Of a stretch of DNA of 63,483 nt, positions 1 to 63,483 are shown piece by piece. The DNA is from a virus (Duplodnaviria > Caudoviricetes): positions 1-63,483 of IMG/VR virus record IMGVR_UViG_3300034013_000310. One strand, given 5' to 3'. The notes under the pieces were generated by a model. That model saw only the letters and a program-made list of their open reading frames with translations. It searched no databases and was not told the DNA's origin. Every line of letters starts with the position of its first letter. Position 1 is the stretch's first letter. A program made the translations under genes and the position numbers.

Positions 1-497
1 GTATAAATCTTGGATATATTTTTTGTCCATTTTTTAAGATTTTATTATTTACCTCTTCTTTGACTAGCATTTAAGTTCGCTCCCGATCCGGAACCACTCT
101 TAGGTTTTTCTCCTCCTAAGAGCTTTTTGGCATCTAATGTTTCCACAAATTTAACCAACTCTTTGTATTGAGCACCTGCCGCGTCTCCGCTCTCATCAGA
201 ATTTAGTTTCTTTATAAGCTTGTCTCCTTTAAATATAGAGATATTGTCTGTGATACCGGTATCGTACATTACCCTGATCTTTTCATTTTTTCCTGCCGTT
301 CTATTATATTCATCAAATAGACTTAATATTTTTTTAGCAGTATCTTTTGAGCTTTTGTCTGAGAAATCATCAGGAGAGATGTTACTGTCTTTAATCTTCT
401 GACTCACCTCCGTTTTTAAGTTTCTTTCATATCCTTTAGCTTGAGCTTTTGTATTTACCTTCGCACCAGGCTTATTAAGTCTAATCAACTCTTTATC
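1..497. repeat. Terminal redundancy copy 1 (circular-assembly overlap; allele A)
   Basis: 1-77 is identical to 62987-63063 and 421-497 is identical to 63407-63483; the 343 nt between are colinear but diverged. Confidence 0.9.
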
Positions 498-1919
498 TAT
501 AACATCAGAATTTAATCCCTTAACATTTAAAGCAGACTCAATCTGTCTTTGTAACTCTAAAGGATTCTGTAATTTTCCATTAACATCATATTTGAATGTA
601 ACTTTTTCTCCACCAGAGTTGGTTATAGTGATACCCTCATCCGTTCTTTCTATTTGTGGTTTAGTATCGACATCAAGAAGGTCAAATAAGGATTGGAAGT
701 ATTTAACTGAGTTTTCCGCATCTACATCATTTCCTGCTGTCACATTAAACAATTGTCTTGCAAATGCTTTTGCTTCTTGAGCCTCTTTCTCTTCATCAAT
801 CTCTGATTGTGTTTTGGCTCTTGGTTCATTAAGACTTAATTGAGAAGTAGTTTTAATATCAATCTTTCTATCCATTTTGGATAAGATGTCTTTTCTCATC
901 CACTCTGAAGCCTCTTTGAATTGAGCATCGTAGTGTGGCGCATCTGTATCCATAATAGGCTGAGTAGTGCTTGGATCGATTTTTAGCAATATTTTACTAG
1001 GATCTTTTCTAGCCTCCTCTCTATCGTACGTGAAAGATGATGAGTTATATTTTCCTGTGTCTTGAGCCAATACTGATGTCAGATTATACGGATTGCTAAG
1101 ACTGGCTTTTATTTGTCCATCTATAGCTTCGTTTGTGGCATCTATAACTCCTTTAAAGGTCTCGTATTGAGTACCCATAGCTTCGATGCCAAGGAAATTT
1201 GTTATGGTACCGGCGCCGGATGTGGTAGCCGCTTTATATAAAGCACCTTCTTTAACTCCTAAAGAGTCAGCTATTCTTGTGGTAGCTGCATCTGTTTTGA
1301 ACTTTTTAGGTCGGCTCATAATTTTGCCCTCAATCACATTTACCGGAGCCATGTTTTTAGATAGTACCTTCATCGGTTTTCCATCTATAATCTTATTCTC
1401 ATACAAGGCCATTCCTATCTTTCCATCTCCGAGACTGTCAATAGTGGCTTTGGAGTTATTGAAGTCAGCATATCCCTCGACAGATTTCATATTAAAAAAT
1501 GTCAACTCAGACTGTATCTCGTCGGCATCTATTTCGTCCATTATTTTTTGAGCATTCTCTTGATACAGTTTTTGAAGATTATATAAACGCTTTGTCCCAT
1601 CTATATAGTTGTTTCTCCTTAGCATATAGGTGTTTAAGTCCATCTGCCCTGATTTAAGTAGCTTTTCATCAATCATCGCCTGCTTCATCATGTCACTCGT
1701 AAAGTTGTTTGTGAAGTTATTAGCGTCCTGATTGATTCCTTGAGGAGCATTGTTTAGTGTTTCCATAAACTCCCTTGTAGCGGTGTCTATAGCTGCTTTT
1801 TCCTCTTTTCTTCTTTTATCGTTCTCTAATATTACATTAGAGACTTGTTGACCAATCTCAAACCAATTGAGCGTGGTATCTACATCTCTTTCCTTGTATC
1901 CGTAAAACGTCTTTGCCAT
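45..1919 (-). CDS. Probable internal virion/DNA-ejection protein (624 aa)
   Basis: Long helical, charged ORF between a 260-aa Ala/Gln-rich ORF and (circularly) the 2546-aa giant; this matches podovirus ejection-protein gene order. Confidence 0.55.
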   Translation of the reverse strand: MAKTFYGYKERDVDTTLNWFEIGQQVSNVILENDKRRKEEKAAIDTATREFMETLNNAPQGINQDANNFTNNFTSDMMKQAMIDEKLLKSGQMDLNTYMLRRNNYIDGTKRLYNLQKLYQENAQKIMDEIDADEIQSELTFFNMKSVEGYADFNNSKATIDSLGDGKIGMALYENKIIDGKPMKVLSKNMAPVNVIEGKIMSRPKKFKTDAATTRIADSLGVKEGALYKAATTSGAGTITNFLGIEAMGTQYETFKGVIDATNEAIDGQIKASLSNPYNLTSVLAQDTGKYNSSSFTYDREEARKDPSKILLKIDPSTTQPIMDTDAPHYDAQFKEASEWMRKDILSKMDRKIDIKTTSQLSLNEPRAKTQSEIDEEKEAQEAKAFARQLFNVTAGNDVDAENSVKYFQSLFDLLDVDTKPQIERTDEGITITNSGGEKVTFKYDVNGKLQNPLELQRQIESALNVKGLNSDVIDKELIRLNKPGAKVNTKAQAKGYERNLKTEVSQKIKDSNISPDDFSDKSSKDTAKKILSLFDEYNRTAGKNEKIRVMYDTGITDNISIFKGDKLIKKLNSDESGDAAGAQYKELVKFVETLDAKKLLGGEKPKSGSGSGANLNASQRRGK

Positions 1920-1931
1920 TATTGTATATTA

Positions 1932-2714
1932 TTAAAAAGCAAAAGGATTATAATTCTCTGCCGATTTAGAATATTCTTGTAATAATTGTGATTGTTTTGG
2001 AGTTAACCCTCTTCTGAATTTTCTAAAATCTTTCTTATTCATACCTTTTATTTTGTCGAAATCTAAAGATTCGCTTGTGCCTGGAGTTTTTCCTAATGAG
2101 TCAAATTTTTCAAACTGTCCTTGATTCAATTGCATGTCAGACAGCGTGGATTGTTCTAAATCATTTTTTCCAAACAAAGACAAAGCTCCAAGCCCTTGTT
2201 CCAGTGTGCTTATAGCTCCAGATATTCCCTCTGCTTGAGCTTCTGCCGCTCTTTGCTCTGCCTCTCTTGCTGCGAGTTGAGCGCCTTCTGCTTCTCCTAA
2301 ATCAAGCTGAACATTCAAATCTCTTAGTCTTGAATCTTCATCAGCTATCTTCTGTTCGATATCCATCATCTCTTTACCCATTTGAGACCTAATATCTGCT
2401 TGAGCTTGGTTTTGAGCCATTTGTATTTTTCCAGCTGTAGCTTCTGCGCCTCTGTCGCTTTCTTGACCGGCTTGAAGAGCTAATGCTCCTTGAGAAAGCA
2501 TAGCTTCTCTTTGTAGTTCGTATGGTTCTTTTTGAATAGATAAATTCTCCATGTAATTTACACCGAGTCTTTGTCTTGCTGCTTCCATCGCTTGTTTTGC
2601 TGCGACTTCAGCTTTTCTTTGCTCTCTTTTTTGTTTGTCTGCTTGTAAAAAAGACATACCGGTAGAAAGTGCTGTCGATCCTAATGATATAGCGGCTGCT
2701 GTTCCTATTGCCAT
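1932..2714 (-). CDS. Probable internal virion (ejection) protein, 260 aa
   Basis: Hydrophobic Gly/Ala N-terminus (MAIGTAAAISLG) followed by an Ala/Gln coiled coil; first position in the ejection block. Confidence 0.55.
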   Translation of the reverse strand: MAIGTAAAISLGSTALSTGMSFLQADKQKREQRKAEVAAKQAMEAARQRLGVNYMENLSIQKEPYELQREAMLSQGALALQAGQESDRGAEATAGKIQMAQNQAQADIRSQMGKEMMDIEQKIADEDSRLRDLNVQLDLGEAEGAQLAAREAEQRAAEAQAEGISGAISTLEQGLGALSLFGKNDLEQSTLSDMQLNQGQFEKFDSLGKTPGTSESLDFDKIKGMNKKDFRKFRRGLTPKQSQLLQEYSKSAENYNPFAF

Positions 2715-2715
2715 G

Positions 2716-3120
2716 TTATAATAGTTTTATCATTTCACTTGTGTATGATTCGCTTTTGATGTATCCAAGCTCTTCGTACACCTTTATTAAACTTTGGTTC
2801 TTTATAAGAGCGTAGGCATATTTACTGCCTGATTGCTCACTGATATTTGTAAGGGAATCCACAAGCATAGTCAATGCTTTTTTTCTTTCTCCTCTATACT
2901 CTTTATTCGATATTATCCAATCTACCCAAGAAACTCTTGAGTTTGTCAAATACACAAATCCTGCACATACAGGAGTGTCTCCATCAAAAACAATCAAACC
3001 TCCGGTACCATCTCCGGGAAGAAAATCTCTTGTTGGAGCCTCCCAACCCCATTGTTTCCACCACTCAACAAGAATATCTGAGTAGTCATTTTCGTTAAGA
3101 AGTCTGATTTTGAATTCCAT
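2716..3120 (-). CDS. GNAT-fold protein (virion assembly gene position)
   Basis: IRLLNENDY N-terminus, GLIVFDGDTPVCAGF strand, YEELGY C-terminal motif. Confidence 0.6.
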   Translation of the reverse strand: MEFKIRLLNENDYSDILVEWWKQWGWEAPTRDFLPGDGTGGLIVFDGDTPVCAGFVYLTNSRVSWVDWIISNKEYRGERKKALTMLVDSLTNISEQSGSKYAYALIKNQSLIKVYEELGYIKSESYTSEMIKLL

Positions 3121-3141
3121 ATTGACACAAAGATATTAAAT

Positions 3142-3957
3142 TTAAGGGAAACTTTTCATTACACTTGACTCAACTGCGAATAATTCTACTTTACTAGAAG
3201 ATTGATTCGTAAGAACAAATGTACAATAATGTCCTAAAACTCCATGAGACTCTGCTACTGAGTTCTTAATGAAGAAAAAGAAGTTCACATCACTTGGTAT
3301 TGGAGTAGTTAGAGGAGTAAGCATATTGTTGTTTACTACTATTTGATTTACACCATTTGGATAATCTACATTCACCGCCAATACTTGACCGGCAAACTGA
3401 GGAATGGGATGTCCAAAATATAAATAGTCACCTACACTGATAATATTCCCTATTGCAACAAGTGGATTTATACTAAAGTTTACCTCGGCAGAGTTTGTTC
3501 CTGCGTTGTCTACAGTTAAGCTATTTCCTATACCATTCAAACTCCTTAAAACTCTTTCTCCGTTTGAGTTATTTCTAACAAACGCATAATAAGACGCTTC
3601 TTTTAACTCAAACCAATTAGCTAAAATGTATCCGGAGTTTTGTAGGTCGGTTTCTAATGTTACGCCCCAAGCTGCATCACCCTCTAAATTTATGGTTTTG
3701 AATAACTTATTCTCAAGTGGAGATGTATTAAACACACTTGTCAATGTAGATGGTTTAAATGCCATGGTCGGTTGCATCATCTTATTCCACCAATCTTGAT
3801 AAAATGTATTCCTTGAGTCGTTCACATTGTGTCGGTATAAATCACCTCCTTTGAATGTGTAGAAATAGTTGTTCATCCCTATCATCCAATCGGGATCGAA
3901 AGAGTAAAATGACACCCAACCTTGAACAGACTCGCTATATGATAATGTGTATTCCAT
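3142..3957 (-). CDS. Tail/nozzle-associated structural protein
   Basis: TLSYSE..GWVSFYSF.P motif recalled from the C-terminal part of Bacteroidota podovirus stabilisation proteins; start moved to the MEYTLSY ATG to remove the overlap. Confidence 0.5.
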   Translation of the reverse strand: MEYTLSYSESVQGWVSFYSFDPDWMIGMNNYFYTFKGGDLYRHNVNDSRNTFYQDWWNKMMQPTMAFKPSTLTSVFNTSPLENKLFKTINLEGDAAWGVTLETDLQNSGYILANWFELKEASYYAFVRNNSNGERVLRSLNGIGNSLTVDNAGTNSAEVNFSINPLVAIGNIISVGDYLYFGHPIPQFAGQVLAVNVDYPNGVNQIVVNNNMLTPLTTPIPSDVNFFFFIKNSVAESHGVLGHYCTFVLTNQSSSKVELFAVESSVMKSFP

Positions 3958-3958
3958 G

Positions 3959-4432
3959 TTATACTCCAGAAGGACATGCGCCTCCAATTACAGTTATTAC
4001 TCCGTTTGAATCTATTTGGCATATATACTCGTATCCAGTAAAGCATATCCCTATATAAGCCTTGTAGAATTTGTTTCCCCCATTAAACCTATCTGTTATG
4101 TCATTGGTGTTACAAGCTATGTTTCCTGTTTCTATAATACAAGAGTCATTGCCAAAAACGTAAAACAGCTCGGTTGCATTTAAGTCTTCGCACAAAGTAC
4201 CCGGATTTGTAGTTTGACCAGGATCACTTCTGTAAGCAAGCTCTAATGGAGGACAATCTACTCCATCACAGTTTTGAGCCTCTAAAAGAACACCTCCTGA
4301 TTGTTCTCTAGCTATAGCCCCTTCTCTATAAAATCCGTCCGGGGCTAAAATCGATAAAGAAATGTCTAGATACACAGCAGTAGCTGATGCTAGATTTGCT
4401 GCGTCTAAATAATATATAGCTGTTGTTGCCAT
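3959..4432 (-). CDS. Cys-rich structural protein, paralogous to the C-terminal domain of the 1659-aa protein
   Basis: Shared YYLDA..AT.V..DI, AP.GFY, RSDPG, IACN.NDI.D.F.GG.K.YK motifs. Confidence 0.7.
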   Translation of the reverse strand: MATTAIYYLDAANLASATAVYLDISLSILAPDGFYREGAIAREQSGGVLLEAQNCDGVDCPPLELAYRSDPGQTTNPGTLCEDLNATELFYVFGNDSCIIETGNIACNTNDITDRFNGGNKFYKAYIGICFTGYEYICQIDSNGVITVIGGACPSGV

Positions 4433-4446
4433 TCTATTTTATTGTT

Positions 4447-7400
4447 TTATATTTCTGTACATAATCCGATAATAAATATCTCCCCTCCATTTCGTATTTC
4501 ACAAATATGAATATCCGTTGTCGGGTTGGCTCCATTTAATAGTACTTTGTAGTACTTGCCTCCACCATCAAAAGTATCATTGATATCATTTGAATTACAC
4601 GCAATATCACCATCTGAAATATAAGGGAATGGTTGACTGGTAGATATCCAAACATTCACAAGGAGGTCTTCTATACAGACACTCACAGGAGAGTCTAGTC
4701 CGGGATCACTTCTAAGTCCTTTAGTAAGATTTCCACAAACACAACAAACATCTTCTACACTAGGACCAAAACACAAGGACACCTCTGTCACGCAGGTAGG
4801 ACATATTTGTTGTGGAAGCAACACGCCGTCTACCAACTCTCTAACTATCCCCGATTGAGAATAGAATCCATTTGGAGCAAAATTAGTTAAGTTGATATCC
4901 GTAAACACAGATGTTGCGTCTTCGAAAGGTGCGTCTAAGTAATAACTTCCATTTTCGCAATCACAACAAGCTAATTCATAGGTTTCAGAATAGCATAAGT
5001 CTACTAAATCAGCATCTCTAAAGTCCCATATCAAATATAGGTACTCTCCATTAGAGCTAGCCGGAACAGTAAAGTCTGAATAGAATACAGGACTCGCTCC
5101 GGATATAGGAGTAGCTGTTGTTGCCGCAGCCAATAAAGCTTGTATGTCTGTATCATTATTAGCATAAAGCGTAGACGATCTTAGATACTTGAACTTGTCT
5201 TGTGCTACATCAAAGTTATAGGTATCAGGAACGATTTTATTCGAATACATTCTCATAGTGCTTGACTCAGGAGGGAATCCTCCAAGACCAACGCTTCCAG
5301 TTGTGGCATTATATCTAGACACGAAAGGAACACCTGGGCCATCTCCGAATACCACCAACTCTGACAATAACGGCCCTGTGTAAGTTCCATCTGTGTATCG
5401 GTGCTGTATGTGTATGGTTTCGCCTTCTTCCGCTGTGTTTGTCAATACTACTTCTATTATCGTAATAGACTCTGTATTAACGCATTTTGCTATAACAGAC
5501 ACAATCATATCACCGGTAGCCTCCAATGTAATGTAAGCCACTTCATCGGTGATTAAGTCCTTGTCGAATGATATACTTCCATTTTCATCAACCGGGCCTG
5601 ATGATGTTGTAATGTTATTGTATTCAACACCAATGTCAAGCGTAGCTCCTTCGTCTATACTTGTAAATACCCACTCTATCTCAGATGTTCCAATATATGG
5701 TCCAAGATTTACACAGTACCTTTTTATGGTAGAGTTTTCTGGAGTTGCAGAGATGGTAAACGTTTGTGTTATACCGCAATTTAAGCACTGAGGATTTAAA
5801 GGTAGAAGTATGTCGTTTGTTGTTAAAACATACTCGTTCATATAAGGATCAAACCCTCCCAGTTTTTGAGTATTGAAAGACGAATTGAACACATCTCTAA
5901 ACCAAGTTCTCATTCCGCTCTCAGACACAACAACAAGTTGTTCGTTTTGGAATGAGTTACCTTTTAGTTGAATAACCGCACCTCTCTTCGCGTCAGTAAA
6001 GTACCTGTCGTATCCCCATTGAACATAGCTCTCGGGATTAAAACTTATACCGTACTTTTCAGGTCTTGCTATTTGAGTTCCTAAAACCTCCGGTGTAGCT
6101 GTAATAACATTGCCGGCACTTGCATCTGACAATAAATTTTTACCGGCTAAAACATAAGATATTTTATCCTCTTGTAAAACGAGAACGTCTGTCTCTCTTC
6201 CATCGAGAAGAGATATTTCTCCAAACGAAACTTCGCAGTTTTTGTAATTAGAAAGTCCTTTGTTGAACTCATTAAGTCTATTTACGTTTGACTCTAAATT
6301 ATAGTTACCGCTATACGTGATGTCAGCGAATCTATCGGCCTCTCTGTAGTCTTGTTCAGAAACAGTAGTAACTCTTTCTCCAAGATTAAAAGTCTTTCCA
6401 ATTATAGAGTCTCTTATTTTGTAGCTTTCTGCGCCATTACCAAAAGAGAAACAGTTAAAGAATCCGGTATCGATAATAGCCGGAGTACTTGTGGATATGT
6501 TTTGATCTTGAACATTACCCAAATGGTTTCCACTGTCGTCTATACCAAATGACAAATTGTTCTCAAAGAACACATCCGGCAACGCGTCTTGTGGCTCTGT
6601 CTCGAAGACAACTAAACTTACAGCTCTAAATATCTCAATATCAGCTTTTACACAATACTTTCTTGAGTTTGGATAACCTGTTCCGGTACAACTTTTACCG
6701 GTAGTCATCTGTAATATACGCTGATTTGTAGTAGGATTTCTGTAAAATCTAAGTCTATTTTTAGAGAATGAATAATATTCTGGACATGGAGGATTTGGAA
6801 ACACACAACTAGAGTAGTCAGGTATTAATCCATTTGTCGCTATATATTCTAATTCAGTATCGCCATCCTTAGATACACCGGTGTCAAGTAGAGCATTTAT
6901 ATTATCTCCATTCCACCAATCCTCAAAGTTGTCATAATCAGAAGAAGATGTTAGTCTTCTCTCAAAAAGATAACCTCTTCTCTCGCATGAATTACCTACA
7001 CCACTTCTGTTCCAGTCAATCTTAATATTTATGATACTACCCGCCGGTATTGAAAAGTCTTCATATTCCCATGTAGGGTTTAACGGATCAAATCCTACGG
7101 TTCTTTTTAGGTTTACCGTATAGTCTAGCTTTCTGTAAGTACCTCCTCTTGGAGCGCATTTTCTATGCTCGCCTAAAGCTATAACTGCATCAGGATCCAG
7201 TACAGCAGCAAAGCTCGTTGGATTTATTCTAATGTATACTCCTCCGGGAACTACAACATCCTCAAATGGCTCTATAAAACCTGCTGCCTTAGCTTCTTTC
7301 TCTAAAACGGTAGCGTATGCACAATTGTCTTTCGGCCCATCAGTGTCAGACTTCACTATAAGTCTATCTCCAACTTGAACCTTTTTTGTGTTCTCTCCTT

Positions 7401-9426
7401 CCAAATAAAACCACATTGAATTTGTATTAGGATCGGTAAAGAATAAATTGGTGTAGATGGTGTCATAGTTCTCCTCATCAGGCTTTATGACAAACTTGTA
7501 TCTCTTAGCCCAATACGGAGCTTTCTGTGTAGGAGGTATAACTACTTGTATTGAATTTTTATTCGCGGAAAACCCACAAGGTACATGAACCGTGTTGTTC
7601 TCACTCACAAGCGCTGTTGTTGAGCGATTAAAGTCATCCATATAAACTATACCTATCTCATAACCTCTATTACTATGTAAGCTTCTTGGATTTCCTATCT
7701 CTTGGAATATTACATCTGCAAATATAACAGTGTAGTACTCAAACACATAGCCTGTTGGTGCAGAAGGATTATCCACATATTTCATGGCGCAAAACTGCAA
7801 TCCAATCTCTGTGCTTGATGGACTCGTTATAATTGCTATCGGTTGGTCTATCGCTGTTATACCACTACCTACTTTTTGAAGTGATCCTAAGTTGTTTGGT
7901 AGTAAACAGTTAACTGTATCCGTGAATGTTATACCATCACAAGATGTTTCTGCTCCCGGAGTTGGATCGTACACCGGAAGTATTGTCGCGGCAGTTCCAA
8001 CAGCTTCCTGAAACTCAATGCTTGTTGCCATTTCATAAACAGAGCTATAATCTCTATTTAAGAAAAAGTCAAAAGACAATTCGTTGTTATCTGTTTCCTC
8101 TGAAGGGAATGGTAATGTTCCGGTAAATGAACTGTGGGTTATCGTTACGTTTACACTAACAAATGAGCCAGCCTTTAAGTCAACTCCTGCCAAATCAAAG
8201 TATACTATTGAATCATCTATTGTTTCGGCGCCATCTATCGTGTATTCTCCATTACCTAAAGCATCCGGTATATTTATTGAGCCTATCTCTTCTGTTATCA
8301 AATTAGCTTCGTACTCAAGTATAACCGATTGACCATTTACATCAACCATATCGTATCCTTCGACATAGTTTCCGTACAATAATCTATTACCCATTATGGT
8401 TTGAGCTTTCGCGAACAATGGTACGTTGTCATACAATCTCAATATTTCAGCCTCGTTAAGTACGGTGAATATTTTGCTATTGTTGAAACTATATTGGTAA
8501 TCAGTGTCATCAGCAAGACCGGCGTTAGCCTTGTCTATTTTCTCTATAACCTTGATTATGTTGCTGTTAGATTCTTTGAATAATAAGTCTATACCAACTA
8601 CTAATGGGCCGCCTGAATTGTATGTAATCAATGCTGTATTTCCGAAGTTTTGCATTCCATCATTCAGCATGCTGTTTACATCAAACTCAAAAGGTCTTGG
8701 AATAAAAGCAATGTCAGACCACTGAGATGTGGCTGAATATTGTCCATTCTCGTACTCGTATCTGTAAGCGAAAGAAATAAATCTATCCTCTAAAAAATTC
8801 TCTTGGCCGCTAGTCGTTATGAGCTCTACAGTCGGAGACTCAGTAGGAGGTCTCTTAATAACCATAACAGACTCATAGCTGAATTGGTCTACATCAGCAA
8901 TAGGGTTAGCATAGTTCTTCTTTACATCTATACATCTCGGAGGATTGTAGTCATCGGTAAAGAAAAGTTGATTCTCAATCAAGCTAACACCGGTTATTAA
9001 ATAGTTAGGATTGAAGTTTAGAGTGGTATTTGCATTGTCACCATCATTTATACTAACAACGTGATACTTTAATAGTCCGGTAAATACATTGAATGAAACT
9101 ATTAAGTCCAACAGACCGGTGGCGTTAGCTCCAAGTGTAGTACTCTCAAAGGATGGATCGTGAACAAACCAATAAATAGTCTCGTTGGCGCTGTCATCTA
9201 TAGCTCCTATACATCTAGCATTAACACTAAGAGTTGTGCCATCTATATAGCATAACTGAGTCAGAGATGAATTACCTTTAGTGTTCTCTATAACTCCTAT
9301 CTCAGAGTCTTCGGTAGAACCCATTCTCACGTTCATAGCATCAACGTATTCACCTTCAGGTAGAATTCGTTGGTCGACAACCTTATTCATCCTTCCGGAT
9401 ATAAAGTTTCTTGTGATGTTAGCCAT
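4447..9426 (-). CDS. Tail nozzle/stabilisation protein (1659 aa)
   Basis: N-terminal F..GRMNK..DQR.LP.GEY.DA.N motif, beta-rich body, FTD..N.PR.I and GNRL.YGNY motifs; follows the adaptor genes. Confidence 0.7.
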   Translation of the reverse strand: MANITRNFISGRMNKVVDQRILPEGEYVDAMNVRMGSTEDSEIGVIENTKGNSSLTQLCYIDGTTLSVNARCIGAIDDSANETIYWFVHDPSFESTTLGANATGLLDLIVSFNVFTGLLKYHVVSINDGDNANTTLNFNPNYLITGVSLIENQLFFTDDYNPPRCIDVKKNYANPIADVDQFSYESVMVIKRPPTESPTVELITTSGQENFLEDRFISFAYRYEYENGQYSATSQWSDIAFIPRPFEFDVNSMLNDGMQNFGNTALITYNSGGPLVVGIDLLFKESNSNIIKVIEKIDKANAGLADDTDYQYSFNNSKIFTVLNEAEILRLYDNVPLFAKAQTIMGNRLLYGNYVEGYDMVDVNGQSVILEYEANLITEEIGSINIPDALGNGEYTIDGAETIDDSIVYFDLAGVDLKAGSFVSVNVTITHSSFTGTLPFPSEETDNNELSFDFFLNRDYSSVYEMATSIEFQEAVGTAATILPVYDPTPGAETSCDGITFTDTVNCLLPNNLGSLQKVGSGITAIDQPIAIITSPSSTEIGLQFCAMKYVDNPSAPTGYVFEYYTVIFADVIFQEIGNPRSLHSNRGYEIGIVYMDDFNRSTTALVSENNTVHVPCGFSANKNSIQVVIPPTQKAPYWAKRYKFVIKPDEENYDTIYTNLFFTDPNTNSMWFYLEGENTKKVQVGDRLIVKSDTDGPKDNCAYATVLEKEAKAAGFIEPFEDVVVPGGVYIRINPTSFAAVLDPDAVIALGEHRKCAPRGGTYRKLDYTVNLKRTVGFDPLNPTWEYEDFSIPAGSIINIKIDWNRSGVGNSCERRGYLFERRLTSSSDYDNFEDWWNGDNINALLDTGVSKDGDTELEYIATNGLIPDYSSCVFPNPPCPEYYSFSKNRLRFYRNPTTNQRILQMTTGKSCTGTGYPNSRKYCVKADIEIFRAVSLVVFETEPQDALPDVFFENNLSFGIDDSGNHLGNVQDQNISTSTPAIIDTGFFNCFSFGNGAESYKIRDSIIGKTFNLGERVTTVSEQDYREADRFADITYSGNYNLESNVNRLNEFNKGLSNYKNCEVSFGEISLLDGRETDVLVLQEDKISYVLAGKNLLSDASAGNVITATPEVLGTQIARPEKYGISFNPESYVQWGYDRYFTDAKRGAVIQLKGNSFQNEQLVVVSESGMRTWFRDVFNSSFNTQKLGGFDPYMNEYVLTTNDILLPLNPQCLNCGITQTFTISATPENSTIKRYCVNLGPYIGTSEIEWVFTSIDEGATLDIGVEYNNITTSSGPVDENGSISFDKDLITDEVAYITLEATGDMIVSVIAKCVNTESITIIEVVLTNTAEEGETIHIQHRYTDGTYTGPLLSELVVFGDGPGVPFVSRYNATTGSVGLGGFPPESSTMRMYSNKIVPDTYNFDVAQDKFKYLRSSTLYANNDTDIQALLAAATTATPISGASPVFYSDFTVPASSNGEYLYLIWDFRDADLVDLCYSETYELACCDCENGSYYLDAPFEDATSVFTDINLTNFAPNGFYSQSGIVRELVDGVLLPQQICPTCVTEVSLCFGPSVEDVCCVCGNLTKGLRSDPGLDSPVSVCIEDLLVNVWISTSQPFPYISDGDIACNSNDINDTFDGGGKYYKVLLNGANPTTDIHICEIRNGGEIFIIGLCTEI

Positions 9427-9427
9427 A

Positions 9428-10351
9428 TTATTTTATTGTCTTATCCATTCCTCTTAAATTCATTAAGAGTCTTCCTGGATGAATGTTACTGATTCTTATT
9501 TTAGCATTTCTAAGTAGAGCTGTTCTTTCTTTTCTCGCTCTATTGACAATGTACTCTTGAACTCCAAATTTAGAGTTTAGTATCTCATACTTTATAGCAG
9601 CATAAACATACTGCTCAAAAAGCTTATTCACTGTAATCAAAGAGTCGTTACCGCCTTCCATTCCATCACTTATGTATTCTAAAATACAAAGCTCTCCGGA
9701 CATTCCCGAGTCAAAGTTTATCACGCCGGCTTTATTATCTATTCTGAAAGTAGGGTTAAAGTTAGCGGTCTCTGTATTAAGACCGTATCTCGCACCTATA
9801 CCATAGTCAAAATACCAACACCCATCAACACACCATCCTTCTTCACCATCAAACTGATGGCCTTGGTTTAAGTATATACTTTTCTTGGTCTTTTTCAGTC
9901 TGTCGTAGTCTATACCGGAATACTGAGGTCTCAAGATATTTCCATCTTGGTCAAATAGAATGTTTCCTTGCTGATCTTGAAGATACGCATTAGAGGATAA
10001 AGTCTGAATGTTCTCTGTAAGAGGTCTTAATAAACCATCTTTATATAAAGAAATCCTAACCCAATTTACATAGTCAGGAGGTAAAACAAATCTAAGTGTT
10101 TCAGTAACGCTCAACTCTAAAACCTTTACCTCTTTAAATGCGTCATAATTAAGCTCTTGCACAGCTCTTTTAGCATGAAACAAAACCTTATACCTCTCTT
10201 CGTTGTTTATCAAAGAGTGGTTTCCGGTATGCATCAACATGAAGTTGTTGACTATATCTTCAAGGCTGACATATTGATAAGAACCCCAATTGGCGTTCTC
10301 AGGAGAATTTCCTGAATTCTCATAATACTGATATTCTGATAAGTATGCCAT
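9428..10351 (-). CDS. Tail adaptor/tubular-type structural protein
   Basis: LPPDYVNWVRI motif; lies between capsid and nozzle genes. Confidence 0.6.
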   Translation of the reverse strand: MAYLSEYQYYENSGNSPENANWGSYQYVSLEDIVNNFMLMHTGNHSLINNEERYKVLFHAKRAVQELNYDAFKEVKVLELSVTETLRFVLPPDYVNWVRISLYKDGLLRPLTENIQTLSSNAYLQDQQGNILFDQDGNILRPQYSGIDYDRLKKTKKSIYLNQGHQFDGEEGWCVDGCWYFDYGIGARYGLNTETANFNPTFRIDNKAGVINFDSGMSGELCILEYISDGMEGGNDSLITVNKLFEQYVYAAIKYEILNSKFGVQEYIVNRARKERTALLRNAKIRISNIHPGRLLMNLRGMDKTIK

Positions 10352-10354
10352 TTA

Positions 10355-11311
10355 TTATTGTTTAGGACTAAATGTTGCTTCTTGAGCGGCTTCTTGAGCT
10401 ATTGCAAATTGAGCCACTTCTGTTTCTCTAATTGAAACTCCACAGTATTGTAGAATTTTTGTAACCAAAACATACAATTCCTCTTGAGGTAGTTCAAAAT
10501 CTTGGTAGTCAGACTGTGATTGGTCGAATACAGGTTCTCCGTTAGCAAGGGTAATGTAAGTCCATTTCGGAACTTTTGGAAACCTAAAATACACTGCTTG
10601 AACTTGACCGGCAGTATCTATTGTGTTTGGATAAACCTTTATGTTTTGACCTTCTAAAGTATATGCCGGAAAAGAATTGTTAGGCTGCGTAAGGTTGGAA
10701 GAGTTCAACATTCCTATCTTACCAACACTTACTTTTTCCGCTTCTTTAGATGTGTTTGAAAATATTTTGTAGTCAGCTCCGTTGGCTGGAAATATATTTG
10801 AACTCAATAAAATCGAAGTTTGAGAAGTAACAGACAATACCGTAGATACGGTCCCGGTATCTACATTTGTAACTATGTAACCTGCTGATATTCCATCTGT
10901 TATAAATGTAGCAGAAGAATCGTTAAGTTGATTCGATGCTGCTGATGTAATCTGTCCTGATGTAATCAACTCTGTAAAACAAAGTACTTTTAAAATGTAG
11001 TAAGCTTCATTTCCAACAGTAGTCAAAGTAGGTACAGAGAATATGTTTCCGGCAATATTAGCAAGATAGTTGTCTACTAGAAAAGATTCTAGTGTTTCCG
11101 CCAATGGACTTTCTATATCCGCATAATCTGTACCGGACACTCTAGCATTTTCAGCATTTATTATCTTATTGTAATCGGAATAATACTGTTTGTACACTTC
11201 CATTTGAGCATTCATAGCGTACAAATTGAAGTCCGATGGAGATATGTATCCATAGTTATTTTTATTAAGTATGGATAACACCGTATTTCTAACTTCGTTT
11301 ATCATTTTCAA
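10355..11311 (-). CDS. Head-tail adaptor-type structural protein
   Basis: NKNN.GYISP.DFN N-terminus and YFR.P..PKW..DFELP C-terminus; position after the capsid block. Confidence 0.6.
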   Translation of the reverse strand: MKMINEVRNTVLSILNKNNYGYISPSDFNLYAMNAQMEVYKQYYSDYNKIINAENARVSGTDYADIESPLAETLESFLVDNYLANIAGNIFSVPTLTTVGNEAYYILKVLCFTELITSGQITSAASNQLNDSSATFITDGISAGYIVTNVDTGTVSTVLSVTSQTSILLSSNIFPANGADYKIFSNTSKEAEKVSVGKIGMLNSSNLTQPNNSFPAYTLEGQNIKVYPNTIDTAGQVQAVYFRFPKVPKWTYITLANGEPVFDQSQSDYQDFELPQEELYVLVTKILQYCGVSIRETEVAQFAIAQEAAQEATFSPKQ

Positions 11312-11330
11312 ATGTTTTTACAAATATAAT

Positions 11331-11358
11331 AAAAAAAGCACAGAAATTAATCTGTGCT
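11331..11358 (-). terminator. Rho-independent terminator
   Basis: agcacaga-aattaa-tctgtgct hairpin followed by a T-tract on the minus strand. Confidence 0.7.
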
Positions 11359-11403
11359 ATTTTCGGCCAGGGATACCGCAAACCTTTATACAAACTGAAA
11401 AAA

Positions 11404-12147
11404 TTAACCTTCTAGATAGGTTTCAAGCATTTTCAATGCATCAAGACCTTCATCACTTGATAGAAAATGACCGGCTACATCATAAGGATCCTCTCCGTAT
11501 GGTACGGAAACCATTTTCTTTTTATTTGAAGGTGTGTTAAACCATATCTCTTTATCGTTGTTGCGTAACGTCAAAAACTTCTCTTCAAAGAATCTTGCTA
11601 CCTTCCCTTGAAATTGTAGCTCAGGATCGTTTATCGTGGCTAAAAAGGCCTCCGGATTAGTTTTCGCGAACACTAAGATGTCTCTTTTTAATTCAGAAGT
11701 AGAAATTAATGAAGGATCTTTACCGAACATAACTCTCGTCAATGTTTCGATTTGGTCTGTAGATAAACTTCTCGCTTGAATCAAGGCATCGATTTCAATA
11801 TCAATGTCTTTTACAATTTCTTCTGCTTCTTTTTCTTCATCCACCTCAACAAACACTTTTCCATTTAATGGATGGTAATGCAAGAAAGATTGTAATACCG
11901 GGTTTGTTCTTGGAACGCTCAAGAATCCATCTTCAAAAATGATAGGTTCTAAGATAGCATTTCCATCTTGCTCGTCTTCAAAAGGGGATTTTTGATTTAC
12001 CGCATATCTAAGTGGGCGGTTTTGATTTCTTGCTTCATCAAAGTACATCAAAGGAAATCTTTGGTGGTTTCTTGATGCTAAGACATATTCTAACGGACTT
12101 CCGTTTAAGAGCTTGTAGACCTTGTCTACTGTTTTTTGTTTTTCCAT
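11404..12147 (-). CDS. Conserved phage protein downstream of the major capsid gene
   Basis: Clean 247-aa ORF in the structural operon; function not recognised. Confidence 0.6.
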   Translation of the reverse strand: MEKQKTVDKVYKLLNGSPLEYVLASRNHQRFPLMYFDEARNQNRPLRYAVNQKSPFEDEQDGNAILEPIIFEDGFLSVPRTNPVLQSFLHYHPLNGKVFVEVDEEKEAEEIVKDIDIEIDALIQARSLSTDQIETLTRVMFGKDPSLISTSELKRDILVFAKTNPEAFLATINDPELQFQGKVARFFEEKFLTLRNNDKEIWFNTPSNKKKMVSVPYGEDPYDVAGHFLSSDEGLDALKMLETYLEG

Positions 12148-12187
12148 TTTAATAATATGATTTAATTCGATTCACTTTTTTTAAATA

Positions 12188-12215
12188 TACAGAGCCTCAC
12201 TGAAGAGGCTCTGTA
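12188..12215 (-). terminator. Hairpin after the major capsid gene (terminator or mRNA stabiliser)
   Basis: 11-bp stem tacagagcctc/gaggctctgta; weak T-tract. Confidence 0.55.
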
Positions 12216-12231
12216 GTATTTGAACTATATA

Positions 12232-13650
12232 TTAACCGTAACGGAATAATACAAAGTTGTTAGCACCTAAAGTACAAACACATCTTTCAGATAAGAAGTT
12301 AACCTCCATTGCATCCAAGTCAGATGTTTGGGCGCCTCCGGCAGAACCTGTGATCCAAGTTTTGTAACGTCTGTCCTCAGCCTCAGAAGCACGGTATCTT
12401 ACGTGCAAGAATGGTCTCTTAGCGTTTTTACCCATGATTTGGTCGTAAACAGATGTAGAACCGGCAGGAACCAATAAACCGGTGATTGTACCGGTAGCAG
12501 TACCAGCAGTAGCATTTAAACCACCTCTCATAGTAGGATCGTTCAAGTACTTCCAATCAGACTTGTAGAAGTCATAACCTCTACGGAATCCGGTGAATCC
12601 TAAGTTCAACGCCATATTGATGTCGTTGTCGAATAAACCGAATGAAGCAGACTGAGCCACACCACCTGAAGTGTAACCGTTCAATGTTGCTAACATGTTG
12701 TCGATGTCGAAAGACAATCCACGGTTAACAAACAAAGCGTTCTCTTCGATAGCACCTTGCTTATCTAAACGAGACACGATAGTATCCCAATCAGATAAAG
12801 TTGTAGGAGTACCGCCTCCCCAAACGTTTCCTCTTCCGTTTACAACGTAGAAGATACCTTCAGAACCAATGAAACCGGCAGTAGCAGCTCCAGAGCCTGA
12901 AGCAGCAGGAACAGCTTCAATCATTGCAGTTTCCAAGTAGTCTTCGAAACGCAAACGAGTTTCATGCTCTGATTTCAAGTACCATAAGTACCCGGTAGCA
13001 CCATTCTCAGTAGTAACCTCAACCCATCCGATTTGAGCCATGTCAGAACCGTTTACTGCATACTTATCTTTGATGATAATAGGGTTGTTAGAGAAGATTG
13101 TATCTTCAGCTTCCAAAGAGCCTTGCATTCCAAAAGATCCTTTTTTGAACTCAGAACCATAGATGAATACGGTACAAGCAGTAGACACAGCAAAAGCTTG
13201 TCCGGTTGCTTCGTAGTAAGCTACTGTAAAAGTAGTAGCAGAAGGAACAGCAGTAACGATACCTTTATTGAAAACACCAGAAGTGTTGTTCTGAATCATT
13301 ACAGTTTGTCCAACGCGAATTGCGATGTAAGTAACACCTGAATCAGCAACTGTTAAAGTAGCAGTGTTTGAACCTGCTGCTGCTGCTGAAGTTACGCTTG
13401 TGTACTTAATGTGAAGACGACCTTGTTCTGCCCATTTGATTTGGTCAGAGTTAGAAGGCATCTCAGCACCGACCATTCTCAAGAATGATGCGATGGTTCT
13501 ATTACCATAACGCTCAAATTCTTTCTCGTAAGTATCAGGAAGATACTGATTCAAGAAATTGAAGTTAGTAATGTAGTTTGTTTGTAAAGCTACTTGCTCC
13601 GCTGCCGGTTGTAATGCAAAAGTAGGATTACTTAATAATGAACCTGCCAT
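12232..13650 (-). CDS. Major capsid protein (472 aa)
   Basis: Follows portal and scaffold; strongly biased codons; W.EQGRLH and NFLSERC..TLGANNF motifs; followed by a hairpin. Confidence 0.8.
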   Translation of the reverse strand: MAGSLLSNPTFALQPAAEQVALQTNYITNFNFLNQYLPDTYEKEFERYGNRTIASFLRMVGAEMPSNSDQIKWAEQGRLHIKYTSVTSAAAAGSNTATLTVADSGVTYIAIRVGQTVMIQNNTSGVFNKGIVTAVPSATTFTVAYYEATGQAFAVSTACTVFIYGSEFKKGSFGMQGSLEAEDTIFSNNPIIIKDKYAVNGSDMAQIGWVEVTTENGATGYLWYLKSEHETRLRFEDYLETAMIEAVPAASGSGAATAGFIGSEGIFYVVNGRGNVWGGGTPTTLSDWDTIVSRLDKQGAIEENALFVNRGLSFDIDNMLATLNGYTSGGVAQSASFGLFDNDINMALNLGFTGFRRGYDFYKSDWKYLNDPTMRGGLNATAGTATGTITGLLVPAGSTSVYDQIMGKNAKRPFLHVRYRASEAEDRRYKTWITGSAGGAQTSDLDAMEVNFLSERCVCTLGANNFVLFRYG

Positions 13651-13668
13651 TTTTTTAATTTTTAAGTT

Positions 13669-14754
13669 TTAAAGTTTTTTAATACTGCGGATTTTTAAGC
13701 CTCTACCCGAGTCAGGATTTACCGCTTTCACCTGAATTCCTTCTGTAGATTTGCTAATTTGAGGAACCTTAACCTCAGACATATTGATATTCTTGATATT
13801 TCTAAGAGTACCTTCTGTGGCATCAGACTTACCTTGCTCATAAAAGAACTTAGCAAACTTCTCCGGATTTAAAGCCACAGCTAAAGCTTTATGATAACCA
13901 ACTGCATCTTTGACTAATCCTTGCTCATCCAAAAACTTATTGATAAAGTTTGATGGATTGGATTGAATCTTTTTTAATTCAGCAGCTTCTCCAGGATTGA
14001 AAGTAATTTTTTTGTCAGCTACATCGAATTCAAAACCTTTGAACTCTCCGCTAAACAACTCATCGGTCTTTTGTAAAAACCAATTTCTTTTTCTTTCGTT
14101 CTCCTCCTCAATAGTTTTAGCTTGCTTGGTATATTGCTTGTAGCTTTCGTAAATCTCCTTCTCTTCTTCAGAAATTTGCGGAACACTTGACTCAAGTGGC
14201 GCTTTATATTTCTCTTTCTGAGAATTGAAATATCGCTTAGCCTCAGCAACAGCTTTTTTCGTTTCTAATTTGACTTTTTTGATTGCGGAATCATCATCCT
14301 CATCTTCGTCATATCTGTAGGCGTCCATTAACACCTCAATATCTTCTTCATCCAAATCTTGTTGAGTCTCTGATAAATAGCTTCTCAACAAAGTTTCGGG
14401 ATCAACTGAATCGTAGTCTTTGTTTAGCTTTAAATAATCTTCAAGACCACGCCCGGTTTCTTTTTTGTACTTCATATAAGCAGCGACATCTTCCGGTAAA
14501 ACTTCTTCATTACCTCTCTCTGTCATAAGCTCTTCAAAAGAACTTATTTGCTTATTGTACTTTTTCTCAATAAAAGAAAGAACTTTTTCTTCTGTCAAAT
14601 CGTCTTCCGGTTCAGGAATTGGATCTGGTTCAGGAATTGGATCTGGTTGCGGATCATCATTTAACCCTTGTTCGTGCTTTTCTAAAAGCTCTTGTTCAAC
14701 TTGAGCAATGCCTTTTTCTTCGACACCATCTAATAATCTTACTTTAATTTCCAT
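13669..14754 (-). CDS. Capsid scaffolding protein
   Basis: Very acidic helical protein with a Pro/Asp/Glu linker, between portal and capsid genes. Confidence 0.7.
   Translation of the reverse strand: MEIKVRLLDGVEEKGIAQVEQELLEKHEQGLNDDPQPDPIPEPDPIPEPEDDLTEEKVLSFIEKKYNKQISSFEELMTERGNEEVLPEDVAAYMKYKKETGRGLEDYLKLNKDYDSVDPETLLRSYLSETQQDLDEEDIEVLMDAYRYDEDEDDDSAIKKVKLETKKAVAEAKRYFNSQKEKYKAPLESSVPQISEEEKEIYESYKQYTKQAKTIEEENERKRNWFLQKTDELFSGEFKGFEFDVADKKITFNPGEAAELKKIQSNPSNFINKFLDEQGLVKDAVGYHKALAVALNPEKFAKFFYEQGKSDATEGTLRNIKNINMSEVKVPQISKSTEGIQVKAVNPDSGRGLKIRSIKKL
14609..14648. repeat. 18-bp in-frame tandem repeat (PDPIPE x2)
   Basis: ggttcaggaattggatct repeated twice plus a partial copy. Confidence 0.85.
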
Positions 14755-14796
14755 TTGATTTAATTTTTACAAATTTATACAAAAATTCTTAATATT

Positions 14797-17232
14797 TTAA
14801 CGAGGCTCAAATTCTCCTAAATCAAAACCATCTAAGCTATCTTCATTCGATTCGAAGTTCAATGGAGGAAGGTTATTTTTTCTTTGCTCAATTAACTTCG
14901 ATTGCTCTGTATTTTGTTGGCTTATTCTTTTTGACTTAGCATCTTCTTTCTCTTTCTCTCTTTGGCTTAAGCTAGAAACCTCCATACCTCTTAACTGCAA
15001 GTTATAGTTGAACTCTTCGGCCATCAATTGAGATTTGTATTTAGCTTCAGCTTCCATGTTCATGATATTGTAAGTCACCTCAGCTTCTTTCAATTTCATC
15101 TTCATCTCTAACTCTATTTGCATTTTTTGCATTGCTGTTTGAGACGCGAGTTGCTGCGCTTGTATTTGTTGCTGAGATAGGATAGCTTGTTTTTGCATCT
15201 CCATTCTCTCTTCTCTTTCTTGTTTTTTAACTCTTTTGAGTTTCAATAATTGATTAGCCAATTTGATGTTCTTAATCTCTCTGATGTCAATAGCATCTTC
15301 AAGATTTATATCTCCTTTGGATAATGCCATTTGAATATTAGCCTCTAATTGAGCTTTCTCCTCTTCATCAGGAGCAACTTCTATAAATATTCCGAAATCG
15401 TAAATATACAAATCAGATATGTCTTCCAATATAGAGACATTGAATCTTCCTATCCTATTGATAAATCCTTCTTTGAAATCTGAAAACTCAAGTATGTCGG
15501 ATATTCTGTAGGTCAAAGCCTCAGCGAATGATCTATACATAAATAAGCTTCCATCAAGGATATGTCTTGTAGCAGTATTGGAATTTAAAGAAGCAAGCTT
15601 TTGTAGCCCTACTAGCGAATTAGGATCCGGAGTAGAGGCATCTCTAGCCTCGTTAAGACCGGTTACAGTCCTAATCATATCCATATAGTGGTTGTAGTTA
15701 TAGATAAGCATTTGAGCTTTACTTAACCCTGAATTAGATGTAAGCTGCTGAATAGGAACCCTAGCATTATTAAACTCTCCATCTTGTGTAAAGCTTCGTC
15801 CAATAACACTACCTGTTTGGAAGTATAACCTAAGAGCGTCTTCAGGATTGTAGGCCGCACCAGTACCAAGATCTACTTCATTGATACCATCAGCATCGAT
15901 GAATACACCATCCGGCACTACTCGGTTAATTACTTGTTGTAACTTCAAGTGGGTTATTTGAATAAGGTCTGCAAAAGGAATCATTCTTCGAACTATCGAC
16001 TCTATACTTCCTTTGTACATACGAGGTGCGCAAGCAATGTAGTTTGGTATAGCGTGTTGTGCGGCAGACTTAGGTCTAACCATATTCTCTGACATTTCCC
16101 ACTTCAATAAGATATTTGTACCCATAACCATAATACCTTCGTACCAAACGTCTATGGTTTTTTCTATCTTCTCAAAGTTTCCTTCCTGCATCATTTCGGC
16201 AGGAGGGTTAAATGTATCGTTTTTCTCTATAACTCTACTACCTCCATTGTCTAAATTCTTCTTCTTATAGACAATCTTCTTGGTTGTCTTATAGTTGAAG
16301 TAAAGCAGTGTGCATGTGTCTCTCGCGAACATGCTATCTTCGTAGAACTGAGCTACATTGTAATAGTCATACCAACTTTGACTATACTGACTAATCTCTT
16401 TCAAATCTTCTTTAGTCAGTGATTGGTCTATTTTCATTAATTCAGAGATAGGAAGAGTTTTGATTTCTCCCCAATAAAAACAATCTCTAAAATATGGATC
16501 TTCTGTATAGCTGTAGACCACATTAGCAGGATCTACATAAGAAATTTTAACTCCGGCACCAGGAAGAAACTCTTGTTTACCAACGGATATTCCTATGGTG
16601 GTTGCGTCATAGTTCAATCTCTTTCTGATTTCATCATAGTGATTCTCCTCGAAAATAGTATTAATAGCCTCTTCTTCAGCTATTTCTATTGCAGGCTTAT
16701 AATTAAGCTGCATGTATAATGAAAGTTCTTCGTCGTTTTCAGGTAACTGTTCTGGATCCATAGCGAATGGATCGTATCCGGTCATGTCTCTAACAATTTC
16801 AAGCATAGGCTTTGCAGACATCTGCATCTCAATTTGTTCCTGATACTTGTTTTTCTTGGCTTGAGACATAGCATCTTGAGCTACTGCCTTAACCTTGAAT
16901 AATCTGTCCGACATTCCGTTTACTATGATGTCTACAAACTTAGGTATAACCGGAACAGGAGTCCAATCCAAATTCAAATAAGACAAATCTCCATTTACAG
17001 AGATTTCATTCTTGTATTTAGCAATAGGCTGTTCACCTCTAGCATACAATCTTAATCTATGGAATTCTCTCCATTGACCGTAGTATCTGCACGTATTTCC
17101 ATCCTTTCTAAACCATTCATATTGAATAGCTTGTCCTACTTGTAATCCGAACTCTTTAGAGGTTTTCTCTGCATCCGTAGCTGTTTGACTAGGAAATACA
17201 GATGAGGTTATATCTATTTTTATATCTTTCAT
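14797..17232 (-). CDS. Portal protein (811 aa)
   Basis: Directly after the terminase; IPKFVD.IVNG and TGLNEARD motifs; Gln-rich coiled-coil barrel at the C-terminus. Confidence 0.8.
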   Translation of the reverse strand: MKDIKIDITSSVFPSQTATDAEKTSKEFGLQVGQAIQYEWFRKDGNTCRYYGQWREFHRLRLYARGEQPIAKYKNEISVNGDLSYLNLDWTPVPVIPKFVDIIVNGMSDRLFKVKAVAQDAMSQAKKNKYQEQIEMQMSAKPMLEIVRDMTGYDPFAMDPEQLPENDEELSLYMQLNYKPAIEIAEEEAINTIFEENHYDEIRKRLNYDATTIGISVGKQEFLPGAGVKISYVDPANVVYSYTEDPYFRDCFYWGEIKTLPISELMKIDQSLTKEDLKEISQYSQSWYDYYNVAQFYEDSMFARDTCTLLYFNYKTTKKIVYKKKNLDNGGSRVIEKNDTFNPPAEMMQEGNFEKIEKTIDVWYEGIMVMGTNILLKWEMSENMVRPKSAAQHAIPNYIACAPRMYKGSIESIVRRMIPFADLIQITHLKLQQVINRVVPDGVFIDADGINEVDLGTGAAYNPEDALRLYFQTGSVIGRSFTQDGEFNNARVPIQQLTSNSGLSKAQMLIYNYNHYMDMIRTVTGLNEARDASTPDPNSLVGLQKLASLNSNTATRHILDGSLFMYRSFAEALTYRISDILEFSDFKEGFINRIGRFNVSILEDISDLYIYDFGIFIEVAPDEEEKAQLEANIQMALSKGDINLEDAIDIREIKNIKLANQLLKLKRVKKQEREERMEMQKQAILSQQQIQAQQLASQTAMQKMQIELEMKMKLKEAEVTYNIMNMEAEAKYKSQLMAEEFNYNLQLRGMEVSSLSQREKEKEDAKSKRISQQNTEQSKLIEQRKNNLPPLNFESNEDSLDGFDLGEFEPR

Positions 17233-19475
17233 GTAATCAACTTACTTAATGTTCCTTCGTTAGAATACCTTGCGAAGTTAATAATAATTTTTGAATCTTT
17301 TTTTTCAGGCACATACAAATGCTTTTGATTGGCCATTATAGCCAATCCCGAACTAATTGAGGCATCATGCTTTGTTCTGTCGTTGATGTCAAATTTAGCC
17401 CAATCCTCAAGAGTTCTTGTGAAAGGCATTGTACCCATACAGTCCGGATCTCTATATGTTCCGGTCATGTCAATTCCAACATATTTCTCTATGTATGACT
17501 CTATCGCCGAAGCATGAGATTGCTTCACATCTTCTGAAGTGTTAGGTATACCTCCCAATTCGCGCTCTGTCTTTGACAACTTACTAAGCGGCTTATCCGG
17601 TCTGTTTAAAGCAAATCCTCTGTACCCTCTGTTTTTAAAGTGGTATAACAATCGAGGTTTATTGTTTTCGGCAAGCACCGGCATACCGTAAAATATGCAA
17701 GCCATCAATACATCTTCAAAGAATATCTCTGCGGTCTGAGGCCTTGCTATGTATTCAAGGAAAAACTCATTACTTGGAGCTTCATCCATGTTAAATTTAG
17801 TTAGACCATGGAGGGAACCGTTTGAACCTCTGCCTCCGACAACCGCCGATATGTCGTATGGATCACACCCGAAAGAACCTATGTGTTCATTCCCGGGATA
17901 TTTCGAACCATTCCTTGTATGAATATTGTTTTGTAGATGTCTTTGAGGAATCCAACTAACCAAAAATCTACCTCTTTGGTCAGGAGTCCAAACTACCTGA
18001 GTGTCCTTGATGCCATCCTTCCAATGAAAAGAACCTCTTGTTAAGTAATGCTCTTTTATAAGTCCATCGTTGTAGTCTATCTGTTGATATATTTTGGTGA
18101 GGTTAAAGATAGATGACTTACTCTCATCTCTAAAAGCGTGAGAAGTAGTTCTTGGGAACTGTCTGTAAAACTCATTCAACGCATCTGCATCCCTCTTCAA
18201 AGAATCAACCTCTGCTTCCCAATAGTCTATGGCTCCATTTTTTATCCAAGCTCCATCTATACCTTTTATCGGTTCTTCAGGCTTTCTAAATACCGGCATG
18301 CCATACATATCTATAAACCCCTCCATATTCCATTCCATAGGAATAAACAAGGCGTACAATCCACTCTTTGTTTGGCCGTTTGCATTTCGTTTTGCAACTA
18401 TTGAATCTTCGTAAATATCCTTGTAGTTTTGACCTCCTTTTGACAAGGCATTTGAGGTTGAACCCATCATACATTTACCTATGATTCTAGAACCTAATCG
18501 CAAACACGTTTTAGTAACCCTCCAATTCTCCTTTATGTTATTTGGTTTAGTCCACTTACCGGACTCATCATGAGCCAAGAACAATAATTTTTCACCATCG
18601 TAAGAGTTGTCATCTGTATTTTTCCAGTCAATAGAGGTATCAAGACCTTCGATGATTTCTTCATTAATGTCATACATATTTTTCTTAGTGATTTTTGATG
18701 CCGGAACCCTAAATGCCAACTCTGTTTTTGGCTTGTCCATACCATCCATAATAGGTCTGAAGAAAAATGGAAGTCTGCTGTTTATCGGAACAACTTTGTC
18801 AGTAAACATCTTTTTAGCATCCTGACCTGTCTTGGATAGAATACCTATCCTTGAATCTCTTGCTAATGTACCGACATTAACAGCTTCGGAAGATGCCATA
18901 AAAGAAAATCCTGAACGTCTTATCTTTAAATATATCATCCCGAAACATCTTTCGTCAGCCCTACATGCTTCCCAAAAAATCCAATATATTCTGTTTGCTT
19001 CACGAAAGTCCGGATATCCAACATCTATACTAGACCATTGTAAATACATCCAGTGTGAGCCGGTTATGTAGGTCTTCTTTCCGTTGTTCATAAACCAAAA
19101 TCCATATTCTCTATGGTCGAACTGTCTTTCGATATAATCTACCCATCTGTTTTTAAATTCAGAAGGCATTTGGTTCCACTGAAATATTGACTGTATTTTG
19201 GCAAGCTCTTTTGGTATATTCTCCCTTTCCCAATACTGCTCTTGTCTACTAAAAGTTCTTTTGTAACAGTCTTTAGGTTCTGCCGGAAGGGCAATATAAA
19301 GCCCGGCGATATTGTATATATCACCTATCTGACCGGTCTTTGAGATAATAACCATGTCGTACTTATCATCATAGCCGTATATCCAAGACCTATTAAGGTT
19401 TTTCTTTGCTATGGTGTTTTTTGGAACATGGTCTTTTACTACCGTGTATAGACTATTTAGATCTTCTTTCTGCAA
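17229..19475 (-). CDS. terL: Terminase large subunit
   Basis: LKIRRSGFS Walker A, LAHDESGK Walker B, MMGST motif III, RNase H-like GCDPYD and HDASISS acidic motifs. Confidence 0.9.
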   Translation of the reverse strand: MQKEDLNSLYTVVKDHVPKNTIAKKNLNRSWIYGYDDKYDMVIISKTGQIGDIYNIAGLYIALPAEPKDCYKRTFSRQEQYWERENIPKELAKIQSIFQWNQMPSEFKNRWVDYIERQFDHREYGFWFMNNGKKTYITGSHWMYLQWSSIDVGYPDFREANRIYWIFWEACRADERCFGMIYLKIRRSGFSFMASSEAVNVGTLARDSRIGILSKTGQDAKKMFTDKVVPINSRLPFFFRPIMDGMDKPKTELAFRVPASKITKKNMYDINEEIIEGLDTSIDWKNTDDNSYDGEKLLFLAHDESGKWTKPNNIKENWRVTKTCLRLGSRIIGKCMMGSTSNALSKGGQNYKDIYEDSIVAKRNANGQTKSGLYALFIPMEWNMEGFIDMYGMPVFRKPEEPIKGIDGAWIKNGAIDYWEAEVDSLKRDADALNEFYRQFPRTTSHAFRDESKSSIFNLTKIYQQIDYNDGLIKEHYLTRGSFHWKDGIKDTQVVWTPDQRGRFLVSWIPQRHLQNNIHTRNGSKYPGNEHIGSFGCDPYDISAVVGGRGSNGSLHGLTKFNMDEAPSNEFFLEYIARPQTAEIFFEDVLMACIFYGMPVLAENNKPRLLYHFKNRGYRGFALNRPDKPLSKLSKTERELGGIPNTSEDVKQSHASAIESYIEKYVGIDMTGTYRDPDCMGTMPFTRTLEDWAKFDINDRTKHDASISSGLAIMANQKHLYVPEKKDSKIIINFARYSNEGTLSKLIT

Positions 19476-19731
19476 AACCTTGTTTTGTATCGTTTAAACT
19501 TGTTCCTCTTTGAGTCAACATAATGCTTTCTTTTTCAGTTTCTATTCTATTAAGAATCTCAAAAGCATCTAATATCGCTAGTTTTTTTGTGGCAGCAGCA
19601 TTCTTCAACTTGTCGGCAGACAAGTCATCATCGTCCTTATTTATTATAGGCTCTTCGGCCACTTTAATAAGTTCGTCTACTGCTTTATGGCCAGCCTCAA
19701 TTATTCTTAATTTTATTTGTTCAGAATTCAT
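19453..19731 (-). CDS. Putative terminase small subunit
   Basis: Small helical protein overlapping the terL start. Confidence 0.45.
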   Translation of the reverse strand: MNSEQIKLRIIEAGHKAVDELIKVAEEPIINKDDDDLSADKLKNAAATKKLAILDAFEILNRIETEKESIMLTQRGTSLNDTKQGFAERRSK

Positions 19732-20291
19732 AATTTGATTGTTATTTGATGATCGAACATTCTGTATAATTTTTGCCCATCCACTTCGAATTCATATTCG
19801 CTGTCCGGAGCAAAACAAACTAAATCCCCTTTATTTATACCTTTTTCTAAAAGATATTCATTCGGGTAAACCATTTCACCAATAAGTGGTTCATTTGCAA
19901 ATGGCTTGTCAATGTATGTTTTTAATGCCGGCACAGGACTAACGAAGCAATATCTGTCATAAGCAATCCACTGCCCATTTCTTTTATGCATAAAGAATTG
20001 ATCCGGCTCTATGAAAAACAAATCGTCTTTGAAAAAACTTTTTCCGCTTTTTTGCCTTCCCCTTATGTCGTTATAGTATTTGAAAACATTATGATGAACA
20101 AGCAATATGTCTCCAACTTGAACTTGACCGTTGTAGTTTAAAGGAAGCTCAATAACCTCGGCAAACCTATTTGAAAACTTATGGTCTTCCTCGGAGGTGC
20201 TTATTATTAAATCTATTCCTTCTACCTGTTTCGTATTGGAATATCTTTTTCCTGATACCGGTTTTGCTATAAAATAAAAAGGTGATTTCAT
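19728..20291 (-). CDS. Tandem GroES-fold (co-chaperonin-like) protein
   Basis: Two GroES-like halves: VGDILLVHH and KGDLVCF..SEYEFEVDGQKLYRM...I. Confidence 0.55.
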   Translation of the reverse strand: MKSPFYFIAKPVSGKRYSNTKQVEGIDLIISTSEEDHKFSNRFAEVIELPLNYNGQVQVGDILLVHHNVFKYYNDIRGRQKSGKSFFKDDLFFIEPDQFFMHKRNGQWIAYDRYCFVSPVPALKTYIDKPFANEPLIGEMVYPNEYLLEKGINKGDLVCFAPDSEYEFEVDGQKLYRMFDHQITIKL

Positions 20292-20518
20292 TAAAAATCT
20301 ATATTAAATTCAATTGAACAAGGTACTGAATGGTTAAATTCTTTCCATAAAAGTACTTCTTCTTTTTCATTAATAACGAATATTTTAATAGATTTTGTTT
20401 TTTTATCTTGTCTTATGCAATGAATTTCACTGCTATTACTTAGGACTTTTTGTCCAACTATGTAGTGCATAGCGCCGTTCTTATAGTCAGGCCCTATTGC
20501 TATTTTCCTGATGTCCAT
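20291..20518 (-). CDS. Hypothetical phage protein (MDIRKIAIGPDYK...)
   Basis: Fills the gap in the operon; start set at the internal ATG. Confidence 0.6.
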   Translation of the reverse strand: MDIRKIAIGPDYKNGAMHYIVGQKVLSNSSEIHCIRQDKKTKSIKIFVINEKEEVLLWKEFNHSVPCSIEFNIDF

Positions 20519-20520
20519 AA

Positions 20521-20871
20521 TTAAAAGATTGAATTGTAAACAAAAGAGGCAAAAAGCCCTCCGTAGCATCCGGCCCAAATATCAAGCCAATCCCATTTGT
20601 ATCCTAACTTAATTTCTCTGTACCATTCTCTAGCAAAGTTTCCCATCCATGCTCCAAACCATCCAAATAGTATTACTACCCAAAAAGGAGCATCATCAAA
20701 CTTCATAAAAAAGTGAGCAAAAGCAAACAACCCTAACAATATAAATGCAGAGTAATTAAAGTGTTTATCTCTTCTTTGTTTTTTAAAATCTTTATTAAAG
20801 ATGTTTTTAAAATTCTTAAAAGGATTCCACAATGATTGTAAAAGATTTTCAAATGGTGTTGGTTGTTTCAT
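20521..20871 (-). CDS. Membrane protein
   Basis: Three hydrophobic segments; DK-H and DW.DI motifs. Confidence 0.55.
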   Translation of the reverse strand: MKQPTPFENLLQSLWNPFKNFKNIFNKDFKKQRRDKHFNYSAFILLGLFAFAHFFMKFDDAPFWVVILFGWFGAWMGNFAREWYREIKLGYKWDWLDIWAGCYGGLFASFVYNSIF

Positions 20872-21290
20872 AACGTTATTGAATTTGATTGAATAAATAT
20901 TTCGTTTACCTGCGTATCGGTAAGTCCTAATTGCTGTTGTAAAAACATAATTGTAGGAGAATGTTTATCAATAGTATTTCCATAATTCCAAATATAGTTT
21001 GCTGCTGTCTTCTGAGGCTCTGGAAGGCTATTTAAAGCATCTGACACAGCCTGCTCTAAATTCATCTGAGACAGTATAAATCTAAGCTTCCAAAGAGCTA
21101 CTTCTAATGGTGTATTGAGTGATATTTCTTCTTCAGGTGTAAACAATTCACTTGGCTCTACAGTTCCTCCTGCAATAAGAAATTGTAAATACTGTTGATA
21201 CTCAATAGATGATTCGTCCATAGGAACTAATGTTACTATTCCTAAATCTTCTTTAATAATATTTCCGTATTTTGATATATAATAACTCAT
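20868..21290 (-). CDS. Tail fibre assembly/chaperone-like protein
   Basis: Follows the fibre gene; YQQYL.F...G N-terminus and W.Y...I....P..LGLTD.QV.EIF C-terminus. Confidence 0.55.
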   Translation of the reverse strand: MSYYISKYGNIIKEDLGIVTLVPMDESSIEYQQYLQFLIAGGTVEPSELFTPEEEISLNTPLEVALWKLRFILSQMNLEQAVSDALNSLPEPQKTAANYIWNYGNTIDKHSPTIMFLQQQLGLTDTQVNEIFIQSNSITL

Positions 21291-21294
21291 ACTA

Positions 21295-23835
21295 TTAAAC
21301 TTTTATATATGTTCCATACCAATCAAAACCAGTATTTACTGAAGCACCTGTTGTATCTACAATATAAGCTCCAAAATTTAATCCAGTGGATCCACTAGGT
21401 ATATCGGTAGTTAATGTTGTTGAATAACTAAATGCTGTACCCATTCTATCTATTTGAATATATACTCCTGTTGATACTGTCTTTATGATTAAACAATACT
21501 TATCTAAAGAATCTGTATTAGCTGGAAAGTTACTTCCTAAATCTATTGTTGTAGCAGTACCAGAATTGTCATTATGTATTACATGTAAATTATTAGAAGT
21601 AGATAATCTACATATTCCAACAACATTTAATAGTGTATTAGGCTCAACATTAGAAAAAGGCCCAGTGTTAGTAGCATGTCCAATAAAAAACCTTATTGCA
21701 GTATCACCAGCGTTTTCTGCCATGTTAAAATAAGTAGTAGTATCAAAACCACCATTTCTACTTAAATAAACTTGGCTTTGTCTTATTTGTGCTAAGTTAC
21801 CAGTTGTTACACTGACAAGACCTACTCTTTGACTTCTTGTTATAGAATTAGTGTCACTCCAACTTCTAGAAGTTGCGCCAGAAAGAATATAAGCCACTCC
21901 TTCAACATTATTTATACCCGCTGCACCAAATGTAGGTATATTAACATGTTTTTGATTTACAATTGGTTTAGCATCAAAATAATCAAATGGATTTTTATTT
22001 TCCCACAGAGCATCTGTGTTGTCGTACATCAGCACATCATTGTTCTGTGGCGATGTAATCTTTACATTGTGTAGTTCATCAAGCTCCCAGCCATTCATTA
22101 TTTTTACATACAACTTACCATTTATCGCGTGAGCATATTCAACATACCCTATTACAACAATGTGTCCTGGAGCTGATGGTTTAATGTTTGTAAGACTGCC
22201 AGGTGTTGTCGGACTAAGATACAATACATCACCATCTGCCCAAGTTTCACCCTGCAAGCTTCCAGTAGTATTAATGTTTTCGAGCTGACCAACAGTCATG
22301 ATAAAACCTTCTTGGTTAGTTGCAATATTCTCACAAACAAGCCCTATTGTGTCTGCCGAATTGTTATCGTTATTTGCTTGAGCATACGCTACGGCTAACC
22401 TTTGGCCTTGAGCACCACTAACTCTAACTGCTTGATAATTTGTTCTTAGCAATGTTGCGTTAGGTGTCACCTTATTTACAACTCTAGCTACTAAGTCAAC
22501 TCCATTTTTTAGTATAACATTACCTCCCTTTAAAGTGGTTTCAGAACTACCTATAGTATTATTCCACCTTGTAGTTCCTACAGCAGCAGTTCCTGTTGGA
22601 GATACATCTAAAGTAAGCTGACCTGCCTTTAGTTCAAATTCACCCAAGTCAACATTTTGAGTGGCTCCGGTGTAAGGAACATATCCGGATAGCGATGGTA
22701 TAGTTGGATAAGCTATTTGTTTGATGTTACCTGAAGTATCCCTCATTAAAAGAAAGTCAGATGTTGTTCCGGTATCAGGAGCCTGAGTAAATTGCAGCTT
22801 ACCTGAAGATAAAACCCTTAAACCTTCTGTAGCAGAAGTTCCGACTTTTAAAGATATATATGCAGACGCACCTGTAGCAATAAGCTCAAGTCCTAATGCG
22901 TTATTTGTAGTTATGTCAGCAGCCTGACCAATTCCTGGAGCACCCAAACCAAACTCCATCCTGTTGTTTGAAGCTCTGTGTAGTCTTAAAAAAGTGTTTC
23001 CGCCTGTCATAAGAGAAACATAGGACGTGCCTATTGTGTATCTTCCATTAAGGCCATCATCACTAAAGTTACTACTGCCTAATGTAGTACCATTAGGTGT
23101 GAATTTAGGCAATCTATTTATAATACCTCCTCCAGTAATACCAGTGTCCGGAGCAGCAGATAAGATATATGTACTGCCATTCCAAGTATAAAATAAACCA
23201 GTGTTTAATGCGATGTATATAGTTCCAATAGTTCCAGTTGCCGGGAATGACGCTAAGCCAGGATACTCTTCTACTTCTTCTTGAGTTAAATATCCTGCCG
23301 GGTTTGAATCTAATGGATAGTAATTTTCCTCTAGGTAAGTTATCAAATCACTTTGATCTAACAAATCACCGGATATATTACCCCACTCTATGCCGGTCGC
23401 TTCAACAGTCCAACTCCTATTTTGAGACAAATCGTAAGTTACTCCATTTATCGTTAATGTTCTTGTAGAAGGCACATAATCTGATGGATTAGGTATGTCT
23501 ATCCAACATATACCTCCTACTCCTTTACTTAAAACTTGCAAAGGCGTACCGGTGCTGTTAAGCATGTCTATTATTTCACCCGGCTTTATGGATGAAGTGT
23601 AAATTGTACCGGTAAGGTTTATGTCTTGAGTGGCTGAATTACTTGTGTTTAAAACACCTTGTAATCCCGGGGCAGGAAAGTTTGATGAAAACAAATCCAA
23701 CAACTCTTGCAACGAGAAGTTTTTTGTCGCAAGAGGCGTGGATGTTGGCGTTGGTCGAGGAGCTTCTGTACCTATTAACCTATCGCTTAGTTGTAAAGGG
23801 GTATCCGCTAAAGAGTAAGTAGCTATTTTCGACAT
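21295..23835 (-). CDS. Tail fibre / receptor-binding protein (846 aa)
   Basis: Thr/Gly-rich mosaic modules (LTINGVTYDLS, WGNISG.L.DQ.DL, VPYTGAT.NVDLG, ELDELHNV.I). Confidence 0.75.
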   Translation of the reverse strand: MSKIATYSLADTPLQLSDRLIGTEAPRPTPTSTPLATKNFSLQELLDLFSSNFPAPGLQGVLNTSNSATQDINLTGTIYTSSIKPGEIIDMLNSTGTPLQVLSKGVGGICWIDIPNPSDYVPSTRTLTINGVTYDLSQNRSWTVEATGIEWGNISGDLLDQSDLITYLEENYYPLDSNPAGYLTQEEVEEYPGLASFPATGTIGTIYIALNTGLFYTWNGSTYILSAAPDTGITGGGIINRLPKFTPNGTTLGSSNFSDDGLNGRYTIGTSYVSLMTGGNTFLRLHRASNNRMEFGLGAPGIGQAADITTNNALGLELIATGASAYISLKVGTSATEGLRVLSSGKLQFTQAPDTGTTSDFLLMRDTSGNIKQIAYPTIPSLSGYVPYTGATQNVDLGEFELKAGQLTLDVSPTGTAAVGTTRWNNTIGSSETTLKGGNVILKNGVDLVARVVNKVTPNATLLRTNYQAVRVSGAQGQRLAVAYAQANNDNNSADTIGLVCENIATNQEGFIMTVGQLENINTTGSLQGETWADGDVLYLSPTTPGSLTNIKPSAPGHIVVIGYVEYAHAINGKLYVKIMNGWELDELHNVKITSPQNNDVLMYDNTDALWENKNPFDYFDAKPIVNQKHVNIPTFGAAGINNVEGVAYILSGATSRSWSDTNSITRSQRVGLVSVTTGNLAQIRQSQVYLSRNGGFDTTTYFNMAENAGDTAIRFFIGHATNTGPFSNVEPNTLLNVVGICRLSTSNNLHVIHNDNSGTATTIDLGSNFPANTDSLDKYCLIIKTVSTGVYIQIDRMGTAFSYSTTLTTDIPSGSTGLNFGAYIVDTTGASVNTGFDWYGTYIKV

Positions 23836-23852
23836 TTGGGAATTATTTTGTA

Positions 23853-24116
23853 TTAAACAACGATTCTAACTTCTCCGGTAGCAGTCTTGTATATTGAATT
23901 GACAGCCAAACCACCAGAAATAGCAGCAGAATTATTAGCGTAAGTAGGCAAAACACAGTTCTCCTTTGTAACGAAAGTACCTTCATCGGCCACGAAAGTG
24001 ATAAAGTCTGCAATCTCAAAGTTTTTTGTAGCAGAAGAACTATCGGCATCCGTGCCAAGTAATTTATCTGTCAAAGAAATATTCAAATCTTTTGGATATG
24101 TACTAATAAGTCCCAT
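23853..24116 (-). CDS. Small structural protein sharing the fibre's N-terminal module
   Basis: I.TY.....L.D.L.GT....ATKNF matches the N-terminus of the 846-aa protein. Confidence 0.6.
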   Translation of the reverse strand: MGLISTYPKDLNISLTDKLLGTDADSSSATKNFEIADFITFVADEGTFVTKENCVLPTYANNSAAISGGLAVNSIYKTATGEVRIVV

Positions 24117-24140
24117 TTTTTAATAATTAGTAAGTTACAC

Positions 24141-24398
24141 TTACTGAGCTTCTTTTTGTGTGACCTCTCCTGTCTGAATATTAATAACGGCGTCTTTACC
24201 GTATTTTTCAGCAAGAGCCTTTTCATGAATAGAAAACTCAGCTTTAATTTGTTCAACCACTCTGATTAAGTTCCACTTTTGAAGCTCTACATCAGCAATA
24301 GCCATTTTAGCTTTGTTGAACTCGTTGTTTAATTGGTTGATTTTTTCTAACTCTTCCTTAGTAAGAGTTTGGTTTGTGAATTTGTTTTTGTTTTTCAT
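24141..24398 (-). CDS. Coiled-coil hypothetical protein
   Basis: Has its own TAnnTTTG promoter box; EKYG...INI.TGE C-terminus. Confidence 0.6.
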   Translation of the reverse strand: MKNKNKFTNQTLTKEELEKINQLNNEFNKAKMAIADVELQKWNLIRVVEQIKAEFSIHEKALAEKYGKDAVINIQTGEVTQKEAQ

Positions 24399-24422
24399 TG
24401 GATTAAATTTTTACAAATATAG

Positions 24423-24809
24423 TTAATTTATGATTAAAACACACAAGGCCGAAACAGCCACAATAGATGTGATCTTATAAAAGTTCTTTTTATTTTTCTC
24501 TCTCCTAATAGCTTTCTCTTGTATCTCAATAGCCTTCTTGTACTTATCTGCTTCTGCTTGTTTTTCCTCAAAAGCCTTCAATAAGTTAAAATTAGCCTCT
24601 TTAAGCGACTTTATCCTTTGAATGGATATGCTATCGCTTTTTTTATAGTTCTTCAATTCTGCCTTAGCAAAATCACCTTGAACGAGTTGATTTATGATTT
24701 TAACAGACTGAACGCTATCTAAGACTACAACTTTCTTATTTTGTGCGCTCGTCAAAGTACTGTTGCATATCAGAAACAGTATACTTATCAATAAGTTTAA
24801 TTTTTTCAC
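24423..24809 (-). CDS. Putative spanin component (signal peptide + C-terminal TM)
   Basis: GTG start KKLNLLISILFLIC..., overlaps the upstream TM/coiled-coil gene, lies in the lysis cassette. Confidence 0.4.
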   Translation of the reverse strand: MKKLNLLISILFLICNSTLTSAQNKKVVVLDSVQSVKIINQLVQGDFAKAELKNYKKSDSISIQRIKSLKEANFNLLKAFEEKQAEADKYKKAIEIQEKAIRREKNKKNFYKITSIVAVSALCVLIIN

Positions 24810-25077
24810 GGTATTCAATTTTGATTTTTTCTCTTTCAGTAACAAGGCTGTCGTATTTTAATTGCAATTCATTATCCTTCTCCATAAGCTTGTCATATAT
24901 GCTTTTGTAGAACTTTGCCTTTATCTCATGGTCTTTTGCTTGAATTTTTAAATCATTAACAGAAGACTCTAAATGTTTTGTTCTATTAAACAAGAAGTAA
25001 ATTACCACAAGAAGCCCTATCAATATAGCGTATCTCCAGTACTTTTTAATGAATGCTTTTATTATAGCTTTATCCAT
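24736..25077 (-). CDS. Putative inner-membrane spanin
   Basis: N-terminal TM followed by a coiled coil, directly after the endolysin. Confidence 0.5.
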   Translation of the reverse strand: MDKAIIKAFIKKYWRYAILIGLLVVIYFLFNRTKHLESSVNDLKIQAKDHEIKAKFYKSIYDKLMEKDNELQLKYDSLVTEREKIKIEYREKIKLIDKYTVSDMQQYFDERTK

Positions 25078-25080
25078 AAC

Positions 25081-25581
25081 TTATATTTTTGGATACACAA
25101 TTCCGTTATCTGTAACGGTTATTTCTCTATCAACTCTTTGCTTTAAAACTTTCCAATCAAATCCAAATGTCATCTGAAAATGAGGAGCGTCTTTAAACCT
25201 TTTCCAATCACCACCCCATTCCCAGCCTCTCGATTTGAATAGGTTTGTAACTTCCATCCAATCAGCTTTTGAGTCCTTGTCAAAGTCTCTGATCATAGAC
25301 CAACTTGCTTCTTCAAATTTTCCATCTCCATTGTTGTCATATAGCAAAACGATGTCAAAAGCCAATCCATAATTATGAATAGACTGCCAACCCTTAGCGT
25401 TGGTCACTTTTGGTCTTTTATTAAAAAGAGCATCTTGTTCTTCCGGTGCTCTGTAAACATAGGCTAGTCTAAGTCTAGCTCCTTTTCCAAGTAAGTTATT
25501 GGCGTCGATGTAATCTTTCATCAGTTGTTCTCTGATTCTTGGATGCGCCTTTTTTATTCTTTCTATTGATAATTGATCCAT
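25081..25581 (-). CDS. Endolysin, peptidase M15 (L-Ala-D-Glu peptidase type)
   Basis: R...EQ..L, SIHNYGLAFD and WGGDW..FKDAPHFQ Zn-peptidase motifs. Confidence 0.9.
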   Translation of the reverse strand: MDQLSIERIKKAHPRIREQLMKDYIDANNLLGKGARLRLAYVYRAPEEQDALFNKRPKVTNAKGWQSIHNYGLAFDIVLLYDNNGDGKFEEASWSMIRDFDKDSKADWMEVTNLFKSRGWEWGGDWKRFKDAPHFQMTFGFDWKVLKQRVDREITVTDNGIVYPKI

Positions 25582-25583
25582 AA

Positions 25584-25955
25584 TTAACGAATAAATAGTT
25601 TTAGTAAAGCAGTTATTAATCCTCCGGACAATAAGACTATAGCTGTAGCTAGTTGCTTAAAGTACAAATCGTATTTTATAGACTTTACTTCTAACTCAAA
25701 AACCTTTTGCTTTAAGATTTTGTTTTCCTGAACGATTCCATTATTGCCATTCATATCGCTACCAATAACTGCTGTTTTGATAGCTTTTATATCATCTGAA
25801 AAACCTTCGATTTGTTCTTTCAATTCTCCGTAGTGGCGTTCTGTTTTTTCTTCTCCGTATTCAAGGGCTAGAACCCTATCTTCAATACTAGCCGGCTTAT
25901 TCTGTTGTGTTCTCATTCTTTTTCTGAATTCTGTATATAGCATAGGCTGTTCCAC
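25584..25955 (-). CDS. Coiled-coil protein with C-terminal TM (holin/antiholin candidate)
   Basis: Single C-terminal TM, adjacent to the endolysin; start uncertain. Confidence 0.45.
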   Translation of the reverse strand: MEQPMLYTEFRKRMRTQQNKPASIEDRVLALEYGEEKTERHYGELKEQIEGFSDDIKAIKTAVIGSDMNGNNGIVQENKILKQKVFELEVKSIKYDLYFKQLATAIVLLSGGLITALLKLFIR

Positions 25956-26115
25956 CCATAAATCCTAAAAAAACAAATTCAAGAACCTTAAAATCCTTGA
26001 ATATAGTTGGCAAAAAAGCATAAATAGCAGCCACCCAAAAAGAAGAGAAGGAAGCTAGTCTTTTATGACTAAACCTTCCATTTACCATCAAAGTGTCTTC
26101 TATTAACTTTTTCAT
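25897..26115 (-). CDS. Putative holin
   Basis: 72 aa with two TM segments and a basic C-tail, upstream of the endolysin. Confidence 0.55.
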   Translation of the reverse strand: MKKLIEDTLMVNGRFSHKRLASFSSFWVAAIYAFLPTIFKDFKVLEFVFLGFMGGTAYAIYRIQKKNENTTE

Positions 26116-26246
26116 CGTCCTTGTCCTCTATATGGTTTAACGTATTTTTTACTTGTCTTTGACGAACTCATTTTCGTTTTGGCCGCCTTTCCTTTTTTCT
26201 TCTCCGTAGCAATGTAAGTGCTGTCTTGTTGCTTTAGTTTTGCCAT
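26112..26246 (-). CDS. Small basic protein (44 aa, ends KPYRGQGR)
   Basis: Read directly from the sequence; fills the gap with overlapping start/stop codons. Confidence 0.6.
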   Translation of the reverse strand: MAKLKQQDSTYIATEKKKGKAAKTKMSSSKTSKKYVKPYRGQGR

Positions 26247-26770
26247 TACCAAAGAGCGTAATATTTTGCAGAAACAGAAGTTCCTGCTGCATTCACCTTA
26301 ATGATTTGAAAAGGAAGAATTCCTCCCAATACGTCAGACAGATCGACAGCATCATTTCCTGGAGTTACAACACTTAAAGATGCAGATGTTCCGATTGTCA
26401 GGTCAATATATAATCCACACCCTTGATTTTGAAGTCCTGTAATTGGAGATTGTTGGTATATCTCGTAAGAGTCTCCATTCACAACGCCTCCAGCGGAACT
26501 TAAAGACAAAGTATTTTCGTCTATTACCTCGGTGATGTAAACTCCGACGTTTGTATCATAAAAATACACAACATCTCCTACGTTTACCTTGTACTCTACA
26601 TTTCCTTGGTCGTTAGTTACGATAAACTCAGCAGATGAATCTACCAAAATTGTACCTGATGTATCATCTGTTACTGTTCCGGATGCTAACAGATTTGGCA
26701 ACGGAATGTTGCAGTCATCTGAAGGAATTACTTTCAAAACTCTTGTTGGGAATTGTTTTATGTTTGACAT
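26246..26770 (-). CDS. Probable virion structural protein
   Basis: Beta-rich 174 aa ending LPFQIIKV...YALW. Confidence 0.5.
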   Translation of the reverse strand: MSNIKQFPTRVLKVIPSDDCNIPLPNLLASGTVTDDTSGTILVDSSAEFIVTNDQGNVEYKVNVGDVVYFYDTNVGVYITEVIDENTLSLSSAGGVVNGDSYEIYQQSPITGLQNQGCGLYIDLTIGTSASLSVVTPGNDAVDLSDVLGGILPFQIIKVNAAGTSVSAKYYALW

Positions 26771-26775
26771 TTTTT

Positions 26776-26967
26776 TTAGTTATTTGTTGTTTTGTAAAAT
26801 ACTTTGTTCACTAATAGCTTGGGATCATTTAAAGCTTCTTGTCTTTTAGAACATCCACAATCTTCTACCCCAACTACTTTGGTTACTTTTTTAACCAATC
26901 TTTTTACTCCGGTGGCAGCAGTAACTTTAGCTACTGTATCGCCAAATCCTCTTGATCTTGATAACAT
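26776..26967 (-). CDS. Small phage protein (GDT...TGVK...CGC..RQE.LN)
   Basis: Motif of a common small phage family; in the operon. Confidence 0.6.
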   Translation of the reverse strand: MLSRSRGFGDTVAKVTAATGVKRLVKKVTKVVGVEDCGCSKRQEALNDPKLLVNKVFYKTTNN

Positions 26968-26973
26968 CTTTTG

Positions 26974-27309
26974 CTATATTTTAGAAACCCTTTTACCCAT
27001 ACCAACTCTTGACTTCTCAGCTTTCTTTGAAGCCAATTTAGATTTACTTATCTCTGATACGGTCTTAGGAGTTTTGGATGAAACTTTTACTTTTGGTCTG
27101 CAATATTCATTCTTGCCACCGGCGCCACACGGCTTACCAGTTCTTGTATCAGTCCACTTCTCTTTCTCCCATCTCTTCAAAGAAGTTCCTTCCTCAGACT
27201 TTCTTACTGATCCGGAACTCTTTCGGCATTTAGCAATAGCTTGAGAAGCTCTCGCTGATGGGAAAACTTTATATTGTGCTTTTACTTTTTTATAGCAAGA
27301 ATCTTTCAT
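26974..27309 (-). CDS. Small basic protein (SL.RW.KE.W...PCG..YCRP)
   Basis: Lys/Arg-rich; in the operon. Confidence 0.6.
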   Translation of the reverse strand: MKDSCYKKVKAQYKVFPSARASQAIAKCRKSSGSVRKSEEGTSLKRWEKEKWTDTRTGKPCGAGGKNEYCRPKVKVSSKTPKTVSEISKSKLASKKAEKSRVGMGKRVSKI

Positions 27310-27566
27310 TTCTTTCTAACAGTGTTTGTTTTTGGATTGTACTTAAAGTTCTCCGGGGATAAGCCTGATTTTTTAGAAGCTCTGTCTTTAGCTCTCTCTT
27401 CAGCAGTCATCATGTTTCTCATCATTCCGGTAGAGGTATACGACTTTCCATCTTTTGTGAGATGTCCTCTCTTTTTAAGTATCGCAATAGCTAATGACTT
27501 ACTTCCTACTTGAGCAGAAAGCCTATCAATAAGCTGTCCTTTTCCCATGAATTTTTGAGTTGCCAT
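27306..27566 (-). CDS. Small basic protein
   Basis: Tight packing with ATGA overlap. Confidence 0.55.
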   Translation of the reverse strand: MATQKFMGKGQLIDRLSAQVGSKSLAIAILKKRGHLTKDGKSYTSTGMMRNMMTAEERAKDRASKKSGLSPENFKYNPKTNTVRKK

Positions 27567-27568
27567 GA

Positions 27569-27859
27569 CTAATACTTTCCTCTTCTACTTTTTGGGCTAG
27601 AAGCAGTTGAACCTCCGGAGCCGGCCCAAAGATTCTTACAAGCCCAGTATCTCGCACTGAGCTTATCATTTGCTTCAGAACACTTGTGACGAGCCTTAAA
27701 ACTTTTTCTAGCAGCGTCCGAATAATTATGACCGTAACCCTTGGCGCCAAAGTGGATAAGTTTCTCTTGTCCATTAGCGCAAGCTTTTACCATCTTCTTC
27801 TTACCGGCTCTATCAGAAGGAACCGGACGATTGCATTTCATTTTAGACTTGTCTGCCAT
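27569..27859 (-). CDS. Small basic protein (IHFG...RKSFKARH.C...ARYW)
   Basis: Motif of a widespread viral small basic family. Confidence 0.65.
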   Translation of the reverse strand: MADKSKMKCNRPVPSDRAGKKKMVKACANGQEKLIHFGAKGYGHNYSDAARKSFKARHKCSEANDKLSARYWACKNLWAGSGGSTASSPKSRRGKY

Positions 27860-27863
27860 AACT

Positions 27864-27986
27864 TTAATTTCTAAAAGCTCTTGTTTTGTGTCCCGGATCT
27901 TGAGCCACCACAGTTTCCTCGGCAGCAGTCTCTTGAACTACAGTCTCTTCAACTATAGTTTCTTCGATTTCTTTTTTCTTTGCCAT
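27864..27986 (-). CDS. 40-aa acidic peptide (MAKKKEIEETIVEETVVQET...)
   Basis: Read directly from the sequence; fills the gap. Confidence 0.5.
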   Translation of the reverse strand: MAKKKEIEETIVEETVVQETAAEETVVAQDPGHKTRAFRN

Positions 27987-27987
27987 C

Positions 27988-28098
27988 TTAGTAAGGTTTT
28001 TTAGTTTTGATACCCTTAGCCGAAGCCATTACTTTTTTAGCGACTGGTTTTGACGCAGAACCTTTTTTCATTGTTCCGCAACTTGATTTTGCTTTCAT
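27988..28098 (-). CDS. 36-aa Lys-rich peptide
   Basis: Read directly; TAATG coupling with the upstream ORF. Confidence 0.5.
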   Translation of the reverse strand: MKAKSSCGTMKKGSASKPVAKKVMASAKGIKTKKPY

Positions 28099-28229
28099 TA
28101 CTTTTTCTTTTTTTGGTTTTTCATTGCCGCTTGAGCGTTCATAGCATAATGCTTTCTCGCGCCGGCCTTTAATTTCGGATTGCTTGCCTCTTTGATATCG
28201 AAGGCAGTCTTTTTGGTTACTTTTTTCAT
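28098..28229 (-). CDS. 43-aa Lys-rich peptide
   Basis: Read directly; fills the gap. Confidence 0.5.
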   Translation of the reverse strand: MKKVTKKTAFDIKEASNPKLKAGARKHYAMNAQAAMKNQKKKK

Positions 28230-28230
28230 T

Positions 28231-28431
28231 TTAAAAACTTTTTAATTTTGATAATCCTTTCAGCTTATTGTACCCAACAGAAGAAGATTTTGCTGATGCT
28301 TGTCTTTTCCCTGACAATATCTTTTGAGACTCTACTCTCTTTTTCGCTTTTTCTTTATACTTAGTCTTGATACCGGATAAAGTTTCCGGTAAACTAGTAG
28401 GAGCTAATGGTATATCCAATCTATTCATCAC
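28231..28431 (-). CDS. Small basic protein with RLDIPLAPT motif
   Basis: ORF track; degenerate copy of the shared motif. Confidence 0.6.
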   Translation of the reverse strand: MMNRLDIPLAPTSLPETLSGIKTKYKEKAKKRVESQKILSGKRQASAKSSSVGYNKLKGLSKLKSF

Positions 28432-28781
28432 GAATTATCTTTTAAGCATTCACCTTTGTTTGTCTGTCCGGTAGTGCAAGATCCTTTAGACTTTCCACGC
28501 TTATTTGCTTTGTCAGTCTCAAGACCAGGTAGTGCGGCATCCGGTTTTTTCTTATCCCTTTCTTGTTGAGCTCTCACTTGCTCTCTTGTCATGCCTTTTG
28601 CAGCGGCGTTCCTGTTTAGGATAGAATCTTTCTTTCTAGTTATCTCTTCTCTTTTGAGTCTTGCCGCTTCTCTCTGCTCAGGTGTAACCCTTCCAGGAAT
28701 TTGAGCCTTCTTAACGCTGTCTCTCGAAACTGCGTATTTTGGAGTAGGACTCGTTGCTAATGGAGTGTCAGGTCTTTTCAT
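28428..28781 (-). CDS. Small basic protein with RPDTPLATSP motif
   Basis: ORF track; shared motif at the N-terminus. Confidence 0.65.
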   Translation of the reverse strand: MKRPDTPLATSPTPKYAVSRDSVKKAQIPGRVTPEQREAARLKREEITRKKDSILNRNAAAKGMTREQVRAQQERDKKKPDAALPGLETDKANKRGKSKGSCTTGQTNKGECLKDNS

Positions 28782-28793
28782 GATAATCTCTTA

Positions 28794-29066
28794 TTAAAAA
28801 CCTCTTAAAGAGTCTTTTCCTTTTTTCAAAGCTTTTTCTGCATCTTTTTTAAGAGCAGCTTTTCTTGCTTCAAATTTAGATGTTGATAATTGAGAGTCTG
28901 GAGTTGCGGCCAGAGGAGTATCCGGTCTATTGTGCTTCAACTTGGACTTTCCTCCTGATAAGAACCTTTCTTCTCTGGTATTCATTCTTTGCTCAACTCT
29001 CTTTGCTCTCTCAGGATTTGTCTTAGAAATTCTGTCAAGTCTTTTTTGTTGTCTTTGATCTGGCAC
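28794..29066 (-). CDS. Small basic protein with RPDTPLAATP motif
   Basis: ORF track (GTG start); shared motif is internal. Confidence 0.65.
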   Translation of the reverse strand: MPDQRQQKRLDRISKTNPERAKRVEQRMNTREERFLSGGKSKLKHNRPDTPLAATPDSQLSTSKFEARKAALKKDAEKALKKGKDSLRGF

Positions 29067-29068
29067 AA

Positions 29069-29242
29069 CTATTTTGTTTTTTTAGTTTTTGGAGCTGGAG
29101 TTGGAGCTAACGGAGTGTCAGGTCTTTTCGTTGGTATCAAATATGAATTAGGCCCTTTGAAAACAGGTCTCATATTCTTCATTTCCATAGCATCTTTTAA
29201 GTTCTGCTCTTGCTTGGTTAATTTCTTCTTTGAATCCGGCAT
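29069..29242 (-). CDS. 57-aa basic protein with RPDTPLAPTP motif
   Basis: Read directly: MPDSKKKLTK...KRPDTPLAPTPAPKTKKTK; first gene after the promoter box at 29276. Confidence 0.65.
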   Translation of the reverse strand: MPDSKKKLTKQEQNLKDAMEMKNMRPVFKGPNSYLIPTKRPDTPLAPTPAPKTKKTK

Positions 29243-29264
29243 AACTATGTCATTTAAAAATTAA

Positions 29265-29283
29265 TAACTTTGTAGCAAATATA
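29265..29283. promoter_or_regulatory. Face-to-face pair of Bacteroidota -7 boxes (TAnnTTTG)
   Basis: taactttg (+, 29265-72) and caaatata (- strand tatatttg, 29276-83) between divergent genes. Confidence 0.65.
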
Positions 29284-29298
29284 ATTAAATTTTTTTAA

Positions 29299-29742
29299 AT
29301 GAAAGCGAACACCCCTGATTACCTAAAATACTGGAGAATCATACGCCAGTACATGAAAGTTAAACACGGAGTATCTCAAGCAGATTTAGATATGCTGCTA
29401 TTCCTCCACTCCGAAAAATACTTTAGCGGCGCGAAGTTCGCCGAGTTCGAAGCAGTGCTACCTTGGGACAAGTTTAGACTTGCAAGGCTCAAACAAAATG
29501 GATGGATAGAAATCTTCAAAGGAAGAAGAGAGAAGGGAAAAGTGGTTTATAAGCTATCCCACAAAGCTGTTTTGATGATTAGAGACATCTACAGAAAGCT
29601 CGGCGGAGAAGAAATCCCCACCGGCACTCTGCATAATAAGATGTTCAAGAAGAATGTGTCCTACACCGACAAGGTTTATAGGCACATGATTTTGAAGATG
29701 AATGAGGCTATAAGACAACAACGACGTCAGACTCCCGAATAA
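29299..29742 (+). CDS. Winged-helix (MarR-like) transcription regulator
   Basis: S.ADLDMLLFL and L..L...GWI...R....VYKLS.K patterns; sole plus-strand gene in the late arm. Confidence 0.55.
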   Translation: MKANTPDYLKYWRIIRQYMKVKHGVSQADLDMLLFLHSEKYFSGAKFAEFEAVLPWDKFRLARLKQNGWIEIFKGRREKGKVVYKLSHKAVLMIRDIYRKLGGEEIPTGTLHNKMFKKNVSYTDKVYRHMILKMNEAIRQQRRQTPE

Positions 29743-29965
29743 TGGTCATAGGCTGTTCGTTTATGATCATCGTAAACGAATGGCTTTTGTCATAGTAAAT
29801 TTCGTCATCGGCCTTTATCGCAGCAACCTCTGTTCCGGAAGCCACTACTACGCCTTTTTTATACCTGAAGTTGTTCGCGTCGTCAGCGGATAACAATAAC
29901 CCTGACTGCGTTTTTATCTCCTGCTCTACTGTCTTGATAACAATATATTTTCCGATGGGTGTCAT
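29708..29965 (-). CDS. groES: Co-chaperonin GroES
   Basis: M.PIG.YIVI, KT.SGLLL mobile loop, G.VVA.G, IIRESDVVVVL. Confidence 0.9.
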   Translation of the reverse strand: MTPIGKYIVIKTVEQEIKTQSGLLLSADDANNFRYKKGVVVASGTEVAAIKADDEIYYDKSHSFTMIINEQPMTIIRESDVVVVL

Positions 29966-30204
29966 AATGTTTGAATGAATATTGGAGCGCCGACACCGAC
30001 ATACATCGCGTCTAGCTCGTTATAAAAATGCTCAACTGCCTCCTCGTGACTGAAGCCACTTTGTTGTAGTATCTCGATGCACTTGTCGATGGAGTAGACA
30101 AGATTGCTCCTGCTACTCACACCGATAATTGCCTGGTCGAATCCGGCCACTTTGTTGTAGCCTTCATTTGGGAATTGGTCTAATATTTTATTAAGAATGC
30201 TCAT
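29962..30204 (-). CDS. Conserved small phage protein
   Basis: GFD.AIIG, VYS..KCI..L, EEA.E.F, YVG..PIF motifs. Confidence 0.6.
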   Translation of the reverse strand: MSILNKILDQFPNEGYNKVAGFDQAIIGVSSRSNLVYSIDKCIEILQQSGFSHEEAVEHFYNELDAMYVGVGAPIFIQTL

Positions 30205-31798
30205 ACGTTCTCGCCATTGTAACGATAGCATTTGTGCTCAAGATTGTAACGGCCACACTTATCGCGTTTTGTAAAGCGCTTCGCGTCACCTTCACCGGAT
30301 CAATCACCCCCATCTTGATGAGGTCTCCCATCTCTCCGGTTTTTAGATTGTACCCATACCCCGGTGCAACACCCTCCGGATACACGTCGCTAGCCTTTAG
30401 GCCGGCATTGTCAAGTATTTGAAGGAACGGCTCCATAAGCGCATGCTTTACAATGTCGATAGCAAGGTTGTACTCATCCGATTTTGACTCGTCTTGTGAA
30501 AGTTTTAAAGCCTCCTCAAGCAAAGTCTTACCTGCACCCGGTAGAATACCCTCCTCAAGCGCGCTTCTAACAGCACACACCGCGTCATCCACACGGTCAT
30601 AAAGCTCTTTTTGCTCCAGGTCAGTATGCCCACCAACAAAAATTACCCCTATACCACCAGTAAGCGAGGCAATTCGCTCCAAAATGAAGTCCTTGTCCGC
30701 TTTTCTCACCGCATTTTTGTGTGCTACCCACAATTGCTCAACCCTCTCCTTCACCTCTGCCTCATCTGCTCGCGCGTCAGACTTGATAATGATGGTTTTG
30801 TCCTTGCTCACGATGACTTTTGCCGCGTGTCCAAGGTCTCCGAAGTTGATAAGGCTCAAATCGTCACCGGTCTTTTCACTGAAGTAGGTCGCACCCACGC
30901 TAATAGCGATGTCATGCATCAGCTCGTGCTGCTTATACCCGAATCCCGGTGGCGCAACAGCGCAAACCTTTAAGTTTCCTTTTACAGCATTGGCCGCCAA
31001 GGTATTTACAACGTTAGTATTGCATGGAGAAATGATTAAAAGCTTTTTACCCTCACTGATAATTGGCTTTAACACGCTCTCAATTTGCAAAATATTTGCT
31101 ATCTCCACATCAGCTACCAACACCATCACATCGTCCATAACACATTCGTCCTTTTTTTGGTCGTTGATGAACATAGAGCTTAAATACCCTCTGTCAAATT
31201 TTAAACCTTGAGTGGTCTCAGCATACGTCTCGTCGGTCTGACTCTTCTCCACCGTTACGATACCATTTTTACCAACGTCTTTGTATACCTCAGCAATGAT
31301 TCGCCCGGTCTCTCTGTCGTTGTTTGCCGAGATTGTCGCCACGTCGCTTATCATCGAAGCAGTAACTTTTTTGGCGCGCTTTTTTAAGTTGTCCACCACC
31401 TTGTCGCTTATCTCCACCATGCTGCGAAGCACCTCGGTACGATTAGTCTCAGGAGTGATCTTGTCAGCACCACGCAATACCAATGCCTCAGTGAGTACAA
31501 TGGCCGTAGTAGTACCATCACCGGCACTTGTCGCCGTTCTATCGGCAGCCTCTTTCATCATTCGAACCGCAAGGTTCTCAGACGCGTCAAAAAGATTGAT
31601 TGATTTTGCTACAGTAACACCATCTTTGGTCACTGTGATACCATGAGTATGGTCAGGAGATTCAATAAGAACTGTGTTTCCGGAAGGCCCAAGAGTGCTC
31701 TTTACAGCTTTGGATAGCTTTACGACACCACTTACAAGTTTTTTCCTTCCATCTTCCCCGAAATGTAAATCTTTTGGAGAGTAACCATTTTCTATCAT
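30191..31798 (-). CDS. groEL: Chaperonin GroEL
   Basis: TLGP.G, VTKDGVTVA, AGDGTTTA, EEGILPG.G, GVIDP.KV.R.AL motifs; no GGM tail; start placed at MIENG because a -7 box overlaps the longer start. Confidence 0.95.
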   Translation of the reverse strand: MIENGYSPKDLHFGEDGRKKLVSGVVKLSKAVKSTLGPSGNTVLIESPDHTHGITVTKDGVTVAKSINLFDASENLAVRMMKEAADRTATSAGDGTTTAIVLTEALVLRGADKITPETNRTEVLRSMVEISDKVVDNLKKRAKKVTASMISDVATISANNDRETGRIIAEVYKDVGKNGIVTVEKSQTDETYAETTQGLKFDRGYLSSMFINDQKKDECVMDDVMVLVADVEIANILQIESVLKPIISEGKKLLIISPCNTNVVNTLAANAVKGNLKVCAVAPPGFGYKQHELMHDIAISVGATYFSEKTGDDLSLINFGDLGHAAKVIVSKDKTIIIKSDARADEAEVKERVEQLWVAHKNAVRKADKDFILERIASLTGGIGVIFVGGHTDLEQKELYDRVDDAVCAVRSALEEGILPGAGKTLLEEALKLSQDESKSDEYNLAIDIVKHALMEPFLQILDNAGLKASDVYPEGVAPGYGYNLKTGEMGDLIKMGVIDPVKVTRSALQNAISVAVTILSTNAIVTMARTYEHS

Positions 31799-31822
31799 TG
31801 GATTGAATTTAAAATTGATAGG

Positions 31823-31830
31823 CAAATATA
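31823..31830 (-). promoter_or_regulatory. TAnnTTTG -7 box for groEL
   Basis: caaatata on the plus strand; equivalent boxes at 3128, 11321, 14770, 24414 and 32331 (minus) and 44094, 53915 (plus), each just upstream of a gene start. Confidence 0.65.
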
Positions 31831-31868
31831 ACTAAAATTTTGATTAAGCCAAATAAAAAAGATTTCCG

Positions 31869-32056
31869 TGTCGATTGTCGATTTTTGGTCTTTCTATATA
31901 TATATATATATTTCCCTTTCTTTATTATTTTTTATTAATACAGTTTCCTTTTTTTTTCGACATTTTCGACATAAAAGAAATAATATATTAATAATCAATT
32001 AGTTACAAAAATAAAAACGACAGAAAAACGTCGTAAAATCTATCCTAATATGTCGA
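31869..32056. other. Origin-like element 1 (TCGACA iterons, (TA)n tract, IHF-type site)
   Basis: TGTCGA at 31869, 31876, 32051; TCGACA at 31957, 31966; TA run 31895-31911; aatcaattagtta matches WATCAANNNNTTR. Confidence 0.5.
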
Positions 32057-32063
32057 TTATATA

Positions 32064-32099
32064 AAAAAAAGAAGGGAACTAAGCCCTTCTCATTTTTTT
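32064..32099 (-). terminator. Terminator (possibly bidirectional)
   Basis: A-run, gaaggg-aactaag-cccttc hairpin, T-run. Confidence 0.6.
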
Positions 32100-32111
32100 G
32101 GTGTGTCAATT

Positions 32112-32327
32112 TTAGCGACCACACCCACCTTCATTCATGTCAGAGATTGCTTCACCGATCATAAATGCCTCACTCATTGTGGCTATTTTCTCAGCTTTTT
32201 TCATGGCTTTTTTTACCTCGATAGCTTGAGAAATACCAGTTTGACCATCAGGGCGATTATTGACTAACCGACCTCCACGTACACTAAGTCCGCTGTACTT
32301 AGCTTGAGAATATAAACTTTTTTTCAT
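32112..32327 (-). CDS. Small hypothetical protein
   Basis: -7 box at 32331-38 immediately upstream and a terminator downstream. Confidence 0.55.
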   Translation of the reverse strand: MKKSLYSQAKYSGLSVRGGRLVNNRPDGQTGISQAIEVKKAMKKAEKIATMSEAFMIGEAISDMNEGGCGR

Positions 32328-32848
32328 GCTCAAATATAAGTATTATTTGGGTAATATACCCATTTCGCGTAAAGCCCCCCGATCCGGAAACCGATTTTTT
32401 TTCGCCCTACCCCTTGCCAAATCAGAAAATACTTATAGATTTTTTTGGCTTTTCCCTTCCCTTCTGCTTGTGGCTTTACTCCTACAAATTCACTTTGTTG
32501 CCCTACTTACTTTGTGTTTCAAAGTACTTTGTGCATAGAATTTTGGCCCTTGGTTTTGTAGCCGGATCCCTACATTTCGGAGTGAATTTTATATATATCA
32601 ATTTAGCAAATATATACGTTTACTTTGCCGTTCAAAGTACTTTGTATCCCCTTTTTTAGAATAGTAATGTAAAATTCCTACAACTTTCTATTCTCATAAC
32701 TTACTGAATATCAATACTTTACAAAAAACTTTAAAAAAAAACATCATTTTTATCTAAAAAAATTTGCATTGCCACAAAATAACACTAATTTGGCACCGTC
32801 TTAATGAGGCAAACAAAATTTTTTATTAATATATAAATACATGCAATT

Positions 32849-33199
32849 ATGAGCGCAAAAACACAAACACAAGCAAAAAAAACATTAACCGACAGACAAA
32901 ACGAGTTAATTAACAAAACCGACAAATCAACATTTGACTTTGTAAAATTGGCAAACGTTACCGACAAAATCGAAAACAAAACGGCTTCAAAGGTTTATAA
33001 AAATTGTACTGCTAATGCCTATGCAAAAAGTATTTTAGGCACAAGCAAAATGCCTTCTTTCAAGCAGTTTGTTGAAAAATTACCTATTAAAGATACTTAT
33101 TCTAATTGGGATGGTTACAAATGTTTAGCAAAATTTAACGTAAAAAATGAGACTGCTAAAAAAGTAGCTCGACAAAACAAAAAAGAAGCCACTAAATAG
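32849..33199 (+). CDS. First early gene, basic 116-aa protein
   Basis: First plus-strand ORF after the long divergent non-coding region. Confidence 0.65.
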   Translation: MSAKTQTQAKKTLTDRQNELINKTDKSTFDFVKLANVTDKIENKTASKVYKNCTANAYAKSILGTSKMPSFKQFVEKLPIKDTYSNWDGYKCLAKFNVKNETAKKVARQNKKEATK

Positions 33200-33231
33200 A
33201 CGCAAAGGTTTTCGGTTACCCTTAAACCGTA

Positions 33232-33304
33232 CTTACTCAACTGTAAAGGTTTGACGTACCGAGTAAGCTTATTCTTACATTTTTTGTAAGTAACTAATTT
33301 ACAG
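33232..33304 (+). ncRNA. HDV-like (nested double pseudoknot) ribozyme candidate
   Basis: P1 cttactc/gagtaag, P2 ctgtaaa/tttacag, P3 ggt/acc, L3 ttgacgt, P4 cttaca/tgtaag, J4/2 CTAA. Confidence 0.6.
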
Positions 33305-33309
33305 AATGT

Positions 33310-33680
33310 TTTTATCGTCCCGCGCTTATGCCTATTAATTTGCGAAATGCAAAGGGCTTAAGATTTGCGAAATGCAAAGGGATTTTAAAAATCGTACTTT
33401 GACATATTGTAAAAAAATGCACTAATCAAAATTGGCAAATTTGGTTATAAATGTACTATTTAAAGGTATAGTATAGACGTGATTTTTTGTGTATTTTTTA
33501 TTCATAGGGTTGCACGAGGCAAAAGTATAAAGACTCGCCTAAACTAAGTTAATGACTTAATGATGCAACACACAAGGGAACTAAGAACGTATTACGTTTA
33601 GTAGTGGGCGTCCTTTGTAGTAAAAAAAGTCAAACGTTGAACGGGACATAAAATAAAAGATTGCCTATTTAGTAGGCACA
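33310..33680 (+). ncRNA. Structured non-coding RNA candidate
   Basis: Long-range closing helix 33310-22/33642-53, 19-nt direct-repeat hairpins and several internal stems; no ORF in the track. Confidence 0.4.
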
Positions 33681-33694
33681 AATATATACTAACT

Positions 33695-33726
33695 AAGCCA
33701 TGTCATTCGATGTGGCTTTTTTATTT
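33695..33726 (+). terminator. Rho-independent terminator
   Basis: aagccatgtc-attc-gatgtggctt followed by a T-tract. Confidence 0.7.
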
Positions 33727-33746
33727 AATTATAAGGTGGACAAAAT

Positions 33747-33806
33747 GCATAGCTTGTGGACAAGAGACCTATCAATAGGTTATAAGGTTCGATTCCTTAC
33801 TATGTT
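33747..33806 (+). ncRNA. Minimal tRNA-like element without a canonical anticodon loop
   Basis: Acceptor gcatag/ctatgt, arm cttg-tgga-caag, arm accta-tcaa-taggt, T-arm taagg-ttcgatt-cctta. Confidence 0.55.
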
Positions 33807-33826
33807 CTAATTTAAAAAGCAATAAA

Positions 33827-34054
33827 ATGAACTTACAAAACTTAAAACCGATTAGCTATTACGAAAATCAAATCAATATGTTGCTTGAGCAAATCAAGGC
33901 AACGAATGGATTTTTGAGTAAGGCAACGAATGATGTTCAAAAAGAATTTGGAAATAAAATGAATGAACTTCACTCTAAAGAAATCTATCACTATCGCGAA
34001 ATAGTAATGCACCTGAGAAGTATAAACAAATTAATAGGACCATTATTAAACTAA
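33827..34054 (+). CDS. Early hypothetical protein
   Basis: ORF with an AT-rich leader in the early operon. Confidence 0.55.
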   Translation: MNLQNLKPISYYENQINMLLEQIKATNGFLSKATNDVQKEFGNKMNELHSKEIYHYREIVMHLRSINKLIGPLLN

Positions 34055-34064
34055 ATTAATAGAT

Positions 34065-34289
34065 ATGAGAGTAAAAGACTTAAGAGTAGGTAATGCCATA
34101 CTTCGTAAAATGGCAAAAGAAAATGGTTTTGATATCGAAAACGTATATTTAAACCAATACTATGGATATGTACATACGGTAGATGTAAACAAACCCGATG
34201 CTGACTTTTGTGAAACTGAATACAAAGGTTCAAAATACAGAGTAGAATATATGTTAGGTTGCTTTAATCCATTTATAGTAAAAATATGA
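34065..34289 (+). CDS. Early hypothetical protein
   Basis: ORF track; tight packing. Confidence 0.55.
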   Translation: MRVKDLRVGNAILRKMAKENGFDIENVYLNQYYGYVHTVDVNKPDADFCETEYKGSKYRVEYMLGCFNPFIVKI

Positions 34290-34639
34290 AAGCAGTTTTT
34301 ATTTCCTTAATGCTATTAATTATAGCGATGATTATCATTCCGGTAGGTGGAATGAGTGAGTCAAATCCAAACAAAGATTTCTATATCTATGGTTTTTTAA
34401 CATGCGAGATTCTATGCATAGCTTCTATGCTTAGATTTTTTATCAACTCTAAAAAGCAATAAAATGAGACCACGTATCAAACACAAAGTGGACGTTCAAG
34501 CAGTTATCAACGACATCGAGCGTCGAGTAAAAGTCTATTCAGAATGCATTAAAGACCTAATGCAGTCAGAAGGAATCGAGTACCAACAAGCTAAACAATT
34601 AATTAGTTCACGTACTGTGAACACAATACTATTTAAGTA

Positions 34640-34939
34640 ATGAGTTACTATGTTAGAATGCAAATCGATAACTATATATTGGATAGATATGGTTTTGAGG
34701 CATGGATACATGCAACGGTAGAAGAAGGTAAAGAGGTCTTTTATGCCAAACTATTCAAAGGAGAATACGATGAATGTGAGGTTAGTGTGGATGATAAATT
34801 CCCAACATTCACAGAAGCAAACAACTTTTTAGAAAGTAAAGTAAAAGAGATTGTTGTGCCTTATATCGACTATGTAAGAGTCAGAGGTAATTGGGCAAAA
34901 GAAGATTTACAAACAATAGAAAACGATTTTAAATTATGA
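34640..34939 (+). CDS. Early hypothetical protein
   Basis: ORF track; coupled to the next gene. Confidence 0.55.
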   Translation: MSYYVRMQIDNYILDRYGFEAWIHATVEEGKEVFYAKLFKGEYDECEVSVDDKFPTFTEANNFLESKVKEIVVPYIDYVRVRGNWAKEDLQTIENDFKL

Positions 34940-35676
34940 AACCAACATTAGAAGAAGTTAAAGCATACTTTAAAAATGCTAAAGAAGTAAAATGTTTGAG
35001 TGAAAATAGAGTTTTTAAATTAAAAGAAAACTATTCTATTGAAAGAGGGATTTTGACTAACAGTTATTTTGCATATAAAGGAGGTAAAGCTATAATTGAT
35101 TTATGGGACGACCAAAAAGGCTACGCCGAAATTATATCCTATAAGGAGTTCACTGTCTCAAAAGAGTTCATTCTCGAGGCACATTCAGCAGCATGCTCAA
35201 CGTGGAAAACCAAAATCGAAGACAAATTCCCGGACTTATTCAACGAACTAACTCCGTTCAATTGGTATAGACCTGATGGCTTTGGCAAATGTTTGCTTTA
35301 CTTTACCGGTGAGTATGGTTATCGCAAATCACCATTTGGGTTCGACTACAACGGTAACTACACTGAGAAGTTAGGAGTGCACCGCGAAGATAGACACTCC
35401 AAAGCCACAGACGAAGAGGTGTTCGAGATGTTCGCAATTGAGGCCGACAAAAGAGGCTACAAGTCCAATACTAAAATTAAAAGTTTATTATTTAAAGGCA
35501 CAACTGTCAGTATTAACGGAACAGAGATGAGGCTTGAAGGTAATGGCAGACGAGTACATATGGGAGGATCTACCATATTCGACAACGGAGAATGGGCAGA
35601 GATTGTACCAAAAGTAGTCGAGATGACCAAAGAGGAAATTGAACAGAAGTTAGGATTTAAAATCAAAATAGTATGA
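34936..35676 (+). CDS. Hypothetical protein (246 aa, ends EMTKEEIEQKLGFKIKIV)
   Basis: ATGA coupling; internal repeat of the WAEI/YAEI motif. Confidence 0.65.
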   Translation: MKPTLEEVKAYFKNAKEVKCLSENRVFKLKENYSIERGILTNSYFAYKGGKAIIDLWDDQKGYAEIISYKEFTVSKEFILEAHSAACSTWKTKIEDKFPDLFNELTPFNWYRPDGFGKCLLYFTGEYGYRKSPFGFDYNGNYTEKLGVHREDRHSKATDEEVFEMFAIEADKRGYKSNTKIKSLLFKGTTVSINGTEMRLEGNGRRVHMGGSTIFDNGEWAEIVPKVVEMTKEEIEQKLGFKIKIV

Positions 35677-35945
35677 GAACAATTAAAGAATTATTAGAAG
35701 TAATGCTTAGGAACCAAGACATGTTCCCTTGTGGGTTATGCGTTTGGTCGCAAAGACTATACAACAGAGATGTAATATCTTATAATGAGTATTTGTTATT
35801 AAGAGAATACATAGACAAGAATAAACCTAAGTGGTATTCTAGTTTTGATGCATTGTCTCATTGTTTTTCACAGTATTATTGGGAGCCTGGCGATATAAAA
35901 CCAAGAATCAAGTGGATTCAAAAACATATTAAACTTAATTCTTAG
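35673..35945 (+). CDS. Hypothetical protein
   Basis: ATGA coupling. Confidence 0.55.
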   Translation: MRTIKELLEVMLRNQDMFPCGLCVWSQRLYNRDVISYNEYLLLREYIDKNKPKWYSSFDALSHCFSQYYWEPGDIKPRIKWIQKHIKLNS

Positions 35946-35949
35946 AAGT

Positions 35950-36132
35950 ATGAAACAAATAACTTGGGAGGTGTGGCTATACATCTCAGTATTCGTATTC
36001 TTTTCCCTATTCTTTATGGGGACAATGCCGCGGAGTGTCACAGCATTCCCCAATTTTTTATGGTACTTCATACCATCAGTAATTAACCTGGCCGTATGTT
36101 TATTCTACGGCTTAAAAGATTCAGAGAGATGA
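35950..36132 (+). CDS. Small membrane protein
   Basis: Two hydrophobic segments. Confidence 0.5.
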   Translation: MKQITWEVWLYISVFVFFSLFFMGTMPRSVTAFPNFLWYFIPSVINLAVCLFYGLKDSER

Positions 36133-36458
36133 CAACAGAACAACAAAACAAAATGCTCGACAAATTTATAGGAAGTGAAGGGCAGTGGGAGTCCTACAAA
36201 AACTCTTACGGAGAAGAATGTTGGGGTAAATACAAGCCAAACTATCATCACTCGGATTGGAATGAATTGATGCGTGTGGTGGAGAAAATAAACACAATTG
36301 AACGTTTTGAAGTGGTTATTATAAGCGAACATTGCCATATAACAGATCAATTAGGGGAATTAACACTGTCTCTTCAATGTCCAAGCACAAAAATAGCAGT
36401 CTACAAAGCGTGTTGCGAATTTATAAAATGGTACAACGATGAGAACAGAGATAACTGA
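36129..36458 (+). CDS. Hypothetical protein (YH.DWN.LM.VVEKI...VY.AC.EFIKWYN)
   Basis: Phage small-protein motif; start set at MTTEQ (ATGA overlap). Confidence 0.55.
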   Translation: MTTEQQNKMLDKFIGSEGQWESYKNSYGEECWGKYKPNYHHSDWNELMRVVEKINTIERFEVVIISEHCHITDQLGELTLSLQCPSTKIAVYKACCEFIKWYNDENRDN

Positions 36459-36590
36459 CATCCAAAAGTGGCTGAGAGTTTACCATAACCCGACATGTGA
36501 GTCAGCCTTTAAAAAAGCAGAGAGAGAACTCAAAAAAGTTCACGACAAATACGGAACAGTAGACGTAAGTATAATCAAACAGCTAATATC

Positions 36591-36788
36591 ATGAGTGAAT
36601 TAAAAGAACAAATAGAGAAAGAACTCAAATTCCTAAAGAAAGGAATTGTAAAGACTCCCGAGTCTCTCAGAGAACTTGAGATTTTTGCCAAAGCTAACAA
36701 CGGTACATCAGACGTGGTACTAATGCACATGTCTATGAACTACGGATACAAACTTGCATTAGAGAAACTTAAACAGCAAATATCATGA
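36591..36788 (+). CDS. Hypothetical protein
   Basis: ORF track; coupled to the next gene. Confidence 0.5.
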   Translation: MSELKEQIEKELKFLKKGIVKTPESLRELEIFAKANNGTSDVVLMHMSMNYGYKLALEKLKQQIS

Positions 36789-37987
36789 GATTATCAGAAT
36801 TACGCACTATCTATGATTGTGCAGAAGACAATCAAGAGGCACGCAACATCGTAGCCTCTATCGGTCAAAGACTCGTTTCACTAACAGAGATTGAGGACAG
36901 AGACTTCTTCGAGTACGATGGACTGTATTTTTCAAGCGAAGAGTATGTTATAACTCACGACGATGGCGTTCATCATATCGATGACACATTTTATTGCGAA
37001 GGGTACGATGCATACTTCCCGGACCAAGTTAGCAGTGTCACGGTAAATAGAGGCAGCGACCAATGGACTTGTTCGAAGGCTTATGTATTGTATGGATGCA
37101 ATATATCACTATGGTATTACGATGGAGAATACTATGATTGGGACGCATTGGATTACCGCGACCTTGTTGTGACTGAAGACACTAATGAGGTTATGTGCAG
37201 AGATGATGCCTACTACCACGAAGGGTACGGTTGGTGCAGTGAGCCTGACGACAACGAGACATACGTTAGAGACTACCACTCTGGCTCACACCATCTTAAG
37301 ATGTTCGACCACAAATCACCATACAAAATTGGATTTGAGATTGAGAAGGAAGACCAAGAGGTTAAAGAGTCTATCGAGATTGACGACTTCGAGGAAGCTA
37401 CCGACAACATTTGGCGTAAAGAGAGAGATGGCAGTCTCGATGATGTGTCCGGATTTGAGGTAATCAGTCCGACATTCGAGTTTAATATCCCAAAAATATT
37501 CAAACTCATCGAGTCCAATGACATTCTTGTAGAGCATATCAATGCCAATACAGAGCTGACTTGTGGTGGTCACATCCACTTATCAGAGGATGGTCTCAGT
37601 GGTCAAGAGATGTTTGACAAAATCAAAGGCTATACTCCTTTGTTGTATGCCTTGTACTACGGTAGAGTAGACAAGCACTACTGCCGAGGCAAGAAGAACG
37701 ACGAAATTAAAGGTGATGGTAATAAGTATCAAGCTATTAGAATACTCAGCGACCGTATCGAGTTTCGTATCATCAGTGCAGTGCGCAACGTTAAGACACT
37801 CAAGTGGCGTGCCAAGCTAATCGATATGATGCTAAAGTATCCTACCGATGACGTGGCTAAAGCCTACTACTACGTTGATACAAAGTTCACCCGACTATTG
37901 TCTGAGGTTTACTCAGCCGATAAGTTGGTGGAAGTAAAGAAAAGATTTGTGGAATTCACTAAAAGATTTGAAGATTTAGATATTTAA
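36785..37987 (+). CDS. Putative amidoligase (COOH-NH2 ligase type 2) with Asp/Tyr/Cys-rich N-terminal region
   Basis: IGFEIE, ERDGSL, GFEVISP, TCGGHIH, KY.AI and IEFR motifs. Confidence 0.8.
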   Translation: MRLSELRTIYDCAEDNQEARNIVASIGQRLVSLTEIEDRDFFEYDGLYFSSEEYVITHDDGVHHIDDTFYCEGYDAYFPDQVSSVTVNRGSDQWTCSKAYVLYGCNISLWYYDGEYYDWDALDYRDLVVTEDTNEVMCRDDAYYHEGYGWCSEPDDNETYVRDYHSGSHHLKMFDHKSPYKIGFEIEKEDQEVKESIEIDDFEEATDNIWRKERDGSLDDVSGFEVISPTFEFNIPKIFKLIESNDILVEHINANTELTCGGHIHLSEDGLSGQEMFDKIKGYTPLLYALYYGRVDKHYCRGKKNDEIKGDGNKYQAIRILSDRIEFRIISAVRNVKTLKWRAKLIDMMLKYPTDDVAKAYYYVDTKFTRLLSEVYSADKLVEVKKRFVEFTKRFEDLDI

Positions 37988-38014
37988 AAAATAACAATTT
38001 AAAAAAATAAAAAC

Positions 38015-38821
38015 ATGTGCATCGCAATATTAAATACCAAGAAAGCAGGTAAGTTACCAAAATCATACATCAAAAACTCATGGGAAAACAACGACATGGG
38101 CGCCGGACTATTATGGACAGAGAAAGGTAAGCTAAATACCTTCAAGACTTACGAATACGACGAGTTTGAGAAGAAGTATTATTCAATCAGAAGAAAGAAG
38201 GAGACCGGTAATATTGTCCTTCACTTCCGTATCGCCACAAGTGGCTTTGACAAATACATAAACCTTCATCCGTTCCTTGTCAATGATGACTTAGGTTTTG
38301 TTCACAACGGAGTATTGTACGGACTCGGCAACAAAAAGTACTCAGACACTTACGAGTTCAATGAGATGCTCAAGACATTCAAACACGACTTCTTATCTTG
38401 TAAGATGACGAGAATGCTTATCGAACAATACATCGACTACAGCAAACTAATCTTCCTTGCTGCCGATGACAAATACACCATCATCAACGAAAAGAAAGGG
38501 CATTGGGCCGGTAACAATTGGTACTCGAATGACTCATACAAACAAGTCAATTCATTCAAATACTACGGTAACCAAAAGGTATTCACACCCGGATACCTTG
38601 ACAAATTCGAACAGGACTTGTTTGAGGATACACCATCTTACAAACAAGAGGTCAGCGCCGACGACGAGTGGGAAATGTACGAGTACATCTGTGATGTATA
38701 CGGAGAAGATCCAGACGATCCGGGGACATGGGACACTATTGAATACTACATGTCGCTCAATAACACGTTTACTATTCCTGAGTTGTATAACATTTTAACT
38801 GAAGACTATGCAAGAAGCTAG
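38015..38821 (+). CDS. Class II (Ntn) glutamine amidotransferase
   Basis: N-terminal MC, N..G.G, HFRIAT.G, HPF, HNG and SDT motifs. Confidence 0.9.
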   Translation: MCIAILNTKKAGKLPKSYIKNSWENNDMGAGLLWTEKGKLNTFKTYEYDEFEKKYYSIRRKKETGNIVLHFRIATSGFDKYINLHPFLVNDDLGFVHNGVLYGLGNKKYSDTYEFNEMLKTFKHDFLSCKMTRMLIEQYIDYSKLIFLAADDKYTIINEKKGHWAGNNWYSNDSYKQVNSFKYYGNQKVFTPGYLDKFEQDLFEDTPSYKQEVSADDEWEMYEYICDVYGEDPDDPGTWDTIEYYMSLNNTFTIPELYNILTEDYARS

Positions 38822-38937
38822 CAAGTTCTACGAGTGGATGCTCAAAATAAAGAGTATCCACTTGGCCAACAACACCAAAATGAGTGAGGCCTACGAGAAG
38901 ATTATTAAAAACGAAAAAGAAACAAAAGTACCTAACA

Positions 38938-39096
38938 ATGAGAGAGTATTTGATTTGCTATCTAGCGGAGCGCAATGACGTATGCGCAGACCTTGAGACC
39001 ATAGTCGAGGCATCAAACATCAAAGAAGCCTTAGACGATTTCCTTAGTAATAACATTGTAAAACGAGTAACAAGTATCCAAGAAGAAAATGAATGA
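38938..39096 (+). CDS. Small hypothetical protein
   Basis: MREYLICY... start inside the ORF-track ORF. Confidence 0.4.
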   Translation: MREYLICYLAERNDVCADLETIVEASNIKEALDDFLSNNIVKRVTSIQEENE

Positions 39097-39613
39097 CATT
39101 CAAACACAAATACTACAGGACTTAAAGGATAAGTTCTGTAGTCTTTCGCAAAGCGAACTATCATCGGGCGGATTGATCGACGTGAGTTCAATCATTCAAA
39201 AAGCCAACGAAGACATCATTGCTAAAGAGTCAATAGTAGAAGCCACAAAGGCATTTACAAGACTTATGCAAGAAGACATCAGAAGACACGTCTTTATGAT
39301 ACAAAAAGACATTGAGGCACTTGGACTGTCTATCTCAATAAGTCAAGTAGGCGATTATATTGATATAAAAGCAGGCCCGATATACGGAATAAGAATACGG
39401 TATAATCATTCTACATATAAAAATGTTACCTTTGATAATTGTTCAAGGTCTTATCCGGTGGAGTATAAAATAACCCTTAAATCAGACTACCTTTATGACC
39501 TCAACTTCAAAGGAAACGATGAAGGCTTTAAAGAGTTGGTATCCAACGAAAGATTTAAACTAAAATTAAGAGAGCTATATGAACTTCTACAGAATAAAAA
39601 CGACAGCGTATAA
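39089..39613 (+). CDS. Hypothetical protein
   Basis: 174-aa ORF. Confidence 0.55.
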   Translation: MNDIQTQILQDLKDKFCSLSQSELSSGGLIDVSSIIQKANEDIIAKESIVEATKAFTRLMQEDIRRHVFMIQKDIEALGLSISISQVGDYIDIKAGPIYGIRIRYNHSTYKNVTFDNCSRSYPVEYKITLKSDYLYDLNFKGNDEGFKELVSNERFKLKLRELYELLQNKNDSV

Positions 39614-39803
39614 AGAAGAGGACTTCTTTTTACTGACAGACATACCGGAAGAAGACATCGTTGAGGTGATCTATCCAATTGTCAAAGAAGAACGCGATGG
39701 AGGTTATGAATACGACAATGAAATGCTATTCAAAGAACTAAAGAAACAATACCCGGACAACAACATATCAATGGTCGATGAGCCAATTGAAATAGTATTT
39801 TAG
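39579..39803 (+). CDS. Hypothetical acidic protein
   Basis: ORF track. Confidence 0.55.
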   Translation: MNFYRIKTTAYKEEDFFLLTDIPEEDIVEVIYPIVKEERDGGYEYDNEMLFKELKKQYPDNNISMVDEPIEIVF

Positions 39804-39945
39804 ATGTGGGTGAATATTGCAATCCTTACTTGTCGGTAATGTAGGCCGCTGTAATGCTTATGGTTAATACGCTTCTTCACCCTTAATTATCATCTCTCAT
39901 GGAGTGAAATTACAGCAAGACTGACTGACCGGAAAGCCGGTCAAT

Positions 39946-40019
39946 GTCCTCATAACTCAGTTGGTTAGAGTAACGGTCTCATAAACCGTAAGTCGCAGGT
40001 TCGAGCCCTGCTGGGGACA
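39946..40019 (+). tRNA. tRNA with CAT anticodon (Ile2/lysidine or elongator Met)
   Basis: Acceptor gtcctca/tggggac, D-arm ctcagttggttagag, anticodon arm acggt-ctCATaa-accgt, T-arm gcagg-ttcgagc-cctgc; CCA not encoded. Confidence 0.92.
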
Positions 40020-40041
40020 CTAATCTTTAAATCAAATCAAA

Positions 40042-40488
40042 ATGAAACAATTATTTATTGCACTTATGACTACATCATTGTGTTTCTCACAATGGACAAA
40101 CAAAACCATCAATAGTGATTTTGATGGTACATTCAAAAAATCCTACACAGAGACTAATAACAGAGGTTTTTTGGCAATGGAGCAAGGTATTTCATCAGAT
40201 ATGCCTTTGCTTTATCTATGCGGAAGTTATTTCTGTGACGACTCAGCAAATATCGATTTGGTATTTACGGTATCCGGGGAGTCTAAGAGATATAATCTCA
40301 GAGCCTCTAAATCAAGGGATAGCAAGTACTATTTCTTTAGCGACGACATTTGGACTGATGAGTTTATAAACGACTTTAAAACAGCCTCAAAATGCCTTAT
40401 AAGAGTTAATCAAGAATATTGCCAAGCAGACTACTACTCATTTAGCATGAGCGGATCCACATCAGCACTTAATTTTTTAAAAAGATAA
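40042..40488 (+). CDS. Secreted/periplasmic protein
   Basis: Signal peptide MKQLFIALMTTSLCFS then QW. Confidence 0.6.
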   Translation: MKQLFIALMTTSLCFSQWTNKTINSDFDGTFKKSYTETNNRGFLAMEQGISSDMPLLYLCGSYFCDDSANIDLVFTVSGESKRYNLRASKSRDSKYYFFSDDIWTDEFINDFKTASKCLIRVNQEYCQADYYSFSMSGSTSALNFLKR

Positions 40489-40509
40489 ACGACTAAAACA
40501 ATTTGAGTT

Positions 40510-40968
40510 ATGATAAACGAAATTGAAGTAGTTGATTACGAAATAGTGTCAGCTAAGAATAGCGGCTGCTTCCCTAAAGGTCATGAGCCATGGAACAAAG
40601 GACTAAAAGGTATTCATCTTAGTCCTTCTTCAGAATTTAAGAAGGGTGAAAAGGTGATGGATAAGCACCCGAGTTGGAAAGGTGGTGTTCAAATATTCAC
40701 TAAAGACTGCGCTTATGTATCCGTAGCACCAAACAAAAGAGTGAGAAGGCCTCGTAAAGTGTACGAGGAAACTGTTGGTCCGATACCTCCTGGGTGGGTT
40801 TTATTTCATATAGATGGAGATAGGTTTAACGATGACATTGACAACTTGATAGCCATACCAAGAGCTATACTTGTAGAGGTGAATGCGGGCCGGATAGGCT
40901 CGAACTATCATCAACTGAAAATCGCGGTAGAACTTTTTAATCAAAAACAAAATGGACTTACGAATTGA
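40510..40968 (+). CDS. HNH endonuclease with NUMOD-type repeats
   Basis: FPKGHEPWNKG, EFKKG, HPSWKGG and HIDGD..ND.IDNL motifs. Confidence 0.75.
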   Translation: MINEIEVVDYEIVSAKNSGCFPKGHEPWNKGLKGIHLSPSSEFKKGEKVMDKHPSWKGGVQIFTKDCAYVSVAPNKRVRRPRKVYEETVGPIPPGWVLFHIDGDRFNDDIDNLIAIPRAILVEVNAGRIGSNYHQLKIAVELFNQKQNGLTN

Positions 40969-41290
40969 ACACATTTTTAGAGAAGAAATGAAAGGAGATA
41001 CATCTTTTCAAGAAAAAGAAACTGGGTTAAGTTTGCTTTTCGGAACAAACAAATACTCTAAACAAGAAATGAGAGAAACTTGGGATAGAGGTATTAAACA
41101 CGGAATAGAAATAGGATTGCGAAAAGCAAGTTTAGAAGGGCAAAGGATTGAACTTAATCACAATACTCCAGAAGGAAAACATAAGGAGTTTCTTGAAAAG
41201 TTTTATCAATTGGCTGATGAATATAAATGTGCTGTTCAATATCATCCCGAAGTTGGAATGGTTGTAGTGGCTCGTCAAAATGGCTTATAA
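40952..41290 (+). CDS. Hypothetical protein; its stop codon forms the TAAC of attC-like site 1
   Basis: Ends ...ggcttaTAA c. Confidence 0.6.
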   Translation: MDLRIEHIFREEMKGDTSFQEKETGLSLLFGTNKYSKQEMRETWDRGIKHGIEIGLRKASLEGQRIELNHNTPEGKHKEFLEKFYQLADEYKCAVQYHPEVGMVVVARQNGL

Positions 41291-41417
41291 CGGTTCGCAG
41301 CCTTGCGTTAGTGCGGGCTTAAAATGCACTACACTTTGTTAAACCAAAAATGCTTAATTATGGCACAAAAGAAGAATAAACCACAAACCCCCGCATTACG
41401 CAAGACTGCTGTTAGTG
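41285..41417 (+). repeat. attC-like site 1
   Basis: TAAC-ggttc-gcagccttgcg[t]tagtgcggg ... cccgcattacgcaagactgc-t-GTTA. Confidence 0.75.
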
Positions 41418-41683
41418 GCAGTTTTATGTGCGCTCATGGTGCGGAAAACAAATGCAATGAACAATGCTTTACTTGTTCAGAAGATGAAAAGTGTGATGTA
41501 AAATACAGCTACAAAGCTACTATGATACATTATTTTCAATTTACAGAATGGATTGCTGAAAGGTACAATTATATTGGTGGTGAGTGGTGTTGCTGGTGTG
41601 CGAAACAATATGATATTAAAGATACAGAACGCTACAAGAATACTGGTGAATTATGGGCGTATTGGTGGGAAAATTGCCACTAA
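41360..41683 (+). CDS. Cassette 1 gene (Cys/Trp-rich hypothetical); start lies in the loop of site 1
   Basis: MAQKKNKPQTPALRKTAVSGS reads through the right arm; the stop codon is the TAAC of site 2. Confidence 0.6.
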   Translation: MAQKKNKPQTPALRKTAVSGSFMCAHGAENKCNEQCFTCSEDEKCDVKYSYKATMIHYFQFTEWIAERYNYIGGEWCCWCAKQYDIKDTERYKNTGELWAYWWENCH

Positions 41684-41732
41684 CGTTTTGCAAATAGGCA
41701 ATCGTTTTAATGTTGCTTATTTGCTGTTATGT
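41678..41732 (+). repeat. attC-like site 2 (minimal, 55 nt)
   Basis: TAAC-gtttt-gcaaataggcaa[t]cgtt ... aatgttgcttatttgc-t-GTTA. Confidence 0.75.
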
Positions 41733-41752
41733 TTAGTTAAAAATTACGGATT

Positions 41753-42103
41753 ATGAAGGTAATAATTGCAGGTGGAAGAACATTTAATGATTACGATTTG
41801 CTTTGCCAAAATTGTGACAAGACATTGAGTTTGCAAAATGAAATTGAAATAGTAAGCGGAACTGCAAATGGAGCAGATAAACTTGGCGAGAAGTATGCAA
41901 ACGAAAAGGGATACCCAATAAAGCAATTCCCTGCCGATTGGGATAAATATGGTAAAAGTGCAGGATACAAACGGAATGAAGAAATGGCTAAATACGCAGA
42001 TGCTTTAATTGCTTTTTGGGATGGTAAAAGTAAAGGCACTAAGCACATGATTGATTTGGCAAAGCGTTATGAATTAAAGGTGAAGGTAGTAATTTTTAAT
42101 TGA
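41753..42103 (+). CDS. Cassette 2 gene: SLOG/YspA-like (DUF2493) protein
   Basis: MKVIIAGGR.F.DY, IVSG.A.GAD.LG, FPADW..YGK.AG..RN..M, AFWDG.SKGT.HM. Confidence 0.85.
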   Translation: MKVIIAGGRTFNDYDLLCQNCDKTLSLQNEIEIVSGTANGADKLGEKYANEKGYPIKQFPADWDKYGKSAGYKRNEEMAKYADALIAFWDGKSKGTKHMIDLAKRYELKVKVVIFN

Positions 42104-42238
42104 AGCTAACGTTTCGCAACTACACGTCTGTTGCGTAAAAACACAAAACCATCTTTCAGTTTAACACGGAATTGAAAGGTACAAAACAATCATTAAATTA
42201 ATCACAAATGTAGCAATAGCGTGTAATTGCTGTTATAA
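42104..42238 (+). repeat. attC-like site 3
   Basis: TAAC-gtttc-gcaactacacg[t]ctgttgc ... gcaatagcgtgtaattgc-t-GTTA. Confidence 0.75.
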
Positions 42239-42249
42239 GCTGTTTTTTT

Positions 42250-42507
42250 ATGGACACTAAATTAAAATTCGTAAGATTAAAACAATACAATGAAGTTATA
42301 ATATTTCCTTGTGTTATAGAACATTCAAAGTTTAAACACCTAAACCCTATTTCTGCTGGATTTTGTTATGTTTTAGCTGATGAGCAAAAAGTTTCTTGTT
42401 TTGGAGAAAGTTACTCTTTAGGTTTGAAAGCAGACCAAACTCAAGACACAATAGAAGCTACTAAACAACTTTTCGGAATAGACGCTATGTTAAACGTTAT
42501 GCGTTAA
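42250..42507 (+). CDS. Cassette 3 gene (IIFP..IEH, PISAGFC, CFGES.SL)
   Basis: Single ORF filling the cassette. Confidence 0.65.
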   Translation: MDTKLKFVRLKQYNEVIIFPCVIEHSKFKHLNPISAGFCYVLADEQKVSCFGESYSLGLKADQTQDTIEATKQLFGIDAMLNVMR

Positions 42508-42513
42508 AATAGC

Positions 42514-42647
42514 TTATAACGCCCGCAGCTTGCTCGTCGTTGCGTTATTCAAACACTAAAACAATAAAAAATTAATAACTTTTAAATTTAAAAATTATGT
42601 TTACAAAAAATAAATTACTTAGCAATGCGTGCAAACTGCTGTTAGTA
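42514..42647 (+). repeat. attC-like site 4
   Basis: TAAC-gccc-gcagcttgctcg[t]cgttgc ... gcaatgcgtgcaaactgc-t-GTTA. Confidence 0.75.
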
Positions 42648-43046
42648 GTGATTGCTTTAACTTCTTGCGAACCTATGGTAGATAAGAATTTTAAAAGCTC
42701 AAAATTAGAATTAAGGCAATTAGTTCAAGAAACTGAAACAAAAAAATCGGCTTATGCATCTTATTTTTTAATTGCTGGAAGTTACGGACAAAGCGAAGAA
42801 AAAAATACAACTGTTAAAGTTTTTGCTAAAGTAGAAAACCGTTTCAGACTAATTGAAATGCCGATTGATGAAGTTAGAATAGCTATTGACAATAAATTAA
42901 AATCTCCTAATATTGAAATAGAATACATAAATGAAAAAAAGTATGGAGACGAAGAATTAGTTAGTAAAAAATGGGTTGACAAAGTTTATATCATAAATTG
43001 CCCTGAACAATTTCTTCCTGAAAAACTTTTACCGATTGGGCTTTAG
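42597..43046 (+). CDS. Cassette 4 gene: lipoprotein; start lies in the loop of site 4
   Basis: MFTKNKLLSNACKLLLVVIALTS-C signal peptide II with lipobox. Confidence 0.7.
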   Translation: MFTKNKLLSNACKLLLVVIALTSCEPMVDKNFKSSKLELRQLVQETETKKSAYASYFLIAGSYGQSEEKNTTVKVFAKVENRFRLIEMPIDEVRIAIDNKLKSPNIEIEYINEKKYGDEELVSKKWVDKVYIINCPEQFLPEKLLPIGL

Positions 43047-43064
43047 AATCACTACTAACTTGCA
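43047..43064 (+). repeat. Terminal half-site 5
   Basis: aatcactacTAAC is the exact reverse complement of the start of cassette 4; no matching right arm seen. Confidence 0.6.
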
Positions 43065-43113
43065 GATAGTCGCTATTTTATCACGCATACCTACCCAAAA
43101 TCAATAATAGATT

Positions 43114-43419
43114 ATGAAAGATTATTTTGAATTAGAATGCCTAATAGAGAATTGGGCCAAAGAGAAAGGAATACTTGACAAAGCCACTCCTTTGAAACAA
43201 GCTATGAAGACTCAAGAAGAAGTGACTGAGCTTTGTAATGCTATAATTGACGACAATAGAGACGAAATAAAAGACGCTATTGGAGACATAGTAGTAACAC
43301 TTATTATTCAAGCTAAAATGCAAGGAATGACGATAGAGGAATGTCTCAACGCAGCATACGATGTTATTAGTAAACGCACCGGCCAAATGATAAATGGACA
43401 ATTCGTTAAAGACCAATGA
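43114..43419 (+). CDS. MazG-like nucleotide pyrophosphohydrolase
   Basis: Q.MK..EEV.EL, DAIGD..VTL, CL..AY..I..R.G.MING.FVK. Confidence 0.85.
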   Translation: MKDYFELECLIENWAKEKGILDKATPLKQAMKTQEEVTELCNAIIDDNRDEIKDAIGDIVVTLIIQAKMQGMTIEECLNAAYDVISKRTGQMINGQFVKDQ

Positions 43420-43733
43420 AATCATTGAAACAGATATCGCTAGATCATGGAATTGCTAAGTCAACTCTATCTAATAGGATATACAGTATGAATATTAAGC
43501 CGGCAACAAAAGATGGTTGCTTCTTGTATAGTAAAGAGCAAGAGGAAATGATAACCAAGCCGGTGTTAGTGAAAAGCTCTTCAGCCAAACTTATAAGAGA
43601 GTTCGCGATGAGCCACACTTATTTGTCGGCTGAAGAAATAGCAAACTGTTTAGCGATAGATTTGAATTTAGTAATAAAAGCACTTAGAGAAGAATTAATA
43701 TTAGAATCGAAATTAAATGGATGGAATAGTTAA
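43416..43733 (+). CDS. Putative HTH DNA-binding protein
   Basis: SLKQIS...GIAKSTL and SAEEIA..L helix-turn-helix-like segments. Confidence 0.45.
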   Translation: MKSLKQISLDHGIAKSTLSNRIYSMNIKPATKDGCFLYSKEQEEMITKPVLVKSSSAKLIREFAMSHTYLSAEEIANCLAIDLNLVIKALREELILESKLNGWNS

Positions 43734-44004
43734 AAGAGTCAAGGATAAGTTTGACTCAAGATCAGAATTAGGTATCAAAAAATATGGTACAACACTACAA
43801 GACAATAATCTTCCAGCAATAGACTGGTTAAACCATCTACAAGAAGAACTTATGGACGCGATATTGTATTTGGAAAAGCTAAAATCTGAAGTGGAATCCA
43901 ATGACAATTTAGTAGTAACAAGAGAGTCGTGGGATAAAGCTGACAAAATTACAAAGGATGGATTTGTATATGTCAGATTTAATGACCTAACTATCTGTAA
44001 ATGA
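43717..44004 (+). CDS. All-alpha NTP-PPase-like phage protein
   Basis: RS..G.KKYGTTL and WL.HLQEELMDA.LY motifs. Confidence 0.6.
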   Translation: MDGIVKRVKDKFDSRSELGIKKYGTTLQDNNLPAIDWLNHLQEELMDAILYLEKLKSEVESNDNLVVTRESWDKADKITKDGFVYVRFNDLTICK

Positions 44005-44119
44005 GAAGGTTATTTTTAAAAGTAGGAATTTGGGCAATAGTTTTTTTAATAATTTTTTTATGTTTATTTACACTATTTGTACAATAAAATTACTATATTT
44101 GTGAATCAAATTTAATCAA

Positions 44120-44425
44120 ATGAAAAAGAAAATATTTAACCAATACTTAGCATTGGTATTGAAGATGTTCGGCATCACCATGGACGAATTGCTAACTAAA
44201 TCAAAGAAGAGACAAATTGTAGATGCAAAGCAATTATTAATCTACATGTGCTACAGAAGACAGATGAGGTTAGTCACAATCAAGGAGTATCTTGGTGATG
44301 TAGGCTACGTCATAGACAACAAGAATGTACTACACAGCATAAGAGCTGTAGATAAAAAAATCGAAGAAGATAGAGATCTGCAAACTATCATCAGAGATAT
44401 CGAGAATTCAGTATTCATTAATTAA
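44120..44425 (+). CDS. DnaA C-terminal-like HTH protein
   Basis: FGI...EL..KSKKR.IVDA.Q..IY and V.HSI..V patterns; own -7 box at 44094. Confidence 0.6.
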   Translation: MKKKIFNQYLALVLKMFGITMDELLTKSKKRQIVDAKQLLIYMCYRRQMRLVTIKEYLGDVGYVIDNKNVLHSIRAVDKKIEEDRDLQTIIRDIENSVFIN

Positions 44426-44439
44426 ATCAAATTTTTAAA

Positions 44440-45108
44440 ATGGGACAAACAGTGTTCGAAAAATTGTCGGCTATTAACGTAAACGACAAAGTAGAAAAGA
44501 AAAACGGTCTAACTTACCTTAGTTGGATTTACGCATGGGGTGAAGTAAAGAAAGCTTTCCCGAGTGCTACCTATCAAGTTAAGGGTGATCCAACAACTCA
44601 AAAGCCATACTTCTACGATGAGAATCTTGGTTACTTAGTTATGACCGAGGTTACAATTGAAGGTCAAACCTTAGAGATGTGGCTTCCGGTTATGGATGGC
44701 GCCAATAAAGCTATGATGACAAAACCATATACCTACAAAGGTAACGCCTGGATTGGTGGTCAAAAGAAAGAAGTAGACAAAACAGTAGAGGCAGCCACTA
44801 TGTTCGACATCAACAAAACTTTAATGCGATGCCTTACTAAAAACTTAGCTATGTTCGGTCTTGGACACTACATCTATGCCGGCGAGGATATTCCTGAAAT
44901 AGAGTCAGCACCGGCGGCACCGGCTCAACCCGAGCCTAAAAAAGAGTTAGAGTTCTTGAAAAAAGGAACTACCGATTGGGACAATGTAAAGACATACATC
45001 GAGGCAAACAAAGCTTTAGGTTATGAGAAAATAGAGGCTCAAGTTAGCAGAAGATTTAAGTTATCTCCGGCAATCAAAAAAGAAATCAAAACTTTAATTG
45101 AATCATAA
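44440..45108 (+). CDS. Single-strand annealing protein (Sak/Rad52-like, DUF1071)
   Basis: EKK.GLTYLSW..AW, MWLPVMD..N, DINKT.MRCL.K..AMFGLG.YIYAGED. Confidence 0.85.
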   Translation: MGQTVFEKLSAINVNDKVEKKNGLTYLSWIYAWGEVKKAFPSATYQVKGDPTTQKPYFYDENLGYLVMTEVTIEGQTLEMWLPVMDGANKAMMTKPYTYKGNAWIGGQKKEVDKTVEAATMFDINKTLMRCLTKNLAMFGLGHYIYAGEDIPEIESAPAAPAQPEPKKELEFLKKGTTDWDNVKTYIEANKALGYEKIEAQVSRRFKLSPAIKKEIKTLIES

Positions 45109-45854
45109 TGGCACACGTAAACGAAAAAATACTTGAGTTACTCAGAGATGATAAAGAGTATTATGCCGGAGTCGGAAAAGACTTCCTATCCAATTCAGAC
45201 ATTGGAACATTATTAAGCAATCCGAAAGAGTTCGGTAAACCAAGGGAGGACAATAAAGCCTTTATGGAAGGCAGATACTTCCATCAGTTGTTATTAGAGC
45301 CGGAGAAAGCTAAAGATGTGCTATACGTTAGTGCTAGCACAAGAAATACCAATATCTACAAAGACTTCTGTAGAGAGCAAGGTATCGACATGTGTTTGCT
45401 TGAGTCAGAGGTTAAGGACGTGCAAAACCTTGTATCTATTATCAATGGAAACATTGCGTTCTTTGAGGTTATTCACAAGAAAGGTAACCAATACGAGGTT
45501 CCGGCAATTGGAGAAATCCAAGGCATGATGTGGAAAGGCAAGGCAGACATCATAACAGATGAGGCTGTTATTGATCTAAAGACTACATCAGACATCGAGA
45601 AGTTCAAATGGAACGCCAAGAAATACAACTATGACTCTCAGTGCTACATCTACCAAAAGTTATTCGGTAAGCCACTCGTGTTTTATGTTATCGACAAAGT
45701 AACCGGTGTATTAGGCATCTTCAAACCTACTGAGGAGTTTGTTGCTAGCGGAGAACTCAAAGTGGCTAGAGCTATCGATATGTACCAAAGATACTTCGGC
45801 CCATCACCATCAGACGATGTAGACAACTATTACGTTGACGAATTACTTTACTAA
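45108..45854 (+). CDS. PD-(D/E)XK exonuclease (DUF3799/RecE-like)
   Basis: LSNSDI, G..FH..LLEP, KGKAD, IDLKTT, Y..Q..IY. Confidence 0.8.
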   Translation: MAHVNEKILELLRDDKEYYAGVGKDFLSNSDIGTLLSNPKEFGKPREDNKAFMEGRYFHQLLLEPEKAKDVLYVSASTRNTNIYKDFCREQGIDMCLLESEVKDVQNLVSIINGNIAFFEVIHKKGNQYEVPAIGEIQGMMWKGKADIITDEAVIDLKTTSDIEKFKWNAKKYNYDSQCYIYQKLFGKPLVFYVIDKVTGVLGIFKPTEEFVASGELKVARAIDMYQRYFGPSPSDDVDNYYVDELLY

Positions 45855-45932
45855 AAAAGCAGAGTCAAAGCTTAGCCTTAGAGGTTTTGGCTCTGTTAAA
45901 ATAGACTAAGGCATCATTTAATATTTAGTACA

Positions 45933-46241
45933 ATGGCACAAGACCAAGAAGAAAAAATTTTTGCAGATGGATTCGTCTTCAAAAGAAACGAGAAAGCACC
46001 CGAGTTTGTAATCGGTAGAATGAGTATCAAAGTAGATGAAGCTATCGCCTTTATCAAAGCCAATGAAAAGAGTGGCTGGGTAAACTTGCAAGTAAAACAA
46101 GCAAGAAGTGGTAACTACTACGTTGAGTTAGATACATTTGAAGCCAAGTCGAAAGACAGCGCTGTAGACAAATACATGAATGCTAAACAACAACCACAAC
46201 CACCGGCTGAAGATGAAGAAGGAGATGAACTTCCGTTCTGA
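45933..46241 (+). CDS. Putative single-stranded DNA-binding protein
   Basis: Acidic tail ending DELPF; follows SSAP and exonuclease. Confidence 0.7.
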   Translation: MAQDQEEKIFADGFVFKRNEKAPEFVIGRMSIKVDEAIAFIKANEKSGWVNLQVKQARSGNYYVELDTFEAKSKDSAVDKYMNAKQQPQPPAEDEEGDELPF

Positions 46242-46253
46242 TGCCACGAAAAT

Positions 46254-46277
46254 AGGGAGGTTCGCCTCCCTTTTTTT
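46254..46277 (+). terminator. Rho-independent terminator
   Basis: agggagg-ttcg-cctccct followed by a T-tract. Confidence 0.9.
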
Positions 46278-46289
46278 ACCAATTATCCA

Positions 46290-46447
46290 TGTCGGAAATG
46301 CGGTTTTTTGTGTTTCTATTAATATATATATATAATTATATAATATTATTTTTTTTTAAATTTAATTTAATAAAGTAAAATTAACATAATCGACAAACTA
46401 TTTAATAATCAATTAGTTAACAAAAAAATATCGACATAAAATCGACA
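46290..46447. other. Origin-like element 2
   Basis: (AT)n tract, TCGACA at 46390, 46431 and 46442, and the same 18-mer ttaataatcaattagtta as element 1; abuts the primase gene. Confidence 0.55.
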
Positions 46448-46451
46448 TAAG

Positions 46452-48857
46452 ATGACGCACAATGTAACAATATTCAAGACAATAAAAGACACGGACACCC
46501 CATTTTACAGGGATGTAGCGATTGTTCTTGAGAGAATTAAAAACGGCACGGCCTCAACAAAGGACATCATAAAGCGAATAAGACAAGAGAAAAACAAGTC
46601 TGAGCGTAATGAGATTAAAAAAGAATTACCGGCTATATGCTTTAGTGGAACATTCAAAAAAAGATTAGACTCTGCGATAGAGCAACACTCCGGGTTAGTA
46701 TGTTTGGACTTTGATGGATACACTAAGCAAAAAGATTTACTGCAAGACAAAGAGATGCTGTGTAAAAGCAAGCATGTATTCTCTGTTTTTGTATCCCCTT
46801 CCGGAAATGGTTTAAAGGTTCTTGTAAAGATACCTGCCGATCCGGAGAATCATACAAACTACTTCAATAGCCTTGAGAAGCATTTTAACAGCCCTTATTT
46901 CGACAAAACGAGCAAAAACCTATCTAGGGTATGCTACGAGTCTTATGACCCCTTAATTTACGTTAATTTCAATTCTTCTGTTTGGGATGTTATTGAGGAG
47001 CCGGAATATGTAGAGGTTAGTAAGTTCAGAGACCAACCTACTATCGCTATTACTGACGAGAACAAAATCGTAGATATCCTAATCAAGTGGTGGCAGAAGA
47101 AGTACCCTATGAATGAGGGACAAAGAAACCACAATACTTACATCTTGGCAATGGCTTTTAATGATTTCGGTATCAATAAGAGTTTGGCCGGGTACGTTCT
47201 CAACCAGTTCGCAACCGATGACTTTACGCTGAAGGAGATATCTGCTACGATAGACTCCGCGTATAGACATACAGAGAACTTCGGAACCAAGTACTATGAG
47301 GATGAGGAGCGAATAAATCAAATCAGAGCAAAGCTTAGACGTGGTGTATCAAAAAAAGAGATACGCTATCAGATGCTTGACTCCAATCTTGATAGTGACA
47401 CCATCGATGCTGTTCTAAACAAAGTCGAGAGTGAGAACTCAAAGATGACGTTTTGGACTAAGAACGACAAGGGAGTTATAAAGATTGAGCACATACTCTT
47501 CAAACAGTTCCTTGAGGACTCAGGGTTTTATAAGTTCTGCCCGGAAGGTAGTAGAAACTATGTGTTTGTAAAAGTTACCAACAACCTAATCGATCACACA
47601 TCGGAGAAGGAGATAAAGGACTTCGTACTAAACCACTTGATAGAGCTTGACGACTACAGTGTCTACAATTATTTCGCTGACAATACAAGGTTTTTTAAAG
47701 ACGAGTTCTTAACCTTGCTTGCCACTATCGAGATATACTTTATCGCTGATACAAAGGACACAGCTTATTTGTACTACAAGAACTGCGCTGTGAAGATTAC
47801 TAAAGATGGCGTACATGCTATTGACTACCTTGACCTTGGTGGTTATGTATGGAAAGACCATGTGATTGATAGGAATTTCAACATGTGCGATGTTACCGGT
47901 GACTGCGACTTTATGCAGTTCATTTGGAATATCAATGGCAGCGATGAAAGTAGAGTAAGAACCATGGAGAGTACAATAGGATTCTTGATGCATGGATATA
48001 AAAACCTATCTTTCTGTCCGGCTGTCATATTGAACGATGAGGTTATCAGTGACAACCCGGAGGGCGGTACTGGTAAGGGCATCATTATGAATGCTCTTTC
48101 TCAAATGAAGAAGCTTGTTGTTATCGATGGTAAGTCTTTCAACTTTGAGAAGTCATTCCCTTATCAGTTAGTATCTGCCGACACTCAAATACTTTGCTTT
48201 GATGACGTTAAAAAACACTTTGACTTTGAGAGATTGTTCTCTGTCATTACAGAGGGTTTAACTCTTGAGAAGAAGAATAAAGATGCTATCAAGATACCAT
48301 TTGGTAAATCACCAAAGGTTGCAATTACTACCAACTATGCTATTAAGGGCGCCGGTAATTCATTTGCGAGACGTAAGTGGGAACTTGAGCTTCACCAGTA
48401 CTACAACATGAACTTTACCCCTAAAGATGAGTTCGGAAGAATGATGTTTGGTGATTGGAATGATGATGATTGGTGTGAGTTCGATAACTATATGATTGGA
48501 TGCTTGATGTTTTACCTGGCTAATGGTCTTGTGAAGTCTAAGTTTGTGAATCTAAAGATACGACAACTATCTGCTGAGACTTGCCACGAGTTTATTGAGT
48601 GGTGTGGTTTAGTAGACAACAACGACAAGAGTACTCCGCTACCTTCGAATGTTAGGCTCTACAAGAATGAGTTGTACAACAACTTTGTAGATGAGTATCC
48701 TGACTATGGCTCAAGAGGGAAAATGACTATAAGCAGGACTAAGTTTTACAAGTGGCTTGTAGCTTACGCTATTTACAAAGAAGGCATTATGCCGGAAGAA
48801 GACCGAGACCACATAGGAAGATGGATAATCATTAAAAAGAAACCGGATGAAAAATAG
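46452..48857 (+). CDS. Primase-helicase (BT4734/VirE-N-like N-terminus, PriCT, SF3-type P-loop)
   Basis: KK.LP.ICFSG.F, CLDFD, SPSG.GLK, SR.CY.SYDP, G.RN, PEGGTGKG Walker A, CFDD Walker B, ITTN. Confidence 0.85.
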   Translation: MTHNVTIFKTIKDTDTPFYRDVAIVLERIKNGTASTKDIIKRIRQEKNKSERNEIKKELPAICFSGTFKKRLDSAIEQHSGLVCLDFDGYTKQKDLLQDKEMLCKSKHVFSVFVSPSGNGLKVLVKIPADPENHTNYFNSLEKHFNSPYFDKTSKNLSRVCYESYDPLIYVNFNSSVWDVIEEPEYVEVSKFRDQPTIAITDENKIVDILIKWWQKKYPMNEGQRNHNTYILAMAFNDFGINKSLAGYVLNQFATDDFTLKEISATIDSAYRHTENFGTKYYEDEERINQIRAKLRRGVSKKEIRYQMLDSNLDSDTIDAVLNKVESENSKMTFWTKNDKGVIKIEHILFKQFLEDSGFYKFCPEGSRNYVFVKVTNNLIDHTSEKEIKDFVLNHLIELDDYSVYNYFADNTRFFKDEFLTLLATIEIYFIADTKDTAYLYYKNCAVKITKDGVHAIDYLDLGGYVWKDHVIDRNFNMCDVTGDCDFMQFIWNINGSDESRVRTMESTIGFLMHGYKNLSFCPAVILNDEVISDNPEGGTGKGIIMNALSQMKKLVVIDGKSFNFEKSFPYQLVSADTQILCFDDVKKHFDFERLFSVITEGLTLEKKNKDAIKIPFGKSPKVAITTNYAIKGAGNSFARRKWELELHQYYNMNFTPKDEFGRMMFGDWNDDDWCEFDNYMIGCLMFYLANGLVKSKFVNLKIRQLSAETCHEFIEWCGLVDNNDKSTPLPSNVRLYKNELYNNFVDEYPDYGSRGKMTISRTKFYKWLVAYAIYKEGIMPEEDRDHIGRWIIIKKKPDEK

Positions 48858-49332
48858 AATCAATGAGATATTCGGTGGCGACATCGACGATACTGAATCC
48901 AAGCACAATAATTCTCTTTGTAGAATTGCTTATTGCGGATACTTAAAGTACCGACTTGGGTATAGATGCAAAGAGATTTCAGATATTACAAATTTCAAAG
49001 TAGGAACTATCCGTAAAAGACTTGATAAACACAGGTCTTTTATGGCGGTTGACAAAATCTACAGATCAAAATTCAAACAAATTATGAGTCCAAAAGAAGA
49101 GGCAGAGTGCTGCCACACAATAGCTAGCTTGGTTATTCTTTTAGCAGACAAGATGGATGAACTTATGCCGGATACAAAGATGGCTAGTGATTTCAAAGAG
49201 AAAGCAAAAGAGCTTATGCCAATAGCAGAGTCAATGATGGAAGCTGCGTTTGATGTAGAAGAGGTAAAAACCTCAACATATATCAACGATCTTTCAAATA
49301 AAATCGATACGGTAATTAGAAAAAAACTTTAA
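48847..49332 (+). CDS. Putative HTH protein
   Basis: KEISD......TIR..L helix-turn-helix-like segment. Confidence 0.45.
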   Translation: MKNRINEIFGGDIDDTESKHNNSLCRIAYCGYLKYRLGYRCKEISDITNFKVGTIRKRLDKHRSFMAVDKIYRSKFKQIMSPKEEAECCHTIASLVILLADKMDELMPDTKMASDFKEKAKELMPIAESMMEAAFDVEEVKTSTYINDLSNKIDTVIRKKL

Positions 49333-49341
49333 GCAAGTAGT

Positions 49342-49536
49342 ATGACTTTAAGAGAAAAATTTAGAAAAGCAGACAAGGAAAGCTTGTCTTCGGAAGATAT
49401 GGCAAATAGATGTATTGCTATATGCGATGAATTATTAATTAATTTTTTAGAGTGGATGCATAACGATAGTACTCATGCTGTTGTTCCGACTGACGTTTTA
49501 AAACTATTTAAGGAAAATTATGAAAAAGAAAAATAA
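49342..49536 (+). CDS. Small protein, MTL.EKF paralogue 1
   Basis: Shared motif with 52489 and 52707. Confidence 0.55.
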   Translation: MTLREKFRKADKESLSSEDMANRCIAICDELLINFLEWMHNDSTHAVVPTDVLKLFKENYEKEK

Positions 49537-49709
49537 AGAAGAGTTAGAAAGAATCAAAGCTGAAGCTAAGCTTGTTTTTATATCGATAGTTATGTTCTTT
49601 TTGTTTGTTTTATTTTTATACATTATCATAAAATGAAAAGACAGTATATAAGGGCCTTTATTGCCTTGGTTTACTTCGTAATTATATTTTTAATCTTAAT
49701 TTTTACACT

Positions 49710-50045
49710 ATGACAAAAGAACAAAGAATCCACGTTGGTATGGTGAATTCATTCAATATTATAACCGGTAAAGCTAATATCGATCAGATTATCGACGCTG
49801 GCATCGCTGTATTCGCGCATGAACCAAACTCAGATATAGGAAAGAAGAACATTGAGTTTATGATTTACTATTTCAGAGAGCAGGAAATGTACGAGGAATG
49901 TTCAGAGCTTTCTAAATTCGTAGAAGAAACCTTCAACGAAGATGGAACTTACAAAGAGAATTTCTGCGAATGCGAGAGGCCAAAGATTGTAGAGTACACT
50001 AAAAGAGTAAAGTGTGGAACATGCAACATGAGGATAAAAGTATAA
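49710..50045 (+). CDS. Hypothetical protein with a C-terminal Zn-ribbon
   Basis: CEC...CGTC. Confidence 0.55.
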   Translation: MTKEQRIHVGMVNSFNIITGKANIDQIIDAGIAVFAHEPNSDIGKKNIEFMIYYFREQEMYEECSELSKFVEETFNEDGTYKENFCECERPKIVEYTKRVKCGTCNMRIKV

Positions 50046-50839
50046 TAGAGATAACCCCTGGGTTTACTTACAAGAATATGTGGGATTACTGCGAGGCCTT
50101 AAAAGAAGTCATCGATATAGAGATAGAAGTTCAAGAAGGTCGCGGAAGAAACATCATCACAAAGCAGGTTTTTAAGCACAATATTCCGGATGAGGTTAGG
50201 CAGAGAATTTACAATAGCTGCGAGTATTATAAAGGACTTTTTAAACAATCTATGAATTCAGAATCAGGTATCCAATTTAGAGATTATCAAACAAGGATAA
50301 TCTATGAAGGCTCTAAGATTATTCAGCAGCATGGCTTCGTGTACTTGGCTATGGAGGTTAGAACCGGAAAGACACTGACTAGCCTTGGAATCGCATCAAA
50401 GATTTCAAGCCACAAGGTTTTGTTTTTAACAAAAAAGAAGGCTATTAGTAGTATTCAGAGGGATTACGACCTACTTAACCCTATCTATCATTTAACAGTT
50501 ACTAACTACGAAAGTTTACACAAGGTAGAAGGATCTGATTGGGATTTGATAATTTGTGATGAAGCGCATTCCTGCTTTTTAGAAGATACTTTAATAGATG
50601 GTATAAAAATAAAAGACATAAAGTTGGGGAGTTTCCAAAAAAGTTTTAACTTTGCAAAAGGAATTTATGAATATAAAAAAGTATTAAATGTATTTAAAAA
50701 TCCTTTAACTGAAAATTTAATAAAAATAAAATGTAATGGAAAAGAAATTGTATGCACCGAAAGCCACAAAATTTTTACAAAAAGAGGATGGGTTAAAGCA
50801 GGAGAGCTGTTATCCACAGATGAACTGCAAGTTTTGTGA
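50012..50839 (+). CDS. SF2 (SNF2-like) helicase N-extein fused to split-intein N-half
   Basis: FRDYQ, MEVRTGKT Walker A, ICDEAHS Walker B, then CFLEDTLI (block A) and CTESHKIF...GW.KA.EL (block B), then stop. Confidence 0.9.
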   Translation: MWNMQHEDKSIIEITPGFTYKNMWDYCEALKEVIDIEIEVQEGRGRNIITKQVFKHNIPDEVRQRIYNSCEYYKGLFKQSMNSESGIQFRDYQTRIIYEGSKIIQQHGFVYLAMEVRTGKTLTSLGIASKISSHKVLFLTKKKAISSIQRDYDLLNPIYHLTVTNYESLHKVEGSDWDLIICDEAHSCFLEDTLIDGIKIKDIKLGSFQKSFNFAKGIYEYKKVLNVFKNPLTENLIKIKCNGKEIVCTESHKIFTKRGWVKAGELLSTDELQVL

Positions 50840-51571
50840 TAAGCCTTTAACTGATTCTCAGATTTACGAATACTTAAGAGGAAAAACTAAAGGATGTTGT
50901 TCAAGATTTTGCGGTAGTCTATATTTTTATTATGAAAAAGCTATTAGCTTACCTAAGTATAAAATAAAAAATGGAAGAAAAAGAAAATTATTCAGTGGAG
51001 TCTGTACAGTTTGTAGTTCAGAATTTGAATCTACAGTAAAAGTTCAGAAAACTTGTAGTTCAAAATGTGCAGGAAATTTATCTTCTATAAGAATGACTGA
51101 AAAAAATCCAATGCTTAATAAAGAAGTGAGAGATAAGGTTTCAGAAACATTAAAAAGAATTGGTCATAAACCAATTAAGCAAGGAGGGAATGGAAGGGGA
51201 AATACAACGGAACAGCAGTTTCTATATAATGAATTGTTAAAAATTAATAAGTCATTTGTTTGTGAGTACATATTTAAAACAAAAGATTTCAATGAAGAAA
51301 AAATATATCCAAATCATTACAAAATAGATATAGCTTCAGAAGAATTAATGATAGCAATAGAAGTAGATGGAAGAAGTCATAACAGTTTAAAAGTAAAAGA
51401 ATGCGACAAGAAAAAAACAGACCTATTAATTTCGCAAGGGTGGAAAGTATTGAGGTTATCAAACTCACAGATACAGAAAGAATTAGAGAGCTGTGTCCAA
51501 GCGGTTATGTTTATGATTTAGAAATAGAAGATAATCATAACTACTTAGCAGAAAATATATTAGTTCATAAC
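50573..51571 (+). mobile_element. Split intein + homing endonuclease insertion
   Basis: IntN 50573-50836 (88 aa), endonuclease ORF, IntC 51401-51571 (57 aa); AT-richer than its flanks. Confidence 0.85.
50820..51521 (+). CDS. Vsr/DUF559-like homing endonuclease with Cys-rich DNA-binding repeats
   Basis: CKFC, CSRFC, CTVC, CSSKC, NPM; YKIDIA, AIEVDG.SH, D..K...L...GWKVLR. Confidence 0.85.
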   Translation: MNCKFCDKPLTDSQIYEYLRGKTKGCCSRFCGSLYFYYEKAISLPKYKIKNGRKRKLFSGVCTVCSSEFESTVKVQKTCSSKCAGNLSSIRMTEKNPMLNKEVRDKVSETLKRIGHKPIKQGGNGRGNTTEQQFLYNELLKINKSFVCEYIFKTKDFNEEKIYPNHYKIDIASEELMIAIEVDGRSHNSLKVKECDKKKTDLLISQGWKVLRLSNSQIQKELESCVQAVMFMI

Positions 51572-52492
51572 TGCGGCGCATTCCCTAAGCCAAGTAATAG
51601 AGCTGTTCAAATAAAAGACTTGATAGCCAAGACTAAGGCTAAAGTGATATTGCTTTCAGGAACGCCTACTCCGGAGTCATACTCTCAAATGTATCACCAG
51701 GTTTATGGTATACCGAACAGCCCTTTCCGAGAGTTTAAAACTTTCTACAGATTTTGTGATAAATTTGTAAATGTAAAAACCAAGATAATCAACAGTTTAA
51801 AAATGAACGACTACTCTGATGGTATGTATACCATACTTGAAGAGATGGCTCCATTCACAATAAACTATACTCAAGAAGAGGCTGGCTTTATTGCTAAAAC
51901 CACTGAGGAGATTATGGAGGTTCCGCTGAAAGATTCAACCTACAAGCTTATATCTAAACTGAAGAGAGATTTAGTTGTTGAAGGCAAAGAAGAAGTGATA
52001 CTTGCTGATACACCGGTAAAGTTGATGAGTAAAGTTCATCAGCTTTTTTCCGGAACCATAAAGTTCGAGAGTGGCAAATCAATGGTATTGGATACTTCAA
52101 AGGCTGAGTTTATAAAAGAGACTTTCATGGGTTGTCAGATAGGGATATTCTACAAGTTCAAAGAAGAGCTAGAAGCATTGAAGCAGGTATTTGAAGATGA
52201 ACTTACTACAGATTTGGATGAGTTCAACTCGACTTATAAGAATATAGCCTTACAGATAGTGTCGGGCCGGGAGGGTATATCATTGAAGAAGGCTGACTAC
52301 TTAGTCTATTATAACATTGACTTTAGCGCAACAAGTTATTGGCAGTCTAAAGATAGGATGACCACCAAAGATAGACTCGAGAATCAAATATTTTGGATTT
52401 TCTCCAAAGGAGGTATCGAGCATGAGATTTACAAAGCAGTAACAAAAAAGAAAGACTATACGCTTTCTCACTTTAAAAAAGATTTTTTATGA
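51401..52492 (+). CDS. Split-intein C-half fused to helicase C-extein
   Basis: VYDLEIEDNHNYLAENILVHN|C (blocks F/G, +1 Cys), then GAFPKP, LSGTP, SGREGISL, Q..DR helicase motifs. Confidence 0.9.
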   Translation: MRQEKNRPINFARVESIEVIKLTDTERIRELCPSGYVYDLEIEDNHNYLAENILVHNCGAFPKPSNRAVQIKDLIAKTKAKVILLSGTPTPESYSQMYHQVYGIPNSPFREFKTFYRFCDKFVNVKTKIINSLKMNDYSDGMYTILEEMAPFTINYTQEEAGFIAKTTEEIMEVPLKDSTYKLISKLKRDLVVEGKEEVILADTPVKLMSKVHQLFSGTIKFESGKSMVLDTSKAEFIKETFMGCQIGIFYKFKEELEALKQVFEDELTTDLDEFNSTYKNIALQIVSGREGISLKKADYLVYYNIDFSATSYWQSKDRMTTKDRLENQIFWIFSKGGIEHEIYKAVTKKKDYTLSHFKKDFL

Positions 52493-52710
52493 CACTAAAA
52501 GACAAGTTTGCAAAAGCCACAAATAAAGGCAGTTATTATGTTATCCCGATTATAGAGGATGCTGAGATAATAGAGAAGATTGCTGATGAGTTCGCTATCG
52601 TGTTTGCTAAGTGGCTTAGAGAGAATGATATCCCTGAGAATGCGGAGAAGTATTTTGGTTATTCAGATTCAGATATGTTAGAAGAATTTAAAAAAGAAAA
52701 AGGATTATGA
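52489..52710 (+). CDS. Small protein, MTL.EKF paralogue 2
   Basis: ADEFAI.FA.WL...EKGL. Confidence 0.55.
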   Translation: MTLKDKFAKATNKGSYYVIPIIEDAEIIEKIADEFAIVFAKWLRENDIPENAEKYFGYSDSDMLEEFKKEKGL

Positions 52711-52895
52711 CACTAAAAGAAAAGTTTTCACTAATATTAATGGAATTTTGGTCAAGTGATTGGGAAAGTAAATGCGAACAAGAAGCAGAAGATTTTGCTA
52801 TTGGTTTTGCAGAGTGGCTTATTAAAAGAGAAACAAAATATTTTGAATCACTTAAAGAACTATTAGAAATCTATAAACAAGAGAAAGGATTATGA
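52707..52895 (+). CDS. Small protein, MTL.EKF paralogue 3
   Basis: AEDFAIGFAEWL...EKGL. Confidence 0.55.
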   Translation: MTLKEKFSLILMEFWSSDWESKCEQEAEDFAIGFAEWLIKRETKYFESLKELLEIYKQEKGL

Positions 52896-53236
52896 AAACA
52901 GTTCAAGAAATAAATGTAGCGATCAGTGATAATGTTGCTCTTATGAAGAGAGATGGGACGCTGCATAGAACATATAAGCTTCTTGCGAAGAAAAATAAAT
53001 TTCTTCAAGAGATAATTATGTACCTTGAGACCAATCCAAAGCTTGAGTTTTTGCAGTCTGAAAGGGATAGGTTATCTAAGCTTATATCCTCTAAAGAAGA
53101 GCAGTATGATTATTGGTCAAGAAATATTTGCGATAAGTCATTGGAAGTGAAGAAAAGAAAAAGTACTTTTGATAGAGAATTGGGAATCACCAATTTAAAG
53201 AGACAACTCAAAACCATTAAATTCATATTGACATGA
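52892..53236 (+). CDS. Hypothetical protein
   Basis: ATGA-coupled ORF. Confidence 0.55.
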   Translation: MKTVQEINVAISDNVALMKRDGTLHRTYKLLAKKNKFLQEIIMYLETNPKLEFLQSERDRLSKLISSKEEQYDYWSRNICDKSLEVKKRKSTFDRELGITNLKRQLKTIKFILT

Positions 53237-53517
53237 GAAACAAGTTAGCCGGCAAGCACCCTTCTTACGATAAGTTGGGTATGTCAGAGGAAAGAAAAAA
53301 GAAAAAGCTTGAGTACGACAAGAAGTATCAGGCTACAGAGAAGCGTAAAAAGTACAGAGCCGAACTCAATAAGGCTAATCGAGATGCCGGAACATACGGT
53401 AAAATGACAGATATAGGTAAAGATCGTAGTCATAAAAAAGATGGTTCAATGACTTTAGAAGATAAAAGTAAAAATCGTAGCAGAAACGGACAAAATAAAA
53501 AAAGCACAAAGAAATGA
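53233..53517 (+). CDS. Small basic HNH-like protein
   Basis: KD.SHKKDG......S.NR.RNG. Confidence 0.5.
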   Translation: MRNKLAGKHPSYDKLGMSEERKKKKLEYDKKYQATEKRKKYRAELNKANRDAGTYGKMTDIGKDRSHKKDGSMTLEDKSKNRSRNGQNKKSTKK

Positions 53518-53846
53518 TAAAGTGTATCTGTGTAGATGATAGAGAAAAACCAAGTCGTATACCTCAAGAAAAGTGGGTTAAAAAAGGTCAGGAGTACACT
53601 CTTGCCTTCAGTATGACTGTACATCCTCAAAAGAAATTAGCGTTTCAACTTCAAGAAATCGACCTTGATGAGAGCTGTAGTCCATATACTTGGTTTCTTG
53701 CCAGCCGATTCTCTTTCAGAGAAGAAGACTTGCCGGCGCTAATAGAGTTTATTCAAGACTGTAACAAGATCACTTTCTCAATTAACGAGTTAATGAATGT
53801 GACTAAAGTAAATGAAAGAGAGCCAAATACAAGCCAAAAAAATTAA
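53514..53846 (+). CDS. Hypothetical protein (KC.C.DD, G.EYT, F.A.RF)
   Basis: ORF track. Confidence 0.55.
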   Translation: MIKCICVDDREKPSRIPQEKWVKKGQEYTLAFSMTVHPQKKLAFQLQEIDLDESCSPYTWFLASRFSFREEDLPALIEFIQDCNKITFSINELMNVTKVNEREPNTSQKN

Positions 53847-53892
53847 AGAGCTGGAATCTCAGGGGTATTACGTTGTAAAGCTTGTAAAGACT
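53812..53892 (+). pseudogene. Orphaned original 5' end of the VRR-NUC gene
   Basis: MKESQIQAKKIKELESQGYYVVKLVKT aligns with MLESKIQRKKIKELESKGYYVIKLITT at 54554; the frame runs into the insert and stops at 53964. Confidence 0.8.
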
Positions 53893-53924
53893 TTATTTTT
53901 TAATTTATTTTTAATACATTTGTA

Positions 53925-54014
53925 TTTGCAATCTCTCACTTGCAAAGAAAAATATTTAGTCTAATGACTAACGACAAAACCTAATAGTGTGTGAGAGCCT
54001 ATTAGGTTTTTGTC
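53925..54014 (+). ncRNA. Three-hairpin leader RNA with complementary loops
   Basis: Loop ctctcac (53933-39) is complementary to loop gtgagag (53991-97); starts just after -7 box tacatttg (53915-22). Confidence 0.55.
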
Positions 54015-54027
54015 ATTTTATAATACT

Positions 54028-54567
54028 ATGGAAATTTGGAGGTCTATTGATAATTACGAAGGTTATGAAATAAGTAATTTAGGGAATATTAAAAGTTTGA
54101 GTAAAAAAATAAAATGCAAAAATGGTTTTAGAATTACAAAAGAAAAAATACTAAAATTAAAAAAAACAAAAGGAGGATATTTATCTTTACAGTTAAAAAA
54201 TAAAGGAAAACACTTTTTAGTTCACAGGCTTGTTGCTTTAGCTTTTATTCAAAACCCTGATAATAAACCACAAATAAATCATATCAACGGAATAAAAGAT
54301 GATAATAGAGTTGATAATTTAGAATGGTGTAATCAGTCGGAGAATCAAATTCACGCTTATAAAAATAGGCTGCAAATGCCAAGTGCGCATAAAAGAGCTT
54401 TTGGAGAGAATCAAGGATGTTCAAAGCTAAAAGAAAAAGATGTTTATTTTATTTTAAAGAACTATAAAAAAGGAAGAGGTATAGAATTTGCTAAAATTTT
54501 CAATGTTTCACAAACCACAATTTTAAATATTGTTAATAAAAAAATTTGGACTCATGTTAGAATCTAA
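54028..54567 (+). CDS. NUMOD4-HNH homing endonuclease
   Basis: EIWR.I..YEGYEISNLG.IKS, VHRLVA.AFI.NP, INHINGIK.DNRV.NLEWC...EN..HA. Confidence 0.92.
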   Translation: MEIWRSIDNYEGYEISNLGNIKSLSKKIKCKNGFRITKEKILKLKKTKGGYLSLQLKNKGKHFLVHRLVALAFIQNPDNKPQINHINGIKDDNRVDNLEWCNQSENQIHAYKNRLQMPSAHKRAFGENQGCSKLKEKDVYFILKNYKKGRGIEFAKIFNVSQTTILNIVNKKIWTHVRI

Positions 54568-54796
54568 AATACAAAGAAAAAAAATAAAAGAACTTGAAAG
54601 TAAGGGTTATTATGTAATAAAACTTATTACTACAAATCGACCTGGCGTCCCTGATATTTTAGCTATACCTCCCGGCTCGGACATTCTAATGATAGAAGTT
54701 AAAGGGCCAAGCGGAAAGACATCACCATTGCAGGATTTTAGAATAAAAGAGCTGCGAGACCACGGAATAAACGTTGAAGTATATAAACCACTCTAA
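54554..54796 (+). CDS. VRR-NUC nuclease (Holliday-junction resolvase-like)
   Basis: ES.IQ, G.PD, IEVK...G..S.LQ. Confidence 0.85.
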   Translation: MLESKIQRKKIKELESKGYYVIKLITTNRPGVPDILAIPPGSDILMIEVKGPSGKTSPLQDFRIKELRDHGINVEVYKPL

Positions 54797-54990
54797 TGAA
54801 TCCGTTATCAGAAAGCGAGAATGAAAGAGCAAGCAGAATAGCTCGAAGAATAGATGAGTACCATTCTCTTCTTTCTAATATCTACGAGAATATCGTGGAC
54901 AGAGATGTTAAGCTTGTCAAGAAAGACGTTCAGTTTTTGATGATGGAGTTAAGATGTGTATTAAAATCAATAGAAGAGGATGATTTTTGA
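54796..54990 (+). CDS. Hypothetical protein
   Basis: TAATG coupling. Confidence 0.5.
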   Translation: MNPLSESENERASRIARRIDEYHSLLSNIYENIVDRDVKLVKKDVQFLMMELRCVLKSIEEDDF

Positions 54991-55375
54991 TAAAGATGTC
55001 GCGATAAAAGAAAAAGCGATGAACACCTTCGTGAATACTTTTGGAGGATCATTTAAAAAATTAGATCCTCTTGATGTGGACTATAAAATATTCAACAAAG
55101 ACAATGCGTTAATCGCTTATGCTGTTGTTGTTCCGGTTCCAAGAATGATAAAAGACTCGTATCCTATACCGGTGGAAGCCAAGAAAGCTGTAAAGCTTAT
55201 TGATAAAAGATTGGCGCCGGTGATTATATGGGCTTGTGAGAATGGAATAATCTACGGAAAAGCCAACAAAATAAGAGGAGATGTCAAGTGGAGTAAAATT
55301 ACCACTAACGACACCTCCGAACTTATTATCTACTATGACAAGCAGAAAGAATTGAAGTATGTAAGATACTCTTGA
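54980..55375 (+). CDS. Hypothetical protein (possibly degenerate PD-(D/E)XK fold)
   Basis: Last plus-strand ORF; its stop abuts the convergent giant gene. Confidence 0.5.
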   Translation: MIFDKDVAIKEKAMNTFVNTFGGSFKKLDPLDVDYKIFNKDNALIAYAVVVPVPRMIKDSYPIPVEAKKAVKLIDKRLAPVIIWACENGIIYGKANKIRGDVKWSKITTNDTSELIIYYDKQKELKYVRYS

Positions 55376-58300
55376 TTAGTCGGCTCCAAATTTGTATCTC
55401 TTTCTTTTAATCAAAGGAATTCTTTTAATTTTTCCATCTCCAGAGTCATAATTAAATTCCTCTTCCTCAGCCTTAGTCTCTTTATCTTTGATAATCTTTT
55501 GTACTTTCTTTTCATCTTTCGTTAAGTCATCCCACTCAGATCCCGGCCCAAAATTCTTTTTCCATAACTTTGGATTGTATTTCTTTAAATCAGTTACATT
55601 ATCGTATGTAACATCTTTTTCCTCGTCATAAAGAAGCTCTTTCTTCATTTCATTTAACTTACTCTTCTCTTCTTTGTAATCTTCAGGATTTTCCATCTTT
55701 TCAATCAATTTAGAAGCGGCTTCTTTAGTTTGTTCAGAATAATTTCCTTCTACAACTTCTTGTAAGTCTTCTATCTTAGACTGCATCTTCTGTTTTTCCT
55801 CACTTGAAATTCCTTTCTTTTTAGCTACTTTTACAGAGTTCCTAGTAAATGAAGCTACTTCAGATGGTAGCAATCCAAAACCAGTTAATATTGATGGCCC
55901 TATTAATGCTCCTAATTTTTCTCTTTTTTCTTCAGGAATCTCCCTTACATTGTCGTATTGGTCTTTATATGTTCCAGTAGCATACATATCTACTAACTCT
56001 GCAACTTCTTTTGCTCTTGTTCCGGTTATACCAAACATACCTAATTGTTGAAAGAAATCTTGACCTTTAGGGCTATATAATGAAACCTTGTCTTTTTCAG
56101 ACAACCCCATCATATCTTGTGCAAATTCTAAGCTATTTGCTGAACCCCATTGTACGAGTTTATCTGCAACCGGTATAGGAGACAACACGTCTGTAACTGC
56201 TCCTGTTACATTACCCTTAACAATTGCGTCTCTTCTTTTCTTTCTCTCTTCTTCATCATCTTCTCCCATGTAAGATAATGCCATTGAGGAAATGCCTAAT
56301 CCTATTCCGGCAGCTATAACCTTAAATACCGTGGCTTCAATAAGGAATCCTGAAAGTGATCTTATAGCAATCTTCCTATCTTCTTTTGTTGCAGAGTTCC
56401 AATAACCTAATGTTGTTAGGTCTGCCGCCAATCTTGAAGATTGGTTCATTCTAAAGCTAGCAAGAGGCATAAATATTTTAGTCAGTACTTGAGTTGACTT
56501 CTCTTTTGATGAGAATAACTTTCCGGCAAGGTCAGGATCAGATATATTTTGCTGTCTATCTACCATTCTTTGGGCATAGTTAGCAGCTTCTTTATTAACC
56601 TCATGGTCTTTGTAATTTATATCTTTATCATCTATTCCTTGTTCTCTAAGAGATTGTTCGTAATATGATTTCCAGGAAGCTCTAGCTATCGCAACATCAG
56701 GTTTAGCTAAAAACACATCCAAATAAGCCTTGTTTATTTTTTCAATATACTTTAATAGTTTTTCTCCTTTTGAACTTGCTGCTTCGTCTATAAGCTTGTT
56801 TATGGAATCAATTTGGGCTTGAGACTCAACACCTCTGTTTGATATAGCGTAACCAGCTTTGTTTAACCATGCATTAAAGTCAGCATCAAATGGTGCTTTA
56901 ACATCTAAGTATCCACCGGTATTCAATAATGTGTTGAACATAACCGGAATGACTTGCTTTATTGGCTGTAAAGGGCCGGCAAGAACCTGAGAGGCTCCAA
57001 ATGATGATATTCTATTTAAGGCATTAATAGCTTTTGATAATTCATCATCAGAGAAAGGACTTTTCTTTCTAGAATTTTGAACATAGGATTTTAATCTATT
57101 TCTAAATATTTGAGAATCATCTCCAAATATTTTCTCAAAACTCTTAGAGTCTATAAACGACTGAACTTGTCTGACAGATGCAGCGGTTTCAATATCCACT
57201 AATGCGTCATACATGGAGTTTGAATTATTCTTATCAAAAGACAAGTCAATATAAGCTGTAACATTACCTCTTCTGTTCGAAGGAAGTGTTGAAGATGGTT
57301 TTTTAGACATTAATACTCCTGTTTCTTTTTTATAAAGAACACCATCTGTGTTGTTTATAAATGCAGATTCCGAGTTTTCTAAATCCACATCACCTCTATC
57401 ATATTTTATCCTAGTGTATTTATCAGGAGTATAGTTTAAATCTCTTGACAATTCTTTGTTGTAAACATTTTTAGCTACATCAGATAGCTTGTCAAATTTA
57501 CTATCCCATTGGTCTACCCAAAATTTTACTGCTGAATTATTAACGGCATCTGTCTTAGATTGAACCTCTTGATAATTTTTAGAGTCTTTTAATATTTTGT
57601 CATAAATCTCTCTATAAACCTTAGCCTTTTCTTGTTCGGTTTTATTCCCTTCAGATAAAGCGTCTATAGATTGTTCTATAAGTCCTTTTCTTCTATTAAA
57701 TTCCTCTTGCATTTCTTGTTGAGTACCTACAATATTTCTTGTCATAAACGCATTCATTCCTCTCTCTATACTATTGAATAGAGTGTTGAATGCCTGACCA
57801 TTTGCTGTCTTTTTATAAAACTCATTAACATAATCATTGACTATGTTTGTTGCTTGTCTTTGTGCAAATGATTTTCTGTTTATGAGTTCTGAAATACCCA
57901 TTTTTTCCATCACATATCCGGCAGCATTGAATCCTTTGAATTTCTTTTCAAAAAGAATAGGAAGCGAAGTTGTTTGTTCTCCTAAAAATTTAGCAAAAGG
58001 TTTAGACCATAGTTTTCTAAGGTCTGTTTTTACTATTTTTTTATTAGACTCTACCTCTCTTGCATTTTGCTCTCCTTCGTATTCAGCTATTACCGCCTCC
58101 ATCTTTGCTGTAGATTTATTCACTAGGAAATTAACCAATGAATCAATAGCCGCTACAGAGTCTTTAATGTCCATTTTATTAGTATCCATCTTCATGAACT
58201 TCTGTATAATGGCTTTTTGCTCTCTTGTATACTCAGTATCTTCTCCGGTAAATAAATCCACTCCATCACTTATAGACTTTTTAATCATAGCCGAATAAGT

Positions 58301-61300
58301 ATCGAAAGCCTTTTTTACAGCGGCTCTAATAATTCCTTCATTATATTTGGTAACGCTAGGACTTTTCCCTTCTCCATAAACACTCAACAACGTATCTATA
58401 TCTTCAGCGCTAAATTGAGAAGCATCTACGTCAAGCAAATCTTGTATCTCCTTAATAGATTCTTCTCTCAATTTTACCTCTTGAGATTTTAATGTCTTAG
58501 CTATGTAATCTGATACCTCGTCTATGTTTATGGTATCGGCCACTGTAAAGTTTTTCACTTTAGCAGCAGTTCCTTTTATAGCGTTTTTTATTTCGGAAGC
58601 AATCTTGTTGTACTCAAAGATATTATCAACCATTGATGGATCTATCTTAGAGAACTCGGATCCAACGGTTCTTAGGTCGACGTTTTTATCTTTGTTTCTT
58701 GATAGCTTCTTTATTATTTTTCTAAGCTTATTGGCATTTCTAATGTTATCAGCATAGTCTGCATTTTCAAAAACCTTTGTCATGTAGTCTACAAACTTGT
58801 CTACTGATTTTTGACTAAACACATTTACTTTAGAAAAAGCCCTAATAACGTTTGCTGCTTGCTTGGCTGTAATACTTCCGGTTGCAGCTAACTCTTTTAC
58901 ATCTTTAGATAATTGTTCAGCTATTCTTCTAGAGGCAGAGATGGCATCTTTAGCACCTTTCGCAGTATCCTTTATCTGTTTGATAAGAGCGTCCTTCTCT
59001 GTCATTGTAATCTTCTTGATGTCTTTTATCTTGCCAAAAAGTTTACCTACTGATGGGGCAGACTTTTCTTTTAAACCAAATCTTTTGCGTACTTCTCTAA
59101 CTAAAGCCTCTCTCTGTACATCTGTGGCATCTTCATAGACTTTTGAGCCCATAACATAACTCATAACGTTATCGGCTATTTTATCGGCTGACACCCTTCT
59201 TTTTTTAGACTTCTCGATAATGCCTTCTATTTCACCCACCATTCTATTGTATCCAGGTAAATCAAACTCAGATACTCCCTCGGCTTTGTTTTCGTTGATT
59301 TTAGACACGATATTCATCGCATCGATAATTTGTTCAGGAGTTACTTTTTGTTCGGCAGAAACGCGGTTAATTGCCTCCTGAAGTGTTATACCGGCATTCA
59401 CCAAAGCCTTCAATGCTTTAATTACAGCTTTAGCCGTGGTAACGGTCATAACTCTAGTAACATCATTTAGCTCATTCGGATCAATATCCAATGCAGAGTC
59501 AAGCCTATCTAAAAAGTCAGCGACTCTTTGTAGGTTCGTCTTGTCGGTTGTGTCTAATTCAAGAAGGTCTGCTACGGCAGGAGCCTCAATAACAGGAGCC
59601 GGCTCACTAACGATATCGAACCCTTCAGGAGCAGGTGGTAAACCTAATTGCTCGGCTATATCTTGACCTAATAATACATCTTGTGGTTCAGCTACTTGTT
59701 CTGTGATGATAGTAAAAGTGGCATTTCTTCCATCTTCTTCCACCTTTGTTAGTAGTCCTTTTTCTACTGCCTTATTGTGCATTCTAACAGCGCCTTCTCC
59801 TGCTGACCGGGTATTTATTGTGGTTACTCCTTTATCTTTTAAATAAGCGATTAGTTTCTCAAACATTCTGCTTCCTTTTCCTTTACCTACTTCGTTTGCA
59901 GAAATTCCATCTATTCTAAATTCCGTTGGAGATGTCATAACTCCGGCCATTATTCCATCTTCAGTTCTAAATTCATATAGCTGACCATCTTCTACTTCTG
60001 TTATTGTAGGATTTCCTAAGTATTCAGTAACATTGGTATCGATGATAGTTTGAGGTTGAGTTGACTCAATTGTAGGAGTTACTACTTCTTTTGCGGATTC
60101 ATAGTCTGATATTTTTCTATTAAAATTATCAATAGCATCAGAATAAACAACATCAAATTCAGTAGTACCATATTCGTCTACAATACGTTGCTTATAATCA
60201 GGATCTTCGTTAATTCTTTCCTCGTGACTTTCTTTTACGTCTTTTAATTCTTGCTTGAAAAATTCAACAGGATTTTCTTTTAGAAGCTTAACCTTATTTT
60301 TATATCGATCTATCTCTTCTTTAATCCATTTCTTTTCATTTGCTGCGTCAGAAAGCCAAGAACTTAATACTCCTTTACTTTCTTCTTTTTCTAAATCTTT
60401 TTCTAAATCTTGAATAAGTCCTTCGTATTGATTAATTCTTGCATCATACTCTTGTCTATGTTGCTCCGGAATTATTACTTCTTCTTTTGTGCCCTCTTCG
60501 GTAACGACTTCAGGTTTTGGTCCGGATACTCTTTCCTCCACCGTTTCGCTAACTCCGGTTTCTGGCTGAACAGGAACCGCTGCTGTGCTTTGCTCTTGAA
60601 TGGCATTTGTTTCGCTTAATTTAGTTAATGAATCGTTTATCTCTGTGATTCTGTTTTTCTGCTTAACCACTAAGGCAGCGTCTTTTCCGTTCACATAAGT
60701 CTCTAAATCTCTTTTTTCTTTTAAGAGATTCATTGCTTCTTTCTTTTGCTCTGTAGTCAATCCATCAGGTAACTGTCTGAATAAACCAACAGAATTTCTG
60801 TAGTTGTTTAATTGTTCTTTTCCTTGGGCTACGGTTATGATTCCTTGAGCTATTTGCTGTTTTAGATTGGCGATGTATGCGCTTTGCATTTTATCGTCAT
60901 TAGCCATATTCTCAAAAGTGGTGAAAGTTATATCATCCATTTTAAGGAATCCTTTTTCTGAATAAGCAGTGCTAACTCCTGTTGGTACTCCAAGAATAAA
61001 CCCACCAACAGCTTCTTGCGCGCCGGCAACAAGAACATTCTCTAAAAGATCCATTTTAGAGTCAGGAGTATTGAACATATTCTTTTCCTTTATCTTGTTA
61101 TACACCGATTTGAAGGTGCTTTCAGATAACTCTTGAGCCGCACCGGTCTCAAACTCTGCAATACCGGCGGCGGTTACAGTTAATAGTCCTTTAGCTAATT
61201 TTGACTCAACCTCGTTTTCAACCAACTCTCTAAAAGTCCTAGCACTTGTGTTTGCTCCGGCTCTTCCTAAAACAGACATGGTTATTGAGTTTATAACCCC

Positions 61301-63016
61301 TTTACTGGCTAATACGTTTCTTAAACCATAAGCTTCAAGAACTGCACTTGTTATACCAATTGGTAAAGTCACTGCTAGCTTTTCATTCTCCGATATGTTT
61401 GCGAAGTCTGGATCCTTTTCCATTTCCTCCATTACTCCATCAGAAACCTGGGCATACATCTGCGCGGTTCTTTGCGCCCATCCAGCCGGCCCCGAACCGC
61501 CTATCATTGCAGGAAGAGATTCAGACAGCCCAAGTATAGCGCCTCCCCAAAAACTTTCTTTTTTTAGGTCTGACCATTGTTTAGTGGTTTCAGGATCTCC
61601 AAATATTTCTTCAGCACCTATCCTTACATAAGGAAGCACCCTTCCTTTTATGTCTTTTTTAATAACATCGTCTACCTCGTCTTCCCATTGATCTAATTGA
61701 TCCTCTGTAAGAGTTTTCTTCCATTCTTCAACACTTTGCTTTTCCGATGGTGGTGTAACTCCTATTTTTTTAGCTATATCAATCGATACATTTTTTAAGT
61801 CTTTTGGACTCATACCATATCCAGCCGGCATAATTTCTGTTTGAACATCAGATATTAAGCTAGTTATACCTGAAGTCATTTTTCCTATACCTCTATTAAA
61901 TGAATCCCAAATACCTCCAGACCATCCACCCTTTTTGGCTTCTGATATTCCGTATTTAGCCACTGCTGCATTTAGTCTTTGGCCTCGTGCTTTTATTTTT
62001 TCCTCCTCAGATAATAGTGATTTCATCTCTGACATCAAGGCTAATCTTTTTTTCTCTATTTCTTCGGTGTTTCCAAACTCTTCAACCTCTTTCTCTAAAG
62101 ATTCTGTCTTAGCCAAGAACTGTTTCTGTCTTTGATTCAAATCATTAACTTCTTTTGTTATTGATTTTATTGAGTTGTCAACATCTTTTTGTGAGTTGAA
62201 CTTTTTATCCTGCTCTCTTAAAGTGTTCTCCAACACAAAAAGCCCCTTGGCCGGGGCATTTGTTTTTATAAAGGATTTTAATGTTTCTGCTTGCTTTGAA
62301 GATTTTGAACTTAGGAAGTTGTCGAGAGAAACCTCGATGGTTTTTCCATTTGGAGCAGTTACTTTCATGTAGTCCCCCATGGCCCCGGTCTCTTCAAATT
62401 TAAAACCTAAATCACCAAATTGATATTCCATTTCAGGAACAACATACTCTTCTGTTTTATTAATTAGAGATGTGTTTATTGAAGCCAACCTATCGTTTAG
62501 ATATTGGCTCTCAGCAGGTTTTGGTTTTATTTTTAACTGTCTGTCAAATACGTCTGAGTATTTTTTCTTTTCAGATTCAAGAACTTTCTTTTCCTCAGAT
62601 ATTCTTGTCAGCGTTTTCTTTGCTTCTTCTTGTTTTGCTTTAGAGAATACAACTTTTCCGGACATGTCTTTTATATCCGTATTTGATATGTTCTCTAAAT
62701 CTTCTTGAGTTAGCTTTTTTTGAGGTCTAACTGTAGGAGGTGTACCCAAAGAACCATCCGCCGAAGACGATCCCATAGCTTTTGCTGGAGCTGGCTGAGA
62801 CTGTTCTGAGACCGATAAATCTTTTTTTTTTACAGGAGTAGAAACCAATGCTGTAAAGTCATTGAAGTCTCCAAGAGTTTCGCTTCCTATGCTGTTATAG
62901 AAATCCTTTTGGTAAGTTTTATCTGTAGTTATAAGGACTTGAAAGTCTTCGAATGAACCGAATTTATCTTGTCCTCCTAATTGATTGTATAAATCTTGGA
63001 TATATTTTTTGTCCAT
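55376..63016 (-). CDS. Giant internal virion/ejection (polyvalent-type) protein, 2546 aa
   Basis: Follows the 624-aa gene circularly; helical with hydrophobic segments, an N-terminal LY..L...G.F.DF repeat and an embedded GNAT-like segment. Confidence 0.65.
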   Translation of the reverse strand: MDKKYIQDLYNQLGGQDKFGSFEDFQVLITTDKTYQKDFYNSIGSETLGDFNDFTALVSTPVKKKDLSVSEQSQPAPAKAMGSSSADGSLGTPPTVRPQKKLTQEDLENISNTDIKDMSGKVVFSKAKQEEAKKTLTRISEEKKVLESEKKKYSDVFDRQLKIKPKPAESQYLNDRLASINTSLINKTEEYVVPEMEYQFGDLGFKFEETGAMGDYMKVTAPNGKTIEVSLDNFLSSKSSKQAETLKSFIKTNAPAKGLFVLENTLREQDKKFNSQKDVDNSIKSITKEVNDLNQRQKQFLAKTESLEKEVEEFGNTEEIEKKRLALMSEMKSLLSEEEKIKARGQRLNAAVAKYGISEAKKGGWSGGIWDSFNRGIGKMTSGITSLISDVQTEIMPAGYGMSPKDLKNVSIDIAKKIGVTPPSEKQSVEEWKKTLTEDQLDQWEDEVDDVIKKDIKGRVLPYVRIGAEEIFGDPETTKQWSDLKKESFWGGAILGLSESLPAMIGGSGPAGWAQRTAQMYAQVSDGVMEEMEKDPDFANISENEKLAVTLPIGITSAVLEAYGLRNVLASKGVINSITMSVLGRAGANTSARTFRELVENEVESKLAKGLLTVTAAGIAEFETGAAQELSESTFKSVYNKIKEKNMFNTPDSKMDLLENVLVAGAQEAVGGFILGVPTGVSTAYSEKGFLKMDDITFTTFENMANDDKMQSAYIANLKQQIAQGIITVAQGKEQLNNYRNSVGLFRQLPDGLTTEQKKEAMNLLKEKRDLETYVNGKDAALVVKQKNRITEINDSLTKLSETNAIQEQSTAAVPVQPETGVSETVEERVSGPKPEVVTEEGTKEEVIIPEQHRQEYDARINQYEGLIQDLEKDLEKEESKGVLSSWLSDAANEKKWIKEEIDRYKNKVKLLKENPVEFFKQELKDVKESHEERINEDPDYKQRIVDEYGTTEFDVVYSDAIDNFNRKISDYESAKEVVTPTIESTQPQTIIDTNVTEYLGNPTITEVEDGQLYEFRTEDGIMAGVMTSPTEFRIDGISANEVGKGKGSRMFEKLIAYLKDKGVTTINTRSAGEGAVRMHNKAVEKGLLTKVEEDGRNATFTIITEQVAEPQDVLLGQDIAEQLGLPPAPEGFDIVSEPAPVIEAPAVADLLELDTTDKTNLQRVADFLDRLDSALDIDPNELNDVTRVMTVTTAKAVIKALKALVNAGITLQEAINRVSAEQKVTPEQIIDAMNIVSKINENKAEGVSEFDLPGYNRMVGEIEGIIEKSKKRRVSADKIADNVMSYVMGSKVYEDATDVQREALVREVRKRFGLKEKSAPSVGKLFGKIKDIKKITMTEKDALIKQIKDTAKGAKDAISASRRIAEQLSKDVKELAATGSITAKQAANVIRAFSKVNVFSQKSVDKFVDYMTKVFENADYADNIRNANKLRKIIKKLSRNKDKNVDLRTVGSEFSKIDPSMVDNIFEYNKIASEIKNAIKGTAAKVKNFTVADTINIDEVSDYIAKTLKSQEVKLREESIKEIQDLLDVDASQFSAEDIDTLLSVYGEGKSPSVTKYNEGIIRAAVKKAFDTYSAMIKKSISDGVDLFTGEDTEYTREQKAIIQKFMKMDTNKMDIKDSVAAIDSLVNFLVNKSTAKMEAVIAEYEGEQNAREVESNKKIVKTDLRKLWSKPFAKFLGEQTTSLPILFEKKFKGFNAAGYVMEKMGISELINRKSFAQRQATNIVNDYVNEFYKKTANGQAFNTLFNSIERGMNAFMTRNIVGTQQEMQEEFNRRKGLIEQSIDALSEGNKTEQEKAKVYREIYDKILKDSKNYQEVQSKTDAVNNSAVKFWVDQWDSKFDKLSDVAKNVYNKELSRDLNYTPDKYTRIKYDRGDVDLENSESAFINNTDGVLYKKETGVLMSKKPSSTLPSNRRGNVTAYIDLSFDKNNSNSMYDALVDIETAASVRQVQSFIDSKSFEKIFGDDSQIFRNRLKSYVQNSRKKSPFSDDELSKAINALNRISSFGASQVLAGPLQPIKQVIPVMFNTLLNTGGYLDVKAPFDADFNAWLNKAGYAISNRGVESQAQIDSINKLIDEAASSKGEKLLKYIEKINKAYLDVFLAKPDVAIARASWKSYYEQSLREQGIDDKDINYKDHEVNKEAANYAQRMVDRQQNISDPDLAGKLFSSKEKSTQVLTKIFMPLASFRMNQSSRLAADLTTLGYWNSATKEDRKIAIRSLSGFLIEATVFKVIAAGIGLGISSMALSYMGEDDEEERKKRRDAIVKGNVTGAVTDVLSPIPVADKLVQWGSANSLEFAQDMMGLSEKDKVSLYSPKGQDFFQQLGMFGITGTRAKEVAELVDMYATGTYKDQYDNVREIPEEKREKLGALIGPSILTGFGLLPSEVASFTRNSVKVAKKKGISSEEKQKMQSKIEDLQEVVEGNYSEQTKEAASKLIEKMENPEDYKEEKSKLNEMKKELLYDEEKDVTYDNVTDLKKYNPKLWKKNFGPGSEWDDLTKDEKKVQKIIKDKETKAEEEEFNYDSGDGKIKRIPLIKRKRYKFGAD

Positions 63017-63483
63017 TTTTTAAGATTTTATTATTTACCTCTTCTTTGACTAGCATTTAAGTTTACTCCTGATCCGGAACCACTCTTAGGTTTTTCTCCT
63101 CCAAGGAATTTATTCGCGTCTAAAGTATTTACGAATTTAATCAATTCTTTGTATTGAGCATCTGCTGTCTCTCCTTTTTCATTAGAGTTCAATGTCTTAA
63201 TCAGTTTACCTCCTTTATATATGGATATTTTATTAGTCGGACCAGTATCATACATCACCTTTATCTTTTCATTTTTATCTGCCGTTTTATTGTATTGGTC
63301 AAATAATCCTAATACTTTTTTGGCGGTAACATCTGAGCTTTTACCTGAGAAGTCAGCGGAAGAAATATTACTATCTGTGATTTTTTGACTCACCTCCGTT
63401 TTTAAATTTCTTTCATATCCTTTAGCTTGAGCTTTTGTATTTACCTTCGCACCAGGCTTATTAAGTCTAATCAACTCTTTATC
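62987..63483. repeat. Terminal redundancy copy 2 (allele B of the 3' end of the 624-aa gene)
   Basis: Same length as 1-497 (offset 62986); ORF 63031..63474 is a diverged version of the C-terminus of ORF 45..1919. Confidence 0.9.

Follow-up and report, generated by a model that had tools for sequence, protein, structure and literature searches.

Palindromic sites in integron-like phage gene arrays as probable start codons and N-terminal coding regions of the genes that follow them

Introduction

Small accessory genes that are bracketed by repeated structured or recombinase-binding sites and reshuffled between genomes are found in the promoter-stem-loop mobile regulatory cassettes of T4-type phages and in the XerCD-flanked pdif modules of Acinetobacter plasmids. 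To our knowledge, both lack variable palindromes bounded by AAC and GTT, complementary ends specific to each gene, and N-termini encoded by the site. Integron cassettes are single, co-oriented, mostly promoterless genes with cassette-specific complementary ends, and their attC sites are palindromes in which AAC and GTT at the base are the only invariant letters, the structure being kept by covariation. In class 1 integrons, recombination sites carry translation signals for a downstream cassette that has none of its own, with ORF-11, ORF-17 and ORF-18 in attI1 and short ORFs in attC, as set out in a review (PMC8876359). According to that review, these short ORFs work chiefly through translational coupling and stop short of the cassette gene, and context-made N-terminal fusions are rare and arise from attC loss. 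For phages, our literature search found a single report of a cassette system of this kind, that of Qi et al. 2023 (PMC9892861), which describes an attC cluster with HattCI/Infernal matches in phage P12002L, one site of which was recombined by IntI1, and attC clusters without integrase (CALINs) in virulent phages; its main text makes no mention of start codons.

Here we analyse a window of 63,483 nucleotides, the complete 63.5-kb genome of a lake-water phage, in which four palindromic sites separate small genes. Like integron attC sites, these palindromes have AAC and GTT as their only invariant letters at the base and retain their structure by covariation, and like integron cassettes the genes between them are single, co-oriented, mostly promoterless and provided with cassette-specific complementary ends. 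Like the CALINs of virulent phages, the array stands in a genome with no integrase, and the same short sites occur in P12002L; it would itself count as a CALIN only if its sites were classed as attC, from which they depart in gene linkage and in the better-folding strand. Probable site-encoded starts, comprising the start codon and the first 15–20 codons, are common to many related uncultured phages with arrays that resemble integrons, and we consider that the four sites of the window probably belong to an integron-like phage cassette system in which the sites double as translation starts.

Results

Four palindromic sites separate small genes in the window

Between small co-oriented genes of the phage lie four imperfect palindromes, S1–S4, each running from TAAC to GTTA on the + strand; all four fall within 1.4 kb of a genome with no recombinase gene. 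S1 (41288–41414, 127 nt), of the long class, consists of TAACG, a 4-nt spacer, a 5' arm (41297–41317), an A-rich loop with an ATG at 41360, a 3' arm (41391–41409), a T and the GTTA box (41411–41414), and a homologous site in a related contig (L001) shows compensatory arm changes. S2 (41681–41729, 49 nt) is of the short class and carries the family's invariant loop TCGTTTTAATG, of which there is no other exact copy in the window; its loop ATG is unused. The other two sites are again long: S3 (42107–42235, 129 nt), whose relatives in other metagenomes precede other sequences, and S4 (42517–42644, 128 nt), which has an ATG at 42597 in its loop and homologous sites in L201 and L204. The right end of the array is a terminal half-site (43047–43073, + strand) made of an R'' box, AATCACTACTAAC (43047–43059), and a 5'-arm-like stretch, GCAGATAGTCGC (43062–43073), with no 3' arm; analogous ends adjoin recombinase genes in related phages. 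Spacers within the sites measure 5 nt on one side and 1 nt on the other, unlike the roughly symmetric unpaired spacer of integron attC.

The motif TGCTGTTAK occurs seven times in the window against 1.06 expected, a number reached in none of 100 shuffles, and four of the seven are site ends; TAACGNNNNGCA occurs five times against 1.13 expected, three of these being site starts. A structure scan of the + strand for TAAC...GTTA with a stem score returned S1–S4 and two weak matches; applied to the − strand and to the reversed sequence, the same scan gave no sites. Both weak matches were rejected since neither starts with TAACG; the one at 7725–7829 lies inside a long minus-strand ORF and that at 52440–52661 spans ordinary coding sequence. 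An Rfam search over 40800–43300 (E-value mode) gave two chance-level matches only and no family.

The gene upstream of the array (40952–41290, + strand; 112 aa, no family) has the TAA of the S1 TAAC as its stop, and the match of a contig from another metagenome (X5 record 20) to the window stops at 41291. A left-end partner for the repeat that ends this gene was searched for and none was found, so the gene may be resident rather than a cassette. Four cassettes follow on the + strand. Cassette 1 (41360–41683) encodes 107 aa from the loop ATG, with a Cys-rich N-terminal part and no family; cassette 2 (41753–42103) encodes a 116-aa protein of the YspA/SLOG family and starts past the junction; cassette 3 (42250–42507) encodes 85 aa with a weak match to PHROG 3988; and cassette 4 (42597–43046) encodes a 149-aa predicted lipoprotein with the lipobox LTSC (Cys24). 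A MazG gene begins at 43114, 3' of the right end of the array, and the phage also encodes a Sak single-strand annealing protein and a PDDEXK-like protein. Complementary ends were found in three of the four cassettes: the 5' TTAGTGGCA of cassette 1 is the reverse complement of TGCCACTAA preceding S2, the 5' TTATAAGCT of cassette 3 that of AGCTTATAA preceding S4, and the 5' TTAGTAGTGATT of cassette 4 that of AATCACTACTAA at 43047–43058, while the ends of cassette 2 show no complementarity. Taken over the whole family of arrays, the cargo comprises, among others, lipoproteins, methyltransferase-like genes, an SLOG protein, an RNA ligase and a YopX protein.

Sites and cassette ends covary among related phages

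Short-form sites were found in at least 119 viral contigs. In an alignment of 15 short sites, chosen as distinct types, TAAC and GTTA were invariant in all 15 and compensatory changes were present in 11 of 12 stem pairs; 90% of cells were paired compared with 70.6% after shuffling, and the covariation score was reached by none of 500 shuffles. In 119 of 171 intervals, the three nucleotides past GTTA were perfectly complementary to the three that precede the following TAAC; the same-site control gave 21 of 262 and the shuffled control 10 of 171, and cassette ends covary between homologues when the window is compared with L001 and with L201–L204. A reversed-sequence control over all loci (104 matches) was set aside, since reversal keeps palindromes and flank motifs mimic the cores.

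The sites are largely limited to phage-type contigs, with 61 matches in a search of one genome each from 185,579 species. The commonest short-site type had no match in isolated phages; in Polaribacter phage P12002L, members of the family separate the methyltransferase genes, and the one at L123:4899–4947 may correspond to the P12002L_attC2 site of Qi et al. 2023.

Probable start codons lie within the loops of long sites

The initial annotation had placed start codons in the loops of two sites, and both readings were confirmed: ATG 41360 in the S1 loop reads MAQKKNKPQTPALRKTAV|SGS in frame across GTTA 41411–41414, and ATG 42597 in the S4 loop reads MFTKNKLLSNACKLL|LVVIALTSC in frame across GTTA 42641–42644, the 3' arm and GTTA of S4 being read as SNACKLL|L. 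It was also right that the stops at 41288–41290 and 41681–41683 are the TAA of TAAC and that cassette 1 has an internal ATG after the S1 junction (41426). In the count across contigs, 57 of 142 stops are this TAA. A usable in-frame loop ATG is present in only two of the four window sites (S1 and S4). The loop ATG of S3 is followed at once by a stop, so this site supplies no start and cassette 3 begins at 42250; the next start after the short S2 is at 41753, outside the site.

Among long sites (about 125 nt) with an ORF open at the junction, 73 of 85 (86%) have an in-frame loop ATG, compared with 55 of 170 (32%) in the other frames, and these in-frame ATGs lie mostly 40–70 nt upstream of the junction. 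The remaining 12 of the 85 have no in-frame ATG, and 45 of 130 long sites have a junction that no open ORF crosses. In short sites the loop ATG was rejected as a start, since it opens at least 50 codons in 2 of 108 only. Using a start-context matrix built from 47 long ORFs of this phage, we obtained scores of 5.8 (96th percentile) for ATG 41360 and 1.8 (86th percentile) for ATG 42597, with −7.7 for ATG 41324 and −15.0 for ATG 41426 (1st percentile, the worst of those tested). The frame excess and the start-context scores support the loop ATGs as the true starts of cassettes 1 and 4. These sequence features indicate that the loop ATGs are very probably real starts, and we infer that translation begins at them.

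One cassette is joined to different N-termini

The product of cassette 4 has a basic n-region, a hydrophobic core and a lipobox with its Cys, which together form a predicted lipoprotein signal, MFTKNKLLSNACKLLLVVIALTSC. The proposal that the n-region of this signal comes from the site is supported by the interval from the junction to the lipobox Cys, which holds no usable start; with cassette 4 starting at 42597, the site would therefore encode the n-region as well as the beginning of the hydrophobic core. Viral relatives of cassette 4 were recovered by an alignment query, a single-sequence query having returned none. The lipobox Cys is invariant in all 34 aligned homologues. It lies at residues 23–28 in cassette forms and at residues 15–17 in 15 of 58 homologues that could be placed by anchor, and distant relatives with no site have ordinary short signal peptides.

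Aligning the cassette 4 homologues, the check that had been suggested for a sharp boundary at the junction, had the predicted outcome and gave a shared block of LALVLFTSC type from the junction onwards, preceded by at least eight different N-termini that diverge exactly at GTTA. In the DNA of L201, L202 and L203, one cassette stands behind three site types, with each junction lying exactly at GTTA. Two methyltransferase-like cassettes, identified as such by their N-terminal motif alone, are likewise shared from the junction and have variable N-termini.

The site usually stays with the gene that follows it

We then asked of paired contigs which neighbour retains the site. Counting pairs from metagenomic contigs, which are not independent events, 17 of 23 informative pairs kept the site beside its downstream gene (14 of 15 for short sites, 3 of 8 for long ones), whereas 1 of 12 kept it beside the upstream one (0 of 11 for long sites, 1 of 1 for short ones); two unrelated long sites share a core by chance with a probability of 0.24%, two unrelated short sites with one of 23.6%. 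Near-identical copies of S2 with cassette 2 and of S4 with cassette 4 elsewhere break at TAAC on both sides: the block 41678/41681–42111 occurs in other metagenomes between unrelated flanks (X4 record 17, X5 record 23), and the block 42517–43059 in another metagenome with seven differences and unrelated flanks (X3 record 15). A further contig (X3 record 14) stops matching at 42521, past cassette 3, and one upstream gene is followed by four different sites. Stretches with no contig cover in other runs, such as cassette 4 in X2, are uninformative.

These data do not bear out the assumption that a site belongs to the cassette preceding it, since the pairs favour the downstream gene and the recent copies break at TAAC. 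Because the site stays with its downstream gene and the copies break at TAAC, the N-terminus is normally inherited with its gene; the earlier idea that the upstream neighbour sets the N-terminus holds only in part, exchange at GTTA being real but less frequent. Breakpoints were seen at both TAAC and GTTA, and the two arms of some few short sites do not match, as if these were hybrids formed by crossovers within the loop. Exchange is therefore not limited to one point.

The coding strand folds better and related arrays adjoin a tyrosine recombinase

The top (coding) strand is the more stable in 124 of 142 long sites and 68 of 74 mid-size sites (192 of 216 together), and G.T pairs in mid-size and long sites favour it by 509 to 80. 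This is unlike integron attC, where the bottom strand, opposite to the ORF, is the one folded and recombined, with extrahelical bases. The coding strand may be the strand used in recombination, or its better fold could reflect a hairpin that works in mRNA and not in DNA.

In the window, in a record rated 100% complete, PF00589 gave no matches; it matched in 9 of 22 related site-bearing records, the other 13 being without. All nine have the recombinase gene immediately 3' of the array and in the same orientation. In eight of them an A/T-rich motif resembling TAKTATATATAA comes after the TAAC of the last cassette, L187 having GGGTATATG there, and a search of the window for this recombinase-proximal motif gave no match better than chance. 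The linked enzyme is a short Xer/IntI-like tyrosine recombinase of about 266–277 aa that scores 161 bits on TIGR02249, below the cut-off of 265, and has 23 residues where IntI4 (2a3v) has 65, so that the IntI-specific insertion is absent. It thus differs from IntI, which has an extra domain and is encoded upstream of the first cassette. In isolated phages, the array-linked recombinase has relatives of only 30–34% identity. We infer that this enzyme recombines the sites as DNA; it could also be an ordinary integrase for lysogeny that happens to adjoin a region of accessory genes. With no recombinase gene of its own, the phage of the window would have an array that is either passive or served in trans.

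Discussion

Much of what we describe could be read as a canonical integron, in which every site would serve as attC to the cassette before it, with crossover at G|TT only and the N-terminus set by the neighbour upstream. The AAC/GTT cores, imperfect palindromes and cassette-specific end complementarity all match integron cassettes, sites of the family occur in P12002L, a phage with an attC cluster according to Qi et al. 2023 (PMC9892861), and GTTA breakpoints with swapped N-termini exist. Such an integron would nevertheless not be expected to keep its sites with the downstream gene, as integron attC sites are linked to the upstream one, nor to yield recent copies broken at TAAC on both sides or one upstream gene followed by four different sites. 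Together with the better fold of the coding strand and a linked recombinase that lacks the IntI insertion and is encoded 3' of the array in the same orientation, these features make a canonical integron quite unlikely.

The same fold invites a reading in which the hairpins are mRNA elements, acting in processing, stability or a translation control that presents the start codon in an open loop, and genes are shuffled by general or short-homology recombination at TAACG and CTGTTA between co-infecting phages. The strong excess of G.T (G.U) pairs on the transcribed-sense strand, the start codons in A-rich loops, the Sak and PDDEXK-like proteins of this phage, the short sites that combine arms of different types and the many complete site-bearing phages with no recombinase are all in keeping with it. 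Short-homology exchange would not, however, predict the complementary, covarying ends of each gene or a tyrosine recombinase after the last TAAC in nine of nine cases, and there was no Rfam family match; we therefore think this account unlikely as a replacement, functions in DNA and in mRNA not being exclusive. Less probable again, and in our judgement very improbable, is that the loop ATGs are unused, that translation begins past the junction (at ATG 41426 in cassette 1) and that open frames across the arms are incidental. ATG 41426 is in frame and conserved in L001, the site-encoded peptides are not conserved as peptides, one 3' arm is open in either of two frames, depending on the site, and an open ATG was also present in 32% of the off-frame controls. 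Against this stand the 86% in frame, the 1st-percentile context of ATG 41426, the loop ATG as the only start that keeps the invariant lipobox of cassette 4 within a signal peptide, and methyltransferase-like cassettes in which no ATG separates the junction from the conserved N-terminal motif.

In the integron-like cassette system that we favour, the sites, imperfect palindromes with TAAC and GTTA as their invariant ends, would delimit single-gene cassettes, and each cassette has its own end repeats of about 13 nt, GTTAnnn... at the 5' end being complementary to ...nnnTAAC at the 3' end, the footprint expected of excision and insertion via a circular form. The usual mobile unit would run from TAAC to TAAC, as a site followed by its gene. 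The site of about 125 nt would serve as the 5' leader of the gene, its A-rich loop holding the ribosome entry region and the ATG, and its 3' arm and GTTA box would be translated as the first 15–20 residues, as predicted in the window for cassette 1 from 41360 and cassette 4 from 42597. Less frequent exchange at GTTA would place a gene behind a different site and give it a new N-terminus. The likely catalyst would be the short Xer/IntI-like tyrosine recombinase encoded 3' of the array in related phages. As in class 1 integrons, the recombination sites would then carry translation signals for a cassette with none of its own, and fusions made by context would occur from time to time; unlike in those integrons, most long phage sites give an in-frame ATG and the arm lies within the mature reading frame.

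A broader proposal, which we offer more tentatively, is that phages of the Flavobacteria type possess a mirror-image counterpart of the integron, in which a short Xer-like recombinase at the 3' end of the array captures site-first cassettes via the folded coding strand, the sites provide 5' leader, start codon and N-terminal coding sequence, and occasional GTTA exchange rewires N-termini, export signals among them. This would be a widespread cassette-exchange system in aquatic phages, scarcely described so far, and standard integron finders, which look for an ORF followed by attC and for an IntI integrase, would catch it only in fragments. A recombinase of 266–277 aa, defined sites and defined predicted products make it a directly testable case. 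If it is true, recombination sites of a cassette system would be translated as a rule and not by accident, and the mobility of genes would be coupled to the N-termini of their proteins, export signals included.

Palindromic sites in the window and in related phages

The viral contig is linear, 63,483 bp long and rated 100% complete, and the window is the entire record. Its minus strand carries long genes, probably structural (families not scanned), and its plus strand holds an early and replication block at ∼34.6–55.4 kb. Near the array of palindromic sites lie genes for an HNH endonuclease (40510–40968, plus strand), a YspA/SLOG protein (41753–42103) and a MazG protein (43114–43419), and further genes around it encode a Sak annealing protein, a PDDEXK-like protein and a primase-like protein. 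Individual genes resemble, at the DNA level, those of Cellulophaga, Riemerella, Flavobacterium and other phages, and the stretch is present in lake-water metagenomes. We also noted a GroEL-type chaperonin (30191–31825, minus strand; Cpn60_TCP1, E 4e-55), very long minus-strand open reading frames (ORFs) of 2546 and 1659 aa (55376–63016 and 4447–9426) and a helicase gene apparently split by an intein (50012–52492, plus strand), whose overlapping frames encode the N-terminal ResIII portion together with an intein splicing domain (50012–50839), a DUF559-type endonuclease (50736–51521) and the intein C-terminal part with Helicase_C (51401–52492), all on the plus strand.

The sites share the layout TAACG, 4-nt spacer, 5′ arm, loop, 3′ arm, T and GTTA. 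S1 (41288–41414), S3 (42107–42235) and S4 (42517–42644) belong to the long class (∼125 nt) and S2 (41681–41729) to the short class, all on the plus strand, and a fifth, truncated site (43047–43073) ends the array. Arms were recovered by folding, those of S1 and S2 also by a repeat finder; the end motifs are enriched in the window, occurring 7 and 5 times where 1.06 and 1.13 occurrences would be expected, and a structure scan placed the sites on the plus strand only, with none of them found in the reversed window. The HNH gene and the gene preceding S1 overlap at the start of the latter. The isolated Polaribacter phage P12002L, which has family sites between its methyltransferase genes, likewise encodes an HNH protein, two genes past its last half-site; the proximity in both is probably coincidence.

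A pattern based on S2 (TAACG, loop TCGTTTTAATG, CTGTTA) matched at least 119 viral contigs and, among one genome per species from 185,579 species, only 61 stretches, mostly in small contigs of Bacteroidota genome bins. Short sites are 48–49 nt long and fall into few stem types whose differences are fully compensated: in a set of 15 types selected as distinct, double changes are seen at 11 of the 12 stem pairs, and the covariation stays far below the observed level in every shuffle and slid register. Across 1.08 Mb of fetched loci the structure scanner found 453 sites, with length peaks at 40–49 nt (118) and 120–129 nt (129) and a smaller group at 80–89 nt (50). A motif of the TAGAATTACAAA kind recurs in long-site loops across otherwise unrelated sites at many loci, often twice per loop and at times within the translated part. 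Two long-class loops (L093:3823–3950 and L072:2468–2600) contain G+C-rich stretches resembling tRNA T-arm and acceptor ends, unlike the A-rich leader of the usual long-site loop.

Probable start codons in the loops of long sites

The initial annotation proposed that ATGs in the loops start the next cassette gene, and every element it listed is present in the sequence. The reading frames opened by ATG 41360 in the S1 loop and ATG 42597 in the S4 loop continue across the 3′ arm and GTTA; the two ATGs lie 52 and 45 nt from the junction, respectively. At 41288 and 41681, the TAA of TAAC serves as the stop codon. Cassettes 2 and 3 start past their junctions, S2 being a short site and S3 having no usable ATG. 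On a start-context matrix trained on 47 long ORFs of this phage (training mean 5.5), ATG 41360 scored 5.8, the level of true starts, and ATG 42597 lay at the 86th percentile; ATG 41324 and the internal ATG 41426 lay at the 22nd and the 1st.

In 85 of 130 distinct long sites, an ORF open at the junction extends for 50 codons or more; 73 of these 85 sites contain an ATG in that frame, mostly 40–70 nt 5′ of the junction, compared with 55 of 170 for the other two frames. Short sites do not supply starts (2/108 only), and in the three arrays examined with ∼88-nt sites the starts come after the junction. One ∼88-nt site (L186:6053–6141) has a loop with a putative −33/−7 promoter of the Bacteroidetes type; some sites may carry promoters rather than start codons. 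The site-encoded sequences are not conserved as peptides, and identical arm letters are read in either of two frames (GTT as a codon in 50 long sites, TTA in 29), which argues that selection acts on the nucleic acid and that the encoded peptide is a tolerated leader.

The expectation that homologues would share sequence from GTTA onwards with variable N-termini upstream was borne out for cassette 4, a predicted lipoprotein, and for two methyltransferase-like cassettes, so labelled from an N-terminal motif only. Cassette 4 has 64 homologues, and the lipobox Cys is invariant in the 34 of them that were aligned. It stands at residue 15–17, after an ordinary short signal peptide, in 15 of 58 anchor-placeable homologues, and no site precedes the gene in the distant relatives L194, L195 and L199, whose DNA was inspected. 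Close homologues have the Cys at 23–28, with at least eight different prefixes before a shared LALVLFTSC-type block. Among the related loci L201–L204, the site is a homologue of S4 in L201 and L204 and belongs to two other types in L202 and L203; the sequences diverge exactly at GTTA. For cassette 4 of the window, no start other than the loop ATG would leave the lipobox within a signal peptide. The methyltransferase-like cassettes lie behind different long sites (L020 versus L114, L032 versus L100), and their site-encoded N-termini differ.

The probable mobile unit

Letters 3′ of GTTA are the reverse complement of those 5′ of the next site's TAAC, so that every gene is bounded by inverted repeats of its own. 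Cassettes 1, 3 and 4 of the window follow this rule over 9–13 nt, and the ends of cassette 2 show no complementarity. Family-wide, perfect complementarity of the three variable end letters is seen in 119 of 171 intervals, against 21 of 262 when both flanks of a single site are compared and 10 of 171 in shuffled controls; G.T outnumbers A.C among the end pairs (195 versus 29). Ends covary between homologues of cassette 1 (window versus L001) and of cassette 4 (window versus L201–L204). Such complementary, covarying gene ends are the footprint of integron-type cassettes.

The assumption of an integron-type moving unit in the initial annotation did not hold, since the site usually goes with the downstream gene and TAAC-to-TAAC blocks recur. 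Counted over pairs from metagenomic contigs, which are not independent events, the site was common to 14/15 short and 3/8 long pairs sharing only the downstream gene, and to 1/1 short and 0/11 long pairs sharing only the upstream gene; chance core sharing between unrelated pairs is 23.6% (short) and 0.24% (long). Four different sites occur behind a single upstream gene, with divergence at TAAC. S2 with cassette 2 (41678/41681–42111) recurs between unrelated flanks in contigs of other metagenomes, with 4 differences in one, as does S4 with cassette 4 (42517–43059) in another metagenome contig, with 7 differences; S1 with cassette 1 is common to the window and L001. The linkage counts and recurring blocks argue that the usual mobile unit runs from TAAC to TAAC, site first. 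Breakpoints at GTTA also occur. A few hybrid short sites (L098:123–171, L044, L085, L089 and L019) combine unpaired 5′ and 3′ arms of different stem types, and from these it looks as if crossovers also fall within the invariant 11-nt loop.

Array-linked recombinase and folding strand

The tyrosine recombinase family PF00589 matched in 9 of 22 site-bearing records searched, and in each of the nine the recombinase gene comes immediately 3′ of the array and has the same orientation. In eight of them an A/T-rich motif of the TAKTATATATAA kind follows the last cassette's TAAC, 30–60 nt 5′ of the recombinase start; at this position L187 reads GGGTATATG. In the window we found neither a tyrosine recombinase gene (no PF00589 match) nor this motif. 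The enzyme (266–277 aa) belongs to the Xer/IntI group, scores below the cut-offs of NF040815 (195 bits; cut-off 220) and TIGR02249 (161 bits; cut-off 265), and has an XerC-like protein, XerA and IntI4 as best solved relatives. The region that spans 65 residues in IntI4 is 23 residues long in this enzyme, which thus lacks the IntI insertion.

With DNA parameters, the coding strand is the more stably folded in 124 of 142 long and 68 of 74 mid-size sites, and outer-stem G.T pairs number 509 on it versus 80 on the other strand. By integron convention the opposite strand folds, whereas here the coding strand folds better, which also fits mRNA structure.

Proposed mechanism and relation to known systems

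Clusters of attC sites in virulent phages, including P12002L, were described by Qi et al. 2023 (PMC9892861), where IntI1 is reported to recombine one P12002L site; the main text makes no mention of start codons. Sites of class 1 integrons bear short ORFs, and fused cassettes are rare (PMC8876359). Our literature search found neither a recombinase-linked phage array nor a system in which sites regularly encode N-termini.

What the sequences show are patterns, from which catalysis, the choice of strand and translation are inferred. An Xer-like enzyme would excise and insert site-first cassettes at the AAC core, with the 3′-terminal motif in the role of an attI site and exchange at the GTT core as a less frequent route. 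Long sites would double as cassette leaders, giving the ATG and the first 15–20 codons.

The isolated Polaribacter phage Leef_1 has variant sites with CCAAC/GTTGG cores upstream of its integrase. These related palindromes lie between small genes (L215, 5430–6960), and a TAAC-plus-TATATA-like motif stands immediately before the annotated integrase. Leef_1 is a possible culturable model for the site and cassette system.
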